NCBI RefSeq assembly: GCF_031769215.1
Contig: NW_026782232.1
Coordinates: 1 to 64,000, forward strand
Length of the DNA stretch: 64,000 bases
Direction of reading: 5' to 3'
From: Ylistrum balloti
Taxonomy: Eukaryota
Translations under genes and position numbers: made by a program
Shown: positions 1 to 64,000 of the stretch, piece by piece
Position numbering within the stretch: the first letter of the stretch is position 1
How the letters are laid out: each line of letters opens with the position of its first letter
Notes under the pieces: model-generated
Told to the model about the DNA's origin: nothing
The model's database searches: none
What the model saw: only the letters and a program-made list of their open reading frames with translations

Positions 1-1
1 A

Positions 2-142
2 GTTAGTCTGGACAGCAGAACTGAAAATTTCGTACAACAATTATACGAAGTTGTTATGAACGGAACTTTATTACGGATAGAACATCGTCTATATTCTGGT
101 GTTACCATCAAGGACAGGTTAATCGTTCGTACAGAGCCCTAA
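2..142 (+). CDS. Possible 3' end of an upstream ORF running off the window edge
   Basis: 46 sense codons open from the edge (VSLDSRTENFVQQLYEVVMNGTLLRIEHRLYSGVTIKDRLIVRTEP*), stop TAA 140-142. No recognisable motif. Confidence 0.25.
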   Translation, partial: VSLDSRTENFVQQLYEVVMNGTLLRIEHRLYSGVTIKDRLIVRTEP

Positions 143-2581
143 TGATAGTGTGAAGGTATGGTCGTTAGCGCAACATTGAGAAACAAAGCTGAACGGTCAT
201 GCTGGATAACAGGAAAAAAGATGTAGGTTGAAAACAAGGAGTAGAATGACAAATCATATGTGAAACGTAAAACTTAATATTGAAATAGAGCGCAAGACTG
301 AAATAGAATGCCAGACGAAGTTTTGAGTGAAAAATGAATTCATGTACATTTATATATGCGCTCTCATGAATACATACATACATTAATGTATACGCTTTCA
401 AGTTTGTGCAATCTTGGGGATAAGAACTAAATAGCTACAGTACTTCGGTTGAGTAACTTATCTGTAATAAATCCGACGGGTTCAAGTTGATCTTGATGTT
501 CAATCTAGTGTGAAAAATACTGTACACATAAACGAGGTTCAAATAAGAATGTAAAGCTGAAGTTTGTCTCATCGTATACCGCATCGTAAGCTTGAAACGT
601 CCGAACGTCTCCAACGAAGAAGATTAAGTTTCATACTAGGTAATGCTGGAGAGAGAGAGAGAGATGGGGGGGATTTTCTAGTTCCCCACAATTACATATG
701 GTATATTTTCGTGATTCTGGTGTAAATCTGAACAAAATGAGGCCAAACATGGAAAAATCCTTATAATACGTATCATGGACTATCACTTCACCGTAAACCG
801 ACTGTCTAGGAATCATGGGTAATTTCCCATTAGGTACCTCTTTGCCATTTTCTTAGATGCTGTATTTCTTGGCGGGAAAAAATAGCGGGAAAATATATAT
901 CGCTTTATGGGGAAGAGTTACAAAAAAGTCTCACTGCTATCAAGTTATCTTTCTATATAAAATACATGTACCTATAAGTAAGAATAAACAAAATACTAAT
1001 TTCAAAATAGTATATATATATATCCGGATTTTGAAGTAATTTAATCAGTAATTGATCTAACATCAAATGTTAAATAGTAAATGGGTAGTAAGAAGGATGG
1101 GTTGGGTCAACAATTCCATAATAATCCTCCAGACACCCAATAACGCCTCTCTTCAACTTATATTTGTCCCCTTCCAATCTTTTCTGCTTTCTCGCAACCA
1201 TAACTGTTATTGTGTTACTATGTTTTTTTACGATCATACTGGGTATCAGCAGTTCGATATCATCATCTTTTCATCGTCACATGCATATAAACTTATAACA
1301 TACTCCTGTTCTTTTCTCTGTAGTTCCTAATATGGTAATTGCAATGTATTTTAAAATATTATCAAGTGATTATGACCCCAGTTCCCTTTATCTACGTACT
1401 CTGAAGAAATTTCCGTTTTTAGAGTCATACATCTCCTTCATGAACGTTGATATTCAGAGCCTCTTGCCGGACTTTCACGGTCCTTATCACCACTGTAGAT
1501 CCGATAAGTTGGATATAGAAGATCGGGGGCACGATTGATGCCCCCACCTCAGTTGTTGCACTGAAAGCAAGACCTGTTCTAGAAATGGGACAGACGGATG
1601 GATGGAGGGACGGAAAATGATACCGCATTAGAAATCCATTTTTCCATGGTTTTATGCTCAGCTATGTTATTCACGAGTTATTATTATATACAGTGCGCTT
1701 TGTTGAGAACAGAGACGTATGTAACACGCATAAGTTTCTGCTGAGAAGTACGTGATGGATATTGGACAAGTTTGACAGGTGTGTTACTGTGCACGTGCTG
1801 AATTCTGGCAGGTGTTCTGAGTAAAGCATGATTCGTACGACGTGATGTATACAAATTGTATCGGCGACAGAGACGTTGTACAATATTTGAGCCGTTACCG
1901 GTACAATCGAACCAAACAACGGGAACAGGGAGGAAGAATGATGGGAACAAGGGAGTGAAGGAGGAGAAAGAGAATATAGGTTGGAGACACATTTCATCTG
2001 AAGCTTCCTGCTGGCACGCTCTCTAAATTGACAGATTGTGTGGCGATTGAAACAACTGTCGACATTTTCATACCAGTTACAGTAGCTATAAAACGACACA
2101 TGTACTTGGGAATGCATACAACATTTCGAGGATATTTGTTACAAGTCTCTTGCTCAAATCGGAGTCTTATATCACTGATTTAAATGTATTAGTCGACAAA
2201 CTTCTATTTCTCGATACGTGTAAATCGTCACTGAATGCCATCTACTGGAAAGGTCGTCTGAAAGCTTTTTGGAAAACTAGAAAATAAAAAACGGTTTTTG
2301 TTAAGAATGATTCAATCAAACTACAATCACATAGAATTCCAACATTTAAATATATTATCATATATATATCCTTTCCATATCCTATCGTATTTATATATCA
2401 TGAACACACAGAAATCGTAATGTTAAAGATATCCAAAGACATTATAGAATATACATGTATTTTTTAATGTATAATAATGCGTCATAAAAAACATGTCTAA
2501 CCAAACAGTGACTAGTGGCTTATTAGACATGATAATTAAATATATAATGATTAGCTAAGTGTCATAGGAGGAGTGAGGAGA

Positions 2582-2618
2582 GGGATGGGGCAGGGGTTAT
2601 GGTTGGGGTGGGGTGGGG
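2582..2618 (+). other. G-quadruplex motif
   Basis: GGG-at-GGGG-ca-GGGG-ttatggtt-GGGG-t-GGGG-t-GGGG. Confidence 0.5.
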
Positions 2619-3357
2619 ATCTGTTATTATACCAATCTGACAACAGTGCAGTATGCTTTATAATGACTTATTCAAATTATTAATCTACAATGTAGATTGA
2701 TAAATCATAGGTATTTTTTTATGTACAAACAAGATTAACTGACGGACTGGGAAAGATGTGTAGACAGATTCTTTACAGACATACCAAATTGAAAGAAGCA
2801 CGACGAGGTTGAAACTAGTTTTTAAAATGTTTCAGTCGACATATTGTGTTTCATAATATGATTGCATTTGTTAGTTCGATTTTGAAAAGTATCTTTTTTA
2901 CGTTGTGTAAATAAGGGGAATAACTCGTGCCGATCTTTACTCAACTGAATGCTTTTTTTTTATAAATACATCTATACACATACATTTTATTTTCTTGTCT
3001 TTAAATATTGATTTGATTCCAAGTCGAAATATGCTTGTATTTGTTTTATTTGTTTGAGTAAAAGAAAAATTCCGGAAATTATTTATTTTTATATTATAAT
3101 TCTTATATTTTTTAACCGGTTAAATATATGTAAGTGTTAATTTCATTACTTTATAAACACATGGGATTCAGAAATGAACGGGTTAATGCTAAAATTAAAT
3201 TTGATGTGTTGTTTGATGAAAAGTTATTTCAATATGTTTCACAATACTGAATCCAACCTTTATATCTTAATATATATATGTAATATATACTTATGTATAT
3301 GTATAGTTTTGGTTGAGTTGTCTCCCCTTGTAAAATATTTCCATTGTTTTAATACAG

Positions 3358-3490
3358 ATCAAAGGGACCATGTGGACAGAGTGATTTGGTGCTGATAATA
3401 GAGGGCGATGAGCAGACTACTGACGACAACCCACGACGAATCTCTGGCCGGCGGTACCCTGTGGCACGCTCAACGGGCCTGGGGAAACTG
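3358..3490 (+). other. Candidate isolated exon in a GC-rich island
   Basis: ttttaatacag|...AAACTG|gttagg; one frame open (SKGPCGQSDLVLIIEGDEQTTDDNPRRISGRRYPVARSTGLGKL); partner exons not identified. Confidence 0.22.
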
Positions 3491-3499
3491 GTTAGGGAC

Positions 3500-3950
3500 A
3501 TACATTCAGTAACTTTCCTTATCACTGTCAGTACTTGTAACTTGAGTTGTATGTGTTACTTTTCTTTATTGCCTGTACTACTTGTTTGTAAACTTTATTA
3601 TTTTCCAGTATATCATGTTACTACTTGTTGTTCCATTTTACTCCCATTTATTGACTGTTTCTATTTGTTACTCAACGTTCAGTGTTTCTTTCATTTATTG
3701 CCTGTTACTACATGTGATTCGTTCCGGTTACTTTGCATATCTTTATTGCTGTATAAACTTTATTTTACACTTCAGGTTATTTCCTTTATTGTCTGTACTA
3801 CTTCGTTTCTTAATTTTGTAACTTTGCTCTAACTACTTGATGCTCCGCTTTCAGTTACTTCTCTTTCTTGGCTGGCAGTACTTGTCTTTCAGTTCCTCCT
3901 ATTATTGAATGTTACTCTTTGTTACTATATTTATTGTTACTTTCCTTTTC
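3500..3950. repeat. T-rich low-complexity tract of degenerate TGTTACT/TTACTT motifs
   Basis: Recurrent gttact/tactt/ttatt motifs; explains the ORFs at 3386-3832 and 3582-3821. Confidence 0.55.
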
Positions 3951-3952
3951 TT

Positions 3953-6120
3953 GACCGACGAAGGACTGGACGTCTACTGACCGACGAATACCGACCGACT
4001 GACCGACGTCGGACTCGACGCCTACCGACCGACTGACTGATGACGGACACGACGCCTACCGACCGACTAACCGACAACGGACACGACGAATACCGACCGA
4101 CGACGGACTCGACAAGAACCGACCGACTGACCGACGACGGACTCGACGTTTACCGACCGACTGACTTACGACAAACACGACGTCTACCGACCGACTGACC
4201 GACGACGGACTCGACGCCTACCGACCGACTGACTTACGACGGACTCGACGCCTACCGACGACTTACCGACGACGAACTCGACGTTTACCGACCGACTGAC
4301 TTACGACAGACACGATGTCTACCGACCGACTTACCGACGACGGACTCGACACCGACCGACTGACCGACGACGGACTCGACGCCTACCGACCGACTGACTT
4401 ACGACAGACACGACGTCTACCGACCGACTGACTTACGACAGACACGACGTCTACCGACAGACTGACCGACGACGGACTCGACGCCTACCGACTGACTTAC
4501 TGACCACAGACACGACTGTGGTTGGTGAGTCGGTAGGCGGGAGTCGTGTCCGTTGACCGACTGACTTACGACAGACACGACGTCTACCGACCGACAGACC
4601 GAAGACGGACTCGACGCCTACCGACCGACTGAAGACGGACTGGACGTCTACTTACCGACGACTACCGACCGACTGACTGACAACGGACACGACGCCTACC
4701 GACCGACTGACTAATGACGGACAAGACGCCTACCGACCGAATGACCGACAACGGAAACGACGTCTACCGACCGACTGACTGACGACGGACACGACGCCTA
4801 CCGACCGACTTACCGATGACAGACTCGACGTCTACCGACCGCCTTACCGACGACGGACTCGACTCTATCGACCGCCTTACCTTCGACAAAGACGATACAT
4901 ATCGACCGGTAGGTAGTTGTCGTCTTTGTCGTCGGTAAGTCGATTGGCCGGTGTCGGGTCTGTGGTCAGTGAGTCGGTGGGCGAGCGTCAGGTCTGTGGT
5001 CGGTGAGTCGGTGGGTGGGCGTCGGGTCTGTGGTCGGTGAGTCGGTGGGCGGGCGTCAGGTCTGTGGTCGGTGAGTCGGTGGGCGGGCGTCGGGTCTGTT
5101 GTCGGTGAGTCGGTGGGCGGGCGTCGGGTCTGTTGTCGGTGAGTCGGTGGGCGGGCGTCGGGTCTGTGGTCGGTCAGTCGCTGGGCGGTCGTCGTGTCTG
5201 TGGTCGGTCAGTCGCTTGGTAGGCGTGGTGTTCGTCATCGGTCAGTCTGTCGGTAGGCGTGGTGTCCGTCGTCGGTTAGTCGGTCGGGAGACGTCGAGTC
5301 CGTCGTCGGTCAGTCGGTCGGTAGGCGTCGAGTCCGTCGTCGGTCAGTCGGTTGGTAGACGTCCAGTCCATCGTCGGTCAGTTGGTCGGTGTCGAGTCCG
5401 TCGTCGGTAAGTCGGTCGGTAGCCGTCGTTTCCGTCGTCGGTCAGTCGGTCGGTAGGCGTCAAGTCCGTCGTCGGTCAGTCGGTGGACGGGCGTCGTGTC
5501 CGTTGACCGACTGACTTCCGACAGACACGACGCCTACCGACCGACGACAGACTCGACGCCTATCGACCGACTGACTTACGACAGACGACGTCTACTGACC
5601 GACTGACCGACGAAGGACTGGACGTCTACTGACCGACAACTACCGACCGACTGACCGACGTCGGACTCGACGCCTACCGACCGACTGACTGATGACGGAC
5701 ACGACGCCTACCGACCGACTGACTTACGACAGACGACGTCTACCGACCGACTGACCGACGATGGACTGGACGTCTATTGACCGAGGACTACCGACCGACT
5801 GACTGATGACGGACACGACGCCTACCGACCGACTGACTGATGACGGACACGACGCCTACCGACCGACTGACTTACGACAGACGACGTCTACCGACCGACT
5901 GAACGACGAAAGACTCGGCGTCTACCGACCACCTTACCGACGACGGACTCGACGTCTACCGACCGCCTTACCTACGACACCTACCGACCGACTGACCGAC
6001 GACAGACACGACGTCTGCCGACCGACTGACCAACGAAGTACACGACACCTACCGACCAACTTACTAACGACAGACACGACACCTACTGACTGACATACAC
6101 ACAATAGACATGACACTTAC
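3953..6120. repeat. CpG-rich CGAC satellite (about 34-38 bp units) with internal inversions
   Basis: Unit like CCTACCGACCGACTGACCGACGACGGACTCGACG; reverse-complement blocks at about 4517-4553 and 4910-5503. Confidence 0.95.
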
Positions 6121-6221
6121 CGACCAACATACCAATGACAGACACTACACCCACTGACTGACATACACACAATAGACATGACACTTACCGACCAACATAC
6201 CAATGACAGACACGACACCTA
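6069..6221. repeat. 68-bp tandem duplication at the distal end of the CGAC satellite
   Basis: tgacatacacacaatagacatgacacttaccgaccaacataccaatgacagacac at 6091 and 6159. Confidence 0.85.
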
Positions 6222-6315
6222 TCAACAGACAAGCACAAAACGTATCATTATCAAAATTACAATGAAAAAATAAAAGATAAAAACAAATTGAGATATATCT
6301 TTATATTACTTTTAG

Positions 6316-6965
6316 ATTGTTTAAGTAGACAATGTAACAATACCATGATTGTTCTAACCCAGCTAGCTGTATAGGTAGATAATGTAACAATGCCATGATT
6401 GTTCTAATCCAGCTAGCTGTATAAGTTCCAGTCCAGCTAGCTGCATAGGTAGATTATGTAACAATGCCATGATTGCTCTTATCCAGCTAGCTGTATAAGT
6501 AGATAAAATGATGATTCCATGATTTTTCTAATTCAGCTAGCTGCATAGGTAGATAATATAATAATTCCATGATTGTTCTTATCCAGCTAGTTGTATAGGT
6601 AGATAATGTAACAATGCCATGATTGTTCTAATCCAGCTAGCTGTATAAGTTCCAGTCCAGCTAGCTGCATAGGTAGATTATGTAACAATGCCATGATTGC
6701 TCTTATCCAGCTAGCTGTATAAGTAGATAAAATGATGATTCCATGATTTTTCTAATTCAGCTAGCTGCATAGGTAGATAATATAATAATTCCATGATTGT
6801 TCTTATCTAGCTAGCTGTATAAGTGGATAAGATGATGATTCCGTGATTGTTCTAATCCAGCTAGCTGTATAAGTAGATAAGATGATGATTCTGTGATTGT
6901 TCTAATCCAGCTAACTGTATAGGTATATAACAACACAATTCCATGGTTGCATTAGTCCAACTAGC
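6316..6965. repeat. 50-bp minisatellite with palindromic CAGCTAGCTG core and a 224-bp higher-order duplication
   Basis: Unit gtagataatgtaacaatgccatgattgttctaatccagctagctgtatag; marker ataagttccagtccag at 6421 and 6645. Confidence 0.92.
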
Positions 6966-9848
6966 TGTAAAAACACTCCTCTAACCTTACAATTACATGA
7001 AGGTTGGCTATGATACACTTGTACATAGATGGATAATTATATATACAGGAAATGTAGTAAGTTGCCATTGATTGCTTCCTCAGAAACATATCATGAGGAA
7101 ATGAAACCAAATTAATGAAACATCTTCAACATCCAAGAGTTTTGCTTTCAATATTAGGTGAATTGTGTACTCTGTATCTTTGGAATATGTAAAGCAAAGA
7201 GTAACATTAAATTATTATAGCTGGTGACCAGCTTACAAAACATTTTAAGAAAGGTCCATCACATTTCATATAGAGCAACTTGGAGGAAATTGTAAACTTC
7301 TTTCCAAATGACACAGGATGTTCAATGATAATTGGAACCACCACAGGAACCTTGGGTCTTCCACTGAGGTGTATAGTACCAGATAAATTTAATGATCAAC
7401 TGGAGACACCACAGTGAAAAAACTACCATATTATGACTGTACATTAGCACATATGTTATCTATACTCCAACATTACCACAAACTCACAAAAATACATGTG
7501 GTATATTTCAAAGTCATGTGAAGACATTACATTTAGGTAGAATTCACTACTAATACTTATTTGTAAATCAACACTAAAATATCAATTTTCTTCAACAGAA
7601 AAATCAAGGACAAAATTTATTACTGTGGCATAAATGAACTTGTACAATTTTTCCACATTAATTCCACTCAAAAGAACTACATACAGACTGTACCAACTTA
7701 CAAATTGCAAAATGTACAAGTTCATCCACACTCAGACCACTCAAAAGAAAATCATACAAAATCTTTAATATGATTTGTATTGTTATAGACCATCCCCTAC
7801 CCAGTGGTACACAAAGACACTACAGCATTATTTTTATAAAGATTGGAGACATAGTGACCAAATAATCAAACAAAATTGTAGTCAGAAATTTGTTTGCAAA
7901 AATTTCAAACCATTAGTTTCTGATAGTGGCAGTGTAATCGTTAGTTTTCTACTGTGTTTTCGCATTATTACAGTTAGGAAAACATTTCATTCATTAATGC
8001 AATATTCATATTTACACAAATATTTGTTATAAACAGAATCATCTGATTATAATCCACAATGGTAATTTCCATGTTGAAAAAAAAAAAATTAAGACCGATA
8101 TTTTGTTTCAGCAGATTTCACTTATACATTAAAATGGTAGTGTAGCCTTTCATTTAATTTCAATAGCATAAAAGCATTTCAAATGTTTTTTCTCTAACAC
8201 AAAACAATCAATAAAATTTTAAAATAAACTGAATTTTTAAAGAAACATAAACACACCTACACACAGCTTTGTCTTTCTATATCTGTAAAATTAATTTGTG
8301 AAAGTTTTACTTGCATTTCTAAATAAATTTCACATATCTTCTCATACTAATACTTCATTCCATTAAGGCTGTATGCTGCCTTACATAGATAATTAAAAGC
8401 AGATTTATCTCCGTTCTCGTCAATCTTTTGTTTTGTTATTGCTAATATGTCATTATTCCACAAAAAATGTTATGAAGTTATTCACACCTGAGACAGGAGT
8501 TTATAAAAGCCTTCAGACTATTTTGTTCTTTTAAACATAAAACTGAAGTTGGTTTGTGTCATTACACGATAATTCTAACCTTCTGCCATTATCTCGTTTA
8601 TTTGATTTGGAATAGGAGCGAATAGAATCTTTTATCATCTTTTTTAAATACTGATGGCAATTTCTACTCCAATCATCTATTCAAAGAATCTTTGTAGGTA
8701 GACATCACATATAGTACATATATACTACATTGTACAGCTGCTACTGATGTATTTACAGCTAGATGTCTAGTAACTCATTATTGCATATAAATTTCTTGCT
8801 TTTAGTGTGGGATAATGTTATATTGATATTAAGGAATTATTCTATTCAGATTTAAATTAATAAGGTTAAAGGTAAACAAGTATATTTGAATTTTAATTGA
8901 AAAAGAAATAGATTTATCTCCCCTTACAGAAATACTGGGGAAACTAACCAAATATAACTAAGTGCATACTAGTAAAATACAATATGAATAATTGTTTGAT
9001 AGTGAAGTATTTTGTTGTTCAAAGAAGAAATTAGAATCAGAAGGTTAGTTTTTAAATAGTATTAACACAGACATTAAACCCTGTCAATCAATAAATCATT
9101 TTTAAGCATATTTGTAAAAATGAATCAAAACTTATTTCAAGAAATGCTGGTAATAAAACCAGACAGTAGTAATAAATTGATTTAAAAACAAAAGTAGACA
9201 ACACCATTTGCAACTTCAGTGAAATTCAACATTTTTAAAGTTCAACTCGCTATAATTTTTTCTAAGCTTTAAAGGCAATACGAACAATATCAACAGCTAA
9301 AAGCCCCTGTTTGAGACACGCCTGTCAGCACAGAACATGATAATGAATCAAACATTTACTTCATAGCACAAAAGCAAACTTCAAACTGAAAAACAAACCT
9401 AGATTGTATTGTTCTGCTGAAAATGAATGTGCCTTTCACCGATTTGGTTTAGATTACTCTATTTGAAGACATGCAATGATGTCAACTTTCCCAACTGCGA
9501 TCTCAGATGCACACAGAATTGACGGACATGTAGACCTTCGTTCAAGTATTGTCTGCTATAAGTATGGAATGCTGGAATCTGATCAGTAGATGTCATGAAA
9601 AATGTCAAAAAGTGATCAGATGTGTGAATCCTATCATCAGGACAAGACATTAGGATTGTTCTAAAAGCTAAAAAATAGCCTTTCATTATTTGATTTTGAT
9701 CACCAAAACTTTATCGAGTATACAATAAAGAATTTGATGATATTATCCCATGATAAACTGAATTTGTGAAGTTGAAGTCTGAAGATGATCTTGATGTTTG
9801 TTTGCTTGGATTTTTTTATTTTTTTATTTTTACCTTTTTACCTAGACC

Positions 9849-9915
9849 GAGGACCACCTGTGTAAAGAGATCACCTCTATTGAGAGACCACCTGTGTGAA
9901 CAGACCACCTATTAG
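9849..9915. mobile_element. Short GACCACCT-repeat remnant (MITE-like)
   Basis: Four gaccacct/gatcacct motifs within 65 bp. Confidence 0.35.
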
Positions 9916-12900
9916 TCCACTTCATGTTAAGTTTTAGCACTACACTGTCAAAGTACTGATTCATAGTCCAAGAAAAACTTGTAATTAAAGTAACACTAAA
10001 ACACATCATATTTCCATACCTACAAGACAGTTGTACACTTCACAGAATTTTGTTTCTTTGTAATGTTTACTGGACTTTGGATATGCTGGGGAGTTTTTGG
10101 TTAGTCCTGAACCATATTTTAATAAAATTTTACATAAAATTAGGAATTATATGCTCCCCATCCACAGAGCTCTAAGTAGGGGACTCAAATTTATCAAATT
10201 GATTCAAATTTCAGGGATAGAAGGATTAAAGATGATTTAATAAAATGTGAATTTTTTGCCCTTAGGGTTTCACATTTCCCCTTGGGAAGGAATTAACTAC
10301 AATTTATACAGGAATATTATATTTATCTTCTTCTGCCTTTCTCTGTATTTCTGTTCATGTTATAGCATCTCTGTATTATCTATAAATTCCAGCTATGTCA
10401 TTGACTTTTTACATTTACAAACAAGAAAATTGGTCCCATCATTGAATATCATGACATTATTGCCAATCATGGTGTTCAGGGTCTCCAACCCACAGTATGA
10501 CAATGGGAGAATGGAAATCATTTTCAAAATTGTCCTCTTTGTAATAAAATCAACATGACGCTGTAATTGAACTATTAACTGAGGTAGATGATTAATGACC
10601 CTGGTGTCTTATTTTATAACAGACAGATTTGACAAGTCACCATCAAAATATTACATAACTAATTTAGATACATTTATCTTACAAATATATTTTACTTTAA
10701 AGATTTTCCAGTCAAATTAAAAAAGGATTTTTTTAAATAGGATATACAAATCTAGAAGAAATCAAATTAAACCTTTGCATTTTCCCCTCTGACCTTCAGC
10801 AAACTCATACATGAAACTACTACCCATTGTGCTTCTTAAGCTAACAGTTATGGTATAAACATTTTCCTATATTTTCTATTGATGCACTTAAATTGTTGCC
10901 AAAATTTGAAATATTAGGCGTTTAAAATTTGCACAAAACTTCAAAATTTGTTTATGTCTTTGTTTCATTAATTATTTTTTAATACACAATGTCACTTCAA
11001 AGTTGTGAAAAGAAAACTGTAATGGCTAGTTATGAGTTATCTCCCCTCTGTCAATATTGATGTTGTCAGAAACTACAAAAGGATATCAGCTTGAAGCTAT
11101 GTATTTTTAGCAGCAATAAAAAATGCAACATTATACACAAATTCTAAATTTTTAGATAGCTTCATGTTTTATCATTTTTCCAAACATCTAAAATTCTTAG
11201 ATATTCCCCTGTTGACATCAAATCAAAAGAATGATTCCATTTCTATATTATTATTATTAAGTTATTATTATTCCTTTTATGTCCTCCAAGATTACATAAA
11301 AAGAATAAATACAATTAAAACACAATCAACATTAAAGAAGAGTTGTATAAATGTACAAAGCAAATCATAATAGTGTAATTGAGAAGTTTTAAATATTTGA
11401 TACAGAAATCTTAAATTTACAAGTCTGAAATATTCCAAATCTTCTTTCAACATTTCACAGCTAAAAGTACCCGCCAAGAAAGTATTTGCTAAGTCAAAGC
11501 CTTACAAATTATTCAACCACGTCGTGAAATTTATGCCCAACTTATTAAATAAGTGACACCTTAATTCATCTCAAATATCAATATTTCCATAGCAGTGACA
11601 AATAATATATGTAATAGAATCATCGCACAACATACCGCAGTAGTGACACAATTCCTCATGGTTCAAAATGCAAGAGCTTACACATATTTTAAAATACACT
11701 GTATATAAATATTGAAAATACTTTACTGCTAATTTCCGTGAGTGATGTGTTTTAAGCTTAAGATGGATAAACTCTGAAAAAATTGTTGTAATAGAGAATG
11801 ATATTACGTATGAATAAAGTAGAACCTGGATTAAGGGTCAATTATGCATATCAAGTGAGTTACAACTACATATTTTCAAAGGAGATTATTCTTATACAAT
11901 AAAAATGGTGGGTGAAAAAACCTAGTGCTTGCTGCTAAAGCAGTATCAAGTTGAAAATTGAGGGAAAACTTTTTAATATCTACGATGTCAAATCCTAAAA
12001 TCAACAAGCAACATTTGTTATGGTATTAGATACACTTGTCTTGTCGAAAATGTTCTCCCACTTAATAAATATATGCTAAAACTAAGGGTTTTCTGAAAAT
12101 TTAGTTATTTTGCCAATGCTAGATAATTAATATAATACATTATGATTTAATGTTGATTATCAGGAGTGAATCACTTCATGTATTTGGTTTTTTAATAATA
12201 AATTCAAACTTTATTGATAGTCTGTTCTGAATAAAGTAAAACTTTAGGAGCAACGTATTACGTGTAAAGTGGGTGAGAAATTCTATGAGAGGTTACAGTG
12301 GATGCGAGGCATTATAAGGATCATATCATAACAGGCTTGAAGTATTAATATCGAAAGTCAAATTTTATGTTTGGTCGATAATGCTAATGAGAAGTGGAGA
12401 TTATTGAAATAAATCTATTACATAGCCAATGGGACATTTTACGGGAAGTCTTGTAAAAGAGGAAGTGTAATCTTTGTAAGGTGTAGAAAATATTGAGAAG
12501 AAACTGTCAGGATGGGGCAAATAGTACAAGTAGTTAATGAGTGTATGGTATTAGGTCTCAACTTTACTTATCACTTAATATGGTATTAATAAAGTTTGCT
12601 AATGTGTATTTAGTTATATGCAAATTAGAACATAGTGTACTATAGACCAGGTCAGTGTGTAAAATTCACAAATTCACGAAGACCATGTATGTATTATTGT
12701 GAGCCATGGCACTTTTGAAATTAATTAAGATCTGGCACGGGAAAGTGATTCTGTAAGTCCTCTTCGCAATAATGTTTTCTCTCACTTCTGGGAGAGGGGT
12801 TCCGATATACACCCCATATAATATTGAGTGGAAGTGATTAATCCTCCCCTAAAACGACTTTACTATTTGATCATGATTAATGACACATAACTGTAAAATT

Positions 12901-13585
12901 ATATTGAAATACCATTATTAAAGATGAAATAACGATATTTAACATATTACATGGTGTATTAGTGTCTGACACATTTATGCTTAAGCTATGAAAGTACAGG
13001 TATTTTTTACTTAGTCTAATGATCAATGTACCTGTCAGGTATGAGAACTTAGCGGTACTGGTATATTTGTGTATATTTTAATATTATAATTTTTTGGGAG
13101 ATAATCCATAGATCAAAAAGCTTTGAAATCTTTTCTATAAAAAGTACTTTTACAACAATAAGTTTCATTGGCATTAGTTTAAAATAGTTATTCTCTGGAC
13201 ATGAAGTTTCAACAAACGGCAAAAATTCTGAGAGCCCTGTACATTGCACATCGTCTTAGTATTACAAAGTATACTCTTAGTTTCATTATGTTAGTTTTGA
13301 TACAAGTAAAGTAATGCTCCGGACATAATTTTTTAACAAAACACAATAACACTGTAATTAATAGACTGCGGACCCTGATTGTGGTTTACTGCACATCGTG
13401 TCAATGTAAACACCCAGTTACATTATCCTTGTTTAAAAACACAAAAAATATTCTCAGACCTTAAACTTTTAACAAAGGGCATTAAAGGTAGATAGTTAAT
13501 ATCTACGTTAGATTAAACAATATTACACCCATATATGTTACATCTTGGATGTAAATCCTGAATATCAAAACATAAGACAAACCTT

Positions 13586-13790
13586 TATGTGAATCGAATG
13601 TCAGTTCTATAGAGCGAAATTGAATGTCCGTACTATACAGTGAATTTCAATGTCTATATTATTAAGTGAAGTGGAATGTCCGTATTATTCAGTGAAGTGG
13701 AATGTCCGTATTATTCAGTGAATTTCAATGTCCGTAATATACAGTGAAATTGAACGTCCATACTATATAGTGAATTGGATGTCCTTTTAT
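13586..13790. repeat. Degenerate 26-bp minisatellite
   Basis: agtgaagtggaatgtccgtattattc and variants, about 8 copies, more decayed to about 13880. Confidence 0.8.
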
Positions 13791-14255
13791 TTTAACAATG
13801 ATACAATTGAATGTCCACACTAGAGAGTCTTGCTGAATGTCCATACTGTAGACGGAGTTGTCAATTTATCTGAATGTCCATACCACTGTCTGAAACTTAA
13901 TGGTACATACAATAACATATGATAGATCCATATTCATGAAATTCACACTAAGTTGCGTCATTCTGGCTGATCTGTTGTTCACTTGAATAAACTTTTGAAA
14001 ACTTTGTCGGCAAATTAATCGGTCCAAATATATGCCTATGGAAGAGAATGAATTCAGCGAGGTTTAGATGACAAGGGCCTCAGAGATAGTATCTGCCATT
14101 AACGGATTGTTTCAAATGAAGAAATTGATAACAAGATCCTTTATTTTGGTGCCTACGAGAAACTCTGATTTTGGTTTCCTTCGAAAACGTCTGCAGCTTT
14201 TGGGGATTGGGTGATGATTTGAAGAGTAGGCAAAACATATCATAAATGATGTCAG
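13770..14255 (-). ncRNA. Candidate second exon of the divergent transcript (lncRNA or small ORF)
   Basis: Minus-strand acceptor cttggtttcag| ending at 14256; GC above the flanks; minus-strand AATAAA near 13787-13792. Coding status unclear. Confidence 0.3.
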
Positions 14256-14635
14256 CTGAAACCAAGATACTGGTTTAAACAAAATAGAAATCAAATTTTC
14301 TTTTAAAATTATTGTTCGTTAGTAAGTTCAAGCTTCAATAAACTTATTTAAACAAATTGAATTCTAACTTTAATATTGTAATCAATTAATATATAGTCAC
14401 AGCCTACAGGACAAAACATTGACGTGAGACAAATCTAAAATCCAACAGAAATTAGAAATTTTATTTAAGCTTTGGTCCATATTCCCAAATACATTTAGAT
14501 AAATTAAACTTTCGGCATCATACAAGCATGTATTGATAACAAATGGTAAATTCTGAAGTGTGTGTGGTTATAAAAAATTTTGATAATCAGAGTAAACCAT
14601 TTAAAGGGAGGCAACTTTTGTAGGAATATACTTAC

Positions 14636-14750
14636 CTACATGAACTACTCAGATATATTCCATGGTTAGATGTGTAATTGAGGGCGTAAAATCCGGTAAA
14701 ATAAATAAATAAATAAACAAGCGCATCACGTACCGGAATCCGAAGTTAAA
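14636..14750 (-). promoter_or_regulatory. Divergent promoter and candidate first exon of a minus-strand transcript
   Basis: CpG cluster with ACCGGAA and CACGT motifs at 14690-14745; minus-strand donor TAG|GTAAGTA (plus tacttaccta, GT at 14635-14634). Confidence 0.4.
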
Positions 14751-15499
14751 GTGCATAATGAATAGTTATGTCGTAGGTGCTTGGAAAAGTGTTACATTTT
14801 GAAAGCACATCATAGCAATATTAAATGCATTCTATGTAAATTGATCATGAATTCTATTACAGATCTATGTGACGTCCCTGTCAGCATATAAATATTTTCG
14901 TGTATGGCATTAGAATAAACTTTTATTTTAAAATAAATAAAGATATTGTTTAAAACAGCTACGTGGACCGTGCATCACCAACTATACTACTTAATCTTAG
15001 TAGACCATATAAGTGTCTGATTCAAAGCTTTGGCTGTAAGCTCTGGGTGGAAGAATAGATACTTTTTATGTTTACAAATCAACCAAAAACAATGTTTTTA
15101 TCAATCACTAAAGCTTAACTGTTCTTGCTTCTTTTTATCGTCGTATTTTTGGAAGTGGGTGGTGCCGGATGGTTTGGGTAAGGAGAGTCACGGTGTGAAT
15201 GTTTTATTGTAAACCAGTGATCAGGTTCTCGACTTAACGCCTACTATACTTTAATGGTTTGTATAATATAAGACGGTAAATATGTTTACATTCTACATTT
15301 TTAAAATTACAATATTGCAGTACAACTGTGTATGATCGGGAGTGAGCTGTATGTGGTGGTTTGGTGGGAGGGGTCACGCTCAGGGGACTTTAACGTAAGA
15401 TATAAACAAAAAGTTATATTATATCTTTCCGCGAAGTTTGATAACAAAAAATACTTAACAAAGTAAAGATAAAATAAAGCTGAAAAATCTCTATTTTCT

Positions 15500-15648
15500 G
15501 TCTATGCTGGGTGTCGAAGTGGACCATAAATCTCCTTTTAATACCGGTTTCCGTTCCGGAATTATTACGCACAACCAGTTTCCTGTTTGAAAAGTTAGCT
15601 GCTGGACCAAGACCAAATTATTTTGAAGATTCGAGGAGAACTAAAATA
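15500..15648 (+). promoter_or_regulatory. CpG-rich promoter and candidate non-coding first exon of the FRRS1-like gene
   Basis: Local CpG enrichment; ETS-like cores (TTCCGGAA, TTTCCTG); donor ATA|GTGAGT at 15649; sequence downstream is T/G-skewed like a sense-strand intron. Confidence 0.5.
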
Positions 15649-15895
15649 GTGAGTATTTCACCGTGAACTCAAGCTTATGTTTCATTTGAATATCATCCCA
15701 GTCAACTTTTACAAAAGTGTGTGTATCCATTTATGTGGAAAGACACGGACACAAGTATCAACTACACAATCCGAGTAAAAACTACACGATTCTGTCGAAC
15801 AATTCTGTCTTATTGGAATAGGGACACTCTTCGTTCTCCAGACCTTCTTAGTAAAACGATAATCTATCTTGAATGCATGGGGACGCAGAGAGAGA

Positions 15896-15997
15896 AAAAA
15901 TACAGTAAAAAGCTATAGCGAAGAAGTTATAAAAGTTATAACCTAGAAAAATACAGTAAAAATCTATAGCGAAGAAGTTATAAAAGTTATAACCTAG
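15896..15997. repeat. 51-bp tandem duplication
   Basis: aaaaatacagtaaaaa(g/t)ctatagcgaagaagttataaaagttataacctag x2, one mismatch. Confidence 0.9.
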
Positions 15998-16182
15998 TCT
16001 TGCTATGTTACCAATTTTCTCTAGAAGTACATGGATAAGGGCGGGCGTTTCAGGATAAAATACTAAAACCACCGAAGTATATAAAGGGTTTTGGCCTCAA
16101 TTTCGATTTTTGTCAAATTTGATAACACTTTTATCCATATTATGCTGTTCTTACATATTTTATCCCGATACCTGTTTTTCAG

Positions 16183-16320
16183 CAGTCGAAAGTACTTCGA
16201 AAGTACTTTTGTATTAGTTAGACATTAAGTGAAGTCAATAGTCACAAAGTATATGCAGGGACGTATAATACTGTTATATACGTCCCTGGTATATGTGACG
16301 TCAAAGTATTTCTTCGACTG
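16183..16320. mobile_element. Fold-back MITE-like element containing a 33-bp palindromic insertion (16256-16288)
   Basis: Outer arms CAGTCGAA...TTCGACTG; inner CAGGGACGTATA-9 nt-TATACGTCCCTG flanked by direct repeat GTATATG. Confidence 0.65.
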
Positions 16321-18960
16321 CCAATGTCTTTTATGTAAACCGTAGTGTAAAAGGTAGACACTTTTCATATGATCCTGTTTTTTTTTTAGTGTTATCCTTG
16401 ATTAAAAGTGAAATGTTCTGCTTAACTTAACACTGTGTATTTATATACAAAAACGTCAGCAAAAAAAATGTTTTATTAAAATCATATCAGTGGAAAATCC
16501 ATACTGAAATTACATGTACATACATCTCCGAGTACATAAAGGTGGTAAGAGCAGTTGCTACTGTTATGATATAACTTTGATATAACATAGAATATTATTA
16601 TATTGGTGTGCAAATCTTTTATGCTTTTGGTTTGTCAGTTTCAGAGGAATAAAATTGTTTTGTAACAGAGGTACTTACTCACATACACATGGAACGTTTA
16701 CTTAGTTCAACACATGTCACACATGTGTATGTGTGTCAACAGTCGTCACAAAAACCAAGAGAGTTATGTGTATACCCAGGACTAATTGATAAAATATATG
16801 AAACAGGTTAAACAGTGTTGCAAGTTCTTATCTTCATTATTATCTATCTGGAGGGGTTCATTTGGACAGAGATATCTCTGGTTATCCTTTTTCCCACCAC
16901 TTCAATTATTATGCAGAAAAAATCAGTTTGATTTGGTCTTGCTCTAATTGTTACTGAGAACATATACATTGAAAATATGACCAAAAGTAGTTATTTTCCT
17001 CAAGATCTCTGCTTTTATGTATTAGTCACCATATTGATTCTGAGGCGTCGTTAATAAGTGTATATCCGCAAGTGGAGAGTAGTAGAAAGCTTAATAATTT
17101 AAAAATTGATTGTGTGAAGTCTTTTGATAATCAGTTTCTGTTAACTTTTGATATTTTTAAAACGATACAAATGTTTAAGCTATTTACAACTGAATAAACA
17201 CCCTATATTAGATACTACTGACTAATTTTCCGTTTCACTCATATAATTGTTCTGATATACTTTTTATAAGTATTCTTTTTTTTTTTCAAAAATCAGATTA
17301 ATTTCTCATTGGTAGACAAAATATCTCTGGTCCACATTAACTACAGTATAAAATTGATTTAAGCACAAAGGTAGATAACAGAAATGAATACATCTCTTGC
17401 ATAGAGAATACATGGTCAGTGTCTTAAAATATAAGCAGTATTTTGACAAGGGCAAAGAAAGACAAAAGTAGCGAGCCTCTGGTGAGCCTTTGTATATTTT
17501 AAAGACAAAAACCATGTATTCTCTTTCATCCGGCAACATTGATTGAAAATTAGATTATTGAAACTTGCACAATATTTTTGTTTAATCTGTGATTACCTGA
17601 CATTGACGTTAAGCTGAAATTTGTCTAATCACTGACACCAAAATAATTGCTCAGGGCGGAAACATAGTTCATTACTTCATCGGATATAGCAGCGATTATA
17701 TGAATTTTCATAAATCAACTTGTTCATTACAACATGTAAAATTGCTTATTTCAACAACTTTTTATATTTTTATACATAATATTTTAGTAAATTCAAAGAG
17801 TAATTCTATCGAATTACCATATGTACAGCTGTTTTGTGTCACTGCCAAATATAACAAAAATATATTTGGCAGGTGTATTTCGACAGTTGCATGATAAAAA
17901 TTAATACAGTGTCACATGGGAAGGTTGTTTATGACAAGTTTACTTTAACTGGTAATATACTAGCTACTTCTAAGGACTAAATGTGATTTAAGAAATGTTT
18001 TGTTGTCCATTTGGTAGAGCAATATCCCGACATCAAATTAAATTGTCAGGTTTGTTAATTACTTATTACACACGATTTTATTGTTATTTACTTAATGGTT
18101 TGGTATAACCTAAAATTTGCTGTTGCCCAGCAGATAGTAGGTTGCATTTTCCTCAAGCTTCCCAGGAAAAAAATCTTTCCTCGAGACATGATGGTTTTAT
18201 TTACTGATGCATATACACTTGATGAATAAAGATTTTGTTCCTAATTGGGGCAGAAGATCTATTCCAAATCTTATGTACATTCTGTCTATAAACACTTTTT
18301 ATCAAGATGAAATATAAGGGAAAGGCTACAAGGATAATTATGATCCAAAAAAAAAATCAAGTATCTAATGATTTGAAAATGGCTGAATGGAAACATCCAC
18401 ATCGTCTGTGATCTGTTATGACTATGTACATTGTTACACTCAGCATTTAATTTTCTCATAAATATGATTTCCAGTTTGTTTCCTGTACCATTAGATGTGT
18501 GTGTTTAAATCAGCCTGTCAATTACTAATTGATCTTCCTTAAAATCATCCCATATCTTCTTGGTTTTGTCATTTGGCATTTTCAAAGAAAGCATTACCAT
18601 ATTATGGGTAACACTATGTATATTGATGTTGTAACAAAATGTTATTGGGAATATTCTTAAGATGACTGAGCAGAATTAAGGTACATCGGTATCTAAGTCA
18701 GCTGGCGTAGAGTTTTCATTTAGGTCCTTCATGACCAAGGTTGCATCCAAGTGATTTTTTTGTGAGAGGTTGTTTCAATGCGTATTCAAAAATCAAAGGC
18801 CAAAGATAAAATAATTCATCACAGAGTTATCAAAATAAGATTGTACCTTTTTCTGACAGTTTGTAATATATGATCAAGGTTTTCGTTATTCATTATCGAA
18901 AGTTGAAAGTCCATACCATTTCATAAGGGTGGATTCATGATTTTAAATGAGTATGGAATC

Positions 18961-19377
18961 ATGATACACTGTATTGTCATTTAGTTCAATTTTAGTTATC
19001 TCTTTGTTATTTCAATATGATGATAACACCCTTAAACAGTGCTCCAGATAACTTTTTGACATGTGGGGTTTTCACTCCTACCTTTATAAATTGAGGGGTT
19101 TTTTCACCCCTGCCTTCAACAAGTGTATGGGTTTTTCCATATTAGGGTAACACTGAATTTGTAAACATTTTTGACAGCGCCCTATTTGCTATGCGACTGG
19201 TTTATAATCACGATCAAGAAAGCGCTTGGAGTTTCGTTTACTTGATAAGTGTCTGTTTTTAGATTATTGAGTTTTCTAACTACGTAATATGGCCGGACAT
19301 GATGATACACTGTATTGTCATTTAGATCAATTTTAGTTATCTCTTTGTTATTTCAATATGATGATAACACCCTTAAA
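18961..19377. mobile_element. 265-bp insert (19037-19301) flanked by 76-bp direct repeats
   Basis: Repeats 18961-19036 and 19302-19377 (one mismatch); insert begins CAGTGCTCCAGATAA, resembling a hAT-type end. Confidence 0.65.
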
Positions 19378-20763
19378 TATAGTCTTTCAAAATGGATAAT
19401 TAAACAATATATCTTCTTACATGTTAATTTTAGTTGTCAGTGACTTTACTACAGATATCCTTTTCTCAGTAGTAAGCAAGAAAAGCTTATTGTGCACATG
19501 CTCAATGCTAAATTTGTTAAAGTAAACACTTAAAAATCCATGCACATGTTTTCTTTAATTCACTTGACATTTCATTCACATCTTGTTTTGATACCATGTT
19601 ATTATAATGTCTTGCATGCTCCTTTTAAAGTCAAGTTTGAATATTACTAACAGCAAGTATATAAAATTGAACATACCAGGTATAATTGAATGGAAAGGTG
19701 TGTATTGTAATGCAACTGATTGTATCAGAGCTAATATATGAAGTGAATTGTTAAAAGCCTACATTATTTATCCTGTTTTATTGCTGTTGAAGGAGCTTTA
19801 GTGTGGTAGATCCACCTCCACTTTTATCTGATTTTATGTAAAAGGATTGTTTTTTTAAAGGAATAAGGCGATTAAATAATAATTTGGAATAAATCAAATA
19901 CATATCATTAGCATGAATATAACAATAACATTCTGTCATACACATAGAGTGAATGATATTTAAGTCTATTCAAATGAATTTAAAAGTCATCTACTTTATG
20001 TACAAGTTTGAGATTTAATTTTACAATAGAATTTGGGGCACCTTCTTATAAAGAGTTAATCTTGCACATTAAACTGACTAGCTCCTCAGTCCTGTCAGAC
20101 CCATCACCATATGATCAATTATAATACATAGCTTAGGGAGATTAGAATATAGAGTATTGTATCAGTATTAAATATGCTATTTAGAAGATTTTTACATCTG
20201 TAAATTTTAACATTCTTTCAGCAAGTCCACTGTCCCCTGTAGGTATACAATGAATAACAGTGTTGTTATAGCACACAGAGTACTGTAACCTGTCAGACAG
20301 TATCCCTGGAGTGTCGCTGGTCCATTGAGGCGTAACCCACCATAAACAGTGGGTCAGGGTAAGCACTCAGCCCTCAAGTTTACAGCGACACTGTCCTTTT
20401 ATATCAACTTGTTAAAGGACCATTACTTGAAATGATGGTAGTGTGGCACATGGTACATTATGCGCTTGTTTTAGCTGCCAGAAATAGCGAGGTGTCATAG
20501 AGAAATAACACTACCAATATACCAGTGTTGGAGTATTAAAACAAGTCATATTTCCCCTTGGGGGCCCCTGTGATACTGAGGAGTGTAAAGTTTTGAATAC
20601 ACTTACATTTAGTTGTGGGTGTTAAGATTAGCATAAATACACATATTGTGCTATAACAGTTGGATTATTAGATACATAAAGTACTGTGTGTTAATAGTCC
20701 CTTACTCAGTAGCATGTTATGTTTAGGCTAACCACATACTTCTCTGTAGCCTTGTGAATCATA

Positions 20764-20948
20764 GGGTCAGACTGTAGGAGGGTTCAAAGGTCACAGAGTG
20801 GAGGTCAGGCCTCCCTTGTTTGGATGTGAAACAGTATACCCTCTTTCAATATGGAGGATGCATGTAGCTGACTGAGAGGGATAAGTAAGCGTTGGAAGTT
20901 TGTGTTCTTTCCAAGGGAATCAGTTTGAAATCTGAATATTAAAGTGAG
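20764..20948 (+). promoter_or_regulatory. Nuclear-receptor DR1 cluster, Inr and strong donor: candidate alternative promoter/first exon
   Basis: GGTTCA-A-AGGTCA (20781-20793); extra half-sites at 20764 and 20802; GATAAG near 20880; TCAGTT 20920-20925; donor GAG|GTAAGT at 20949. Confidence 0.4.
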
Positions 20949-21124
20949 GTAAGTTGTTTGCCACACTTTGGGAGATTAATGTTGTGTAAAAGTATGTCGT
21001 AGACTGTTATTGCCCACAGTTTCTGACAGACATCTGTACAGGTTTCTATGGTATACATTGTGCTCTATGTAGTGTATTACATATGACAGCACAGTGGCAG
21101 AACCTGTTTGAGACTTCAGCACCA

Positions 21125-21640
21125 ACTACCTGTGTATTTTGTGCCCTTTATAGACTGACATTTATACAGAGACATTATCTGTGTGTTCTCTACCAGTTGA
21201 GACTGACATTTATACGGATACATATTGTGTCCACTTTACAGACTGACTTTTATACTGATATATTTACCCACATTTTCTGTACACTTTATAGACTGACATT
21301 TAAATGCTGATATATTTACCTGTGTATTCTGTACCCTTACAGAACGACATAACAGTTTTACATTTACCTGTGTAATCTGTACCCTTTAAGACTGACATTT
21401 AAATGCTGATATGCTTACCTCTGTATTTTGTGCCCTTTACAGACTGACATTTATACTGATAAATTTACCTGTGTATTCTGTACCCTCAAAGAATGACATT
21501 ACAGTTTTACATTTACCTGTACATTTTGTACCCTTTAAGACTGACCTGTGTAATCTGCACCCTTGGTAAACTGACATACTGATACACCCACCTGTGTAAT
21601 CTGTTGTATCTGTGCCCTTGACAGACATACTGATACTTGT
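21125..21640. repeat. Degenerate minisatellite of about 50 bp
   Basis: Recurrent agactgacattt...tttacctgtgtattctgtaccc units with 40-50 bp spacing. Confidence 0.8.
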
Positions 21641-24600
21641 ATAATATATGTGTTATTTATACTCTAAATGATAAGACATGCTGTTACATCTACCTGTGTA
21701 ATCTGACCTCACTAGCCTTTGACATGTGTGTCATTCTCTTTGTTGCATTCATAACTATACAAAGAACTTCTATTTCAAGTTATACTGGTAATATGATAGA
21801 AACTAGCTGTGCTTCAGATTTCAGAATGTTTGTTTATGTTATATATATCAATTAGCATCAGTGATCACTTCTATGCATAATGAGGGTATTTTTTACCAGA
21901 TATGTTGAAGTATTGAAATACAAACATTTAATTATGAATTAAGGACATCAAAATATGTACCAGTAGCTTGTATCTAGCCATATTTGACTTACAAGAAACT
22001 CATTAATGATGATTGACAGGCTATTTACCAGAGTCTATGTGGGGCGGAATATGGGTCCCATTCCCATTTCATAATATGGCTAAATTCCAAAAAACACATA
22101 GATTACCCCTAAGAATTTCCTTCCCAAATGATCTTTTTTTTCCATAAAAAAAGATAAAAAGGCCTATTTTCAAATGAGTGGAAAATGCTCTGATCGATTT
22201 AAAATCCATTTATGAAGAAATTTTGTCTTCTATGATACATATTGTACATTATTTTTGTAATAGATATATTTATACCAGTATTTTGTTCGCCTACACACTC
22301 TAGTTATACCTGTATTACCTACAGCACTCCTGCATGGAAGTTATGTCATTGGTATGTTATTGAGTGTAAACTGTTTTTAAGTAATCTTATATATAGGTTT
22401 AGGAGAGGCACTAGCCAAGTATTTTATTATGGTTTAGTACACATGTATACTTGTACACACCACTATAATTATTGGTGTTTATTTTTTTTTCAAGATTTAA
22501 GACAGAACCTTAAGTATTCAAAGGGTATTAGTGGATTACTGCCGAAATAGAACATTTACTAAATGACATTAACGAAAACAGAAAAAGTCAATATAGGTAA
22601 AGGGATAATATTTGTGCATGTATTTGCATTGGATTTATAAATACATAATTAAAATTCATGTGCTATACTATAAAACCTTATTTCCTGTGAAAATTAAAAT
22701 TCATGTACTGTAAAACTTGTGAAAGTATGTATTAAACTGAAAAGTGGTTGAAACTTAAGCTAGCCAGATTCTAATAAGTACATTGAAATGAACATTATTT
22801 GACTTATTAAAAAAAAAAGTAGATGGTGGGTGGTACGGGTACTTGACAATCCTGCATTCTGTCATGATTTTTGCCCATTCACTCCTAAATACATGGAAAA
22901 TCCTGGCAGCTAAGAGTAATGGGTCATTTCCCACAGTTTTTAGTCAATATAGGAAATAAGAGGGAACATTATATATAAGAATAAAAGAAAATGGCTCCTT
23001 GACCCCTCCAGGATCATCCCTATAATCTTGAACTATAATTTGGTATAAAGTTGAGATTGTATAATGGTAATATATATTGGTCAATTTCTCATGTAGTTTT
23101 GGTCAATTAATTTTTTCCAAAGTTTTAATGGCCTTTTTATTTTAAGAATCTTAATTAAAATTTCCACAAAAGATGGTATGACCAGTAATGGAAAGCCTTG
23201 CTACCTCCATTTGGAATTTTGAAATGCCTCTTATCAAAGCCAATAACAGCACTTCCATACTGCTTGGTTGCCAGCTGTGACAGCTGTGTCGCTGGGACAT
23301 ATCTAGTTTGGACGACTAATCTGAAGTACAGAAAAATGATACAAATGTGCTACACAACTCTCTGAGTTGATGATTTAAGGAATTTTTCACCTTTACCCTG
23401 TACATGTTATGATGACAGAATCTTGTTTACCAGATGAAATTTCTGTGATATAAGTCCTTTAGGTGTCCGAAATTGAATCAGATTAGCACCCTATATTATG
23501 GTAATCTGCTCATCCTGTAGGCTGCAGGCATTGCTGTGACCTCTGATCTCACAGCTCATCATAAAAACTGAATCGCTGGCACAGGAATGTTGAAAAAGAA
23601 TCCTCATGTAAATTTATAGCACTGGTGATAAGACTTGTCTTCTGGTTTTTAAAGCTGCATTTTAAATCTGGATTTTAAGTTTTCAGTAAGACCAAGGTTT
23701 GCTTCAGATGAAAAATACTAATAGATAAAAAATAGCTGGACTTTTTACATGCAGAGATCCAATTTTGACAGACCATGTCTCCTTCTCAAAGTCATCTGTT
23801 AAGAGTTCAGCTTCATATTTCTTTGTGATGCAGTATGTCATGTTCAAATTTAAGTGTAATCATACCATGCTTCCTGAAGAAGCTGACATCCCCGTCTGAC
23901 TCATCTGTTTCTGTTGGCTTGTGATTAATAATTAGTCCATCACAGAACAGTTTGTGATCAGGTAATGGTGTCTGGCACCTGTGTGAGGGACCATATGTGC
24001 ATTAATTGATAATATGCTGTTCATGTTTTCTACCTATTGGAAGGTGTAAACATGTTGTTTTACAGTTGTTTAGCAGTGCTCATTAACAGATAGAAATACC
24101 CAGTCAATCTTTTTTGCTTAGTGTACTTGATGCCAACCCAGACCACCTTACTTACCAATTTTCATTCCATTGAAATATGTATATGTTACTATCTTTTTAT
24201 TTTTCATAATTTAGTAACCATCTTAATTCCTAAATTGCTACATATACGTATACAGGAACATATTCCAGTATTTTGTGTAACACACTGGAAGTGTCCAAGG
24301 GATAATAAAAGTATATATCAGACTTACTACTAAAGTCTTGCTGAAATTTGAACTTTCTCTTGTCCTGTCAGACATTAGCAAATCTACCTTTTTCCTGAAA
24401 ATACTTACCAAGCTACTTTCTTAGAGAAACTTTATTTCTTAATACTCTAGATCTAGAATATGAATTTTATGATAAACTTCTGAAGTAAAGGCAGCCAAAC
24501 TTGAAAATTCCTCTATGTTCCAAAGTTATCTCCCTTCTATACCCTATCCTGGCCTTAAGATACATTTAATGGTAGCTCAAAAAGTAACATGGCCTAGATG

Positions 24601-24915
24601 GCCTTAATGTTTGACCACTGCTAGTAAATTCAGTCAGAGAACTGCCTTATAGCTATTGGTGGGTGTAGTTATTATTTATGATCTGTTAGACATTCCCCTT
24701 TTTTGTAATTATGCAATGGAATAAGACAAAGAAACCCGCACCTTTCACTTCTTAAAGCAAAGATTTGTTAGTATTGCTTTGTGTACAGGTTACATCATCA
24801 CATTATCCACATACTGTCACACACTGTATAGAGCTGTCTTTAGATGTTCCATGTTTAAAAGTTACAACAGGTAAAATTTGATACATTTATACCTGATTTA
24901 TGAAATAGCTTTCAC

Positions 24916-25043
24916 TGTAATAGCAGTGGATATATGCATGTCAGTCAAGGGTTTGAACCAGGGACCCACAGAACTGTAGACGGATGCTCTAGCAATCGAG
25001 CTACATGATCACCAGACAGTCTACCTGGTCGAGTACTGCTACA
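24916..25043 (-). mobile_element. Solo LTR with internal tRNA-like sequence (Helenus/biv-TRIM-like)
   Basis: Termini TGTAA...CTACA with inverted ends; flanks TCAC/TAAC (3 of 4 match); minus strand carries A-box TAGCTCGATTG and B-box GGTTCAAAC. Confidence 0.6.
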
Positions 25044-28000
25044 TAACAACAGAAAAATATAAAAGATAACCATTATGACATTTCTCCAAATACAGAGCTG
25101 TGAAAACATATCACATTCCTTAGATGTCTGTTTACCTTGCCCACAGTTATCTAATTCAATTTGGCAATCTCAAGTGTAAAATTTTTGGTCCCAAACAGGA
25201 GATGTAAATAATTTTATATTGAATAATAAATATAATTTATTCTATTATGAATTCTTGATAACATTACCGCCGGTCATAATTAGATGTTTTGAGATTGAAT
25301 TTAAGTAACATAACAAATGATATCTCCAGCTTGTGAGATTTTTAAGCTTCAGTTTTGACCTCTTGGCAGTAATATTTTCATTTGGTTTTAAGCCCCTTTG
25401 TTTTGCCTTTTTGACCTTCCAGCAGACAAGAGAAGATAAGAAATTAAGAAGACTGGGTAAAAGTGGTTAGTGGGATATTAGAATGGAAAAGAGATAGCAC
25501 TGACTGATACATCTATAGGGATAAGGGACTGTCTTTATCTTTTTGTATAAACTACAGTAAATAAAATAGGGTTTAATATCCTAGCTGTATATATATTCCA
25601 TTTTTTTCAAAGGAACACAACAAATATTTGTAATATAAACGGCAGTTGAAAGCTGAAAATTTTTCAAATTGAGCATCTTAACTTGGTTTTTTGAAGAATA
25701 AAACTTTTCAAGTTTTGGTATTTTTAAAACAAAATGCATGTTGCATTGGTATACAATGGAGGATGATATTTAATTTTCAGTCTGGAATGTTAAGAAAATT
25801 GTTTTAAATTGATGGCATTATAAAGCTGAGCAATTTTCCTTTTGCTTAAAAATAGTTTGATTAGCTTCGTTTCTAAATACATCCTATAAGTGGATGAGGT
25901 GCAGGTAGATAGAATTAGATAGCAACTGTGAGGAGGTTAGGCTTCAATGACAACTCCGCCAAGCTTCCACAGGGCCTTGTTTCCAGTCCCTCCATACATA
26001 TATTCCAGATATATGCTTACACTGCATTTTTACTTTAAGAGTAATCTCAATTGCTTAATATTTAAAGTCTCTGTCTGTTTCATGTAGATTGCAGATTTGT
26101 AATATTGTCTTAACTTATATCTGATGACTTATGTCAGACTGGAAACCGGTAACAACTACCAGGTATACAACATGCTTGTACAAAAGGAAAAGAGGGTTCT
26201 AACCTATGGCATTTTGGTATAGTTTGTATTTTCAGTTTTCCTAATCTAATCTCTTAATGAAATATTTGTTATTTTAATTTATATGACAAGCATTACACAA
26301 AATGATACAGGTCTAAATGGATAAAACATCTGTACACAGCAGATTTAATTACTGTACACCTGTGATGTTGGGATGAAGCTTAAAGTCTCTGTCTTTACAA
26401 CACCTACATGAATCTGTGCAGTACATATAGAGCCTTTATCACTAATCAAGGTGTGTCAGTTGGCTGTCAGCCCCAGGGGGACATTCCTCATGGCTGACCA
26501 GGACAATGACAGTAGGTCCCCTCCCTCCAATATATTATACCTATATAACACAGCTCCAGGGTCAGAAAGGCCTCAGATGTCAGTCTCTCTAGGTGTGCTC
26601 AGTATACTCAGGTGTACAGATCTTGTGTTAGTTGTGAGATCAGTATTGCAATGAAAATTGTGCATTTCTACATTTTTTCCTACCAGATTTAGAAAGTTAG
26701 AAATGAAGCCATGAAATAGTAAGGAAATTATATATCTGTATAATAAATTATGTTTTATAAAGAGTTATAAAACTTATTTTAATAGTTCCAGTTAATGACA
26801 TCTCTGATCCATAGTCCATATCCTCATCCTTACAACATCTCATTGTTTGTGACTATGAATGGCTGGGTAATTTTGTCTTTTTTTTTATTATGTGTACATG
26901 TCATCAAGGGAATACTTATAACCAGTGTTAAATAAATATTTGGTGAGGACAAGGACGAATGTTAGAACTAAAGATCAAGGTAGATGACATCTAGAGGTCA
27001 TAAAACCTCTTACTCAACAAGTTCTATCACTTTAGGCATGTACAATGTATATGCAGGGAAACCGAGGGTGTAACTAAATGACCTCTTTAAATGTGGAAGG
27101 AAACTGGAGTACCCATAGAAAAATACACACTGAGCCCATACCTGTAGATACTGTATGCTATGTATTCAGTTCTATATTCTGCCCAAATTGTTAAAATCCT
27201 TTTTCTTTTGAAATTGATTTCCCTCTGTCTGGTTGACCACTTTATGTATATCTTCATAGGTGTTATATCTTTGATTGTTAACTGTCAAGATGGCCATTGA
27301 TAATTGTGTATTTTGGAATTTTTATATCAAATCCTTTTAAGGATCAATTTCAAAATGATTCCTTTGGAGGAGAATGTGTTCAAATTGTTTACGATATATA
27401 AACATTATATGACATAGATTCTGTAGGATGTCTTTATTTACAGTGAAGCAATTAATTATTATATGTTGGTGCATTACCATTCTGCTGACCAATTCAAATT
27501 TTTATCAGCCAGTTTATCCCACTACCTGTATATCTATATAGAGTCTTAACCACTGACAGCTGGCTGCCATGACATGCCTCACTACCAAATATACCCTGTA
27601 TATATGCCTCCATGGCTACATGTAATATGCCCTATCCCAGCCTGACTCCCTGTTATCCACCTGCCCCTGATCATCAGATGTACATGTACATTGGCTGTGA
27701 GCTGTTATACCACAAGGAAACACAGACAATTTGTAGTGATTATCTCTCCACCTCTGACCCAGGTATCTCCCTCGATCCTCCTCCCCCAATCATCATTTGA
27801 ACAGACCCAGCTGCTAAACCAGGATATTACTGCTGTCTGCATAGTCAGATTCAGTGCATATCAATATATTCTTCAAAGAAAGAATTATACATATATTTGA
27901 TTTTAAATTTTATGGTCAGTCGATAACTTTTGATATATAACTGAAAAATGAACCTTTAACAGTTATAAAACTGAAAAATATTTCAGACAGGAAGCATAAA

Positions 28001-28503
28001 CAAGGACAAAAGATATATACTGTCCCACACATGAAATAGAGCTGAATTATTCACATAAACAGGGACAAATGATATACTGTCTCTGGCATGAAATAGAGCT
28101 AAATTTCTTCACATCAACGGGAATTAGAAAAACTGGAAAGCAGAATTATGTACTGATGGGAGAAGAAAAAACTGAGAGGTAACGTATATGAAGAATGTTA
28201 AAATTGGATTTCTTTTGTCGTATATATAGTGGTGCATGGTTTCTGGTATATACACAACATTTTAATTGAAATTTATGTCTTTTATGACACAACACCATTA
28301 ACACATTTAAACATATACATGCCAAATAATGAAGATAACTGCATCAAACAGCTGTTCAAATATCCTTGTAGGATTCTTCAGTGATGCTGAAGTGATAAAA
28401 GGGGCAAAATATACTGAAGGAACCAAATCTTCTCAAAAAACGAAGGGTGAAATAATAGCTAAATCTAGAACGTAAAACATATCTAGAAATGATATATGAT
28501 CTC

Positions 28504-29595
28504 TGATGTTGATTTTGAGGGAGGGTTTTACATGATGTAGACATTTTGGTTTGTGATGTAGATTTTGAGGGAGGGTTTTACATGCTGTAGACATTTCGGT
28601 TTATGATGTAGATTTTGAGGGAGGGTTTTACATGATGTAGACATTTTGGTTTATGATGTAGATTTTGAGGAAGGGTTTTACATGATGTAGACATTTTGGT
28701 TCATGATGTAGATTTTGAGGGAGGGTTTTACATGATGTAGACAGTTTGGTTTATGATGTAGATTTTGAGGGAGGGTTTTACATGATGTAGACATTTTGGT
28801 TCATGATGTAGATTTTGAGGGAGGGTTTTACATGATGTAGACAGTTTGGTTTATGATGTAGATTTTGAGGGAGGGTTTTACATGATGTAGACATTTTGGT
28901 TCATGATGTAGATTTTGATGGAGGGTTTTACATGATGTAGACAGTTTGGTTTATGATGTAGATTTTGAGGGAGGGTTTCAGATGATGTAAACATTTTGGT
29001 TTGTGATGTAGATTTTGAAGGACTGTTTCAGATGATGTAGACATTTTGGTTTGTGATGTAGATTTTGAGTGAGGATTTCAGATGATGTAGACATTTTGGT
29101 TTGTGATGTAGATTTTGAGGGAGGGTTTAAGATGATGTAAACATTTTGGTTTGTGATGTAGATTTTGAGGGAGGGTTTAAGATGATGTAGACAGTTTGGT
29201 TCATGATGTAGATTTTGAGGGAGGATTTAAGATGATGTAAACATTTTGGTTTGTGATGTAGATTTTGAGGGAGGGTTTTACATGATGTAGACATTTTGGT
29301 TTGTGATGTAGATTTTGAGGGAGGGTTTTACATGATGTAGACATTTTGGTTTGTGATGTAGATTTTGAGGGAGGGTTTAAGATGATGTAGACAATTTGGT
29401 TTATGATGTAGATTATGAAGGACGGTTTTAGATGATATAGACGGTTTGGTTTGTGATGTAGATTTTGAGGGAGGATTTCAGATGATGTAAACATTTTGGT
29501 TTGTGATGTAGATTTTGAGGGAGGGTTTTAGATGATGTAGACATTTTGGTTTGTGATGTAGATTTTGAGGGAGGATTTCAGATGATGTAGACATA
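28504..29595. repeat. 50-bp minisatellite, 22 copies in exact phase
   Basis: gatgtagattttgagggagggttttacatgatgtagacattttggtttgt; gattttga recurs every 50 bp from 28511 to 29561. Confidence 0.97.
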
Positions 29596-30247
29596 TGTAT
29601 TATATGCTGATGAATGAAGACATTTTGAATTCCATTATATACATTTGTGTACAGTTCTGAATTGAAGAAATACAATGTGACAGGCCTATAAATACAAATC
29701 CTCCGTGCCTTGATTTAGTTAAAACTTGTGTTTCATTACTTATCCAAGTATTTTGAAGTTATTTTAAGAAGGAGTAAATGAAACCACTTTGCCTGTTAAC
29801 GTGATGTAATGGTCTGTCAGATGTATTTATAGCAAACAGAGATAAGGTAATTCCTGTGATGCTGATTTGAACCAGACAGATAGCAGCTCCATATCTCCTG
29901 TATCTTCTGCTGCTTCTTGTTGTTCACCACAGATCTTGGAGTTAGATTTTATAGTTATTCTGTCCCTGATCAGGATTACATATGCTTTCTAAATGATAAT
30001 ATTTTATTTTGATAAATTAGGAGAAGTTTCACTGGAATGTATCATGATCACAAACAATTTATATGGTCTTGTCACAGATACATATTACAAAGACTAAAAA
30101 AATCCAGTTCTTGTATGTTATAATAATAGGCCTGTACTAGTATTAGGGACCGAAAGACATTGGGATCATGACCATACAGAAAGTACGCGAGTCTACATAT
30201 ATTTGATGAATTACTGTATATAATTGTATATTGATAAAGGAGTAATT

Positions 30248-30315
30248 ATATATAGGTAGTGGGTACGGAAGAGATGGAGTGGTTACGGAAGCTTGTGTGT
30301 GTGATACAGCCGCTG
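30248..30315 (+). promoter_or_regulatory. Candidate TATA-type alternative first exon
   Basis: TATATATAG near 30248, local CpGs, donor CTG|GTATGT at 30316. Confidence 0.25.
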
Positions 30316-30433
30316 GTATGTATGTAATGCAGTTACTTACAAGATGGCATGTCTGTAACAATGGACTGGTCTCATTCATTTTAGAATGTATGTCTTTGCT
30401 GTAGCAAATATGAAGTCATTTGTGGTCATGGTA

Positions 30434-30580
30434 CAGGGCTCTCAAACCCCATTTTGGGACTGGGGCCCAGGGCCCTTATAATTGGGAAAACGTTGGGTCT
30501 AAATTGGGAAAAAAATATAATATTTTGCATTGGAAATGGGGCTGAATATCGGCCCCAAATCTGGCAGATCGAGAGCCCTG
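30434..30580. mobile_element. 147-bp MITE
   Basis: Perfect 10-bp TIR CAGGGCTCTC/GAGAGCCCTG; flanking direct repeat TGGTA at 30429-30433 and 30581-30585. Confidence 0.8.
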
Positions 30581-31388
30581 TGGTATATTGACATTCATCA
30601 ACTTCCACCCCAGTTGCAATAGAATATATGGGTTTTTTTTTCTGATAAATGTGTCCAATAGTTTGTATAGCCATGCTGTGTTCTCTAGATTTCAGTGTGG
30701 AAATCTCTGATTTACTGCACACCTGTATCAGTGCTTGCCTATAACAATATATTGCTGGAGTCACGCTGGAGATCATCTGATAAATATTAGCCATCCCCCC
30801 TTAATTATCTGTACATTGAAGTGTGTGCTTGGCTCGCCTTCATTGTTATTACGGTATTGGTAGATGTATAGCCCGGAGTACAAATGGGAAAGAAAATGTC
30901 AAGAATTCTCATAGGTACAGTCATTGGTAGATAATCAAGTGAGGCTGTCCTGTTGCTGTAACCTTTACATGGAATATTATTGTGCATTGACAAATGGGAT
31001 CTTTTTTTTAGTAGGATACACCATAACTTGGTGACCCCTTGCCTAAATTACTTGTATGATTAAGAGTTAATAATAGATCTTTAGTTCTGACTCAATTAAC
31101 TACTGCTCTAAGACATAGATAGCTTCCTTGGGTTATGTCTTACTTCCTGACTAAAATGTATTGTCCCCAGTCCAGATTGAACTAAATATCCCACATCCAT
31201 CAAACTTAAAATTATCATCTGTCTCTAAACATCTCATCTTTCTTTGAGTTCTGTCTTTAAAACTTTCAATAGATTGGTACGCATATCTTTTTGACAAAAT
31301 GCCTGTTAATTAGTCTTAGGAGAATGGCATAATTTGGTACAGTAATGAGTTATTAAAGGAACAGATCCCCCTCCCCACTTTCTGTTCT

Positions 31389-31469
31389 GTACAGATCAAG
31401 GTCTAATTGTAACTGTAAGGGATTAATAGTACAGATCAAGGTCTAATTGTAACTGTAAGGGATTAATAG
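31389..31469. repeat. Perfect 40-bp tandem duplication
   Basis: acagatcaaggtctaattgtaactgtaagggattaatag x2. Confidence 0.92.
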
Positions 31470-32452
31470 CCCCTTCTCTCTTTGTGGCCTCCGCCCCCAC
31501 ACCTGTATCATTCAGATCAACAAGTTCCTGTACATTGTAGTCAGCTATACTGGTCAGCCTTGGACACATTCTACTGTACACCTATGTGTGCAGGAATGTA
31601 TACTAGTACATTGTCATTTCTCATTCATTAATTTCACAACCTTTGAAGCACTTGACTTTGGACTCTACTGTAACACTGGTTGAACTAAGAAATGTCTTTG
31701 TTTCAATACATAAAAAACAACTTAAAAGCAATTTCTTGATTTATATGTTTTTATTGCATGTCAGTTTCGATTAGGAGTCTATGTTTATGCCGTGTGAGTA
31801 ACCGTGTTACACATAACTTTGGTATATAGCATGAGATTAGTATATCTAATACAGCTAAGGGATCAAGGCTGAGGTATAATGATTCGGGATCAGTTTGTTT
31901 GACTAAAAGGTAATCCAGGTCAGCATATACATACAACAGGCCAACATGTTATTTTTATAATAAAAATGAAAAAAAAATGATATTGAAAATGTTAAGATTT
32001 TTTAACATAAAAAACTGTTGAAGTTTCATCAGTTTAAAATAAATTGTTCATAGTAAGGGTTAGCCTGTAATACAACTGTAAAACTGAAAATGGAGTAGTA
32101 TCTTCACTTAAAAAGGCTTTGTTTTTAATTTTCGTACCTCTCTTCAATGAGACAATCTGCAACAACTTTAAGCTTTAAGTTGGGAACCGAAACATTTTGA
32201 TGAGCTTTTCCCCAAGTTTAGATATATATGAATAAGCATATGATATTTTTAGTCCATGAAAATAAAACTTTCAGGAATAAGTATATGTCTAATGTAAGAT
32301 TTCACTGCATTAACTATAGAGACACTTTATAACTGTTATGATACACAGTAGCTGTAGGTTGTTGTACTGTGATGAGGAGCCGGCCACTCCTGCCAAGTGT
32401 TTGATGCATGTTGTGAGGTACTGCTAGTCTCTGAAGGAGAGAAAGAGAGAGC

Positions 32453-32533
32453 TGACTCACAGATATAATTCTGAGATCATATTTACACCTCACTGATGAG
32501 ATAAGGTAAACACACACAGTTTGGTACTTCCTG
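32453..32533 (+). promoter_or_regulatory. Transcription-factor motif cluster (AP-1, GATA, FOX, ETS)
   Basis: TGACTCA 32453-32459, AGATAAG 32499-32505, GTAAACA 32506-32512, ACTTCCTG 32526-32533. Confidence 0.35.
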
Positions 32534-32663
32534 CTCTCATAGCAGTCTGTACAACACACCTGGAACAGGTTACGAGGTACTGTTCAAACTTTGACTATCT
32601 TTTATTGGTCTTTGTATCCATGAAGTTAGTCTCTTTTTATCCATTGTTCACATTTACTGTCAA

Positions 32664-32992
32664 GGATATTCCATTTCCTGTTTTCCAATATACTGGACAA
32701 AATGTTGGGTATTCCTTTCCCTGTTTTCCAATATACTGGACAAAATGTTGGGTATTCCTTTCCCTGTTTTCCAATATACTGGACAAAATGTTGGGTATTC
32801 CATTCCCTGTTTTCCAATATACTGGACAAAATGTTGGGTATTCCATTCCCTGTTTTCCAATATACTGGACAAAATGTTGAGTATTCCATTCCCTGTTTTC
32901 CAATATACTGGACAAAATGTTGGGTATTCCTTTCCCTGTTTTCCAATATACTGGACAAAATGTTGGGAATTCCATTTCCTGTTTTCCAGTAT
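32664..32992. repeat. 43-bp minisatellite, about 7.6 copies
   Basis: ttccctgttttccaatatactggacaaaatgttgggtattcc(t/a); source of six spurious ORFs. Confidence 0.96.
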
Positions 32993-34604
32993 GCTGTCCA
33001 TGATGTTTGGAACCAAACATCAGAAATATTTAGCACTCTCAATATGTTTTGTTTACAAATTTTGATATTTATGTTGTTTAGTTGTGTATTGAACACTGTA
33101 TCCTTAATCTCAGCATCTCATCTCAAAACGTTACAGCTTTTAAAGTAGGTTTTTGTGATAAACTGATAGACACTGCTTTATATGACATTTTAGATATATA
33201 TTGCAAATAATTGACTTTCATGCTTAAATAGAAGTATTCTTTTGCTGCTACTGGTAAGCACCGCTGTCTTTCCAGTATAGTATATGAATCTTAAATGTTG
33301 TTTGATGGCTGAGTCATATGAGTATTCTTGTCAGAGTTGTTTACCAATATAGCTTTCCTTTTCCTCCCAATATACTGATTAAATAGGAGAAAACATAGTT
33401 AACATTTTCATGTAGTCATGTGGTATTGTTGAATTCTCATGTGGTACATGTTGAATTTGCTTAATTCATTGACTGTGATATTTTTTACACAAATTTAAAT
33501 GCAGTGTATACCTTCTTGAATTTGGAAAATTCAGTGATATTTACATAAGAATAATCAAAGGATTTTTTTTTCATTTTTGGAAAACAGTTAAGGTTTTGAC
33601 AAAGAGGAAATATTTCTTTGAAGGAATATCAAGAAGCAAATTGATATCAACATGGGTTTTGAAATTTATGAATGATAAAATGGTTTTACTCATAATTCTA
33701 AGCTAAACATTGTAAGGCCATTTATTATGAAGTCTTCCTCCACAATAAGAAGAGTTATTATAATGACACTTTTATGAGTAAACTTGTTTATGTGTTTGAA
33801 AGTGAGTAGGTGTGACTGTCATCATCCTATTTTTTCTGTGATATCAACTGTTCACTGGTATTTTTATATACGGATTACATTACCATAGGATATATTCTCG
33901 AGAGTCACATTTACGTTTACAATAAATAAAAAGGCTGTCTTTTGCATTCTTGAAAACGGCTATAATTTTCACATCTTTTCCGATGATAAATTTGATTCCT
34001 TAAACAATGAACATGAATAGATAGATATTTTGTGGCCATAATTTTTATGTTATGTAATACCAAACTTGCTGTTTGATGGAGTTTCAATAGATTTTAGTGT
34101 AGAACAGGAGATGTTCTGATTGCACCAATGGTGTATTATGACAGCAATCCTTTTGACCGGTTTTTTAGGTGACACTAACAGAGGTGCTGAGTTATATATG
34201 TGGGTAGATACATCCAAATTTTGTTGTGTCACTTCATATGTGTATAAGGTAATTTTATACGATAGTACCATATATGGACAGAGCATATAAAATACATGAA
34301 CCTAATAAATAGGCCTGGAGTCAAATATTGTAGTGTCTATCATTGATAGTGGTTTACAATTGCATAGACGGTCACCGTTTTCATGGGTTTTAATTCGTGT
34401 GATTTCGAGGTGATTTAACTATAATGAATTAAAAATTCATTATCTAGATATAAGTTGATGAATTATTTCTGTGAATATTGTTCCTGATGTCAAGTTTCAT
34501 CAAATTCATGATTTCGGGTTTAGCAGTCAATCATAACTATGATTTAATGGTAGTAATGAGCTAGTTATGCTTACAAACACATGTATTTGTGTACAGTGTA
34601 TATC

Positions 34605-34754
34605 CTTGGAGTATTAGGCACGGCCATGACTGTAAATACTGATACATCATCAGTAAAATTATAGTTTCATACTTCTGATGATATTTACATCCATCTAATT
34701 ATTTTATTCATCAAATTTCCGTGATCACAGTCATATGCCTCGCCAAATGCCAAG
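34605..34754. mobile_element. 150-bp MITE-like element with imperfect TIRs
   Basis: CTTGG...ATGACTGT (34605-34633) versus ACAGTCAT...CCAAG (34727-34754). Confidence 0.5.
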
Positions 34755-35896
34755 CAGGTTATTATTGATGATCATGGCACCACAAAGTGTTATTGATGAT
34801 CATGACATCACAACAGGTTATTGATGATCATGTCATCACAAAGTGTTATTGATGATCATGTCATCACAACAGGTTATTGATGATCATGTCATCACAACAG
34901 GTTATTGATGATTATGACATCACAACAGGTTATTGATGATCATGTCATCACAAAGTGTTATTGATGATCATGGCACCACAAAGGGTCATTGATGATCATG
35001 TCATCACAACAGGTTATTGATGATCATGTCATCACAACAGGTTATTGATGATCATGTCATCACAACAGGTTATTGATGATCATGTCATCACAAAGTGTTA
35101 TTGATGATCATGGCACCACAAAGGGTCATTGATGATCATGTCATCACAACAGGTTATTGATGATCATGTCATCACAATGGGTTATTGATGATCATGACAT
35201 CACAACGGGTTATTGATGATCATGACATCACAACAGGTTATTGATGATTATGACATCAGAACAGGTTATTGATGATCACGACACCACAACAGGTTATTGA
35301 TGATCATGACATCACAACTGGTTATTGATGATCATAACATCACAACAGGTTATTGATGATCATGACATCACAACAGGTTATTGATGATCACGACACCACA
35401 ACAGGTTATTGATGATCATGTCATCACAATGGGTTATTGATGATCATGACATCACAACGGGTTATTGATGATCATGACATCACAACAGGTTATTGATGAT
35501 TATGACATCAGAACAGGTTATTGATGATCACGACACCACAGCAGGTTATTGATGATCATGACATCACAACTGGTTATTGATGATCATGACATCACAACAG
35601 GTTATTGATGATCATGACATCACAACAGGTTATTGATGATCACGACACCACAACAGGTTATTGATGATTATGACATCACAACAGGTTATTGATGATTATG
35701 ACATCACAACAGGTTATGACATCACAACAGGTTATTGATGATTATGACATCACAACAGGTTATAGATGATCATGACATCACAACAGGTTATTGATGATTA
35801 TGACATCACAGCAGGTTATTGATGATCATGACATCACAACAGGTTATTGATGATTATGACATCACAACAGGTTATTGATGATTATGACATCAGAAC
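34755..35896. repeat. 28-bp minisatellite, about 40 copies
   Basis: aggttattgatgatcatgacatcacaac with quasi-palindromic TGATG...CATCA core. Confidence 0.97.
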
Positions 35897-36202
35897 AATA
35901 TCATGACCAAAGATTAGATTAATGTTACTAATGTCAGTAAAATGTGGGAGGGTAACAGATATTTCTGAAAAATACAATTTTGGTGATGAAGATGGCTATG
36001 TTTGTTCTGAAATTGTAGCACATATATTTATCAGTTTTAGGAGGTAAGATGGAGGCTGAAGAAAAGTGTTATCAGTAACTGGTGGGTGTGGAGGGATGTT
36101 ATAGATTGTAACTATCAGTTCATTCAGCAAAGATAATCGTTGAAAGATGTGTTGTAAATAGAGGGAGGTCAATGTCTTCATTCTGATGGTCAAAACCAGA
36201 CT

Positions 36203-36355
36203 ATACAGTAACAAAGAGATTTGATCTGCTCTATCAGGATTTTTTTTCCTGCATGCCTTGCAGTTTTTTTTGTTTAATTGTACAGTAACAAAGAGTTTTG
36301 ATCTGCAATACCAGGATTTTTTTTATTCTACATGTCTTGCAGCTTTTTTTGTTTG
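36203..36355. repeat. Diverged tandem duplication of about 78 bp
   Basis: tacagtaacaaagag(a/t)tttgatctgc...caggattttt...cttgcag x2. Confidence 0.75.
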
Positions 36356-36704
36356 ATATTTTGTCTTTCTCAGTGTGATGCGTACATTCTTGCACCTAAA
36401 GGATACCAGGTTATATATGAATGGAAATGTACATGTGATTTAGTTTGTTTACTTTGTGGAATATTCAGTAATTTACTGTATTAGAAGTTAAAGCTTTCAC
36501 GTACAGTTCTAGATAAGATTAGAACTGAGAAACACAGTGATGGAAGTGTTACCTGTAATTGTTCCACCTCTGTTAAAATAACACGATCTTCATTGATAGA
36601 ATGTAACTTTAGTGATTTGATTATGTTGTATTATAGGAATAATATCCCATAACAAATATGTGTTTATCAATAGTGTTACTGACCTTTGTTACTTTCTTTT
36701 ACAG

Positions 36705-36949
36705 GGACAAATCGTCCAGTATGTGTGTAGGGAGAGTAGTCCTGTTGGTCCTGGCCCTGGCAATTGGCCATGCCCGGGCGGACACAAGTTCTATAACACG
36801 GACTCCAACCATAGGATGTTGTGATTGTGTTACTCTGATGCCTGACCCCCGCCCAAATATTGAACCCCAATATATGCCCTCTCCATTCCACATCAAAGTC
36901 AGCAAGACTGTCTACAACCCAAAGAACAGTCAAGCAGAGGAAATTAATG
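36705..36949 (+). CDS. FRRS1: FRRS1-like coding exon 1 (16 nt UTR, ATG 36721; signal peptide and start of Reeler)
   Basis: Acceptor ttcttttacag|GGAC; MCVGRVVLLVLALAIGHARA signal peptide; donor G|gtaatt, phase 1. Confidence 0.9.
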
Positions 36950-39900
36950 GTAATTATCTTATTTTTTAATTTATCTTATTAAGGTTGAACTGTACATGCA
37001 TATACATATACATATAAACCTGGTATTTCACATCTAAGCACTGAACCCACTTACTTTGTATTGAAAACATTAACAAATGAATTATCATCATGTGTTGATA
37101 CAAACTTCATCTAAATGATTCAAAGATTGTAATACACTGATTTTTTTGGTAGTGAACCTGACATCCGTCCAGCCCTTGACAGCTTTCACACGATTCATGA
37201 TACAGGCTGTGTATGTCAACACAGACGGTACAGTAAAAGACAACACACCACTTGGCAGGTTTATCGATCTCGACTACAACAGTACTGATCCTGAATTAAG
37301 AGGGAGAACAGAGATTACCTGTGCAGGCGGGGTAAGTAATTTAAGATGGTGGCTCTGTATGCTCTTTGTCTTAGGGTAGGTTTGACGTGGAGTGGGCCAC
37401 AGAAATGACCTGGATATCATGAGATTACCTTTAGAGATTAGAGATTATGTGTTAACCTGATCCAGGTATCTATAGATTACCTGTATATGTGTTGTGTTTA
37501 CTTTACCTTGATTTCCACAGATTACCTGTATTGGTGGTTTGTTAACCTTACCCTGATATCCACAGATTACCTGTATTGGTGTTGTGTTTACCTTACCCTG
37601 ATATCCACAGATTACCTGTAAAGGTGTTGTGTTTACCTTACCCTGATATCAACAGATTACCTGTATAGGTGGTTTGTTTACCTTACCCTGATATCAACAG
37701 ATTACCTGTTTAGGTGTTGTGTTTACCTTACCCTGATATCAACAGATTACCTGTATTGGTGTTGTGTTTACCTTACCTTGATATCCACAGATTACCTGTA
37801 TTGTTGTTGTGTTTACCTTACCCTGATCTTCACAGATTACCTGTATTGGTGTTGTGTTTACCTTACCCTGATATTCACAGATTACCTGTATTGGTGTTGT
37901 GTTTACCTTACCCTGATACCCACAGATTACCAGTAAATGTGTTGTGTTTACCTTACCTTGATATCCACAGATTACCAGTAAATGTGTTGTGTTTACCTTA
38001 CCCTGTTAACTGTAGATTACTGGCATGAATGCTGTGTTTACCTGACCCAGAGATTCATTGATTGATGTGTTTAACTGACCCCTAGATCCATAGACGTCCA
38101 CTATAAATAAGTTAGTGTTTACCTGTCCCAAACATCCATAGATTACCAGTATAAGTAAGTGTTTACCTATCACAAAGATCCATAGATTACCAGTATAAGT
38201 AAGTGTTTACCTGTCCCAAAGATCCATAGATTACCAGTATAAGTAAGTGTTTACCTGTCCCAAAGATCCATAGATTACCAGTATTAGTAATTGTTTACCT
38301 ATCACAAAGATCCATAGATTACCAGTATAAGTAAGTGTTTACCTGTCCCAAAGATCCATAGATTACAGTATTAGTAATTGTTTACCTATCACAAAGATCC
38401 ATAGATTACCAGTATAAGTAATTGTTTACCTGTCCCAAAGATCCATAGATTACCAGTATAAGTAAGTGTTTACCTGTCCCAAAGATCCATAGATTACCAC
38501 TATTAGTAAGTGTTTACCTGTCCCAAAGATCCATAGATTACCAGTATAAGTAAGTGTTTACCTGTCCCAAAGATCCATAGATTACCAGTATAAGTAATTG
38601 TTTACCTATCACAAAGATCCATAGATTACCAGTATAAGTAATTGTTAACCTATCACAAAGATCCAAAGATTACCAGTATAAGTAAGTGTTTACCTATCAC
38701 AAAGATCCATAGATTACCAGTATAAGTAAGTGTTTACCTGTCCCAAAGATCCATAGATTACCAGTATAAGTAAGTGTTTACCTGTCCCAAAGATCCATAG
38801 ATTACCAGTATAAGTAATTGTTTACCTATCACAAAGATCCATAGATTACCAGTATAAGTAATTGTTAACCTATCACAAAGATCCAAAGATTACCAGTATA
38901 AGTAAGTGTTTACCTATCACAAAGATCCATAGATTACCAGTATAAGTAAGTGTTTACCTGTCCCAAAGATCCATAGATTACCAGTATAAGTAAGTGTTTA
39001 CCTGTCCCAAAGATCCATAGATTACCAGTATAAGTAAGTGTTTACCTATCACAAACATCCATAGATTACCAGTATAAGTAAGTGTTTACCTATCACAAAG
39101 ATCCATAGATTACCAGTATAAGTAATTGTTTACCTATCACAAAGATCCATAGATTACCAGTATAAGTAATTGTTTACCTATCACAAAGATCCATAGATTA
39201 CCAGTATAAGTAAGTGTTTACCTGTCCCAAAGATCCATAGATTACCAGTATTAGTAAGTGTTTACCTATCACAAAGATCCATAGATTACCAGTATAAGTA
39301 AGCATTTACCTGTCCCAAAGATCCATAGATTACCAGTATAAGTAAGTGTTTACCTGTCCCAAAGATCCATAGATTACCAGTATAAGTAAGTGTTTACCTA
39401 TCACAAAGATCCATAGATTACCAGTATAAGTAAGTGTTTACCTGTCCCAAAGATCCATAGATTACCAGTATAAGTAAGCATTTACCTGTCCCAAAGATCC
39501 ATAGATTACCAGTATAAGTAAGTGTTTACCTGTCCCAAAGATCCATAGATTACCAGTATAAGTAAGTGTTTACCTATCACAAAGATCCATAGATTACCAG
39601 TATAAGTAAGTGTTTACCTATCACAAAGATCCATAGATTACCAGTATAAGTAATTGTTAACCTATCACAAAGATCCATAGATTACCAGTATAAGTAAGTG
39701 TTTACCTATCACAAAGATCCATAGATTACCAGTATAAGTAAGTGTTTACCTATCACAAAGATCCATAGATTACCAGTATAAGTAATTGTTTACCTATCAC
39801 AAAGATCCATAGATTACCAGTATAAGTAAGTGTTTACCTGTCCCAAAGATCCATAGATTACCAGTATTAGTTAGGTATTTACCTGATCCAGGTATCCAAA

Positions 39901-42900
39901 GATCCAATTGACTGGTGTGTATATATATATATATATATATATGTATATTATTGTTAAAATTACTGTTATCAGACTTTGACAACTAGTGACGTTTTTTTTT
40001 AAATAGGTTACTAGAAAGTCTTCTGACAGTGAAATTAGACAATGATCAATGAGCTCTTCATTTACAGTAAGGTTAAGATATTTAGTAAATTACCGTGAAT
40101 ATGGAAACATATGTAAACCTTTCTAAGAATGTGAAACAGTTACAATTATGCATTTTTATGATGATCTGTAGATGTGTATAGCTAAATAAAGAATGTTAAC
40201 CTTCTTGTGATGTTAAACAAACTCGAATGATAAAATGTATGGTGTATTAACTGTGTAGTTGTTATGTCTGATGGAATCGATTAGTTTCACTTGACATTCT
40301 GAAGGTATTGATGCAGAAATAATGAGTTAACCAACAGGTGTGCCTAGAATTTCACCTGCCCACTTCATGTTAAAAATGAATAAATTAAACGATTTTACGT
40401 AAAGAAATTTAAGATCTTTGCATATATGGTTAGTTATTATGTTCTACTTTCTGCAATAGTGAAGTAAATCATACACAGTATAATGTATATAATTTAAGAC
40501 ATGTTTTTACATTACAGCGTGCTACAAAACAAAGTAATGCCAACCAACTGAAGAAAAATGTGCGTCTGGTCTGGAAGCCCGACGTGACCATGAAGGGGCC
40601 TATTGTGTTCAGGTAATTTGTAGATACCAAGACACCTTCATGATTATCGCACTATAAAGAACACATCCAAATCTCATCTTTATAGTCTGTGAGGTTTTTA
40701 AGAAATTACGTAAACTTCCCTGTTAATTTTTCTCTGATAAACTCAGGTATGACACCAGTTCGTTTTTTTTTTTTGCATTTTCAGTTCCTATCATAATTGA
40801 TACTATGGGCTGTCACTTCAAGAGTCCTAGTGTACAGGATAACAATACCTGTACAGGTATCTTTGTGACACAGTATCTTTCATTGTTTAGATCTGTAGAT
40901 AATGACTGTATTTTGTCCTTTCATCTACATTCATGTGTGTAGCTTGTTTCACGGTTAAACACACCTAAGTTAGATACTCCACTGAACATCAATACCAATC
41001 TAACACATGTTAACTGTGTTAACTTTCCGCAGTTGTTTGTATGTTTAACAGCTTATTTTGTCTGAAGGAAGTGAGGGATGGGTAGGATAATTGTGTAAAT
41101 CTGTTATAAGGTGTTACTGAGGCTGTTTTAGAGAATACCGGTAAATGATTAGAGATTATGCACGGTAGATTGTCATTATCATATACCTGTATCATATATA
41201 AAAACTTAACACCTTCATGTCAGCGACAGACAGTATCATTTACATAATATCCATGAAAAATCTTTGGAGTGTAAACAGTGCACCACATCACTAGGTAAGG
41301 AATGTTCTGCCATGTAGTTAGAGAAGGCATGGGTGCTTTACCAATGTGAAATGCAGTGATCATTTCCCTATTAGGTGTAAGCTTCCTTCCCAATGGTAAA
41401 TGTAATTAAGTTTAATTATAGATTTGTTTTGTAGATACAAATGTATCTATATATGAATTTAGTCTGATTTGATATGAGGCTGTGTTTTAATTAGGACAGC
41501 TGACTGATTATATGTACACAGTTCTATATAAAGATACACATATAAGTATTCCGTGCTTGTATAGTTCAGTCACGGTGTTTAATAAACATACAGGGATTGT
41601 TATTTGGTTCATTTCTCACTGGTTGGAAACATTTTATATACACTGTATAGTCTCTGTGTCAAGGCTGTTTCTGTTGATAACTTCAGTTGCTTGATGAGGC
41701 TGCTTTCTGTTGATAACTTCAGTTGCTCGATGAGGCTGCTTTCTGTTGATAACTTCAGTTGCTCGATGAGGCTGCTTTCTGTTGATAACTTCAGTTGCTC
41801 GATGAGGCTGTTTCTGTTGATAACTTCAGTTGCTCGATGAGGCTGCTTTCTGTTGATAACTTCAGTTGCTCGATGAGGCTGCTTTCTGTTGAAAATCTCA
41901 GTTGCTCTGTCATCTCTTCATTGCCTCCCTTATTATTCTCACTTTGTAACTTTGTTATTTTACTGATGATATGAAACATTGGTGTCAGTTTTAATGTTCA
42001 TGCTGTCTTTCGCAGCAATATTCACAAGTTGCATTTAGCTGAGTTTGTCGAAGAGTGAAGTACTCTTCAACAACCAAGTTTGATATATAGGTAGATGATA
42101 GGTCGTATAACTTGAATCCAGATAAAAATATGAAATAGTAAAAAAAAATTCAAAACTGGCAAAATCTTCCTCAAATATGTTCAAATTGTCTTGAAATTTT
42201 GTACCTGTCTTCAGTAAGAAATGAACATAAACCTTTGAAATAGGCCTTGTGCTCATTGATTATAATTCTTTTTAATTCCTTAACTTCAATCTATAATTCT
42301 TAAAATGACTCAAAATTTACTGTAGTTCAACATGATTAACAAAAAACAAAAATTGTTGGGGACTTGATTGTTTAGAGAATCAAAGTGGAAAAAGAAAAAC
42401 AATCTGCGGAATACTTGTACTTTCTTGTCTTTTTTCTTTGTTGTATACGCTTTTCAAAGTATAAGAATATTCATGATTTATTTTCTTAACGTTAATGTTG
42501 AAACTTCTCTTATTTTATATTAGAAGGACCTATCACTGCATATATATTTCTATCCCTGTACTGTTGGGTGGAGATGAATATAAATATTTTAAAAATATAT
42601 TTATAAATATAAATTATAAGAAGTTTGTGTTAACTTATGAATCTCTTCAACAGGGCCACTTTCATTCAAGATGGCAACCGTTTCTGGGTGCGAGAACTGT
42701 CTGAGCCTGTCATTGACAAGAACGGTCCTCCCATGGACAAAAAACCTACAGATCCAAACGTAAGTGAGATGTAGATCTTGTTTATCTTACTATCATCACA
42801 ATGAGGAATTCACTTTTATTAATATTTGAAAGTCACATGACATTTTTTGCTGATGAAAGATAAATCTGTCTTTTCTTCCAAGGGAAAGACAGGTCAAACT

Positions 42901-45900
42901 CGACTGTTTTGAAAATGACACTCAAAAGAAAGTCACAATATTTTCTTCATGTAATCACTGAACAATCTGTTAGCATTATCAAAACACATCACTTTGATGA
43001 TGGCATGCTCTATTGAGCTCAGCTTTACCATACCTTGTAGCATTTTCTATTAGGAAAGTCTGGAAGAAAAATAATCAATCACATCTGTGTAACATAGACA
43101 GATAAGGCTCATCCAGTCTGATACTTCACTTCAAGATTGTTACTCATGGGAGGAGATTTCTCTTTATACTGAGGTTTCTCTTGCTTCAAAACAGAAATGA
43201 AACAATTATTCCATCTCATGTCAGGTCACACGGACAAGATTCTTCACATTTTTTCCAATTGTACTGTATTGCTTGGTTTCATTGTTGATATCCAGTTATG
43301 AAAGGTGGAGTGGTTTGTTGGGGAATAAACATTTTGCAGAACAGAAATAGACATATTTCTGTGGGAGACTTTTAGAAATTATTGCTTTCATAATCCTTAT
43401 TAACTTAAACACATGTTGAACATATTGCATTCTTTGTTAAATTACCATATCCTGTTTAGTCTGTCACTTGTACTAAACAAGTGGGGAAAACTTATGTTAA
43501 ACATGTTGTATTCCACTCACAGAGACTGCCTTTGATAGACCCAATAAACACGAGGGACTGTGGAACCAAAAAGGGTTGTTTCCGGATCCCTGAAGGCTGC
43601 TGGGAACCCTACTGTCAGTACATTGCCACCTGGGTCCACTTAGGAGGCAATCGGTACAGATTTGAAGTTGGAGGCATCACTGATGGGATCACAGACAGAT
43701 ATGTGTCACTTGCCATTTCGAATGACATCAGATGGGTAAGATATATCAAATGGCTCACCAATAGTTACTTTGCTTATCATTTGGATACACCACATATTAA
43801 GCAAATTGCCACCTTTTAAGTCTCGGAAATGATCAGATATCTCAAATATAGTCAAACTAGGTTATTTTAAAATCTGAAGAATTTATGACCACATTAATGT
43901 TGAAGTTTTTCTTCATTTTCAACAAATAATCTCTTTCTATCTTTGTTACAGTTATCAAACTTGTTGACTTGGATATATATAGATATATACATACTTTTTA
44001 TGGACAGATCTACTTTAAGATTACAATGTTCAAACTTTACCTATCACATAAAGACAAAAAAGTTATAAGTCTTGTCATTTAAAGACATTGTCCAATAATA
44101 ATTACAAAATTGTTGGGGTGGAGGGATTGGAGGATAGAGGTCAGAGAAAATGTACATAACCAATCGGATCTTGTTACACTCTCAATGAATTGTTTCATTG
44201 TTTGTAGGATAGAGGAAATTTCAATGGGATATGTATTGATGGGTATATTTATATGAATGTCTGTCAATATTTGTTTGTGTAAATTTTCAGGGTGGAGACT
44301 TGGTAATGGAGTGTGTCCACAATGGAGCTACAGGTCTAACACAGGTCTACCTGGCCAAGAGTGTTGACCACTTCACTCACAGACTCAAAAATGTAAGTAC
44401 TGAGTGCTGAGATACAATCAGTACAGGTCTATCTCACCAAGAGTGTTGACCACTTCAATCACAGACTCAAAAATGTAGGTACTGAGCAATGAGCTACAGG
44501 TTTACTTTTCTAAGAGTGTCAACCACATCTCTCACTGGCTTCAAAATTGTTAGTGCTTACTGTCACATAGTCTAGAATGTAAGTACGGTAACCATTCACC
44601 ACACTTACAGATTAAAAATAGTTTGTTAGCTCTAATTACATAGATTGAATGACAAATTTTTTTGTGAGATGAAAATGCTGCAGTCATATTTACCTTTCAA
44701 ATTATAAATATTGTTGGTTTCATTGCAGCCAAAGGCTGGTATAATAGCCGAAGAGGGACAGTTCCTTAATGGCCGCCTGCGATGTCGATTTGAGAAGGTG
44801 CCCCATCCAGATACCAAAGATTACCCCATGTCTGGCTATAGCCATCTTCTCATGTCAAGGGGTGTCGCAGAATCAGGTTAATTTTGTATTTATATACAAC
44901 AAAGACAGCTTCCAAATTTATATAAAAGAAATCATGGCAGAGTCCAGTTAATGATATAGTCATGTACAATGGAGGCTACTAATTGTATGCTAATAATGGT
45001 ATTTGTGTTTTACTTTGTGAAATACTCTGACTTTACAGAGATGAAAGATTATAGAGAATATATGTATTTTTGTAAAATTTCTGTACGGCCTCCCATGTAA
45101 TGCCTATTATGATGTAAGAACTAAGATAATAGACACGCTGATATTATAACATTAAAATGGCAAATTAAATACTCAAATACAACAGTTGATACTCAAATAC
45201 ATTCCTTGTACCAGCACAAACTAGTGAAGATATTTATGAAGCTCATTCTGACATATTCTTTTTTGTTGAAAACAATGGCTTATGTGAAAACAAAGGTTGC
45301 TTCTGTGTAAGCATTTGAAACGGTTAGATTGGTTGAACCTGCAAGGAAAATGCCAGGTACAGATCGTTTTCGAGGCAAGACTGCAGAATATTTGGCACAT
45401 ACAAATTGAGGGGTCAAACCATACCTGTTTGTAGTTTACTTGTTAAATATCATTAGTTTTCAGAATTTCACAATAAAGTAGGATCAGTACAATCACATAT
45501 TTCCGGGAGCATTGTGCTATTAGGACTGAGTAAAATGGAGGATATCTTAATGTTAGTTAATTGATTTAAGCTTGACAGGAAATTCTGAAATCAAGCATTT
45601 AGAGCTTCACATATATCAGTTCCAACATCCACCTACATGAACATTTGTGTTTAGTGGAATAATTGCAGACCACCTGAACCGTTTCAAAAGGGTTACACAA
45701 AAGTGTCCAAAGACTCTCAAAATCTCTTGTGTATGAGTAAAGTAAGGGAGATAACTCAAGAAAATGCTGTTTTACTACAGGTGAAGCTGCCCCACACAGA
45801 TTTGGTGTAGGAGAGATTCCTCTGTCCTCAGCTGATGAGATTACCCTCTCCTCTACAGCCAACATTGGTGATTACGCTCGTTACTCCCTTGTCAAGGGAC

Positions 45901-48900
45901 ATGGTAAGTAGATGGACTTTATGTCACGACATGATGAGTTCATCAGCAGTAGATTTTATTAATCAGAAATAATTTCCAAATTATTTATTTATTCAAATAA
46001 AAGGAGAAACATTTGACAACATTCTTGGTAAGATTTTAGTAGAGATATTTCTTTCTAGAAATTTTGTTTTTCAGGAAATAATTTTATCAGTCCTGTAAAT
46101 GGAGGGATGGTTATCTAAAATTGTATTAAATGTTAAAACAGTAAAATATCAAAACAACATTTTACAAGAAATTGGTAGAGTGTTTTCTTGTTGTATAGAA
46201 AATGTCACTGTACTGACTGCTAAGTTACCGTTTTGTTATGATCTTCCTCAATAAGTACCATCTTTGTTACAGGTATCCTCATGATTTTGGCATGGTGTTT
46301 CTTTGGCACCACTGGCATGCTCCTTATCAAATATTACCAAACCATGTGGCCAAACAAGCGTTTCTTCAGCCATAGATACTGGTTTATTGTAAGTAGCGAA
46401 TATTACTGCTCTGATATTAATGGTAATATCGTAATCATATTTCTAAGTAACACTAAAAGCAGAGAGTTACATGATTACTGGGTATGTCAATTTGATAGAA
46501 ATTACCCAACTTTCACTTTAAGTGGGCAATCGTTACAATCTACACCTATATAGCTTGTGTAATGTATCTATAACATTTTACAAATACCTACGGTGACTTG
46601 ATGTTTACAATATGATGAATGTAACAAATATACAGTTGTACTGGAAATGTTAGTTGTGAGAAATGAAACCAATTTCTAGGCCTGTGAACTTAGTAAATAA
46701 ATGTGAAAATACCGTAAAAACATGTCAAAAGAAATGGTAAGACATAATGACACAGAAATATACCCTCTCATGTTTTGAAACTTGGAAAAATTAATTGTTA
46801 TTAAAACGTATAAATGACTTTTTTCAATATAATAATTGTAGTAGTACTTCATAGCATATTTTTTTTCACTTTCCATGTATTTTAGAATATAATGCTAATA
46901 GTGTCTGAGCTACAAGGCCCTGAACAATGTGAACAAAAACTATTACTGAAATGATTTGTCATATAACACCTTTTTATTGAAATTGGCATCACTATTCACA
47001 AAGTTCTCATCGTCAATGTACAATAATGTAGCTATTAAAATGTTTGCACGAATTAAATGCTGAATTAAGTGACAGACAATGATAAGTTCACACAATATAA
47101 CAGATTCAGCTTTGATTTTTGTTTCACATGCAAGAGGTGCGAAACTTTCCCAGATAGAGGATGACCTAATGACCCTAATTAGTCATGATGAACTGTACAG
47201 GTGTACAACTTTGAACATCTTAATACCTTGATGATTTAGCTTGTAAAAATTATATTGGGAATGAAAATTGAACAATTCTTTGAGAGTGAAAGGTTAATTT
47301 GAACGTTATATATTACAGTTGTGAAAACAAATGTTCAAATATGTGGTGACATCCCTAATGATTACAGTTTAAAAGTTGCCACATAGTTCTACTGTAACCT
47401 TACCATTACTTGTGTTCTATGTGTGGTATTGTTGTGTTTCAGGGACATATTAACTGTATGGCGTGGCTGCTACTACTGGTGATCATCGCTATAATTCTAA
47501 TCTTTGTTGAGGTTGATGGGTACAGCAAAGCTGACTATCTACCCTACAAGGCTCATCCTATCTTGGGTATCATCATTTTTGTCTGTGTGATCCTTTGTGT
47601 AAGTATAATGTATCATGCCTTTGGTATTTTGTATAGGAAACATAGGCTGGTGAAGTGTAGCAGTGATTATAAAGCAAACTGGCATTATAAACCAAGAAAA
47701 ATTTTAAACCTGAAAAATTATGTGTTTAGTAGTATTATATACGAGAGTATCACCTATTTTATTATATTTATAATATAAGGTTAGATATCTGACAAATATT
47801 TTTTAAAAATATTTTTCCCAAATGATCGGATTTAATTAATTAATGTTGGGAGATATTTCTTGACAGAGTAAAAAAACAAAACCCTTGACTGGACATTGTA
47901 AACAAACTTATATCTCTCTGTGTAAAATCATACATAACTTGTTAACAGACCCCGGAACACTTGTTACCAAAGATATTTATTTTTGACAATCCAGTGGAAT
48001 ACATGTATTAGAATATTTAATTACATGTGTATTTGTGTTGGTGTTACACATATGATATGTATTTGTACAGTTCATCATTGCCCTAATCCGACCTGACGAG
48101 GATAACCGCTGTCGTCCAGTCTTTAACTGGTTCTACTGGTTATTTGGCACAGTAGCCTGGTGTCTGGCAAGTAAGTAGAAAGTACAAGGTGGATGACCTT
48201 GATGTCTGCTTCTGAAATCTGTTTCCTTGTTTCATACTGTATTGAAACTTGTGAATGTTAACAGTTCATATTTTCACGATTTCTTTTCAAAACGACCAAA
48301 TAGTAATTTAAACAATCAAAATTTTGCAATCTTGATGTGAAAGGACATCTAATACTCTTGTGTTTCATTATTTCATGGATTTAATTTTGGTGACTATGTT
48401 TATGTACCACAAAATAGTGAAAATATCATCCCCCAAAAAATAATCTGTTATACGGTATGTTTTATCCTATAATTCTATATCATAAGATGTAAATGCCACT
48501 GTTTAACCATCAACATGGATCTACTGATTATTTCATGTGTAACTTCATATGTAGTTTTGTGATTCTCACATTTGTTTGGTGTTCAATTTCAAATGTGATT
48601 TCCCCCATTTATGTAGAGATCAGTTTCAAAGTTTAACAATCTCTGTGTAATCCTTTTTTTAAATAATTTTTTAAAAAATATTTCGATTTTGTTATTCCAT
48701 AATAAGGTCTTCTTGTGAAGTAATTTTAAGTGATGATTTTTGTAAAATTTTTATAAAATTTCTCATTTAAATGATTTCTTTAGAACATTCTAGTTGCTTG
48801 CAAACATTTCTACAAGATGTGATATTAGTACTCATTACCTTTGACTTGTTTTCAGTCCCTAACATGTTTATTGGGATGGACTTTGGGAAGTCTATGGTGC

Positions 48901-51900
48901 CATGGTGGGCTACATGGATCCTGTGTATCTACATATTGTTCCACATCATCGTTGAGATCACCCTTGAGGTTCACCAATGTTGTACACACAAGAAAAATAA
49001 AGGTACATAACATCACTGGCTTACAGACATTGTCAGGGCTAAATAATACATACCTGGTATAACTCAAGGACTAGATAAAGGATGTCATTCAGGCTTGGTG
49101 TTGTTAGTGTTTACTTTCTCTTTGGGTATATATTGTATAGAAAATTATTTATGCTGTACCAACACATGATTACTTACTGTAGTAGTCAATGACATCTATA
49201 TATGACAATAATTTACAGTTTCTCTTTATACTTTGGAAACCAGTTTTCTCCTAAAGTTGCTTTTTTTCATGTGGTTCTAATTTTCATGATTGTCCAGGGT
49301 GTATTTAAACCACAAATTATAGTTCCAGTGAAAATTTAGTTCCAAGGTCGATAATGTATTTATAAAATCAATGGATATTTTCCTCCTTGATTGAAAGTTT
49401 ATCAAATTAATAAAGAAGTGCAAACATAACTTTAAAAGTATGAATTTTACTGACTTATAGAGGTAGGAATTCACTAGATATTGTTGAACAATATGGCCTG
49501 TTATGTAGTACCGAATTTTCCTGATTATAAGTCACATATTTTTTTCTCATGAGTCAGCTGATGTGTGGTCGGGAAAAAATAGGCAAGATAAAAAAAAACA
49601 AAAAAAAGAACATGAAGTGTACCAGTACCTGCCTGTTGTGTTTTTAGGACTGAAACATATCCTCTAGAACCATCATTTGCAATAGTATACAGGATGATTT
49701 GCAGATTGAAATGAAAATAACATTCTCTTGGATTTAATCAATCATACTAGTTAATGTGAATCGCAATAATATTTTCTGGACTTTCGCGGTTACTTGAAAG
49801 CCATAGCAGAAGTTTCTAATTGCATCCTGGGTTCGATAGGTCATCAGATTGTAGGTCAAATTCTAGCATAACTGCCATGCTTGTTTACGATATGAATGGC
49901 TTCGAGTAACTTACAAGAGAAAATAATATGGGAATTTAAGAATTTAACAGTACAGACGATGGAGAGATTGTTTAGTAAACAATATGTAAGGTCAGGCCCT
50001 ATATCTGTGCATAGACAATGCCTTTGAAGGCACCCAAACCAAACAAGTTCAATATTTCCTATTTCACATTTTTTGAAAGACATCGATAAAATTAAGGATT
50101 GTGTATAATTCATTTGCAAACTTTTATTAAATGTTTAACTGACGATCTTGATAAGTAGTCCTCCATTGTCTGTCATATCAACTAAATTTGGTCAACATAA
50201 CGGTTACCACTCCGTAAGACAGGGTGTGGCTTATATTTGAATCAAATTGAAAAAAAAAAGGTAGAAATTAGCTCTGCAGCTTATAACCTCGAAAATACAG
50301 TACTTAATGTTTCTGCACATTGATAGCATGAAAAAGTTGACCCCAAAAAATGTATCCAATGATAAAAACAACAGTATATACTATATAGGACAGATACATA
50401 ACAGTTAAACTAACCATGTTTGTTTGATGATAAGGCTTTTATTTCTTTATGTACTCAATGAAGATAATCTTTTTACAGAACGAAGGAAGAAATATGAGTT
50501 CCAGAAGAGAGACAATCCTAAAGCATACATCCCAGAGCCAGAACCAGCAGTAAGTATCACTACCGGAAGAGGACTTTACAATATAGCTTAGCACACATGA
50601 AATGACAATATAACGACAAGCAAAGCACCAGACCTGTTACATCAAATAGTCACAATGAAATTGGGTGAAAATAAGGTTTATTTTCACGTAGGAAGTTGTG
50701 ATGGGAGTCTTTTTTCGGTGCCTGTGCCCTAAGTTGATTCTTAGAGATAAGCGTAACTTGTTAGAGATAAGTCTACCATGCAACTTCCCCAAACCGTAAA
50801 CCTTCCTTATACTCGTTCATTTCTGAATACCAAACCCATTTTGTGTCGGATGTGATTGAAGTTTATAATATACTTCTGCAAACCAGTCTTGCTTGAGCAA
50901 TCAAAACCCGAGCTCTGACCTGTGCATTATTGAATATTTTGTGCCTCAGGTTCACATGTGTCACCTGTAGGCATTATATATAATAGCTAACCCTTTCAGG
51001 AGGATTATATTTAGCATAAGGTATAGTTATAAATGTTGACAAGAAAAAGTCATACAGAATGCATCCATTATTACACTTCTGCAAGTAAAGGCTATAGACA
51101 TTATGCAGAGCTAGAAAGCTACAGTTTCGAATCTCAGTGGCACACATTATGTAATATGTCATTATAACACATACAAAATTGAATCGTTGATGGAATGTTG
51201 TTTTGAAAGAGAATTTTGTCATCCTGGTCAACCAAAACACCAGTTATCAAATATATAGATTGTAAACACTTCCAAATAAGAGGACCGTCATTACAGGGGA
51301 CTGGGTTTGACATAGGAATACAATTGTGGTAGTCTCGTATCTTTGTACATACATGTTATTTATTCTAAGTCACATTGGCACCCATGTAGGGACCCGGGAA
51401 TAGTATTTAGCCATGCCCCACCGGTGTCGCTGTGACCCCTGGAAACTCGAGGACGAGTTATTTCCTGGAGGGGAAGTATGTAACCCTGGTAAAATACTAG
51501 CAGCAATATACCACTCGGCTAGGGAGAACGTCACTTTAGCTCGATTGGTTGAGCGTCAGACTAGTAAGCCAGGGGTCCCGGGTTCGTTTCCTAGCGGAGG
51601 CATTGAAATAAATATTGACCTCTGTTGCACAATTGTAATGCAAAGATAATGTGATGTACAGATGGCATCTACTCTGTCAACTTAATTTACTCTTGCAACT
51701 CAAACTCTCCTTTAACTGGTCAAATGTTTTATGTCTCATGCATGGTCTGTCTGGCTGAAAAAACCCCACTTTATTGCTAACTTGTTAGAGAAAGGTATAT
51801 TGATAAATTACTAAGTTTTGTCTCCATTATATCTGTTTGCAGGGTCGGAGGTTCAAGAAGAACATGCTGTTAGCTCACTTCATTGTGACATGTATCGTAG

Positions 51901-51935
51901 CTCTCATCATGGTCATCTCCATAGCAGCATCCTAA
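36721..51935 (+). CDS. FRRS1: Ferric-chelate reductase 1 (FRRS1/SDR2)-like protein, 14 coding exons, 625 aa: signal peptide + Reeler + DOMON + cytochrome b561
   Basis: join(36721-36949,37153-37331,40518-40612,42654-42759,43523-43735,44291-44392,44729-44876,45781-45903,46273-46388,47443-47598,48071-48170,48856-49002,50479-50549,51843-51935) = 1878 nt, no internal stop, all GT-AG. Family motifs: EPQ..PSPF, F.RFMIQA, VWKP..VFRATF, CGTKKGCF, KGHGILMILAW, WFIGH, AHPILG, FNWFYW. Which family member or paralog it is cannot be resolved here. Confidence 0.93.
37153..37331 (+). CDS. FRRS1: FRRS1-like exon 2 (Reeler)
   Basis: tttttggtag|TGAAC...GGCGGG|gtaagt; (V)NLTSVQPLTAFTRFMIQAV...EITCAGG. Confidence 0.92.
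37480..38030. repeat. 45-bp minisatellite, about 12 copies (coding intron 2)
   Basis: cacagattacctgtattggtgttgtgtttaccttaccctgatatc; explains ORF 37714-38028. Confidence 0.95.
38105..39870. repeat. 44-bp minisatellite, about 40 copies (coding intron 2)
   Basis: agattaccagtataagtaagtgtttacctgtcccaaagatccat; related to the adjacent 45-mer. Confidence 0.97.
39917..39945. repeat. (TA)n microsatellite
   Basis: gtgtatatatatatatatatatatatgtata. Confidence 0.9.
40518..40612 (+). CDS. FRRS1: FRRS1-like exon 3 (Reeler)
   Basis: attacag|CGTGCT...TTCAG|gtaatt; RATKQSNANQLKKNVRLVWKPDVTMKGPIVF(R). Confidence 0.9.
41662..41906. repeat. 36-bp minisatellite, about 6.8 copies
   Basis: cgatgaggctgctttctgttgataacttcagttgct; explains ORFs 41604-41840 and 41791-41979. 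Confidence 0.96.
42036..42330. mobile_element. Possible non-autonomous Helentron/HINE-like remnant
   Basis: TTAGCTGAG start followed by hairpin TTGTCGAAGAGT-gaagt-ACTCTTCAACAA (42045-42073), resembling a Helentron end. Family unverified. Confidence 0.35.
42654..42759 (+). CDS. FRRS1: FRRS1-like exon 4 (end of Reeler, linker)
   Basis: cttcaacag|GGCC...CCAAAC|gtaagt; ATFIQDGNRFWVRELSEPV...PTDPN. Confidence 0.9.
43523..43735 (+). CDS. FRRS1: FRRS1-like exon 5 (Cys-rich linker, start of DOMON)
   Basis: actcacag|AGACTG...AGATGG|gtaag; DCGTKKGCFRIPEGCWEPYC...YVSLAISNDIRW. Confidence 0.93.
44291..44392 (+). CDS. FRRS1: FRRS1-like exon 6 (DOMON)
   Basis: ttttcag|GGTGGA...AAAAAT|gtaagt; GGDLVMECVHNGATGLTQVYLAKSVDHFTHRLKN. 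Confidence 0.92.
44421..44559 (+). pseudogene. Two degenerate tandem copies of the 3' half of exon 6 plus its donor
   Basis: Copy 2 acaggtctatctcaccaagagtgttgaccacttcaatcacagactcaaaaat|gtaggt (GT 44475); copy 3 more decayed (gttagt at 44549). Confidence 0.85.
44729..44876 (+). CDS. FRRS1: FRRS1-like exon 7 (DOMON)
   Basis: cattgcag|CCAAAG...TCAG|gttaat; EEGQFLNGRLRCRFEK...HLLMSRGVAES. Confidence 0.9.
45781..45903 (+). CDS. FRRS1: FRRS1-like exon 8 (DOMON His363; first cytochrome b561 His398)
   Basis: tactacag|GTGAAG...CATG|gtaagt; EAAPHRFG...YSLVKGH. Confidence 0.92.
46273..46388 (+). CDS. FRRS1: FRRS1-like exon 9 (cytochrome b561 TM1)
   Basis: gttacag|GTATCC...TTTATT|gtaagt; GILMILAWCFFGTTGMLLIKYY...YWFI. 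Confidence 0.94.
47443..47598 (+). CDS. FRRS1: FRRS1-like exon 10 (TM2-TM3; His439, His475)
   Basis: gtttcag|GGACAT...CTTTGT|gtaagt; GHINCMAW...KAHPILGIIIFVCVILC. Confidence 0.94.
48071..48170 (+). CDS. FRRS1: FRRS1-like exon 11 (TM3 end, TM4; Tyr511 at the His4 position)
   Basis: ttgtacag|TTCATC...GGCAA|gtaagt; FIIALIRPDEDNRCRPVFNWFYWLFGTVAWCLA. Confidence 0.93.
48856..49002 (+). CDS. FRRS1: FRRS1-like exon 12 (TM5)
   Basis: gttttcag|TCCCT...AAAG|gtacat; PNMFIGMDFGK...ILFHIIVEITLEVHQCC. Confidence 0.92.
49953..50172. mobile_element. Inverted-repeat pair, MITE-like
   Basis: CAGACGATGGAG versus CTCCATTGTCTG (11/12 complementary), about 195 bp apart, in a locally CpG-richer intron segment. 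Confidence 0.35.
50479..50549 (+). CDS. FRRS1: FRRS1-like exon 13 (cytoplasmic loop)
   Basis: tttttacag|AACGA...CCAGCA|gtaagt; RRKKYEFQKRDNPKAYIPEPEPA; phases match both neighbours. Confidence 0.88.
51325..51629 (+). mobile_element. TRIM-type non-autonomous LTR element with a tRNA-derived LTR (Helenus/biv-TRIM-like)
   Basis: ...GTCACA-t-PBS TGGCACCCATGTAGGGAC (51376-51393); PPT GGAGGGGAAG (51467-51476); LTR TGTAAC...GTTGCA (51479-51629) with A/B boxes; CAAT at 51321-51324 and 51630-51633. Confidence 0.72.
51843..51935 (+). CDS. FRRS1: FRRS1-like exon 14 (last TM helix, stop TAA 51933-51935)
   Basis: gtttgcag|GGTCGG; GRRFKKNMLLAHFIVTCIVALIMVISIAAS*. Confidence 0.9.
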   Translation, partial: GRRFKKNMLLAHFIVTCIVALIMVISIAAS

Positions 51936-54900
51936 ACAGCTGGCTTAGTCTGAATGACCAATGTCCACTTACTCAGGACACCTTCATTGGTCATTTGTTA
52001 TCATGTGATATAGTAGTGGTGCTTTGATTGACTGTAATAATGATAGTAATCTTTCACTATATTAGGATGTTATTTTCAGTATACAGAATTATGATAGATA
52101 GTATTGAAACATATGGCTGTAATTTAAAATTTTATCAAAATTATGAAACAGTCAAAGCATTACACTTATAAGACAAGATTGTAAACAAGAATGGTAGGAA
52201 CTCAGATTACAAATGTACTGATGTAGTTAATGGTTGAAATAAGAGTTTAGGTAACTCTGATAAAATGTACTGTTGTAATTAATAGTTTAAAAAACCAAGA
52301 GTTTGAGTAACTCAGATGTACAACTGTATGGTTAAAACAAGTAACTCAGATATGGTAATAGAATGACACCAAGTTACGAATACATTTTAATTCCAAAACA
52401 TGTGTACATATTCAAATTCTTATTGTGCCAGATAAAGGAAGGATGTTTGTAAAAGTGTGCACAGTGATATATCACAGAGAGGTGAATGTGTTGTCGTTCA
52501 GTGATCTAATGGTATTCACATTATGCAAACAAAAATAGTGCATCTTTCAACCAAAGGTATAGGAAAGTCAGAAGCCTTACTGCAAGTAATCATACCTATC
52601 ATGTTAAAAAAAAAGATCTTAGTGTAATAGATAGTTGATGCTTACATGAGGTTCCCTATATATAGTAACAGGCTATGCATCATTGCCACACTTCGCCAAG
52701 TCAGGATAATATTCATTTTTACCTATAGGAGAGAGTGCATTCAGTATATTACCTGTGTCATCCTTGTATGGGTGTGTCCATTGAAATATTATAGTAATGT
52801 TCGGTAGTACTGTTATTCTGCTTTAATTTGTATGCCATATAATACCATATACATCATGTCATATTTTCTGATCCATTGTCAGATGATTTTCAAACCTTCT
52901 GAATGTAACATTCAAAACTGTTTTTTGGTGTTTTACAAGCATATTGTCATCAAATCTGAACTTTGTGGAGGTTGTTTGTGTAGAGGTAAGATTTGGGTGT
53001 CAACATTACCAGTCTTTACGAAACTGTTCGCTCTGACATAAGAAAATATGCCTAAATGCTCGCATAGTTATTAATAATATTAGCTCTCATTTAAAATATT
53101 CGTTAAGTTGTTCATCAGCACCTCCTTTGTAAAAACAATGAATGAAGAAAAGTCAGGTTTTGCTAGGCAAGAAAAATGGGTCAAGATTAAATCAGTTTGA
53201 TATAAACCTGTGAATGAGTAGGTGAATCTTTGTAGATATATATGTTACTGATATAAATATTTTAATACTGTTACGTAGGAAATTATCAAAACAGTCGACT
53301 TTTTTTTCACTGTAAATATTTACAGTTTGAAAATATGAACTTTATCACTGTTAAGTGAACATTGATACGGATTTACAGGTTCCTTAATACCTGTACTTAA
53401 GTCACAAAATTAAAATTTGTCCTTGTTACTTGTAATCTTGATGAAAAAGTGAATTGTTATTTACATGTACACAATGAACAGTAAATAAACTTCACAAAAA
53501 TATCATGTTTATCAAATAAAAACCAGCATTTACATACAACTAAGTATCTCAGCAATGTTATGCTCTAAATTTCCATGCCAGTGTTGTATATATCTCATTG
53601 TACGCTTGTTTGAATGTGAAAGGGAGAGAGTGTGGAATTATTTACTCTAGATGTCTACTTGTTTCTCAACAAAACAAGTCCTCATTGCAATGGTTGTAGC
53701 AGGGTCTCTAGGTAGTAAGGTCATTACCTGTATATTTGTTACCTGTATATAGTTAGATCTGACTACATGTGTATATAACAATATAGAGTATTTTGTTGTA
53801 TAATTTAGATAACTGCTTTATAAGTCTGAATGTATATAAATCTGTGTCGCCCATATTATCCAATACACAGTACAAACTGTACAAGGAATGCCAGTGAATC
53901 TCTGTTTGTGGTATGTAGAAAAAATTCAGAAATTGTTGTTTATCTAATTGAGAGAACCTAAGTCACAGAATTCCTTTTTTAACATCTTCATTAATTCTTT
54001 TACCTTGTCTAATTGGCTCAAGACGTTTGGAAAGGAAGTGTAGAAGTAGAATTTAAGAGTTAAAGAATATCCAGTTTTTGAGATTTTTTTTAAAAAACTT
54101 AAAACTGAACTAGTTTATTTATAACCTTAAATTTTCTTGCAATGATTTTCAACCAAATGTCAATTTTTTTTCCTTCTGAATTTGATCCCATCTCTTTAAT
54201 ATCAACACAGTTTAGTTGTTCCTACCACTCAACAGTTATCCCCCTTGTATACAAGTGGGTTTTTGCCATGCGATATTTTTACTATGCTGAATAATATCAG
54301 GACCTTTAGTCACTGATGCATGGAGTTATGGATGAACCGGGTAAAATTGGATTCTGACAGTGCAGTCTGTGATGATTTTGTCTATGGTGGTCAGCGATAG
54401 GAATATAAGCAATGAATGTGTTGCTAAATTGTTGATTGTTTTTTGATGGTTTATTGTGTTAGAAATTTGTTTTAATATATTTTATATGTTATTACCAGAT
54501 TCAAAAGGGATTTAATCTTCTGAATGTACTGTATCGACACTGTCTTCCTTGCAAAATTTTCAATCAGAAGTACTCAATCTAATCCCTTCCCTGTGACCCA
54601 ATACTTAGCTATGTATTGTTAGATATACCCTGTCATGGTATATGTCAGTTAGGAGAAAAGTTATTCTATCCATAGAAAAGACTTAGTTATCAGCCTATAC
54701 TAGATACGAGATAATAATTTCTATTTGGACATAAGGTAGACTAGTATTACAACATGCAAACAATTCTATAGTATTTATTTTTTGGGAATTAAGCTTTAAA
54801 AAGAAAACGATTTTGAGATGGGATACTTTTAAATGGGAAAGAAGACTTAGCCTTGAACAGGGGCTTAATATAATTTATGTAAATAGTCTACAGTATAAAA

Positions 54901-56252
54901 TTATAGCATACAATGCATATATATTTACAAATAAGCTTTAAACATATGTTATAGATACTTTATCAGTGATAGCTGTGATGAGAGTCGACACAGTTGATGT
55001 ATGGACCTGATTGCCCCACCTAACTAGACAACGATATTGATGAATGTACATAGCATGTGCAAGTTTTATTTATATTTGAACTTTTATATTAATATATCTG
55101 TATTTTTGCATAGGAATGTGCTTTGATGTGGTATATCTGACAGCAAGTGTGGATGGAAAACTTATTGCTTTTACAAAAAAAAAATATAAAAAAACATAGT
55201 TATATACAATATTTAGTATTTTTGTTTCCCTTTCTCTCATTTTTCTTTTGTTTTCACTTTTTGATCAACATATTCTTTGTTCTGTTAATTACTTTTCTTC
55301 TTGATGTAGAAAGTTCTATATGCTGATATTTTACATAAAATGGAGATCTGAGACCACCACTTTGTAATTTTGATGATTCAGCTGACAGATTACTTCAGTT
55401 TTACTCTTTATTCATAGTATGTATAGAACTTTTTATGAAAGTAGATATCTTAAAACTGATTTGTGATATTTTTGATATGCAGAAAAGTGCAATATGTTTA
55501 TGAACTATTAAAATTATATTTTATAAAGCAATTTCAAGTCCAACAAGTTTTATAAAAGTACAAAAAATAGATAATGGTCGAAAATTATTTTTGTACATGG
55601 GGAAATAGTCAAAATCATGAATAATTTGTAAATTGAAGCTTGAAAGAAACTATAGTAAAATAGGATTAAACATCTGATTTATGTATTTGCTTTATATTTC
55701 TAATAAATAGTAAACATGCGACAAAATGAGCCTCGTTTCAAATTTATTGTCTTTACTGTCATTTCATGCCCTCACCTTTATACAGGGGGCATTTAACACT
55801 ACCCATATTCACCCTGTCCTGTCTTGTTTCATCCTATGTGAAACATTGTCAGATCTTGAGAATCTCTCAATGTATCTAGTTTATATTAACCTCATAATAT
55901 CAAAACATTAGGTTCTACACCTTATCATATCAAGATGGTTATTTGTCTAGGGTAAAGGGTCAATGGTCATATTTGACAACTATGGCAAGGATTGATCAAA
56001 CCATGAACCATGTACTTAAATGCTTGGCAGTTGGGCCATTTATGTCCTGTAGATATTTTCTATTTTGGTTCTGTTTGTTGTGTTTCCTGTCCATCACGGG
56101 TAAACAGTGACTGGATTTGGTCAATTCTGGAAACCTTTATGAAACTTATCTACCAATGGTCTGTTAGAGTATTTCACTAGCGATAAGTCCAGGGGGCCAA
56201 TACTGACAAAGAGTTGAGAGCAGGCTCATTGAAATAATAATTGGAATAATAA
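51936..56252 (+). other. Probable 3' UTR of the FRRS1-like gene (end uncertain)
   Basis: Follows the stop codon; T/G-rich, CpG-poor; AATAAA near 53485, 53515, 55702 and 56247. The site actually used cannot be determined from sequence. Confidence 0.35.
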
Positions 56253-56923
56253 AAAAGCACTTGTTTGTTATTTTACTCAACATCAATAGATATGAGTTGG
56301 CTTATTACAAGGACAGATTAAAATGTATACATAAATTCTCTTCAGTGAGTGAACAAGTGTTGTGTGCAGAAATATCTGTACTGTTCTATATATATAAATC
56401 AGTGAACCACCATCTCTCTCCTTTATCTCTCTCCCCTCCTCCTGTTGTTACATCAATTTCTAGTTAAGCTCACGGGCAAATGATATCCACATAATCAATG
56501 TTATACTTTGTATATCTGTAAATATTTGTTACATAATATGTATCCCTGTGGGTAATGGTGTACAGCAATGTAAAGTAAAAAAGTTAAAAGCAACCGTCTA
56601 TTTATGAAAAAATGTGCGTCTCAAAACAAATCGATTTAATTCAGATAAAGTATTTTCCCCAATGGACCTATAGCGTTCCTGGTAACCACCTGCTGATGAA
56701 TCATGTGGTGGTTTGACATTCCAGGAGGAAGAGTTGTCTCCCCTATCAGAGAGAGCTTATTCCAGACATAGGTGAGGCAGGTATAATTGATTCTGATAAA
56801 ATCCAATGTCTAAAAATAATATGATTTACATCCATTCACATACAGCATACAGGCATTACTTGAATCTTATACAACAACGTCATTGACAAACCGTTGTATG
56901 AAGTCACTAGATATAATTAAGAA

Positions 56924-57052
56924 ATGACAGACGTCCACGCCTACATGGACTGGTCCATCATGTTATGGAAGGAGCCGGATCTGGGATACAGTGACCACAA
57001 GTTTGTGATGACAGAGGCTCGGTACCAGGGCGTAATGACACACGTCCAGTAA
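56924..57052 (+). other. 42-codon upstream ORF in the leader/promoter region of gene 2
   Basis: MTDVHAYMDWSIMLWKEPDLGYSDHKFVMTEARYQGVMTHVQ*; five in-frame ATGs; ends 102 nt before the main ATG. Confidence 0.4.
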
Positions 57053-57066
57053 ATACAGCGGATCGT

Positions 57067-57081
57067 GCCACCATGGAGTAG
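57067..57081 (+). promoter_or_regulatory. Minimal uORF (ATG GAG TAG, 57073-57081) in a perfect GCCACCATGG context
   Basis: gtGCCACCATGGagtag, 82 nt upstream of the gene 2 ATG. Confidence 0.5.
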
Positions 57082-57154
57082 TCCGTATATGCGTTATAGT
57101 GCACACACATACACATTTATGTTATCGGGCACCTGCTTTCGTCAGTCGACAGCC

Positions 57155-57248
57155 ATGCCAGCCATTCGAAGTCTGTGCGTTTCTTCTCTCCTTGTATTTG
57201 TCCTCCTGGAGTTAACCGTCTCTCAGGATATTCAGGCGTTTTATCAAG
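57155..57248 (+). CDS. First coding exon of a second, unidentified secreted or membrane protein gene
   Basis: gccATG; MPAIRSLCVSSLLVFVLLELTVSQDIQAFYQ is signal-peptide-like; phase-1 donor CAAG|gtacgt; GC/CpG-rich 5' region. No further exon could be identified before 64000. Confidence 0.7.
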
Positions 57249-59173
57249 GTACGTATTTCAAATAGTAATCACATTTATGATTTGTGAGGGGAATGGACAT
57301 AAACCACAAGTATAGACAGAAAGAAACGACTTCAAATATACGGATCAGCAAATTGAAAGTAGATTCGGAGGCTGGTACCATCTGTCATCTGATTCAGAGA
57401 CCGGGAGTAGTCAAAGGCGGGCCATTCATTGATAATTCCCATATTACAATGTCATTTCAAACTGTTTTCGATTTTTCATTGTAGTACAATGATTTTGATA
57501 ATTAATTTTAATATATCTTAATTAATCAATTAACTTTGTTAATGATCAGGTGTTCACGAATGCTTACCTTTTACCATGAAGCCTGAGTTTGATTCTCTAA
57601 TCTGAAATGAAAATGGAAGTACTATATTCAGTCTCCTGCCTAACCATACAGGTTTCAATTGTACAGTTTCCTCATCCATTCAAATAAGAGGATCTACTGT
57701 GATAAAAGTTCCAATTTTTAATATTAATAAAGTGAACGGAAAAGTGAAATAAATTGTAACATTAAATGAGAGACAAAGGCAGGATTGTTGCGAAATTAAG
57801 ATCTACAAAAGGCAGCTTGTCTTCATGAGGACAAGGTCATGGAATTGACAAACAGTTTACTTTTTCAGCAAAGGTTTGTTACTTAAAGAAAAAAAAAATT
57901 CAGTAATACTTATGGAAGTTAATATTAAGATAATGGAGATTCTAAGCTATCAACCAAGAATATAGACTAGATAAAATTGATCTTTCTTTTTGTAATAGAA
58001 TAAATGTTCTACTTTTTATGAAATGCTTTGTAAATCATGAATCCAAAATTATGTAAGAACCTCTATATATTCCTTTAAAATCTTATCAAAATACTGTAAA
58101 ATCAAAAAAAAAAATTGGGGAAAATTGTTGAAGGCAGAAAACAACAAAGGCTCTTCTCGTCAAACATTTTCCTCAAGTTTATGATTGCCTTTCTAACACA
58201 GCCATTTTAAAACAAGGGAATTTGAGTTTGATAAACTTTGAACTTGAAAGGCTTGGTTTGGACGTGTACTATTTATAGCAGCTAGAACAACTGTCAATAA
58301 ATTTTTGATAGGAATGAAAATTCACCACATTGATAAAATCCCTATGGACTGTTGCTGTCATGTAATATTATGTAACTAAATACAAATCTAACCAGGTTAT
58401 ATGGAAATTGTTATGGAAATTTATCACCGAGTTTAAAAACTTGTAAAAATTTAAAAACATGATCATATTTCAAATGATGAAAAAAACACACTTTTTTTTG
58501 TACAATGTGTAGCTGACAATGCTGTGAAGTATAGAATGTTAGTATTGAATATCTATATAAAACAAAACAAGATGGCATGGAAACATCCTACGGTGGCTAC
58601 ATATGTATATTGATTTTGAATTTGTCATTAACATGTTTACCATAAGTGACAAATGGTTAGATATATATGTAGGTCAATAATATAGGTGTATTTTATGCAA
58701 ATGATTGATTGACATAAATTACAGTACGTAAAATAGAATGTCTATTTGGTGAAGAAGCCAGATGTGTCTGTTTTAATATTGAACTTCTGTTGCTTTCTAA
58801 GCCCATGCCTGGTAATAAGCCCACCCATAACTGTTAGTGTTAAAAAGAATCTCCAAAACTGGTATTCTAAATATAGCAGAAAATAAACCCACTTCCTTGA
58901 AAAATACATATGTTTCTTGTAACATGTTTGAAAAATTTAGGGAAGGTAGCTAGGCAAAAATTTCATTTTTACAAATTATTTTATATGGTTTAAATAGGAG
59001 ACAGATCTTTCCTTTAAAATTTGTCCTTAAAAATTGTCTTAAAATGTGAAATGTAGGCACATATTTTTAGGGTAGGCAGGAAACATCTTTTGTTTAGTCG
59101 TAAATGTAATGGTCTCCTGGGCTCATTGAGGAATAAATACAGTACAATATCTTTCTATGTCTTTTTTAATGTT

Positions 59174-59202
59174 GGGGTGGGGTGGAAGGGGAGGGAGGGG
59201 GG
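59174..59202 (+). other. G-quadruplex motif in intron 1 of gene 2
   Basis: GGGG-t-GGGG-tggaa-GGGG-a-GGG-a-GGGGGG on the sense strand. Confidence 0.5.
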
Positions 59203-60655
59203 AGGTATCAAAGAGGCATGATCGTTGATTGGTAGAAGTGGATAGATATGATATCAGATTGTTTACAACTTTGGAAATGTAGGATTCATTAAATTTCAAA
59301 TTCTATTTGGTTTGATCATTAATTGTAACAAGTCAATCTGTGGAAATATGTTTACTTTTAAATCTGGAATCTTATGAGTTATATGAATTGTTTGTTTCAA
59401 TTATCTACAATTAACATCAACCTGCTACATGATTGTGACTATTGAGTCTAGAAGAAGAGAATAACATCTATGGAGATTAAAAGTGTTCTACTACATTATA
59501 GTACGGTTTGGAATGTCTGTATTGAGGTTTATGTGATAGCAAGGTTTGAAGGCTGAATATCATATTGGTACCGTAGATCAAAGGAATGTGTACATTATTT
59601 TTACTGGTTTAAATGAAAGAATTCTCATTTTCAGAAAAGAGGTGAGGATGTTATTATGTTTGAAATGAGCACTGATGTAATTAAAATCCAATAGAAAAGT
59701 AAATTTTCTTCATTACTGATATGCACACACAATTATTGGAAAGCTTAACATTTCTTTAAGAAATAATGTAATATACCACATAGGTAGGAAGTTATACTTC
59801 ATCAGAAGAATCTAGAAAAATTATTTATTAGCAAGCATATATTATTTTTTAATTATTTCCATATGGCAGTTTTGAAATACATAACATTGTCATTGGATTG
59901 TTGTAGCATTCCCTATGTAATCGTCTGTAAGAGCACTTGATTTGTATATCTATCAGTACTGTGATTGTAGACCTTTTCAATTTTATTTTATAATTTCTAA
60001 CTGGTTGATAAGAAAAGGCTAAGAGTTGTTATCAATGTTGATACAGAGTATTGCAAGTCAGCATGAGAAAAACTGGTCTTCACAAATATTTACAACAAAT
60101 TTTGGATGAATTTTATATACAAAATCCTAAGTAGTTTTTGTAAATCTTTTATTCAAAGAGATTCTTCAAAGTGAAAAACTTCTAACAGGATCAATTATCA
60201 AGACTTTCCTTGACATGTTTTAAAGATGTCATTGGTTTGTCCCATCATTTGTTAGTCCTATCTATTGATTGGTTTACTGATACATTGACCAGCAGTGCAG
60301 TAGAACACTGTTTAGACATGCTGTCCTTCCTGTTACAAATTCATTTTTGTCAGGACTGGCTTTATGCCCAGGCCCAGTTTTGAAAGAGAAGACATTAAAA
60401 TGATTGTGACAAGGCGTAATTACAGTTCCAACAACATTTTTTTTTGTTTATTTTGTTCATCAATGTGTCACTGTCAGGAACAGTGTGATTATGGAGTTCT
60501 AGATGCGGGTTGAGTAATGTTTAGGGTCGAGAAAGAGTTGAGAAGATGAGAGAAGGATGAAAATGATGTAAAGATTGAGTGGAGAAAAATGATGAAAATG
60601 ATTGTGCAAAGATAAGAAGACAAGAGTGATGCATGAGGGTGAGAGAAGGATAAAA

Positions 60656-61222
60656 ATACAAGACAAGAAAAATGGAAGCCATGCATATGGGATGGAAAAA
60701 GAGTTAGGACAAAAGTAATAGTAGTTATACATTTGATAAAGGAAGTGATAGGGACACAAGGAAAATAGAAGCCATTCATTTTGGAAAGGGAGAGATCGGG
60801 GAACAAGACAAGAAAAATAGAAGCCATACATTTTGTAAAGGGAGAGAACGGGTGACAGGACAAGGAAAATAGAAGCCATTCATTTTGTAAAGGGAGAGAA
60901 CAGGTGACAGAATAAGAAAAATAGAAGCCATACATTTTGTAAAGGGAGAGAACGGGTGACAGGACAAGAAAAATAGAAGCCATACATTTTGTAAAGGGAG
61001 AGAACGGGTGACAGGACAAGAAAAATAGAAGCCATACATTTTGTAAAGGGAGAGAACGGGTGACAGGACAAGAAAAATAGAAGCCATACATTTGGTAAAG
61101 GGAGAGAACGGGTGACAGGACAAGGAAAATAGAAGCCATTCATTTTGTAAAGGGAGAGAACGGGTGACAGGTAAAGAAGAATGGGAACTATACATTTAGC
61201 AAAGGGAGAAACAGGGAGACAG
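60656..61222. repeat. 52-bp purine-rich minisatellite (8 good copies plus decayed flanks)
   Basis: gacaggacaagaaaaatagaagccatacattttgtaaagggagagaacgggt; explains the minus ORFs at 60489-61227. Confidence 0.95.
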
Positions 61223-61425
61223 GGCAAAGGTCATTGGTCAAGGTCAGTTTTTTTTGTGTAGCTCTTTACTGATGCACTTTTTTGTGATGTCATTATGAAG
61301 AAAATGTTGATAATTAAATAAGATGTCAACTGACTAAAGATCAAGGTCAATGGGTTTAAATGTTGGGTTCAAAGGTCAAGGACAACGTGGATCATGATAA
61401 AACAAGATGTCAAAGGTTAAAGTCA
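61221..61425 (+). promoter_or_regulatory. Cluster of HNF4/RXR-type DR1 motifs in intron 1 of gene 2
   Basis: AGGGCA-A-AGGTCA 61221-61233, TGGTCA-AGGTCA 61235-61246, GGTTCA-A-AGGTCA 61366-61378, ATGTCA-A-AGGTTA near 61407. Confidence 0.3.
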
Positions 61426-61655
61426 TATCATTGTTGGTATAGTGTGTGTTTTGCATAGGGGCTAGTGACAGGGCCCTTGCTGTTCTGTCAGTGTTCAAGT
61501 TGTCATCAATGAGGCTAGCAAATTCCAGATTTTTACATGGAAGTATTAAAAATTTTGTTTCGCAAGGTAGAGAGACAAGAGAAATAGTTTATTGAAATAA
61601 ATAAAAAAATGAATAAAAAAATAATAAAAAAATAGTACAAACTTGTGATAAATCA

Positions 61656-61875
61656 TATATGTTACAGAGTTACAAAGATCAAATATATTACAAATATATA
61701 TTACAAACTTAACATAAATCTAATATGTTACAAAGTTACAAAGATTCAAATATGTTACAAACTTTACAAAGATGAAATATGTTACAATGTTACAAAAATT
61801 CAAATATGTTACAAACTTTACAAAGATGAAATATGTTACAATGGTACAAAGATTCAAATATGTTACAAACTTACA
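61656..61875. repeat. 54-bp (2 x 27) degenerate ATATGTTACA repeat
   Basis: tcaaatatgttacaaactttacaaagatgaaatatgttacaatg(t/g)tacaaa x2 plus decayed copies. Confidence 0.85.
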
Positions 61876-64000
61876 AGATCAGTGGAAGGACAAAAGCTCA
61901 AAAGTCATAATGATCATCATGTCAAAAGTTCACATTGATTATAGATGGTCTAGTGGTATCTTTAGAATAGTTGCTGGGTTAAAAATGAGGTTATTTGTAA
62001 CTCATTGCTGTTAAGTCATAAACAAGAAAGGAAAACAAAATGAAAATGTACATGTTCTGTTACACCATTTTAGAAAGTATCAAGATTCAGTTGGTACATA
62101 TATGAAGCAGGATAGAACATCACTAAAGTAACTATTAGAGAGGCGGAGGCAGGAGAAACGAATGATGTATTTGTAGCAGATGGAAATAATTTTTGGAATG
62201 AAATGTATCTTATCTCACAGCATTAGACAAACTTGATATGTCAATTGTACTGAGCTGCCACATCAGGCTATAATCTTCATTCAAGGTCACATTGTCAGTT
62301 CAATTTTAATGCAAACTAAAAGAAGGTAATTTAAAACAGAAAGGTCAATGAGTGCCTTTGGGTGAGCCCTTTGAGTCGAAGGTTAGCTATCACATGGTAT
62401 AAAGCAGTGTTAAAAGCAGCATTCTCTTTCTGTAACCTCATCTCTAGTGCAATGTCTCTAATCAATTTGTTAGATAATGGAGTTGAAAAAATGAAGTTTA
62501 GGGTTAATTTAAGTGTCAAGGCTTATAATTAAGCTACAGAGACAGAGTCATCAGATAGTAGAATAGCAATTGTCTGTTCACGGCACCACATTGTCCATAG
62601 CACCCAACGACAATCGCCCGTCAATCTCCCTAGCCGTGAAATGCATTTTATTAATGTTTTGGTATCAGATCAATAGACACTGAACTGATATCATGAAAAT
62701 CAATTGCGCATGCTGGGAGCTACATAATCAAATTTACAATATTTACCATCATGTTAGCCCAAAGGTTCTTTGACGGTGAAAAATGATAGTGTTTGCAGAG
62801 TAAATTTTGTATACAGGTACCAGTTGATGACTTGAAGTGCCATATAAAATGATGTAATTTAGTTTTGTTGTTTTTTGTGATCTATATACCAAAGCCTGCA
62901 GATTTTCTTTGTGAAGAGAAAAGACTGCCATTGGTTCAGTCGATTCAACTTCAGATTATAACATAAAGGTAGAGATTTGAACCTGGCAACTGAATGACTG
63001 TATTGGCTCTATAGCTATTATGGTATGTAAATATTTCATAGTCTTTGTTATTATGTACTAGTATTGGTAGTTTCTGCTGGGTATGTATATCAGCCCTCAG
63101 GAATACTCACCATAGTGGAACACAGTCAATCATGGCTCAGGAATCAATAGGACGGTCTGTCATTAAAAATTAATCTTGTCGGTACTATTGATGCTGTGTC
63201 ATCTGAGGTGTGTTGTGTTGTCTATTTCTCACAGTTGTATAATATCAGCAGGCAATGTATTGATACTTAAATGATGTAGTCTCCTTCTCCACACTTAATT
63301 GGTTATTCCTGGGGTGGCTGTTTCCCAGAAGCCGAATACCAGTTTGATGTCAGTGTTCTGATTCAGAAATTGTCAAGGCCAAACTGTCATGTTTATATAT
63401 ACTACATAAAGTTTGTAGCATTTGAGCAGTGTTTCAACATCAAAAGTCATAAATCATATTCTGTTTTCACATTCATTTATCATAGATAAACACTTAAACT
63501 TTAATGTCCTTGTTATATGTTTTCATTTTGCTTTCACTGGATATCAAAGTCACTTTGATTTTTTTTTTACTTCATTATCAAGGCAGATCACTTGTTTACA
63601 TCAAATTGTTTCCATTCCAAGACAGATTTATGCTGACATGATGTTTAAATCTCAAGTTTTAAAGTCTGTTTTCGTTGCATTAGTGGCAATGTCAAGACTT
63701 CAATATCATGATGTTTTAATATCATTGCTGTTAGTATACTGCTGGTTAGATGAGTTTCTTGTTTGTATGATGCCTCTTTGAGAAATTTGTGATCTATACA
63801 GCTTCAATTTCCTTGTCAGTAAATACGGGATATTTAATGGTTTCTGGTTAAATATCAAAAATATTTCAGGAGTTTTGCACTCAAAAGATATTGATCAGTT
63901 TTGTCATACAAGTGAATTATATATTTTACGGGAAACCATAAAGGTTTCTCATTTTTTTTTCAAAATTTTTCAATGGAATATAAAAAAAAATGTTGATCAC

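What the first reader, a model, noticed from the sequence alone, without database searches (positions are those of the whole stretch)
48071..48170. Fourth cytochrome b561 haem ligand is Tyr, not His, in an otherwise intact FRRS1-like gene
Seen: exon 11 reads RPVFNWFYWLFGT; codon TAC at 48134-48136 (Tyr511). The other three ligand His are present (His398 KGHG, His439 WFIGH, His475 AHPILG), and the TM3 N/Q-P motif reads CF instead. Established: b561 domains bind two haems through four His; FRRS1-type proteins have FNWxHW here, and His2/His4 hold the cytosol-side haem that takes electrons from ascorbate. Inference: that haem is lost or re-ligated His/Tyr, so the 625-aa ORF may encode a pseudo-reductase or a protein with new redox chemistry. 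CAC to TAC is one transition, so an allele or sequencing error is possible.
Basis: partly seen in the sequence, partly recalled or inferred. Interest (0 to 1): 0.75.

Follow-up and report, generated by a model that had tools for sequence, protein, structure and literature searches.

The report
Scallop b561 haem ligand His-to-Tyr
In the scallop Ylistrum balloti, an expressed and well-conserved membrane electron-transfer gene has swapped one of its four haem-holding histidines for tyrosine, along with the neighbouring residues that served that histidine, and two other mollusc groups made the same set of changes independently, so it looks like a repeatable redesign of the inner haem site rather than an error.

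Summary
Exon 11 (48071-48170) carries TAC at 48134-48136, which is Tyr511 of a 14-exon, 625-aa gene identical to the NCBI protein 'putative ferric-chelate reductase 1 homolog [Ylistrum balloti]'. A correctly spliced transcript contig carries the same letters, so a sequencing or assembly error is excluded.

Three other scallop genera are 89-91% identical and keep His, Asn-Pro and Ala. Ylistrum alone has K421Q, N489C, P490F, H511Y and A513L. The last four codons carry 7 base changes.

dN/dS is 0.03 among the other scallops. On the Ylistrum branch it is 0.09 overall and 0.12 in the b561 domain, so the gene is maintained while the domain evolves faster.

Tyr at this position arose three times in the mollusc orthogroup: in Ylistrum, in heteroconch bivalves and in an Elysia clade (AU test of a single origin, p = 1e-34). 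Each time Asn at H3+14 and Lys at H1+23 were lost too (chance about 2e-5). Published work says the first positions H4 and the second is a candidate ascorbate-binding residue.

H2, the propionate-binding Lys and the outer haem site stay conserved. I read this as a re-ligated His/Tyr, low-potential cytoplasmic haem. Loss of that haem cannot be excluded.

No earlier scan note covers this Tyr. Note s1-240744, on the same gene, covers the DOMON Met-to-Trp change.

The parts
36721..51935 (+). Coding region of the FRRS1-like gene. The 14 exons are 36721-36949, 37153-37331, 40518-40612, 42654-42759, 43523-43735, 44291-44392, 44729-44876, 45781-45903, 46273-46388, 47443-47598, 48071-48170, 48856-49002, 50479-50549 and 51843-51935 (stop included). 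The product is 625 aa: signal peptide, Reeler, DOMON, b561 (5 TM) and a C-terminal TM.
   Evidence: the only GT-AG chain whose translation equals P0118; exons 5-12 are joined exactly this way in a transcript contig. Pfam finds Reeler at 36-180 and Cytochrom_B561 at 398-530. AF2 helices at 393-419, 434-461, 474-494, 504-530, 539-583 and 597-624.
48071..48170 (+). Exon 11 (aa 490-523): end of TM3, cytoplasmic loop 2 and the start of TM4 with the H4 position.
48134..48136 (+). TAC = Tyr511, at the position of the fourth haem ligand (H4, cytoplasmic haem). The codon is CAY (His) in Pecten, Mizuhopecten and Argopecten.
47596..47598 (+). TGT = Cys489 (H3+14), last codon of exon 10. AAY (Asn) in the other scallops. 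Asn or Gln in all 76 b561 domains that keep His at H4.
   Evidence: The role of H3+14 is described in PMC10691727.
48071..48073 (+). TTC = Phe490 (H3+15), first codon of exon 11. CCC (Pro) in the other scallops. Pro in all 25 His orthologs and in the other Tyr lineages. This change is specific to Ylistrum.
48140..48142 (+). TTA = Leu513 (H4+2). GCR (Ala) in the other scallops. Leu or Val also in the other Tyr lineages.
46338..46340 (+). CAA = Gln421 (H1+23). Lys in all 25 His orthologs. Thr in the other two Tyr lineages.
   Evidence: PMC10691727 lists H1+23 as a candidate ascorbate-binding basic residue.
46326..46328 (+). ATC = Ile417 (H1+19). Thr in 23 of 25 His orthologs. Met/Val or Ser in the other Tyr lineages.
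45900..45902 (+). CAT = His398 (H1, non-cytoplasmic haem), kept.
47446..47448 (+). CAT = His439 (H2, partner of position 511 on the cytoplasmic haem), kept here and in all 17 Tyr rows.
47554..47556 (+). CAT = His475 (H3, non-cytoplasmic haem), kept.
46329..46331 (+). AAA = Lys418 (H1+20, the residue that salt-bridges a propionate of the cytoplasmic haem in Dcytb and At b561), kept in all Tyr lineages.
   Evidence: PMC10691727.
43733..43735 (+). TGG = Trp274, at the position of the DOMON haem-ligand Met. Shared with all pteriomorph orthologs. The His partner (His363, 45795-45797) is kept.

Best explanation
SHOWN. The gene is an expressed, correctly spliced, selectively maintained member of a lophotrochozoan FRRS1-like (reeler-DOMON-b561) family. 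On the Ylistrum lineage the cytoplasmic haem centre of its b561 domain was rebuilt. The axial ligand H4 became Tyr511. The residue that positions H4 (H3+14 Asn) became Cys489. Its neighbour Pro became Phe490, Ala at H4+2 became Leu513, and the cytoplasmic-face Lys at H1+23 became Gln421. The same core set (H4 to Tyr, H3+14 Asn to an aliphatic residue, H1+23 Lys to Thr) arose independently in heteroconch bivalves and in an Elysia clade of sea slugs and has been kept there since. INFERRED, and the mechanism I commit to. The cytoplasmic haem b is still bound, now through His439 and Tyr511. A phenolate ligand stabilises ferric iron and lowers the potential, as it does in haemoglobin M and in His/Tyr haem proteins. 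Ascorbate can then no longer feed electrons in as it does in FRRS1 or Dcytb, which makes the ascorbate-binding Lys and the His-positioning Asn dispensable. The outer bis-His haem (His398/His475) and the ectodomains stay under constraint. The protein therefore works as something other than a canonical ascorbate-driven ferric reductase.
For: The change is real and expressed. It is derived: Pecten, Mizuhopecten and Argopecten orthologs (89-91% identical, no gaps) read N-P, H and A, and 7 base changes lie in codons 489, 490, 511 and 513. The gene is maintained: NG86 dN/dS is 0.03 among the His scallops and 0.087 on the Ylistrum branch, 0.12 in b561 and 0.04 in DOMON. Of 40 Ylistrum-only residue changes, 21 are in b561 (Fisher p = 0.023). 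Three origins of Tyr appear in all 200 bootstrap trees, and the AU test rejects one Tyr clade with p = 1e-34. A blind scan of 625 columns finds only T417, K421, N489 and H511 both conserved in 25 His orthologs and changed in all three Tyr lineages. Leaving out column 511, 2 columns are observed against 0.006 expected among the invariant columns, P about 2e-5 (computed by hand from the counts). Across 95 b561 domains, all 76 with His at H4 have N/Q at H3+14 and K/R at H1+23, while all 19 without His lack N/Q and 18 lack K/R. The published roles of these positions fit (PMC10691727). Evidence that the haem is retained: H2, Tyr, Lys at H1+20, W435, F436, R496, R504, N508, G479 and G529 are invariant or nearly so in all Tyr rows over deep time. 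The replacement is always Tyr and never drifts to Phe. The Argonauta ortholog, which lost H2 and H4, is changed at most of the tabulated haem-site positions, including H1+20, H3+4 and both Arg, and has a very long branch (2.66). His/Tyr axial ligation of b haem is an established natural mode (CgHmuT His141/Tyr240, PMC4926363).
Against: There are no spectra and no haem stoichiometry, and I could not inspect model coordinates. In the two older Tyr lineages Gly at H4+4, a haem contact conserved across cytochromes b561, is Trp, and the small residue at H3+18 is relaxed (A, G, L, F or I). Both fit a filled, haem-free pocket. All the convergent changes go from polar to non-polar, and no base that could hydrogen-bond a tyrosinate is gained, unlike Arg242 in CgHmuT. 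The transcript contig may come from the same animal as the assembly, so fixation of the Tyr in the species is not shown.
Confidence: 0.5

Rival explanations
1. The cytoplasmic haem is lost. Tyr511, Phe490 and Leu513 (and Trp at H4+4 in the older lineages) fill the empty pocket. His439 and Tyr511 persist as a buried hydrogen-bonded pair that holds the helix bundle together. The protein keeps only the outer haem and acts as a one-haem or non-redox membrane protein, a pseudo-reductase.
For:: H4+4 Gly to Trp in all 11 heteroconchs and in 2 of 3 rows of the Elysia clade. H3+18 is relaxed in heteroconchs. The changes go towards bulkier, non-polar residues (N to C/I, P to F, A to L, K to Q/T, T to I/M). 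PMC10691727 calls H4+4 and H3+18 haem contacts. In the sequence sets made here, Pfam no longer scores the b561 domain of the heteroconch members.
Against: H2, Lys at H1+20 (the propionate partner) and the cytoplasmic-face Arg, Trp, Phe and Asn residues stay invariant in the Tyr lineages, which is unexpected for an abandoned site. Tyr never drifts to Phe. Ylistrum still has Gly515 and Ala493. Argonauta shows what real abandonment looks like.
Confidence: 0.3
2. The gene is decaying. The ligand change marks relaxed selection on the way to a pseudogene.
For: The non-synonymous rate in b561 on the Ylistrum branch is about 4-5 times higher than in the other scallops. The DOMON Met ligand is also missing.
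Against: dN/dS is 0.087 overall and 0.12 in b561, far below 1. The ORF is intact, all 13 introns are GT-AG, and a spliced transcript is present at depth 117. The DOMON Trp is old and shared by scallops, mussels, oysters, a pearl oyster and an ark shell. The parallel Tyr lineages have kept the gene across the unionid-venerid split.
Confidence: 0.05
3. The change is a rare allele or an artefact of the sequenced individual, and the species normally has His.
For: CAC to TAC is a single transition. The table of read differences was truncated, so the base in the other individuals (X1, X3, X5) was not seen. The RNA contig may come from the same animal.
Against: The RNA and the genome agree. The Tyr comes with N489C, P490F, A513L and K421Q, which is 8 or more base changes, in a gene with dN/dS 0.03. 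Only one contig at normal depth covers the exon in each DNA run.
Confidence: 0.05
4. Tyr511 and His439 form a redox-active Tyr-His pair (proton-coupled electron transfer), with Trp nearby in the older lineages. The pair would replace the inner haem as the electron relay to the outer haem.
For: The Tyr hydroxyl and H2 are strictly conserved together, Trp is gained at H4+4 in two lineages, and the cytoplasmic-face residues are kept.
Against: There is no precedent in this family. The distance to the outer haem is unknown. This is pure inference.
Confidence: 0.05

Closest known systems
FRRS1 / SDR2 (human) and Drosophila CG8399: the reeler-DOMON-cytochrome b561 (CYBDOM) ferric-chelate reductases
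   Same: The architecture is the same: signal peptide, Reeler, DOMON, a b561 domain with H1-H4 in TM1-TM4, the FNWxHW-type TM4 motif and an N/Q-P motif in TM3 (PMC10691727).
   Different: H4 is Tyr, H3+14 is Cys rather than Gln/Asn, H1+23 is Gln rather than Lys/Arg, and the DOMON Met is Trp. In the tree the gene sits in a separate lophotrochozoan clade, about 27% identical to the oyster FRRS1 that groups with CG8399. It is therefore a paralog family, not the FRRS1 ortholog.
Orthologs in Pecten maximus, Mizuhopecten yessoensis and Argopecten irradians (XP_033738489, XP_021369048, XP_069127108)
   Same: 625 aa, 89-91% identical, the same 14-exon structure and the same DOMON Trp.
   Different: They keep Lys421, Asn489-Pro490, His511 and Ala513.
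Heteroconch bivalve orthologs (Sinanodonta, Mercenaria, Mactra, Mya) and the Elysia clade
   Same: Tyr at H4, an aliphatic residue at H3+14, no Lys at H1+23, Leu or Val at H4+2, and H2 kept.
   Different: They arose independently. They also have Trp at H4+4, they keep Pro at H3+15, and most keep the DOMON Met. Heteroconchs have Cys at H3+22.
Dcytb (CYBRD1, PDB 5ZLE/5ZLG) and Arabidopsis cytochrome b561-B (4O6Y/4O7G)
   Same: They are the best structural matches of the modelled b561 domain (TM 0.58-0.63). The profile aligns H1-H3 and aligns Asn489 with Dcytb Gln134.
   Different: They are six-TM single-domain proteins with four His ligands, and sequence similarity is very low (E = 0.42).
His/Tyr-ligated haem proteins (CgHmuT His141/Tyr240, PMC4926363; from my own knowledge haemoglobin M variants, HasA, MauG)
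   Same: One His and one Tyr face each other across a b-type haem. Haemoglobin M shows that an axial His to Tyr change keeps the haem and locks it ferric.
   Different: The folds are unrelated. Those Tyr ligands usually have a hydrogen-bonding base, and none was gained here. Ligation in this protein is not shown.

Membership tests
Eukaryotic cytochrome b561 domain (Pfam PF03188) | Profile match above Pfam's gathering score | tested here: met
   residues 398-530, 28.6 bits against a cut-off of 23 (Pecten ortholog 32.0).
Eukaryotic cytochrome b561 domain (Pfam PF03188) | Four conserved haem-ligand histidines H1-H4 | tested here: not met
   H1 = His398, H2 = His439 and H3 = His475 are present. 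H4 is Tyr511. The position is fixed by gap-free alignment to 91%-identical orthologs that have His there.
Eukaryotic cytochrome b561 domain (Pfam PF03188) | Helical bundle fold of solved cytochromes b561 | tested here: met
   the AF2 domain model has pLDDT 79.9. The top Foldseek hits are 5ZLE (TM 0.63/0.58) and 4O6Y/4O7G (0.59/0.58), probability 1.00, although the E-values are only 0.01-0.03.
Eukaryotic cytochrome b561 domain (Pfam PF03188) | Binds two b haems and is reduced by ascorbate | not testable with these tools
   This needs the expressed protein.
FRRS1/SDR2/CG8399-type CYBDOM | Signal peptide, Reeler, DOMON and b561 in that order | tested here: met
   Reeler 36-180 (60.3 bits) and b561 398-530. 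DOMON 234-342 scores only 19 bits (cut-off 32.7), but it aligns throughout with orthologs whose DOMON passes (P0107 at 46.2, P0116 at 34.1); the model is a beta-sandwich over 220-356.
FRRS1/SDR2/CG8399-type CYBDOM | DOMON haem ligands Met and His | tested here: not met
   the Met position is Trp274, as in all pteriomorph orthologs. The His partner (His363) is present.
FRRS1/SDR2/CG8399-type CYBDOM | Orthology to FRRS1/CG8399 | tested here: not met
   the gene lies in a mollusc clade (100/100) with nemertean and other relatives. The oyster FRRS1 (27% identical) groups with Drosophila CG8399 outside it, with a long-branch caveat.
FRRS1/SDR2/CG8399-type CYBDOM | Ferric-chelate reductase activity | not testable with these tools
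   The source's name is automatic annotation only.
His/Tyr-ligated haem centres | Tyr oxygen and His nitrogen placed on opposite faces of a bound haem | not testable with these tools
   Tyr511 occupies the H4 position opposite H2 by homology. The coordinates of the models could not be inspected, and AF2 places no haem.
His/Tyr-ligated haem centres | A hydrogen-bonding base next to the Tyr (such as Arg242 in CgHmuT) | tested here: inconclusive
   none of the changes shared by the three Tyr lineages introduces a base. Lys418, Arg496 and Arg504 are kept nearby, but their geometry is unknown.

The most novel reading that the evidence does not exclude
Molluscan FRRS1-like proteins hold a natural, repeatedly evolved class of b561 domain. 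In it the cytoplasmic haem is ligated His/Tyr, or is replaced by a Tyr-His redox pair. This state is reached through a fixed set of coupled substitutions (H4 to Tyr, H3+14 Asn lost, H1+23 Lys lost, later H4+4 Gly to Trp). The result would be a membrane cytochrome with a different donor, a different potential or a different direction of electron flow. Ylistrum would be a young intermediate that can be compared directly with 90%-identical His-bearing scallop orthologs.
Probability: 0.4. Interest if true: 0.8.

Novelty: new variant of a known kind. Interest (0 to 1): 0.66.

Why it matters
The four histidines are treated as the defining and universally conserved feature of cytochromes b561. Sequences that lack them are usually dropped from family studies (PMC10691727). 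Here a Tyr at the fourth position is real, expressed and selectively maintained, and it was reached three times with the same second-shell changes.

This gives three things:
- Evolutionary confirmation of the proposed roles of H3+14 (positioning H4) and H1+23 (cytoplasmic substrate site).
- A natural near-isogenic pair, Ylistrum against Pecten at 91% identity, for testing what a His/Tyr or haem-free inner site does to transmembrane electron transfer.
- A warning that 'ferric-chelate reductase' annotations in bivalves and some sea slugs cover proteins that probably cannot take electrons from ascorbate.

Tried and rejected
- Pfam and PDB sequence searches with single exons gave nothing usable, because the exons are too short.
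- I did not type the spliced protein. Instead the 70-aa DOMON exon went to the representative search. That search gave relatives, and a word search with one of them gave the window's own protein as P0118.
- The look-up of Pecten isoform X2 failed because only the longest product is on record. I used isoform X1's locus instead.
- The Argopecten genomic locus lacked the first two exons. I used the transcript L004.
- Foldseek with the full-length model was dominated by the reeler domain and by beta-sandwich noise. The b561 domain had to be folded alone.
- The profile search of PDB sequences found only Dcytb, at E = 0.42. No FRRS1 or CYBDOM structure was found.
- Rfam found nothing in the window.
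- Two literature searches found no paper reporting a natural Tyr at a b561 haem-ligand position. The library is incomplete, so this is weak evidence of novelty.
- I rejected misalignment of the Tyr, because the scallop alignment has no gaps.
- I rejected a single ancient origin of Tyr followed by reversals (AU test).
- I rejected gene conversion as the cause of the low exon 10-11 identity, because dS in b561 on the Ylistrum branch (0.55) is close to the gene-wide value (0.47).
- Not done: distances in the AF2 models, because no coordinates are available.
- Not done: branch-site codon models.
Full report
OBSERVATION. The stretch 48071-48170 is an exon bounded by AG and GTAAGT. It reads FIIALIRPDEDNRCRPVFNWFYWLFGTVAWCLA, with TAC at 48134-48136. 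Pfam and PDB searches with single exons gave nothing, so I first had to establish the gene.

GENE AND ORGANISM.
- I searched the 70-aa DOMON exon (43523-43732) against 1.84 billion representative proteins. It found 105 relatives.
- A word search with one of them (P0028) returned P0118, a 625-aa NCBI protein named 'putative ferric-chelate reductase 1 homolog [Ylistrum balloti]'. P0118 is 100% identical to the translation of window exons 5-13.
- Only one GT-AG chain of 14 coding exons (36721-51935) translates to P0118 exactly.
Cys489 is the last codon of exon 10 and Phe490 is the first codon of exon 11.
- Pfam on the whole protein gives Reeler (36-180, 60.3 bits), Cytochrom_B561 (398-530, 28.6 bits, cut-off 23) and a sub-threshold DOMON (234-342, 19 bits).
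- An AF2 model has mean pLDDT 83.6, above 90 over most of the membrane part. It has helices at 393-419, 434-461, 474-494, 504-530, 539-583 and 597-624.
- With an N-terminal signal peptide and ectodomains, this topology puts H1 and H3 at the outer ends of TM1 and TM3. It puts H2, position 511, residue 489 and residue 421 at the cytoplasmic ends.
- This agrees with PMC10691727: H1/H3 hold the non-cytoplasmic haem, H2/H4 hold the cytoplasmic haem, and in CG8399/FRRS1-type proteins H1-H4 lie in TM1-TM4.
- The b561 domain folded alone has as its best PDB matches human Dcytb 5ZLE (TM 0.63/0.58) and Arabidopsis cytochrome b561 4O6Y/4O7G.

IS THE TAC REAL?
- Public contigs were laid on 43400-49100. 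Run X6 holds a 4592-nt contig at depth 117 that skips every intron at GT..AG. It matches eight exons, including exon 11, with no mismatch.
- DNA runs X1, X3 and X5 show no such joints. I therefore take X6 to be cDNA. That is an inference, because the run's kind is only guessed in the record.
- Genome and mRNA agree, which excludes a sequencing or assembly error.
- The DNA contigs of three other samples cover the exon as single contigs at normal depth. Their letter at 48134 was not shown because the table of differences was truncated. Fixation in the species is therefore likely but not proven.

CLOSE ORTHOLOGS KEEP HIS.
- The 90% cluster of P0118 holds orthologs from Pecten maximus, Mizuhopecten yessoensis and Argopecten irradians.
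- They are 625 aa and align without gaps. They are 89-91% identical to Ylistrum and 94-96% identical to each other.
- All three read N-P at 489-490, His at 511 and Ala at 513.
- I extracted their coding sequences from their genomic or transcript loci. They share the same 14-exon structure.
- The codons are as follows.

| Position | Other scallops | Ylistrum |
|---|---|---|
| 489 | AAY | TGT |
| 490 | CCC | TTC |
| 511 | CAY | TAC |
| 513 | GCR | TTA |

- That makes seven base changes in four codons, which no single slip could produce.

SELECTION.
- NG86 dN/dS is about 0.03 among the three His scallops and 0.056-0.066 in comparisons with Ylistrum.
- By the three-taxon branch estimate, the Ylistrum branch (plus stem) has 0.087 overall, 0.04 in DOMON and 0.12 in b561.
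- Of 40 residues changed only in Ylistrum, 21 lie in the 183-residue b561 core. Only 11 of the 42 sites that vary among the other three lie there (Fisher p = 0.023).
- Fourteen of those 21 changes lie at the cytoplasmic ends of TM1-TM4 or in the two cytoplasmic loops.
- The gene is therefore under purifying selection, while the cytoplasmic half of its b561 domain evolved several times faster on this branch.

THE SAME CHANGE ELSEWHERE.
- A second word search and alignments show a mollusc orthogroup that mostly keeps N-P and His. These members are the chiton, 14 gastropods, Solemya, and mussel-, oyster- and pearl-oyster-type sequences, plus the other scallops.
- Tyr is found in all 11 heteroconch bivalve rows (Sinanodonta, Mercenaria, Mactra, Mya and transcript assemblies). 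It is also found in a three-row clade containing Elysia marginata.
- An IQ-TREE analysis (LG+C20, 50 rows) recovers the expected groups: scallops 100/100, Heteroconchia 100/100, and Heterobranchia 100/100 with the Elysia clade (97/92) nested among His-bearing slugs and snails.
- Tyr needs three changes in every one of 200 bootstrap trees. The AU test rejects a single Tyr clade with p = 1e-34.
- All outgroups have His, so His is ancestral.

COUPLED SITES.
- I scanned all 625 columns for sites that are conserved in at least 85% of the 25 His orthologs and changed in all three Tyr lineages. Exactly four came out.

| Site | Position relative to ligands | His orthologs | Ylistrum | Heteroconchs | Elysia clade |
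|---|---|---|---|---|---|
| 417 | H1+19 | Thr | Ile | Met/Val | Ser |
| 421 | H1+23 | Lys | Gln | Thr | Thr |
| 489 | H3+14 | Asn | Cys | Ile/Leu/Val | Ile |
| 511 | H4 | His | Tyr | Tyr | Tyr |

- Among the 109 columns invariant in the His rows, three are changed in all three lineages, against 0.012 expected.
- Column 511 defines the groups. Leaving it out, two are observed against 0.006 expected, P about 2e-5. I computed this by hand from the counts.
The 19 without His all lack Asn/Gln, and 18 of them lack Lys/Arg.
- The 19 comprise three Tyr origins, Argonauta with Cys, and a distant multi-DOMON paralog (P0087) with Phe.
- PMC10691727 gives these positions matching roles, independently of my scan. 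H3+14 (Dcytb Gln134) hydrogen-bonds the H4 backbone and, through a water molecule, the H4 imidazole. H1+23 is a conserved basic residue of the proposed cytoplasmic ascorbate site of CG8399. H4+4 Gly and a small residue at H3+18 contact the cytoplasmic haem. H1+20 salt-bridges a haem propionate.
- A profile-to-PDB alignment puts Asn489 opposite Dcytb Gln134.

WHAT IS KEPT.
- In all Tyr rows the following stay invariant or nearly so: H1, H3, Gly at H3+4 and Gly at H4+18 (the outer haem), H2, Lys418 (H1+20), Trp435, Phe436, Arg496, Arg504 and Asn508.
- The Argonauta ortholog has lost H2 (Tyr), H4 (Cys) and the DOMON Met (Glu). It is changed at most of these positions and has a very long branch (2.66). 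That is what abandonment looks like.
- The two older Tyr lineages also have Trp at H4+4, and the heteroconchs have a relaxed H3+18. Ylistrum still has Gly515 and Ala493 and looks like an early stage of the same path.

MECHANISM.
- Shown: the bis-His cytoplasmic haem centre, which is the electron entry point of this family, has been specifically rebuilt in a gene that is otherwise maintained.
- Inferred: one of two states. I favour the first at about 5:3.
- State (a): the haem stays, bound by His439 and Tyr511. The reasons are that H2, the Tyr hydroxyl and the propionate-binding Lys are all conserved for very long periods. The replacement is Tyr each time and never Phe. Axial His-to-Tyr changes in haemoglobin M keep the haem as a ferric phenolate complex (my own knowledge). 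His/Tyr b haems also exist in nature (CgHmuT, PMC4926363).
- A phenolate ligand would lower the potential, so ascorbate could no longer reduce the haem. That would explain why the ascorbate-site Lys and the His-positioning Asn become dispensable at the same time.
- The longer Tyr side chain would push the haem away from TM4. That would explain the bulkier residues at H4+2, at H3+15 and, later, at H4+4.
- State (b): the haem is lost and the pocket is filled. The Gly-to-Trp change, the relaxed H3+18 and the uniformly polar-to-non-polar direction of change point that way.
- In either state the protein should not work as a canonical ascorbate-driven ferric reductase.
- In pteriomorphs the DOMON Met ligand is also missing (Trp274). 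This is shared by scallops, mussels, oysters, Pinctada and Tegillarca, so it long predates the Tyr. In Ylistrum only the outer bis-His haem remains canonical.

COMPARISON AND NOVELTY.
- The protein has the FRRS1/SDR2/CG8399 architecture, but it is a lophotrochozoan paralog. It is about 27% identical to the oyster FRRS1 that groups with CG8399.
- It passes the Pfam and fold tests for b561, fails the four-histidine criterion, and fails the DOMON Met criterion.
- Two literature searches in the held library found no report of a natural Tyr at a b561 ligand position. That is weak evidence of absence.
- I class it as a new variant of a known kind. The single Tyr matters less than the recurrent, coupled remodelling and the near-isogenic His/Tyr scallop pair it offers for experiments.

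CAVEATS.
- All functional statements are inferences from sequence.
- The transcript may come from the same animal as the assembly.
- Several Tyr-lineage rows are unnamed transcript assemblies.
- The dN/dS branch estimate is a distance approximation with dS near 0.5-1.
- The coordinates of the models could not be inspected.

Noticed in passing
window 43733-43735 (Trp274), with His363 at 45795-45797: The DOMON residue at the position of the haem-ligand Met is Trp. This is true not only here but in all pteriomorph orthologs seen: Pecten, Mizuhopecten, Argopecten, mussel-type, oyster-type, Pinctada and Tegillarca. Solemya, gastropods, the chiton and most heteroconchs keep Met, while Mya and one unnamed assembly have Cys. 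The His partner is conserved. So the change reported in note s1-240744 is ancient and shared, and it predates the Tyr511 change.
   Followed up: partly
protein P0039 (Argonauta hians): The cephalopod ortholog has H2 as Tyr, H4 as Cys and the DOMON Met as Glu. It has also lost the propionate-binding Lys, both cytoplasmic Arg residues and the haem-contact glycines, and it sits on a very long branch (2.66). It looks like a fully non-redox descendant of the family.
   Followed up: partly
heteroconch rows P0028 and P0106-P0115 (alignment): All 11 heteroconch orthologs have Cys in place of the otherwise invariant Pro at H3+22, and Trp in place of Gly at H4+4. Pfam no longer scores their b561 domain.
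   Followed up: partly
protein P0087 (1031 aa, several DOMON repeats): This distant paralog has Phe at H4, Cys at H3+14 and Gln at H1+23. It is a further independent case of the same coupled loss.
   Followed up: no
window 45310-45691 (intron 7): Contig depth in the DNA runs jumps about 15-fold here (540-610 against 33 in X1), with many loose ends. This looks like a dispersed repeat or transposon fragment inside the intron.
   Followed up: no
window 37448-39884 (intron 2) and 34762-35897 (0.8 kb upstream of the start codon): There are large minisatellites: two 44-bp arrays of about 55 and 40 copies filling 2.4 kb of intron 2, and a 28-bp array of 41 copies just upstream of the gene. Further arrays lie at 41662-41907 (36 bp), 32667-32996 (43 bp) and 28504-29594 (50 bp, 22 copies, strong G over C skew).
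   Followed up: no
window 3982-6221: A GC-rich block (61% against 30-37% elsewhere) is made of 34-bp units (CGACGCCTACCGACCGACTGACCGACGACGGACT). The middle part (4928-5503) is in the opposite orientation. Rfam finds no RNA family there.
   Followed up: no
window 46371-46373 (His432) and 48104-48106 (Asn501): Ylistrum gained a His in cytoplasmic loop 1 (Q432H, at H2-7) and lost one in cytoplasmic loop 2 (H501N, at H4-10) relative to the other scallops. The other Tyr lineages do not share this. I do not know whether His432 could reach the haem.
   Followed up: no
loci L001 (Pecten) and L002 (Mizuhopecten): Both species have a longer isoform X1 (645 and 640 aa) that starts from an upstream alternative first exon and adds 15-20 residues before the signal peptide. 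No such isoform was listed for Ylistrum.
   Followed up: no
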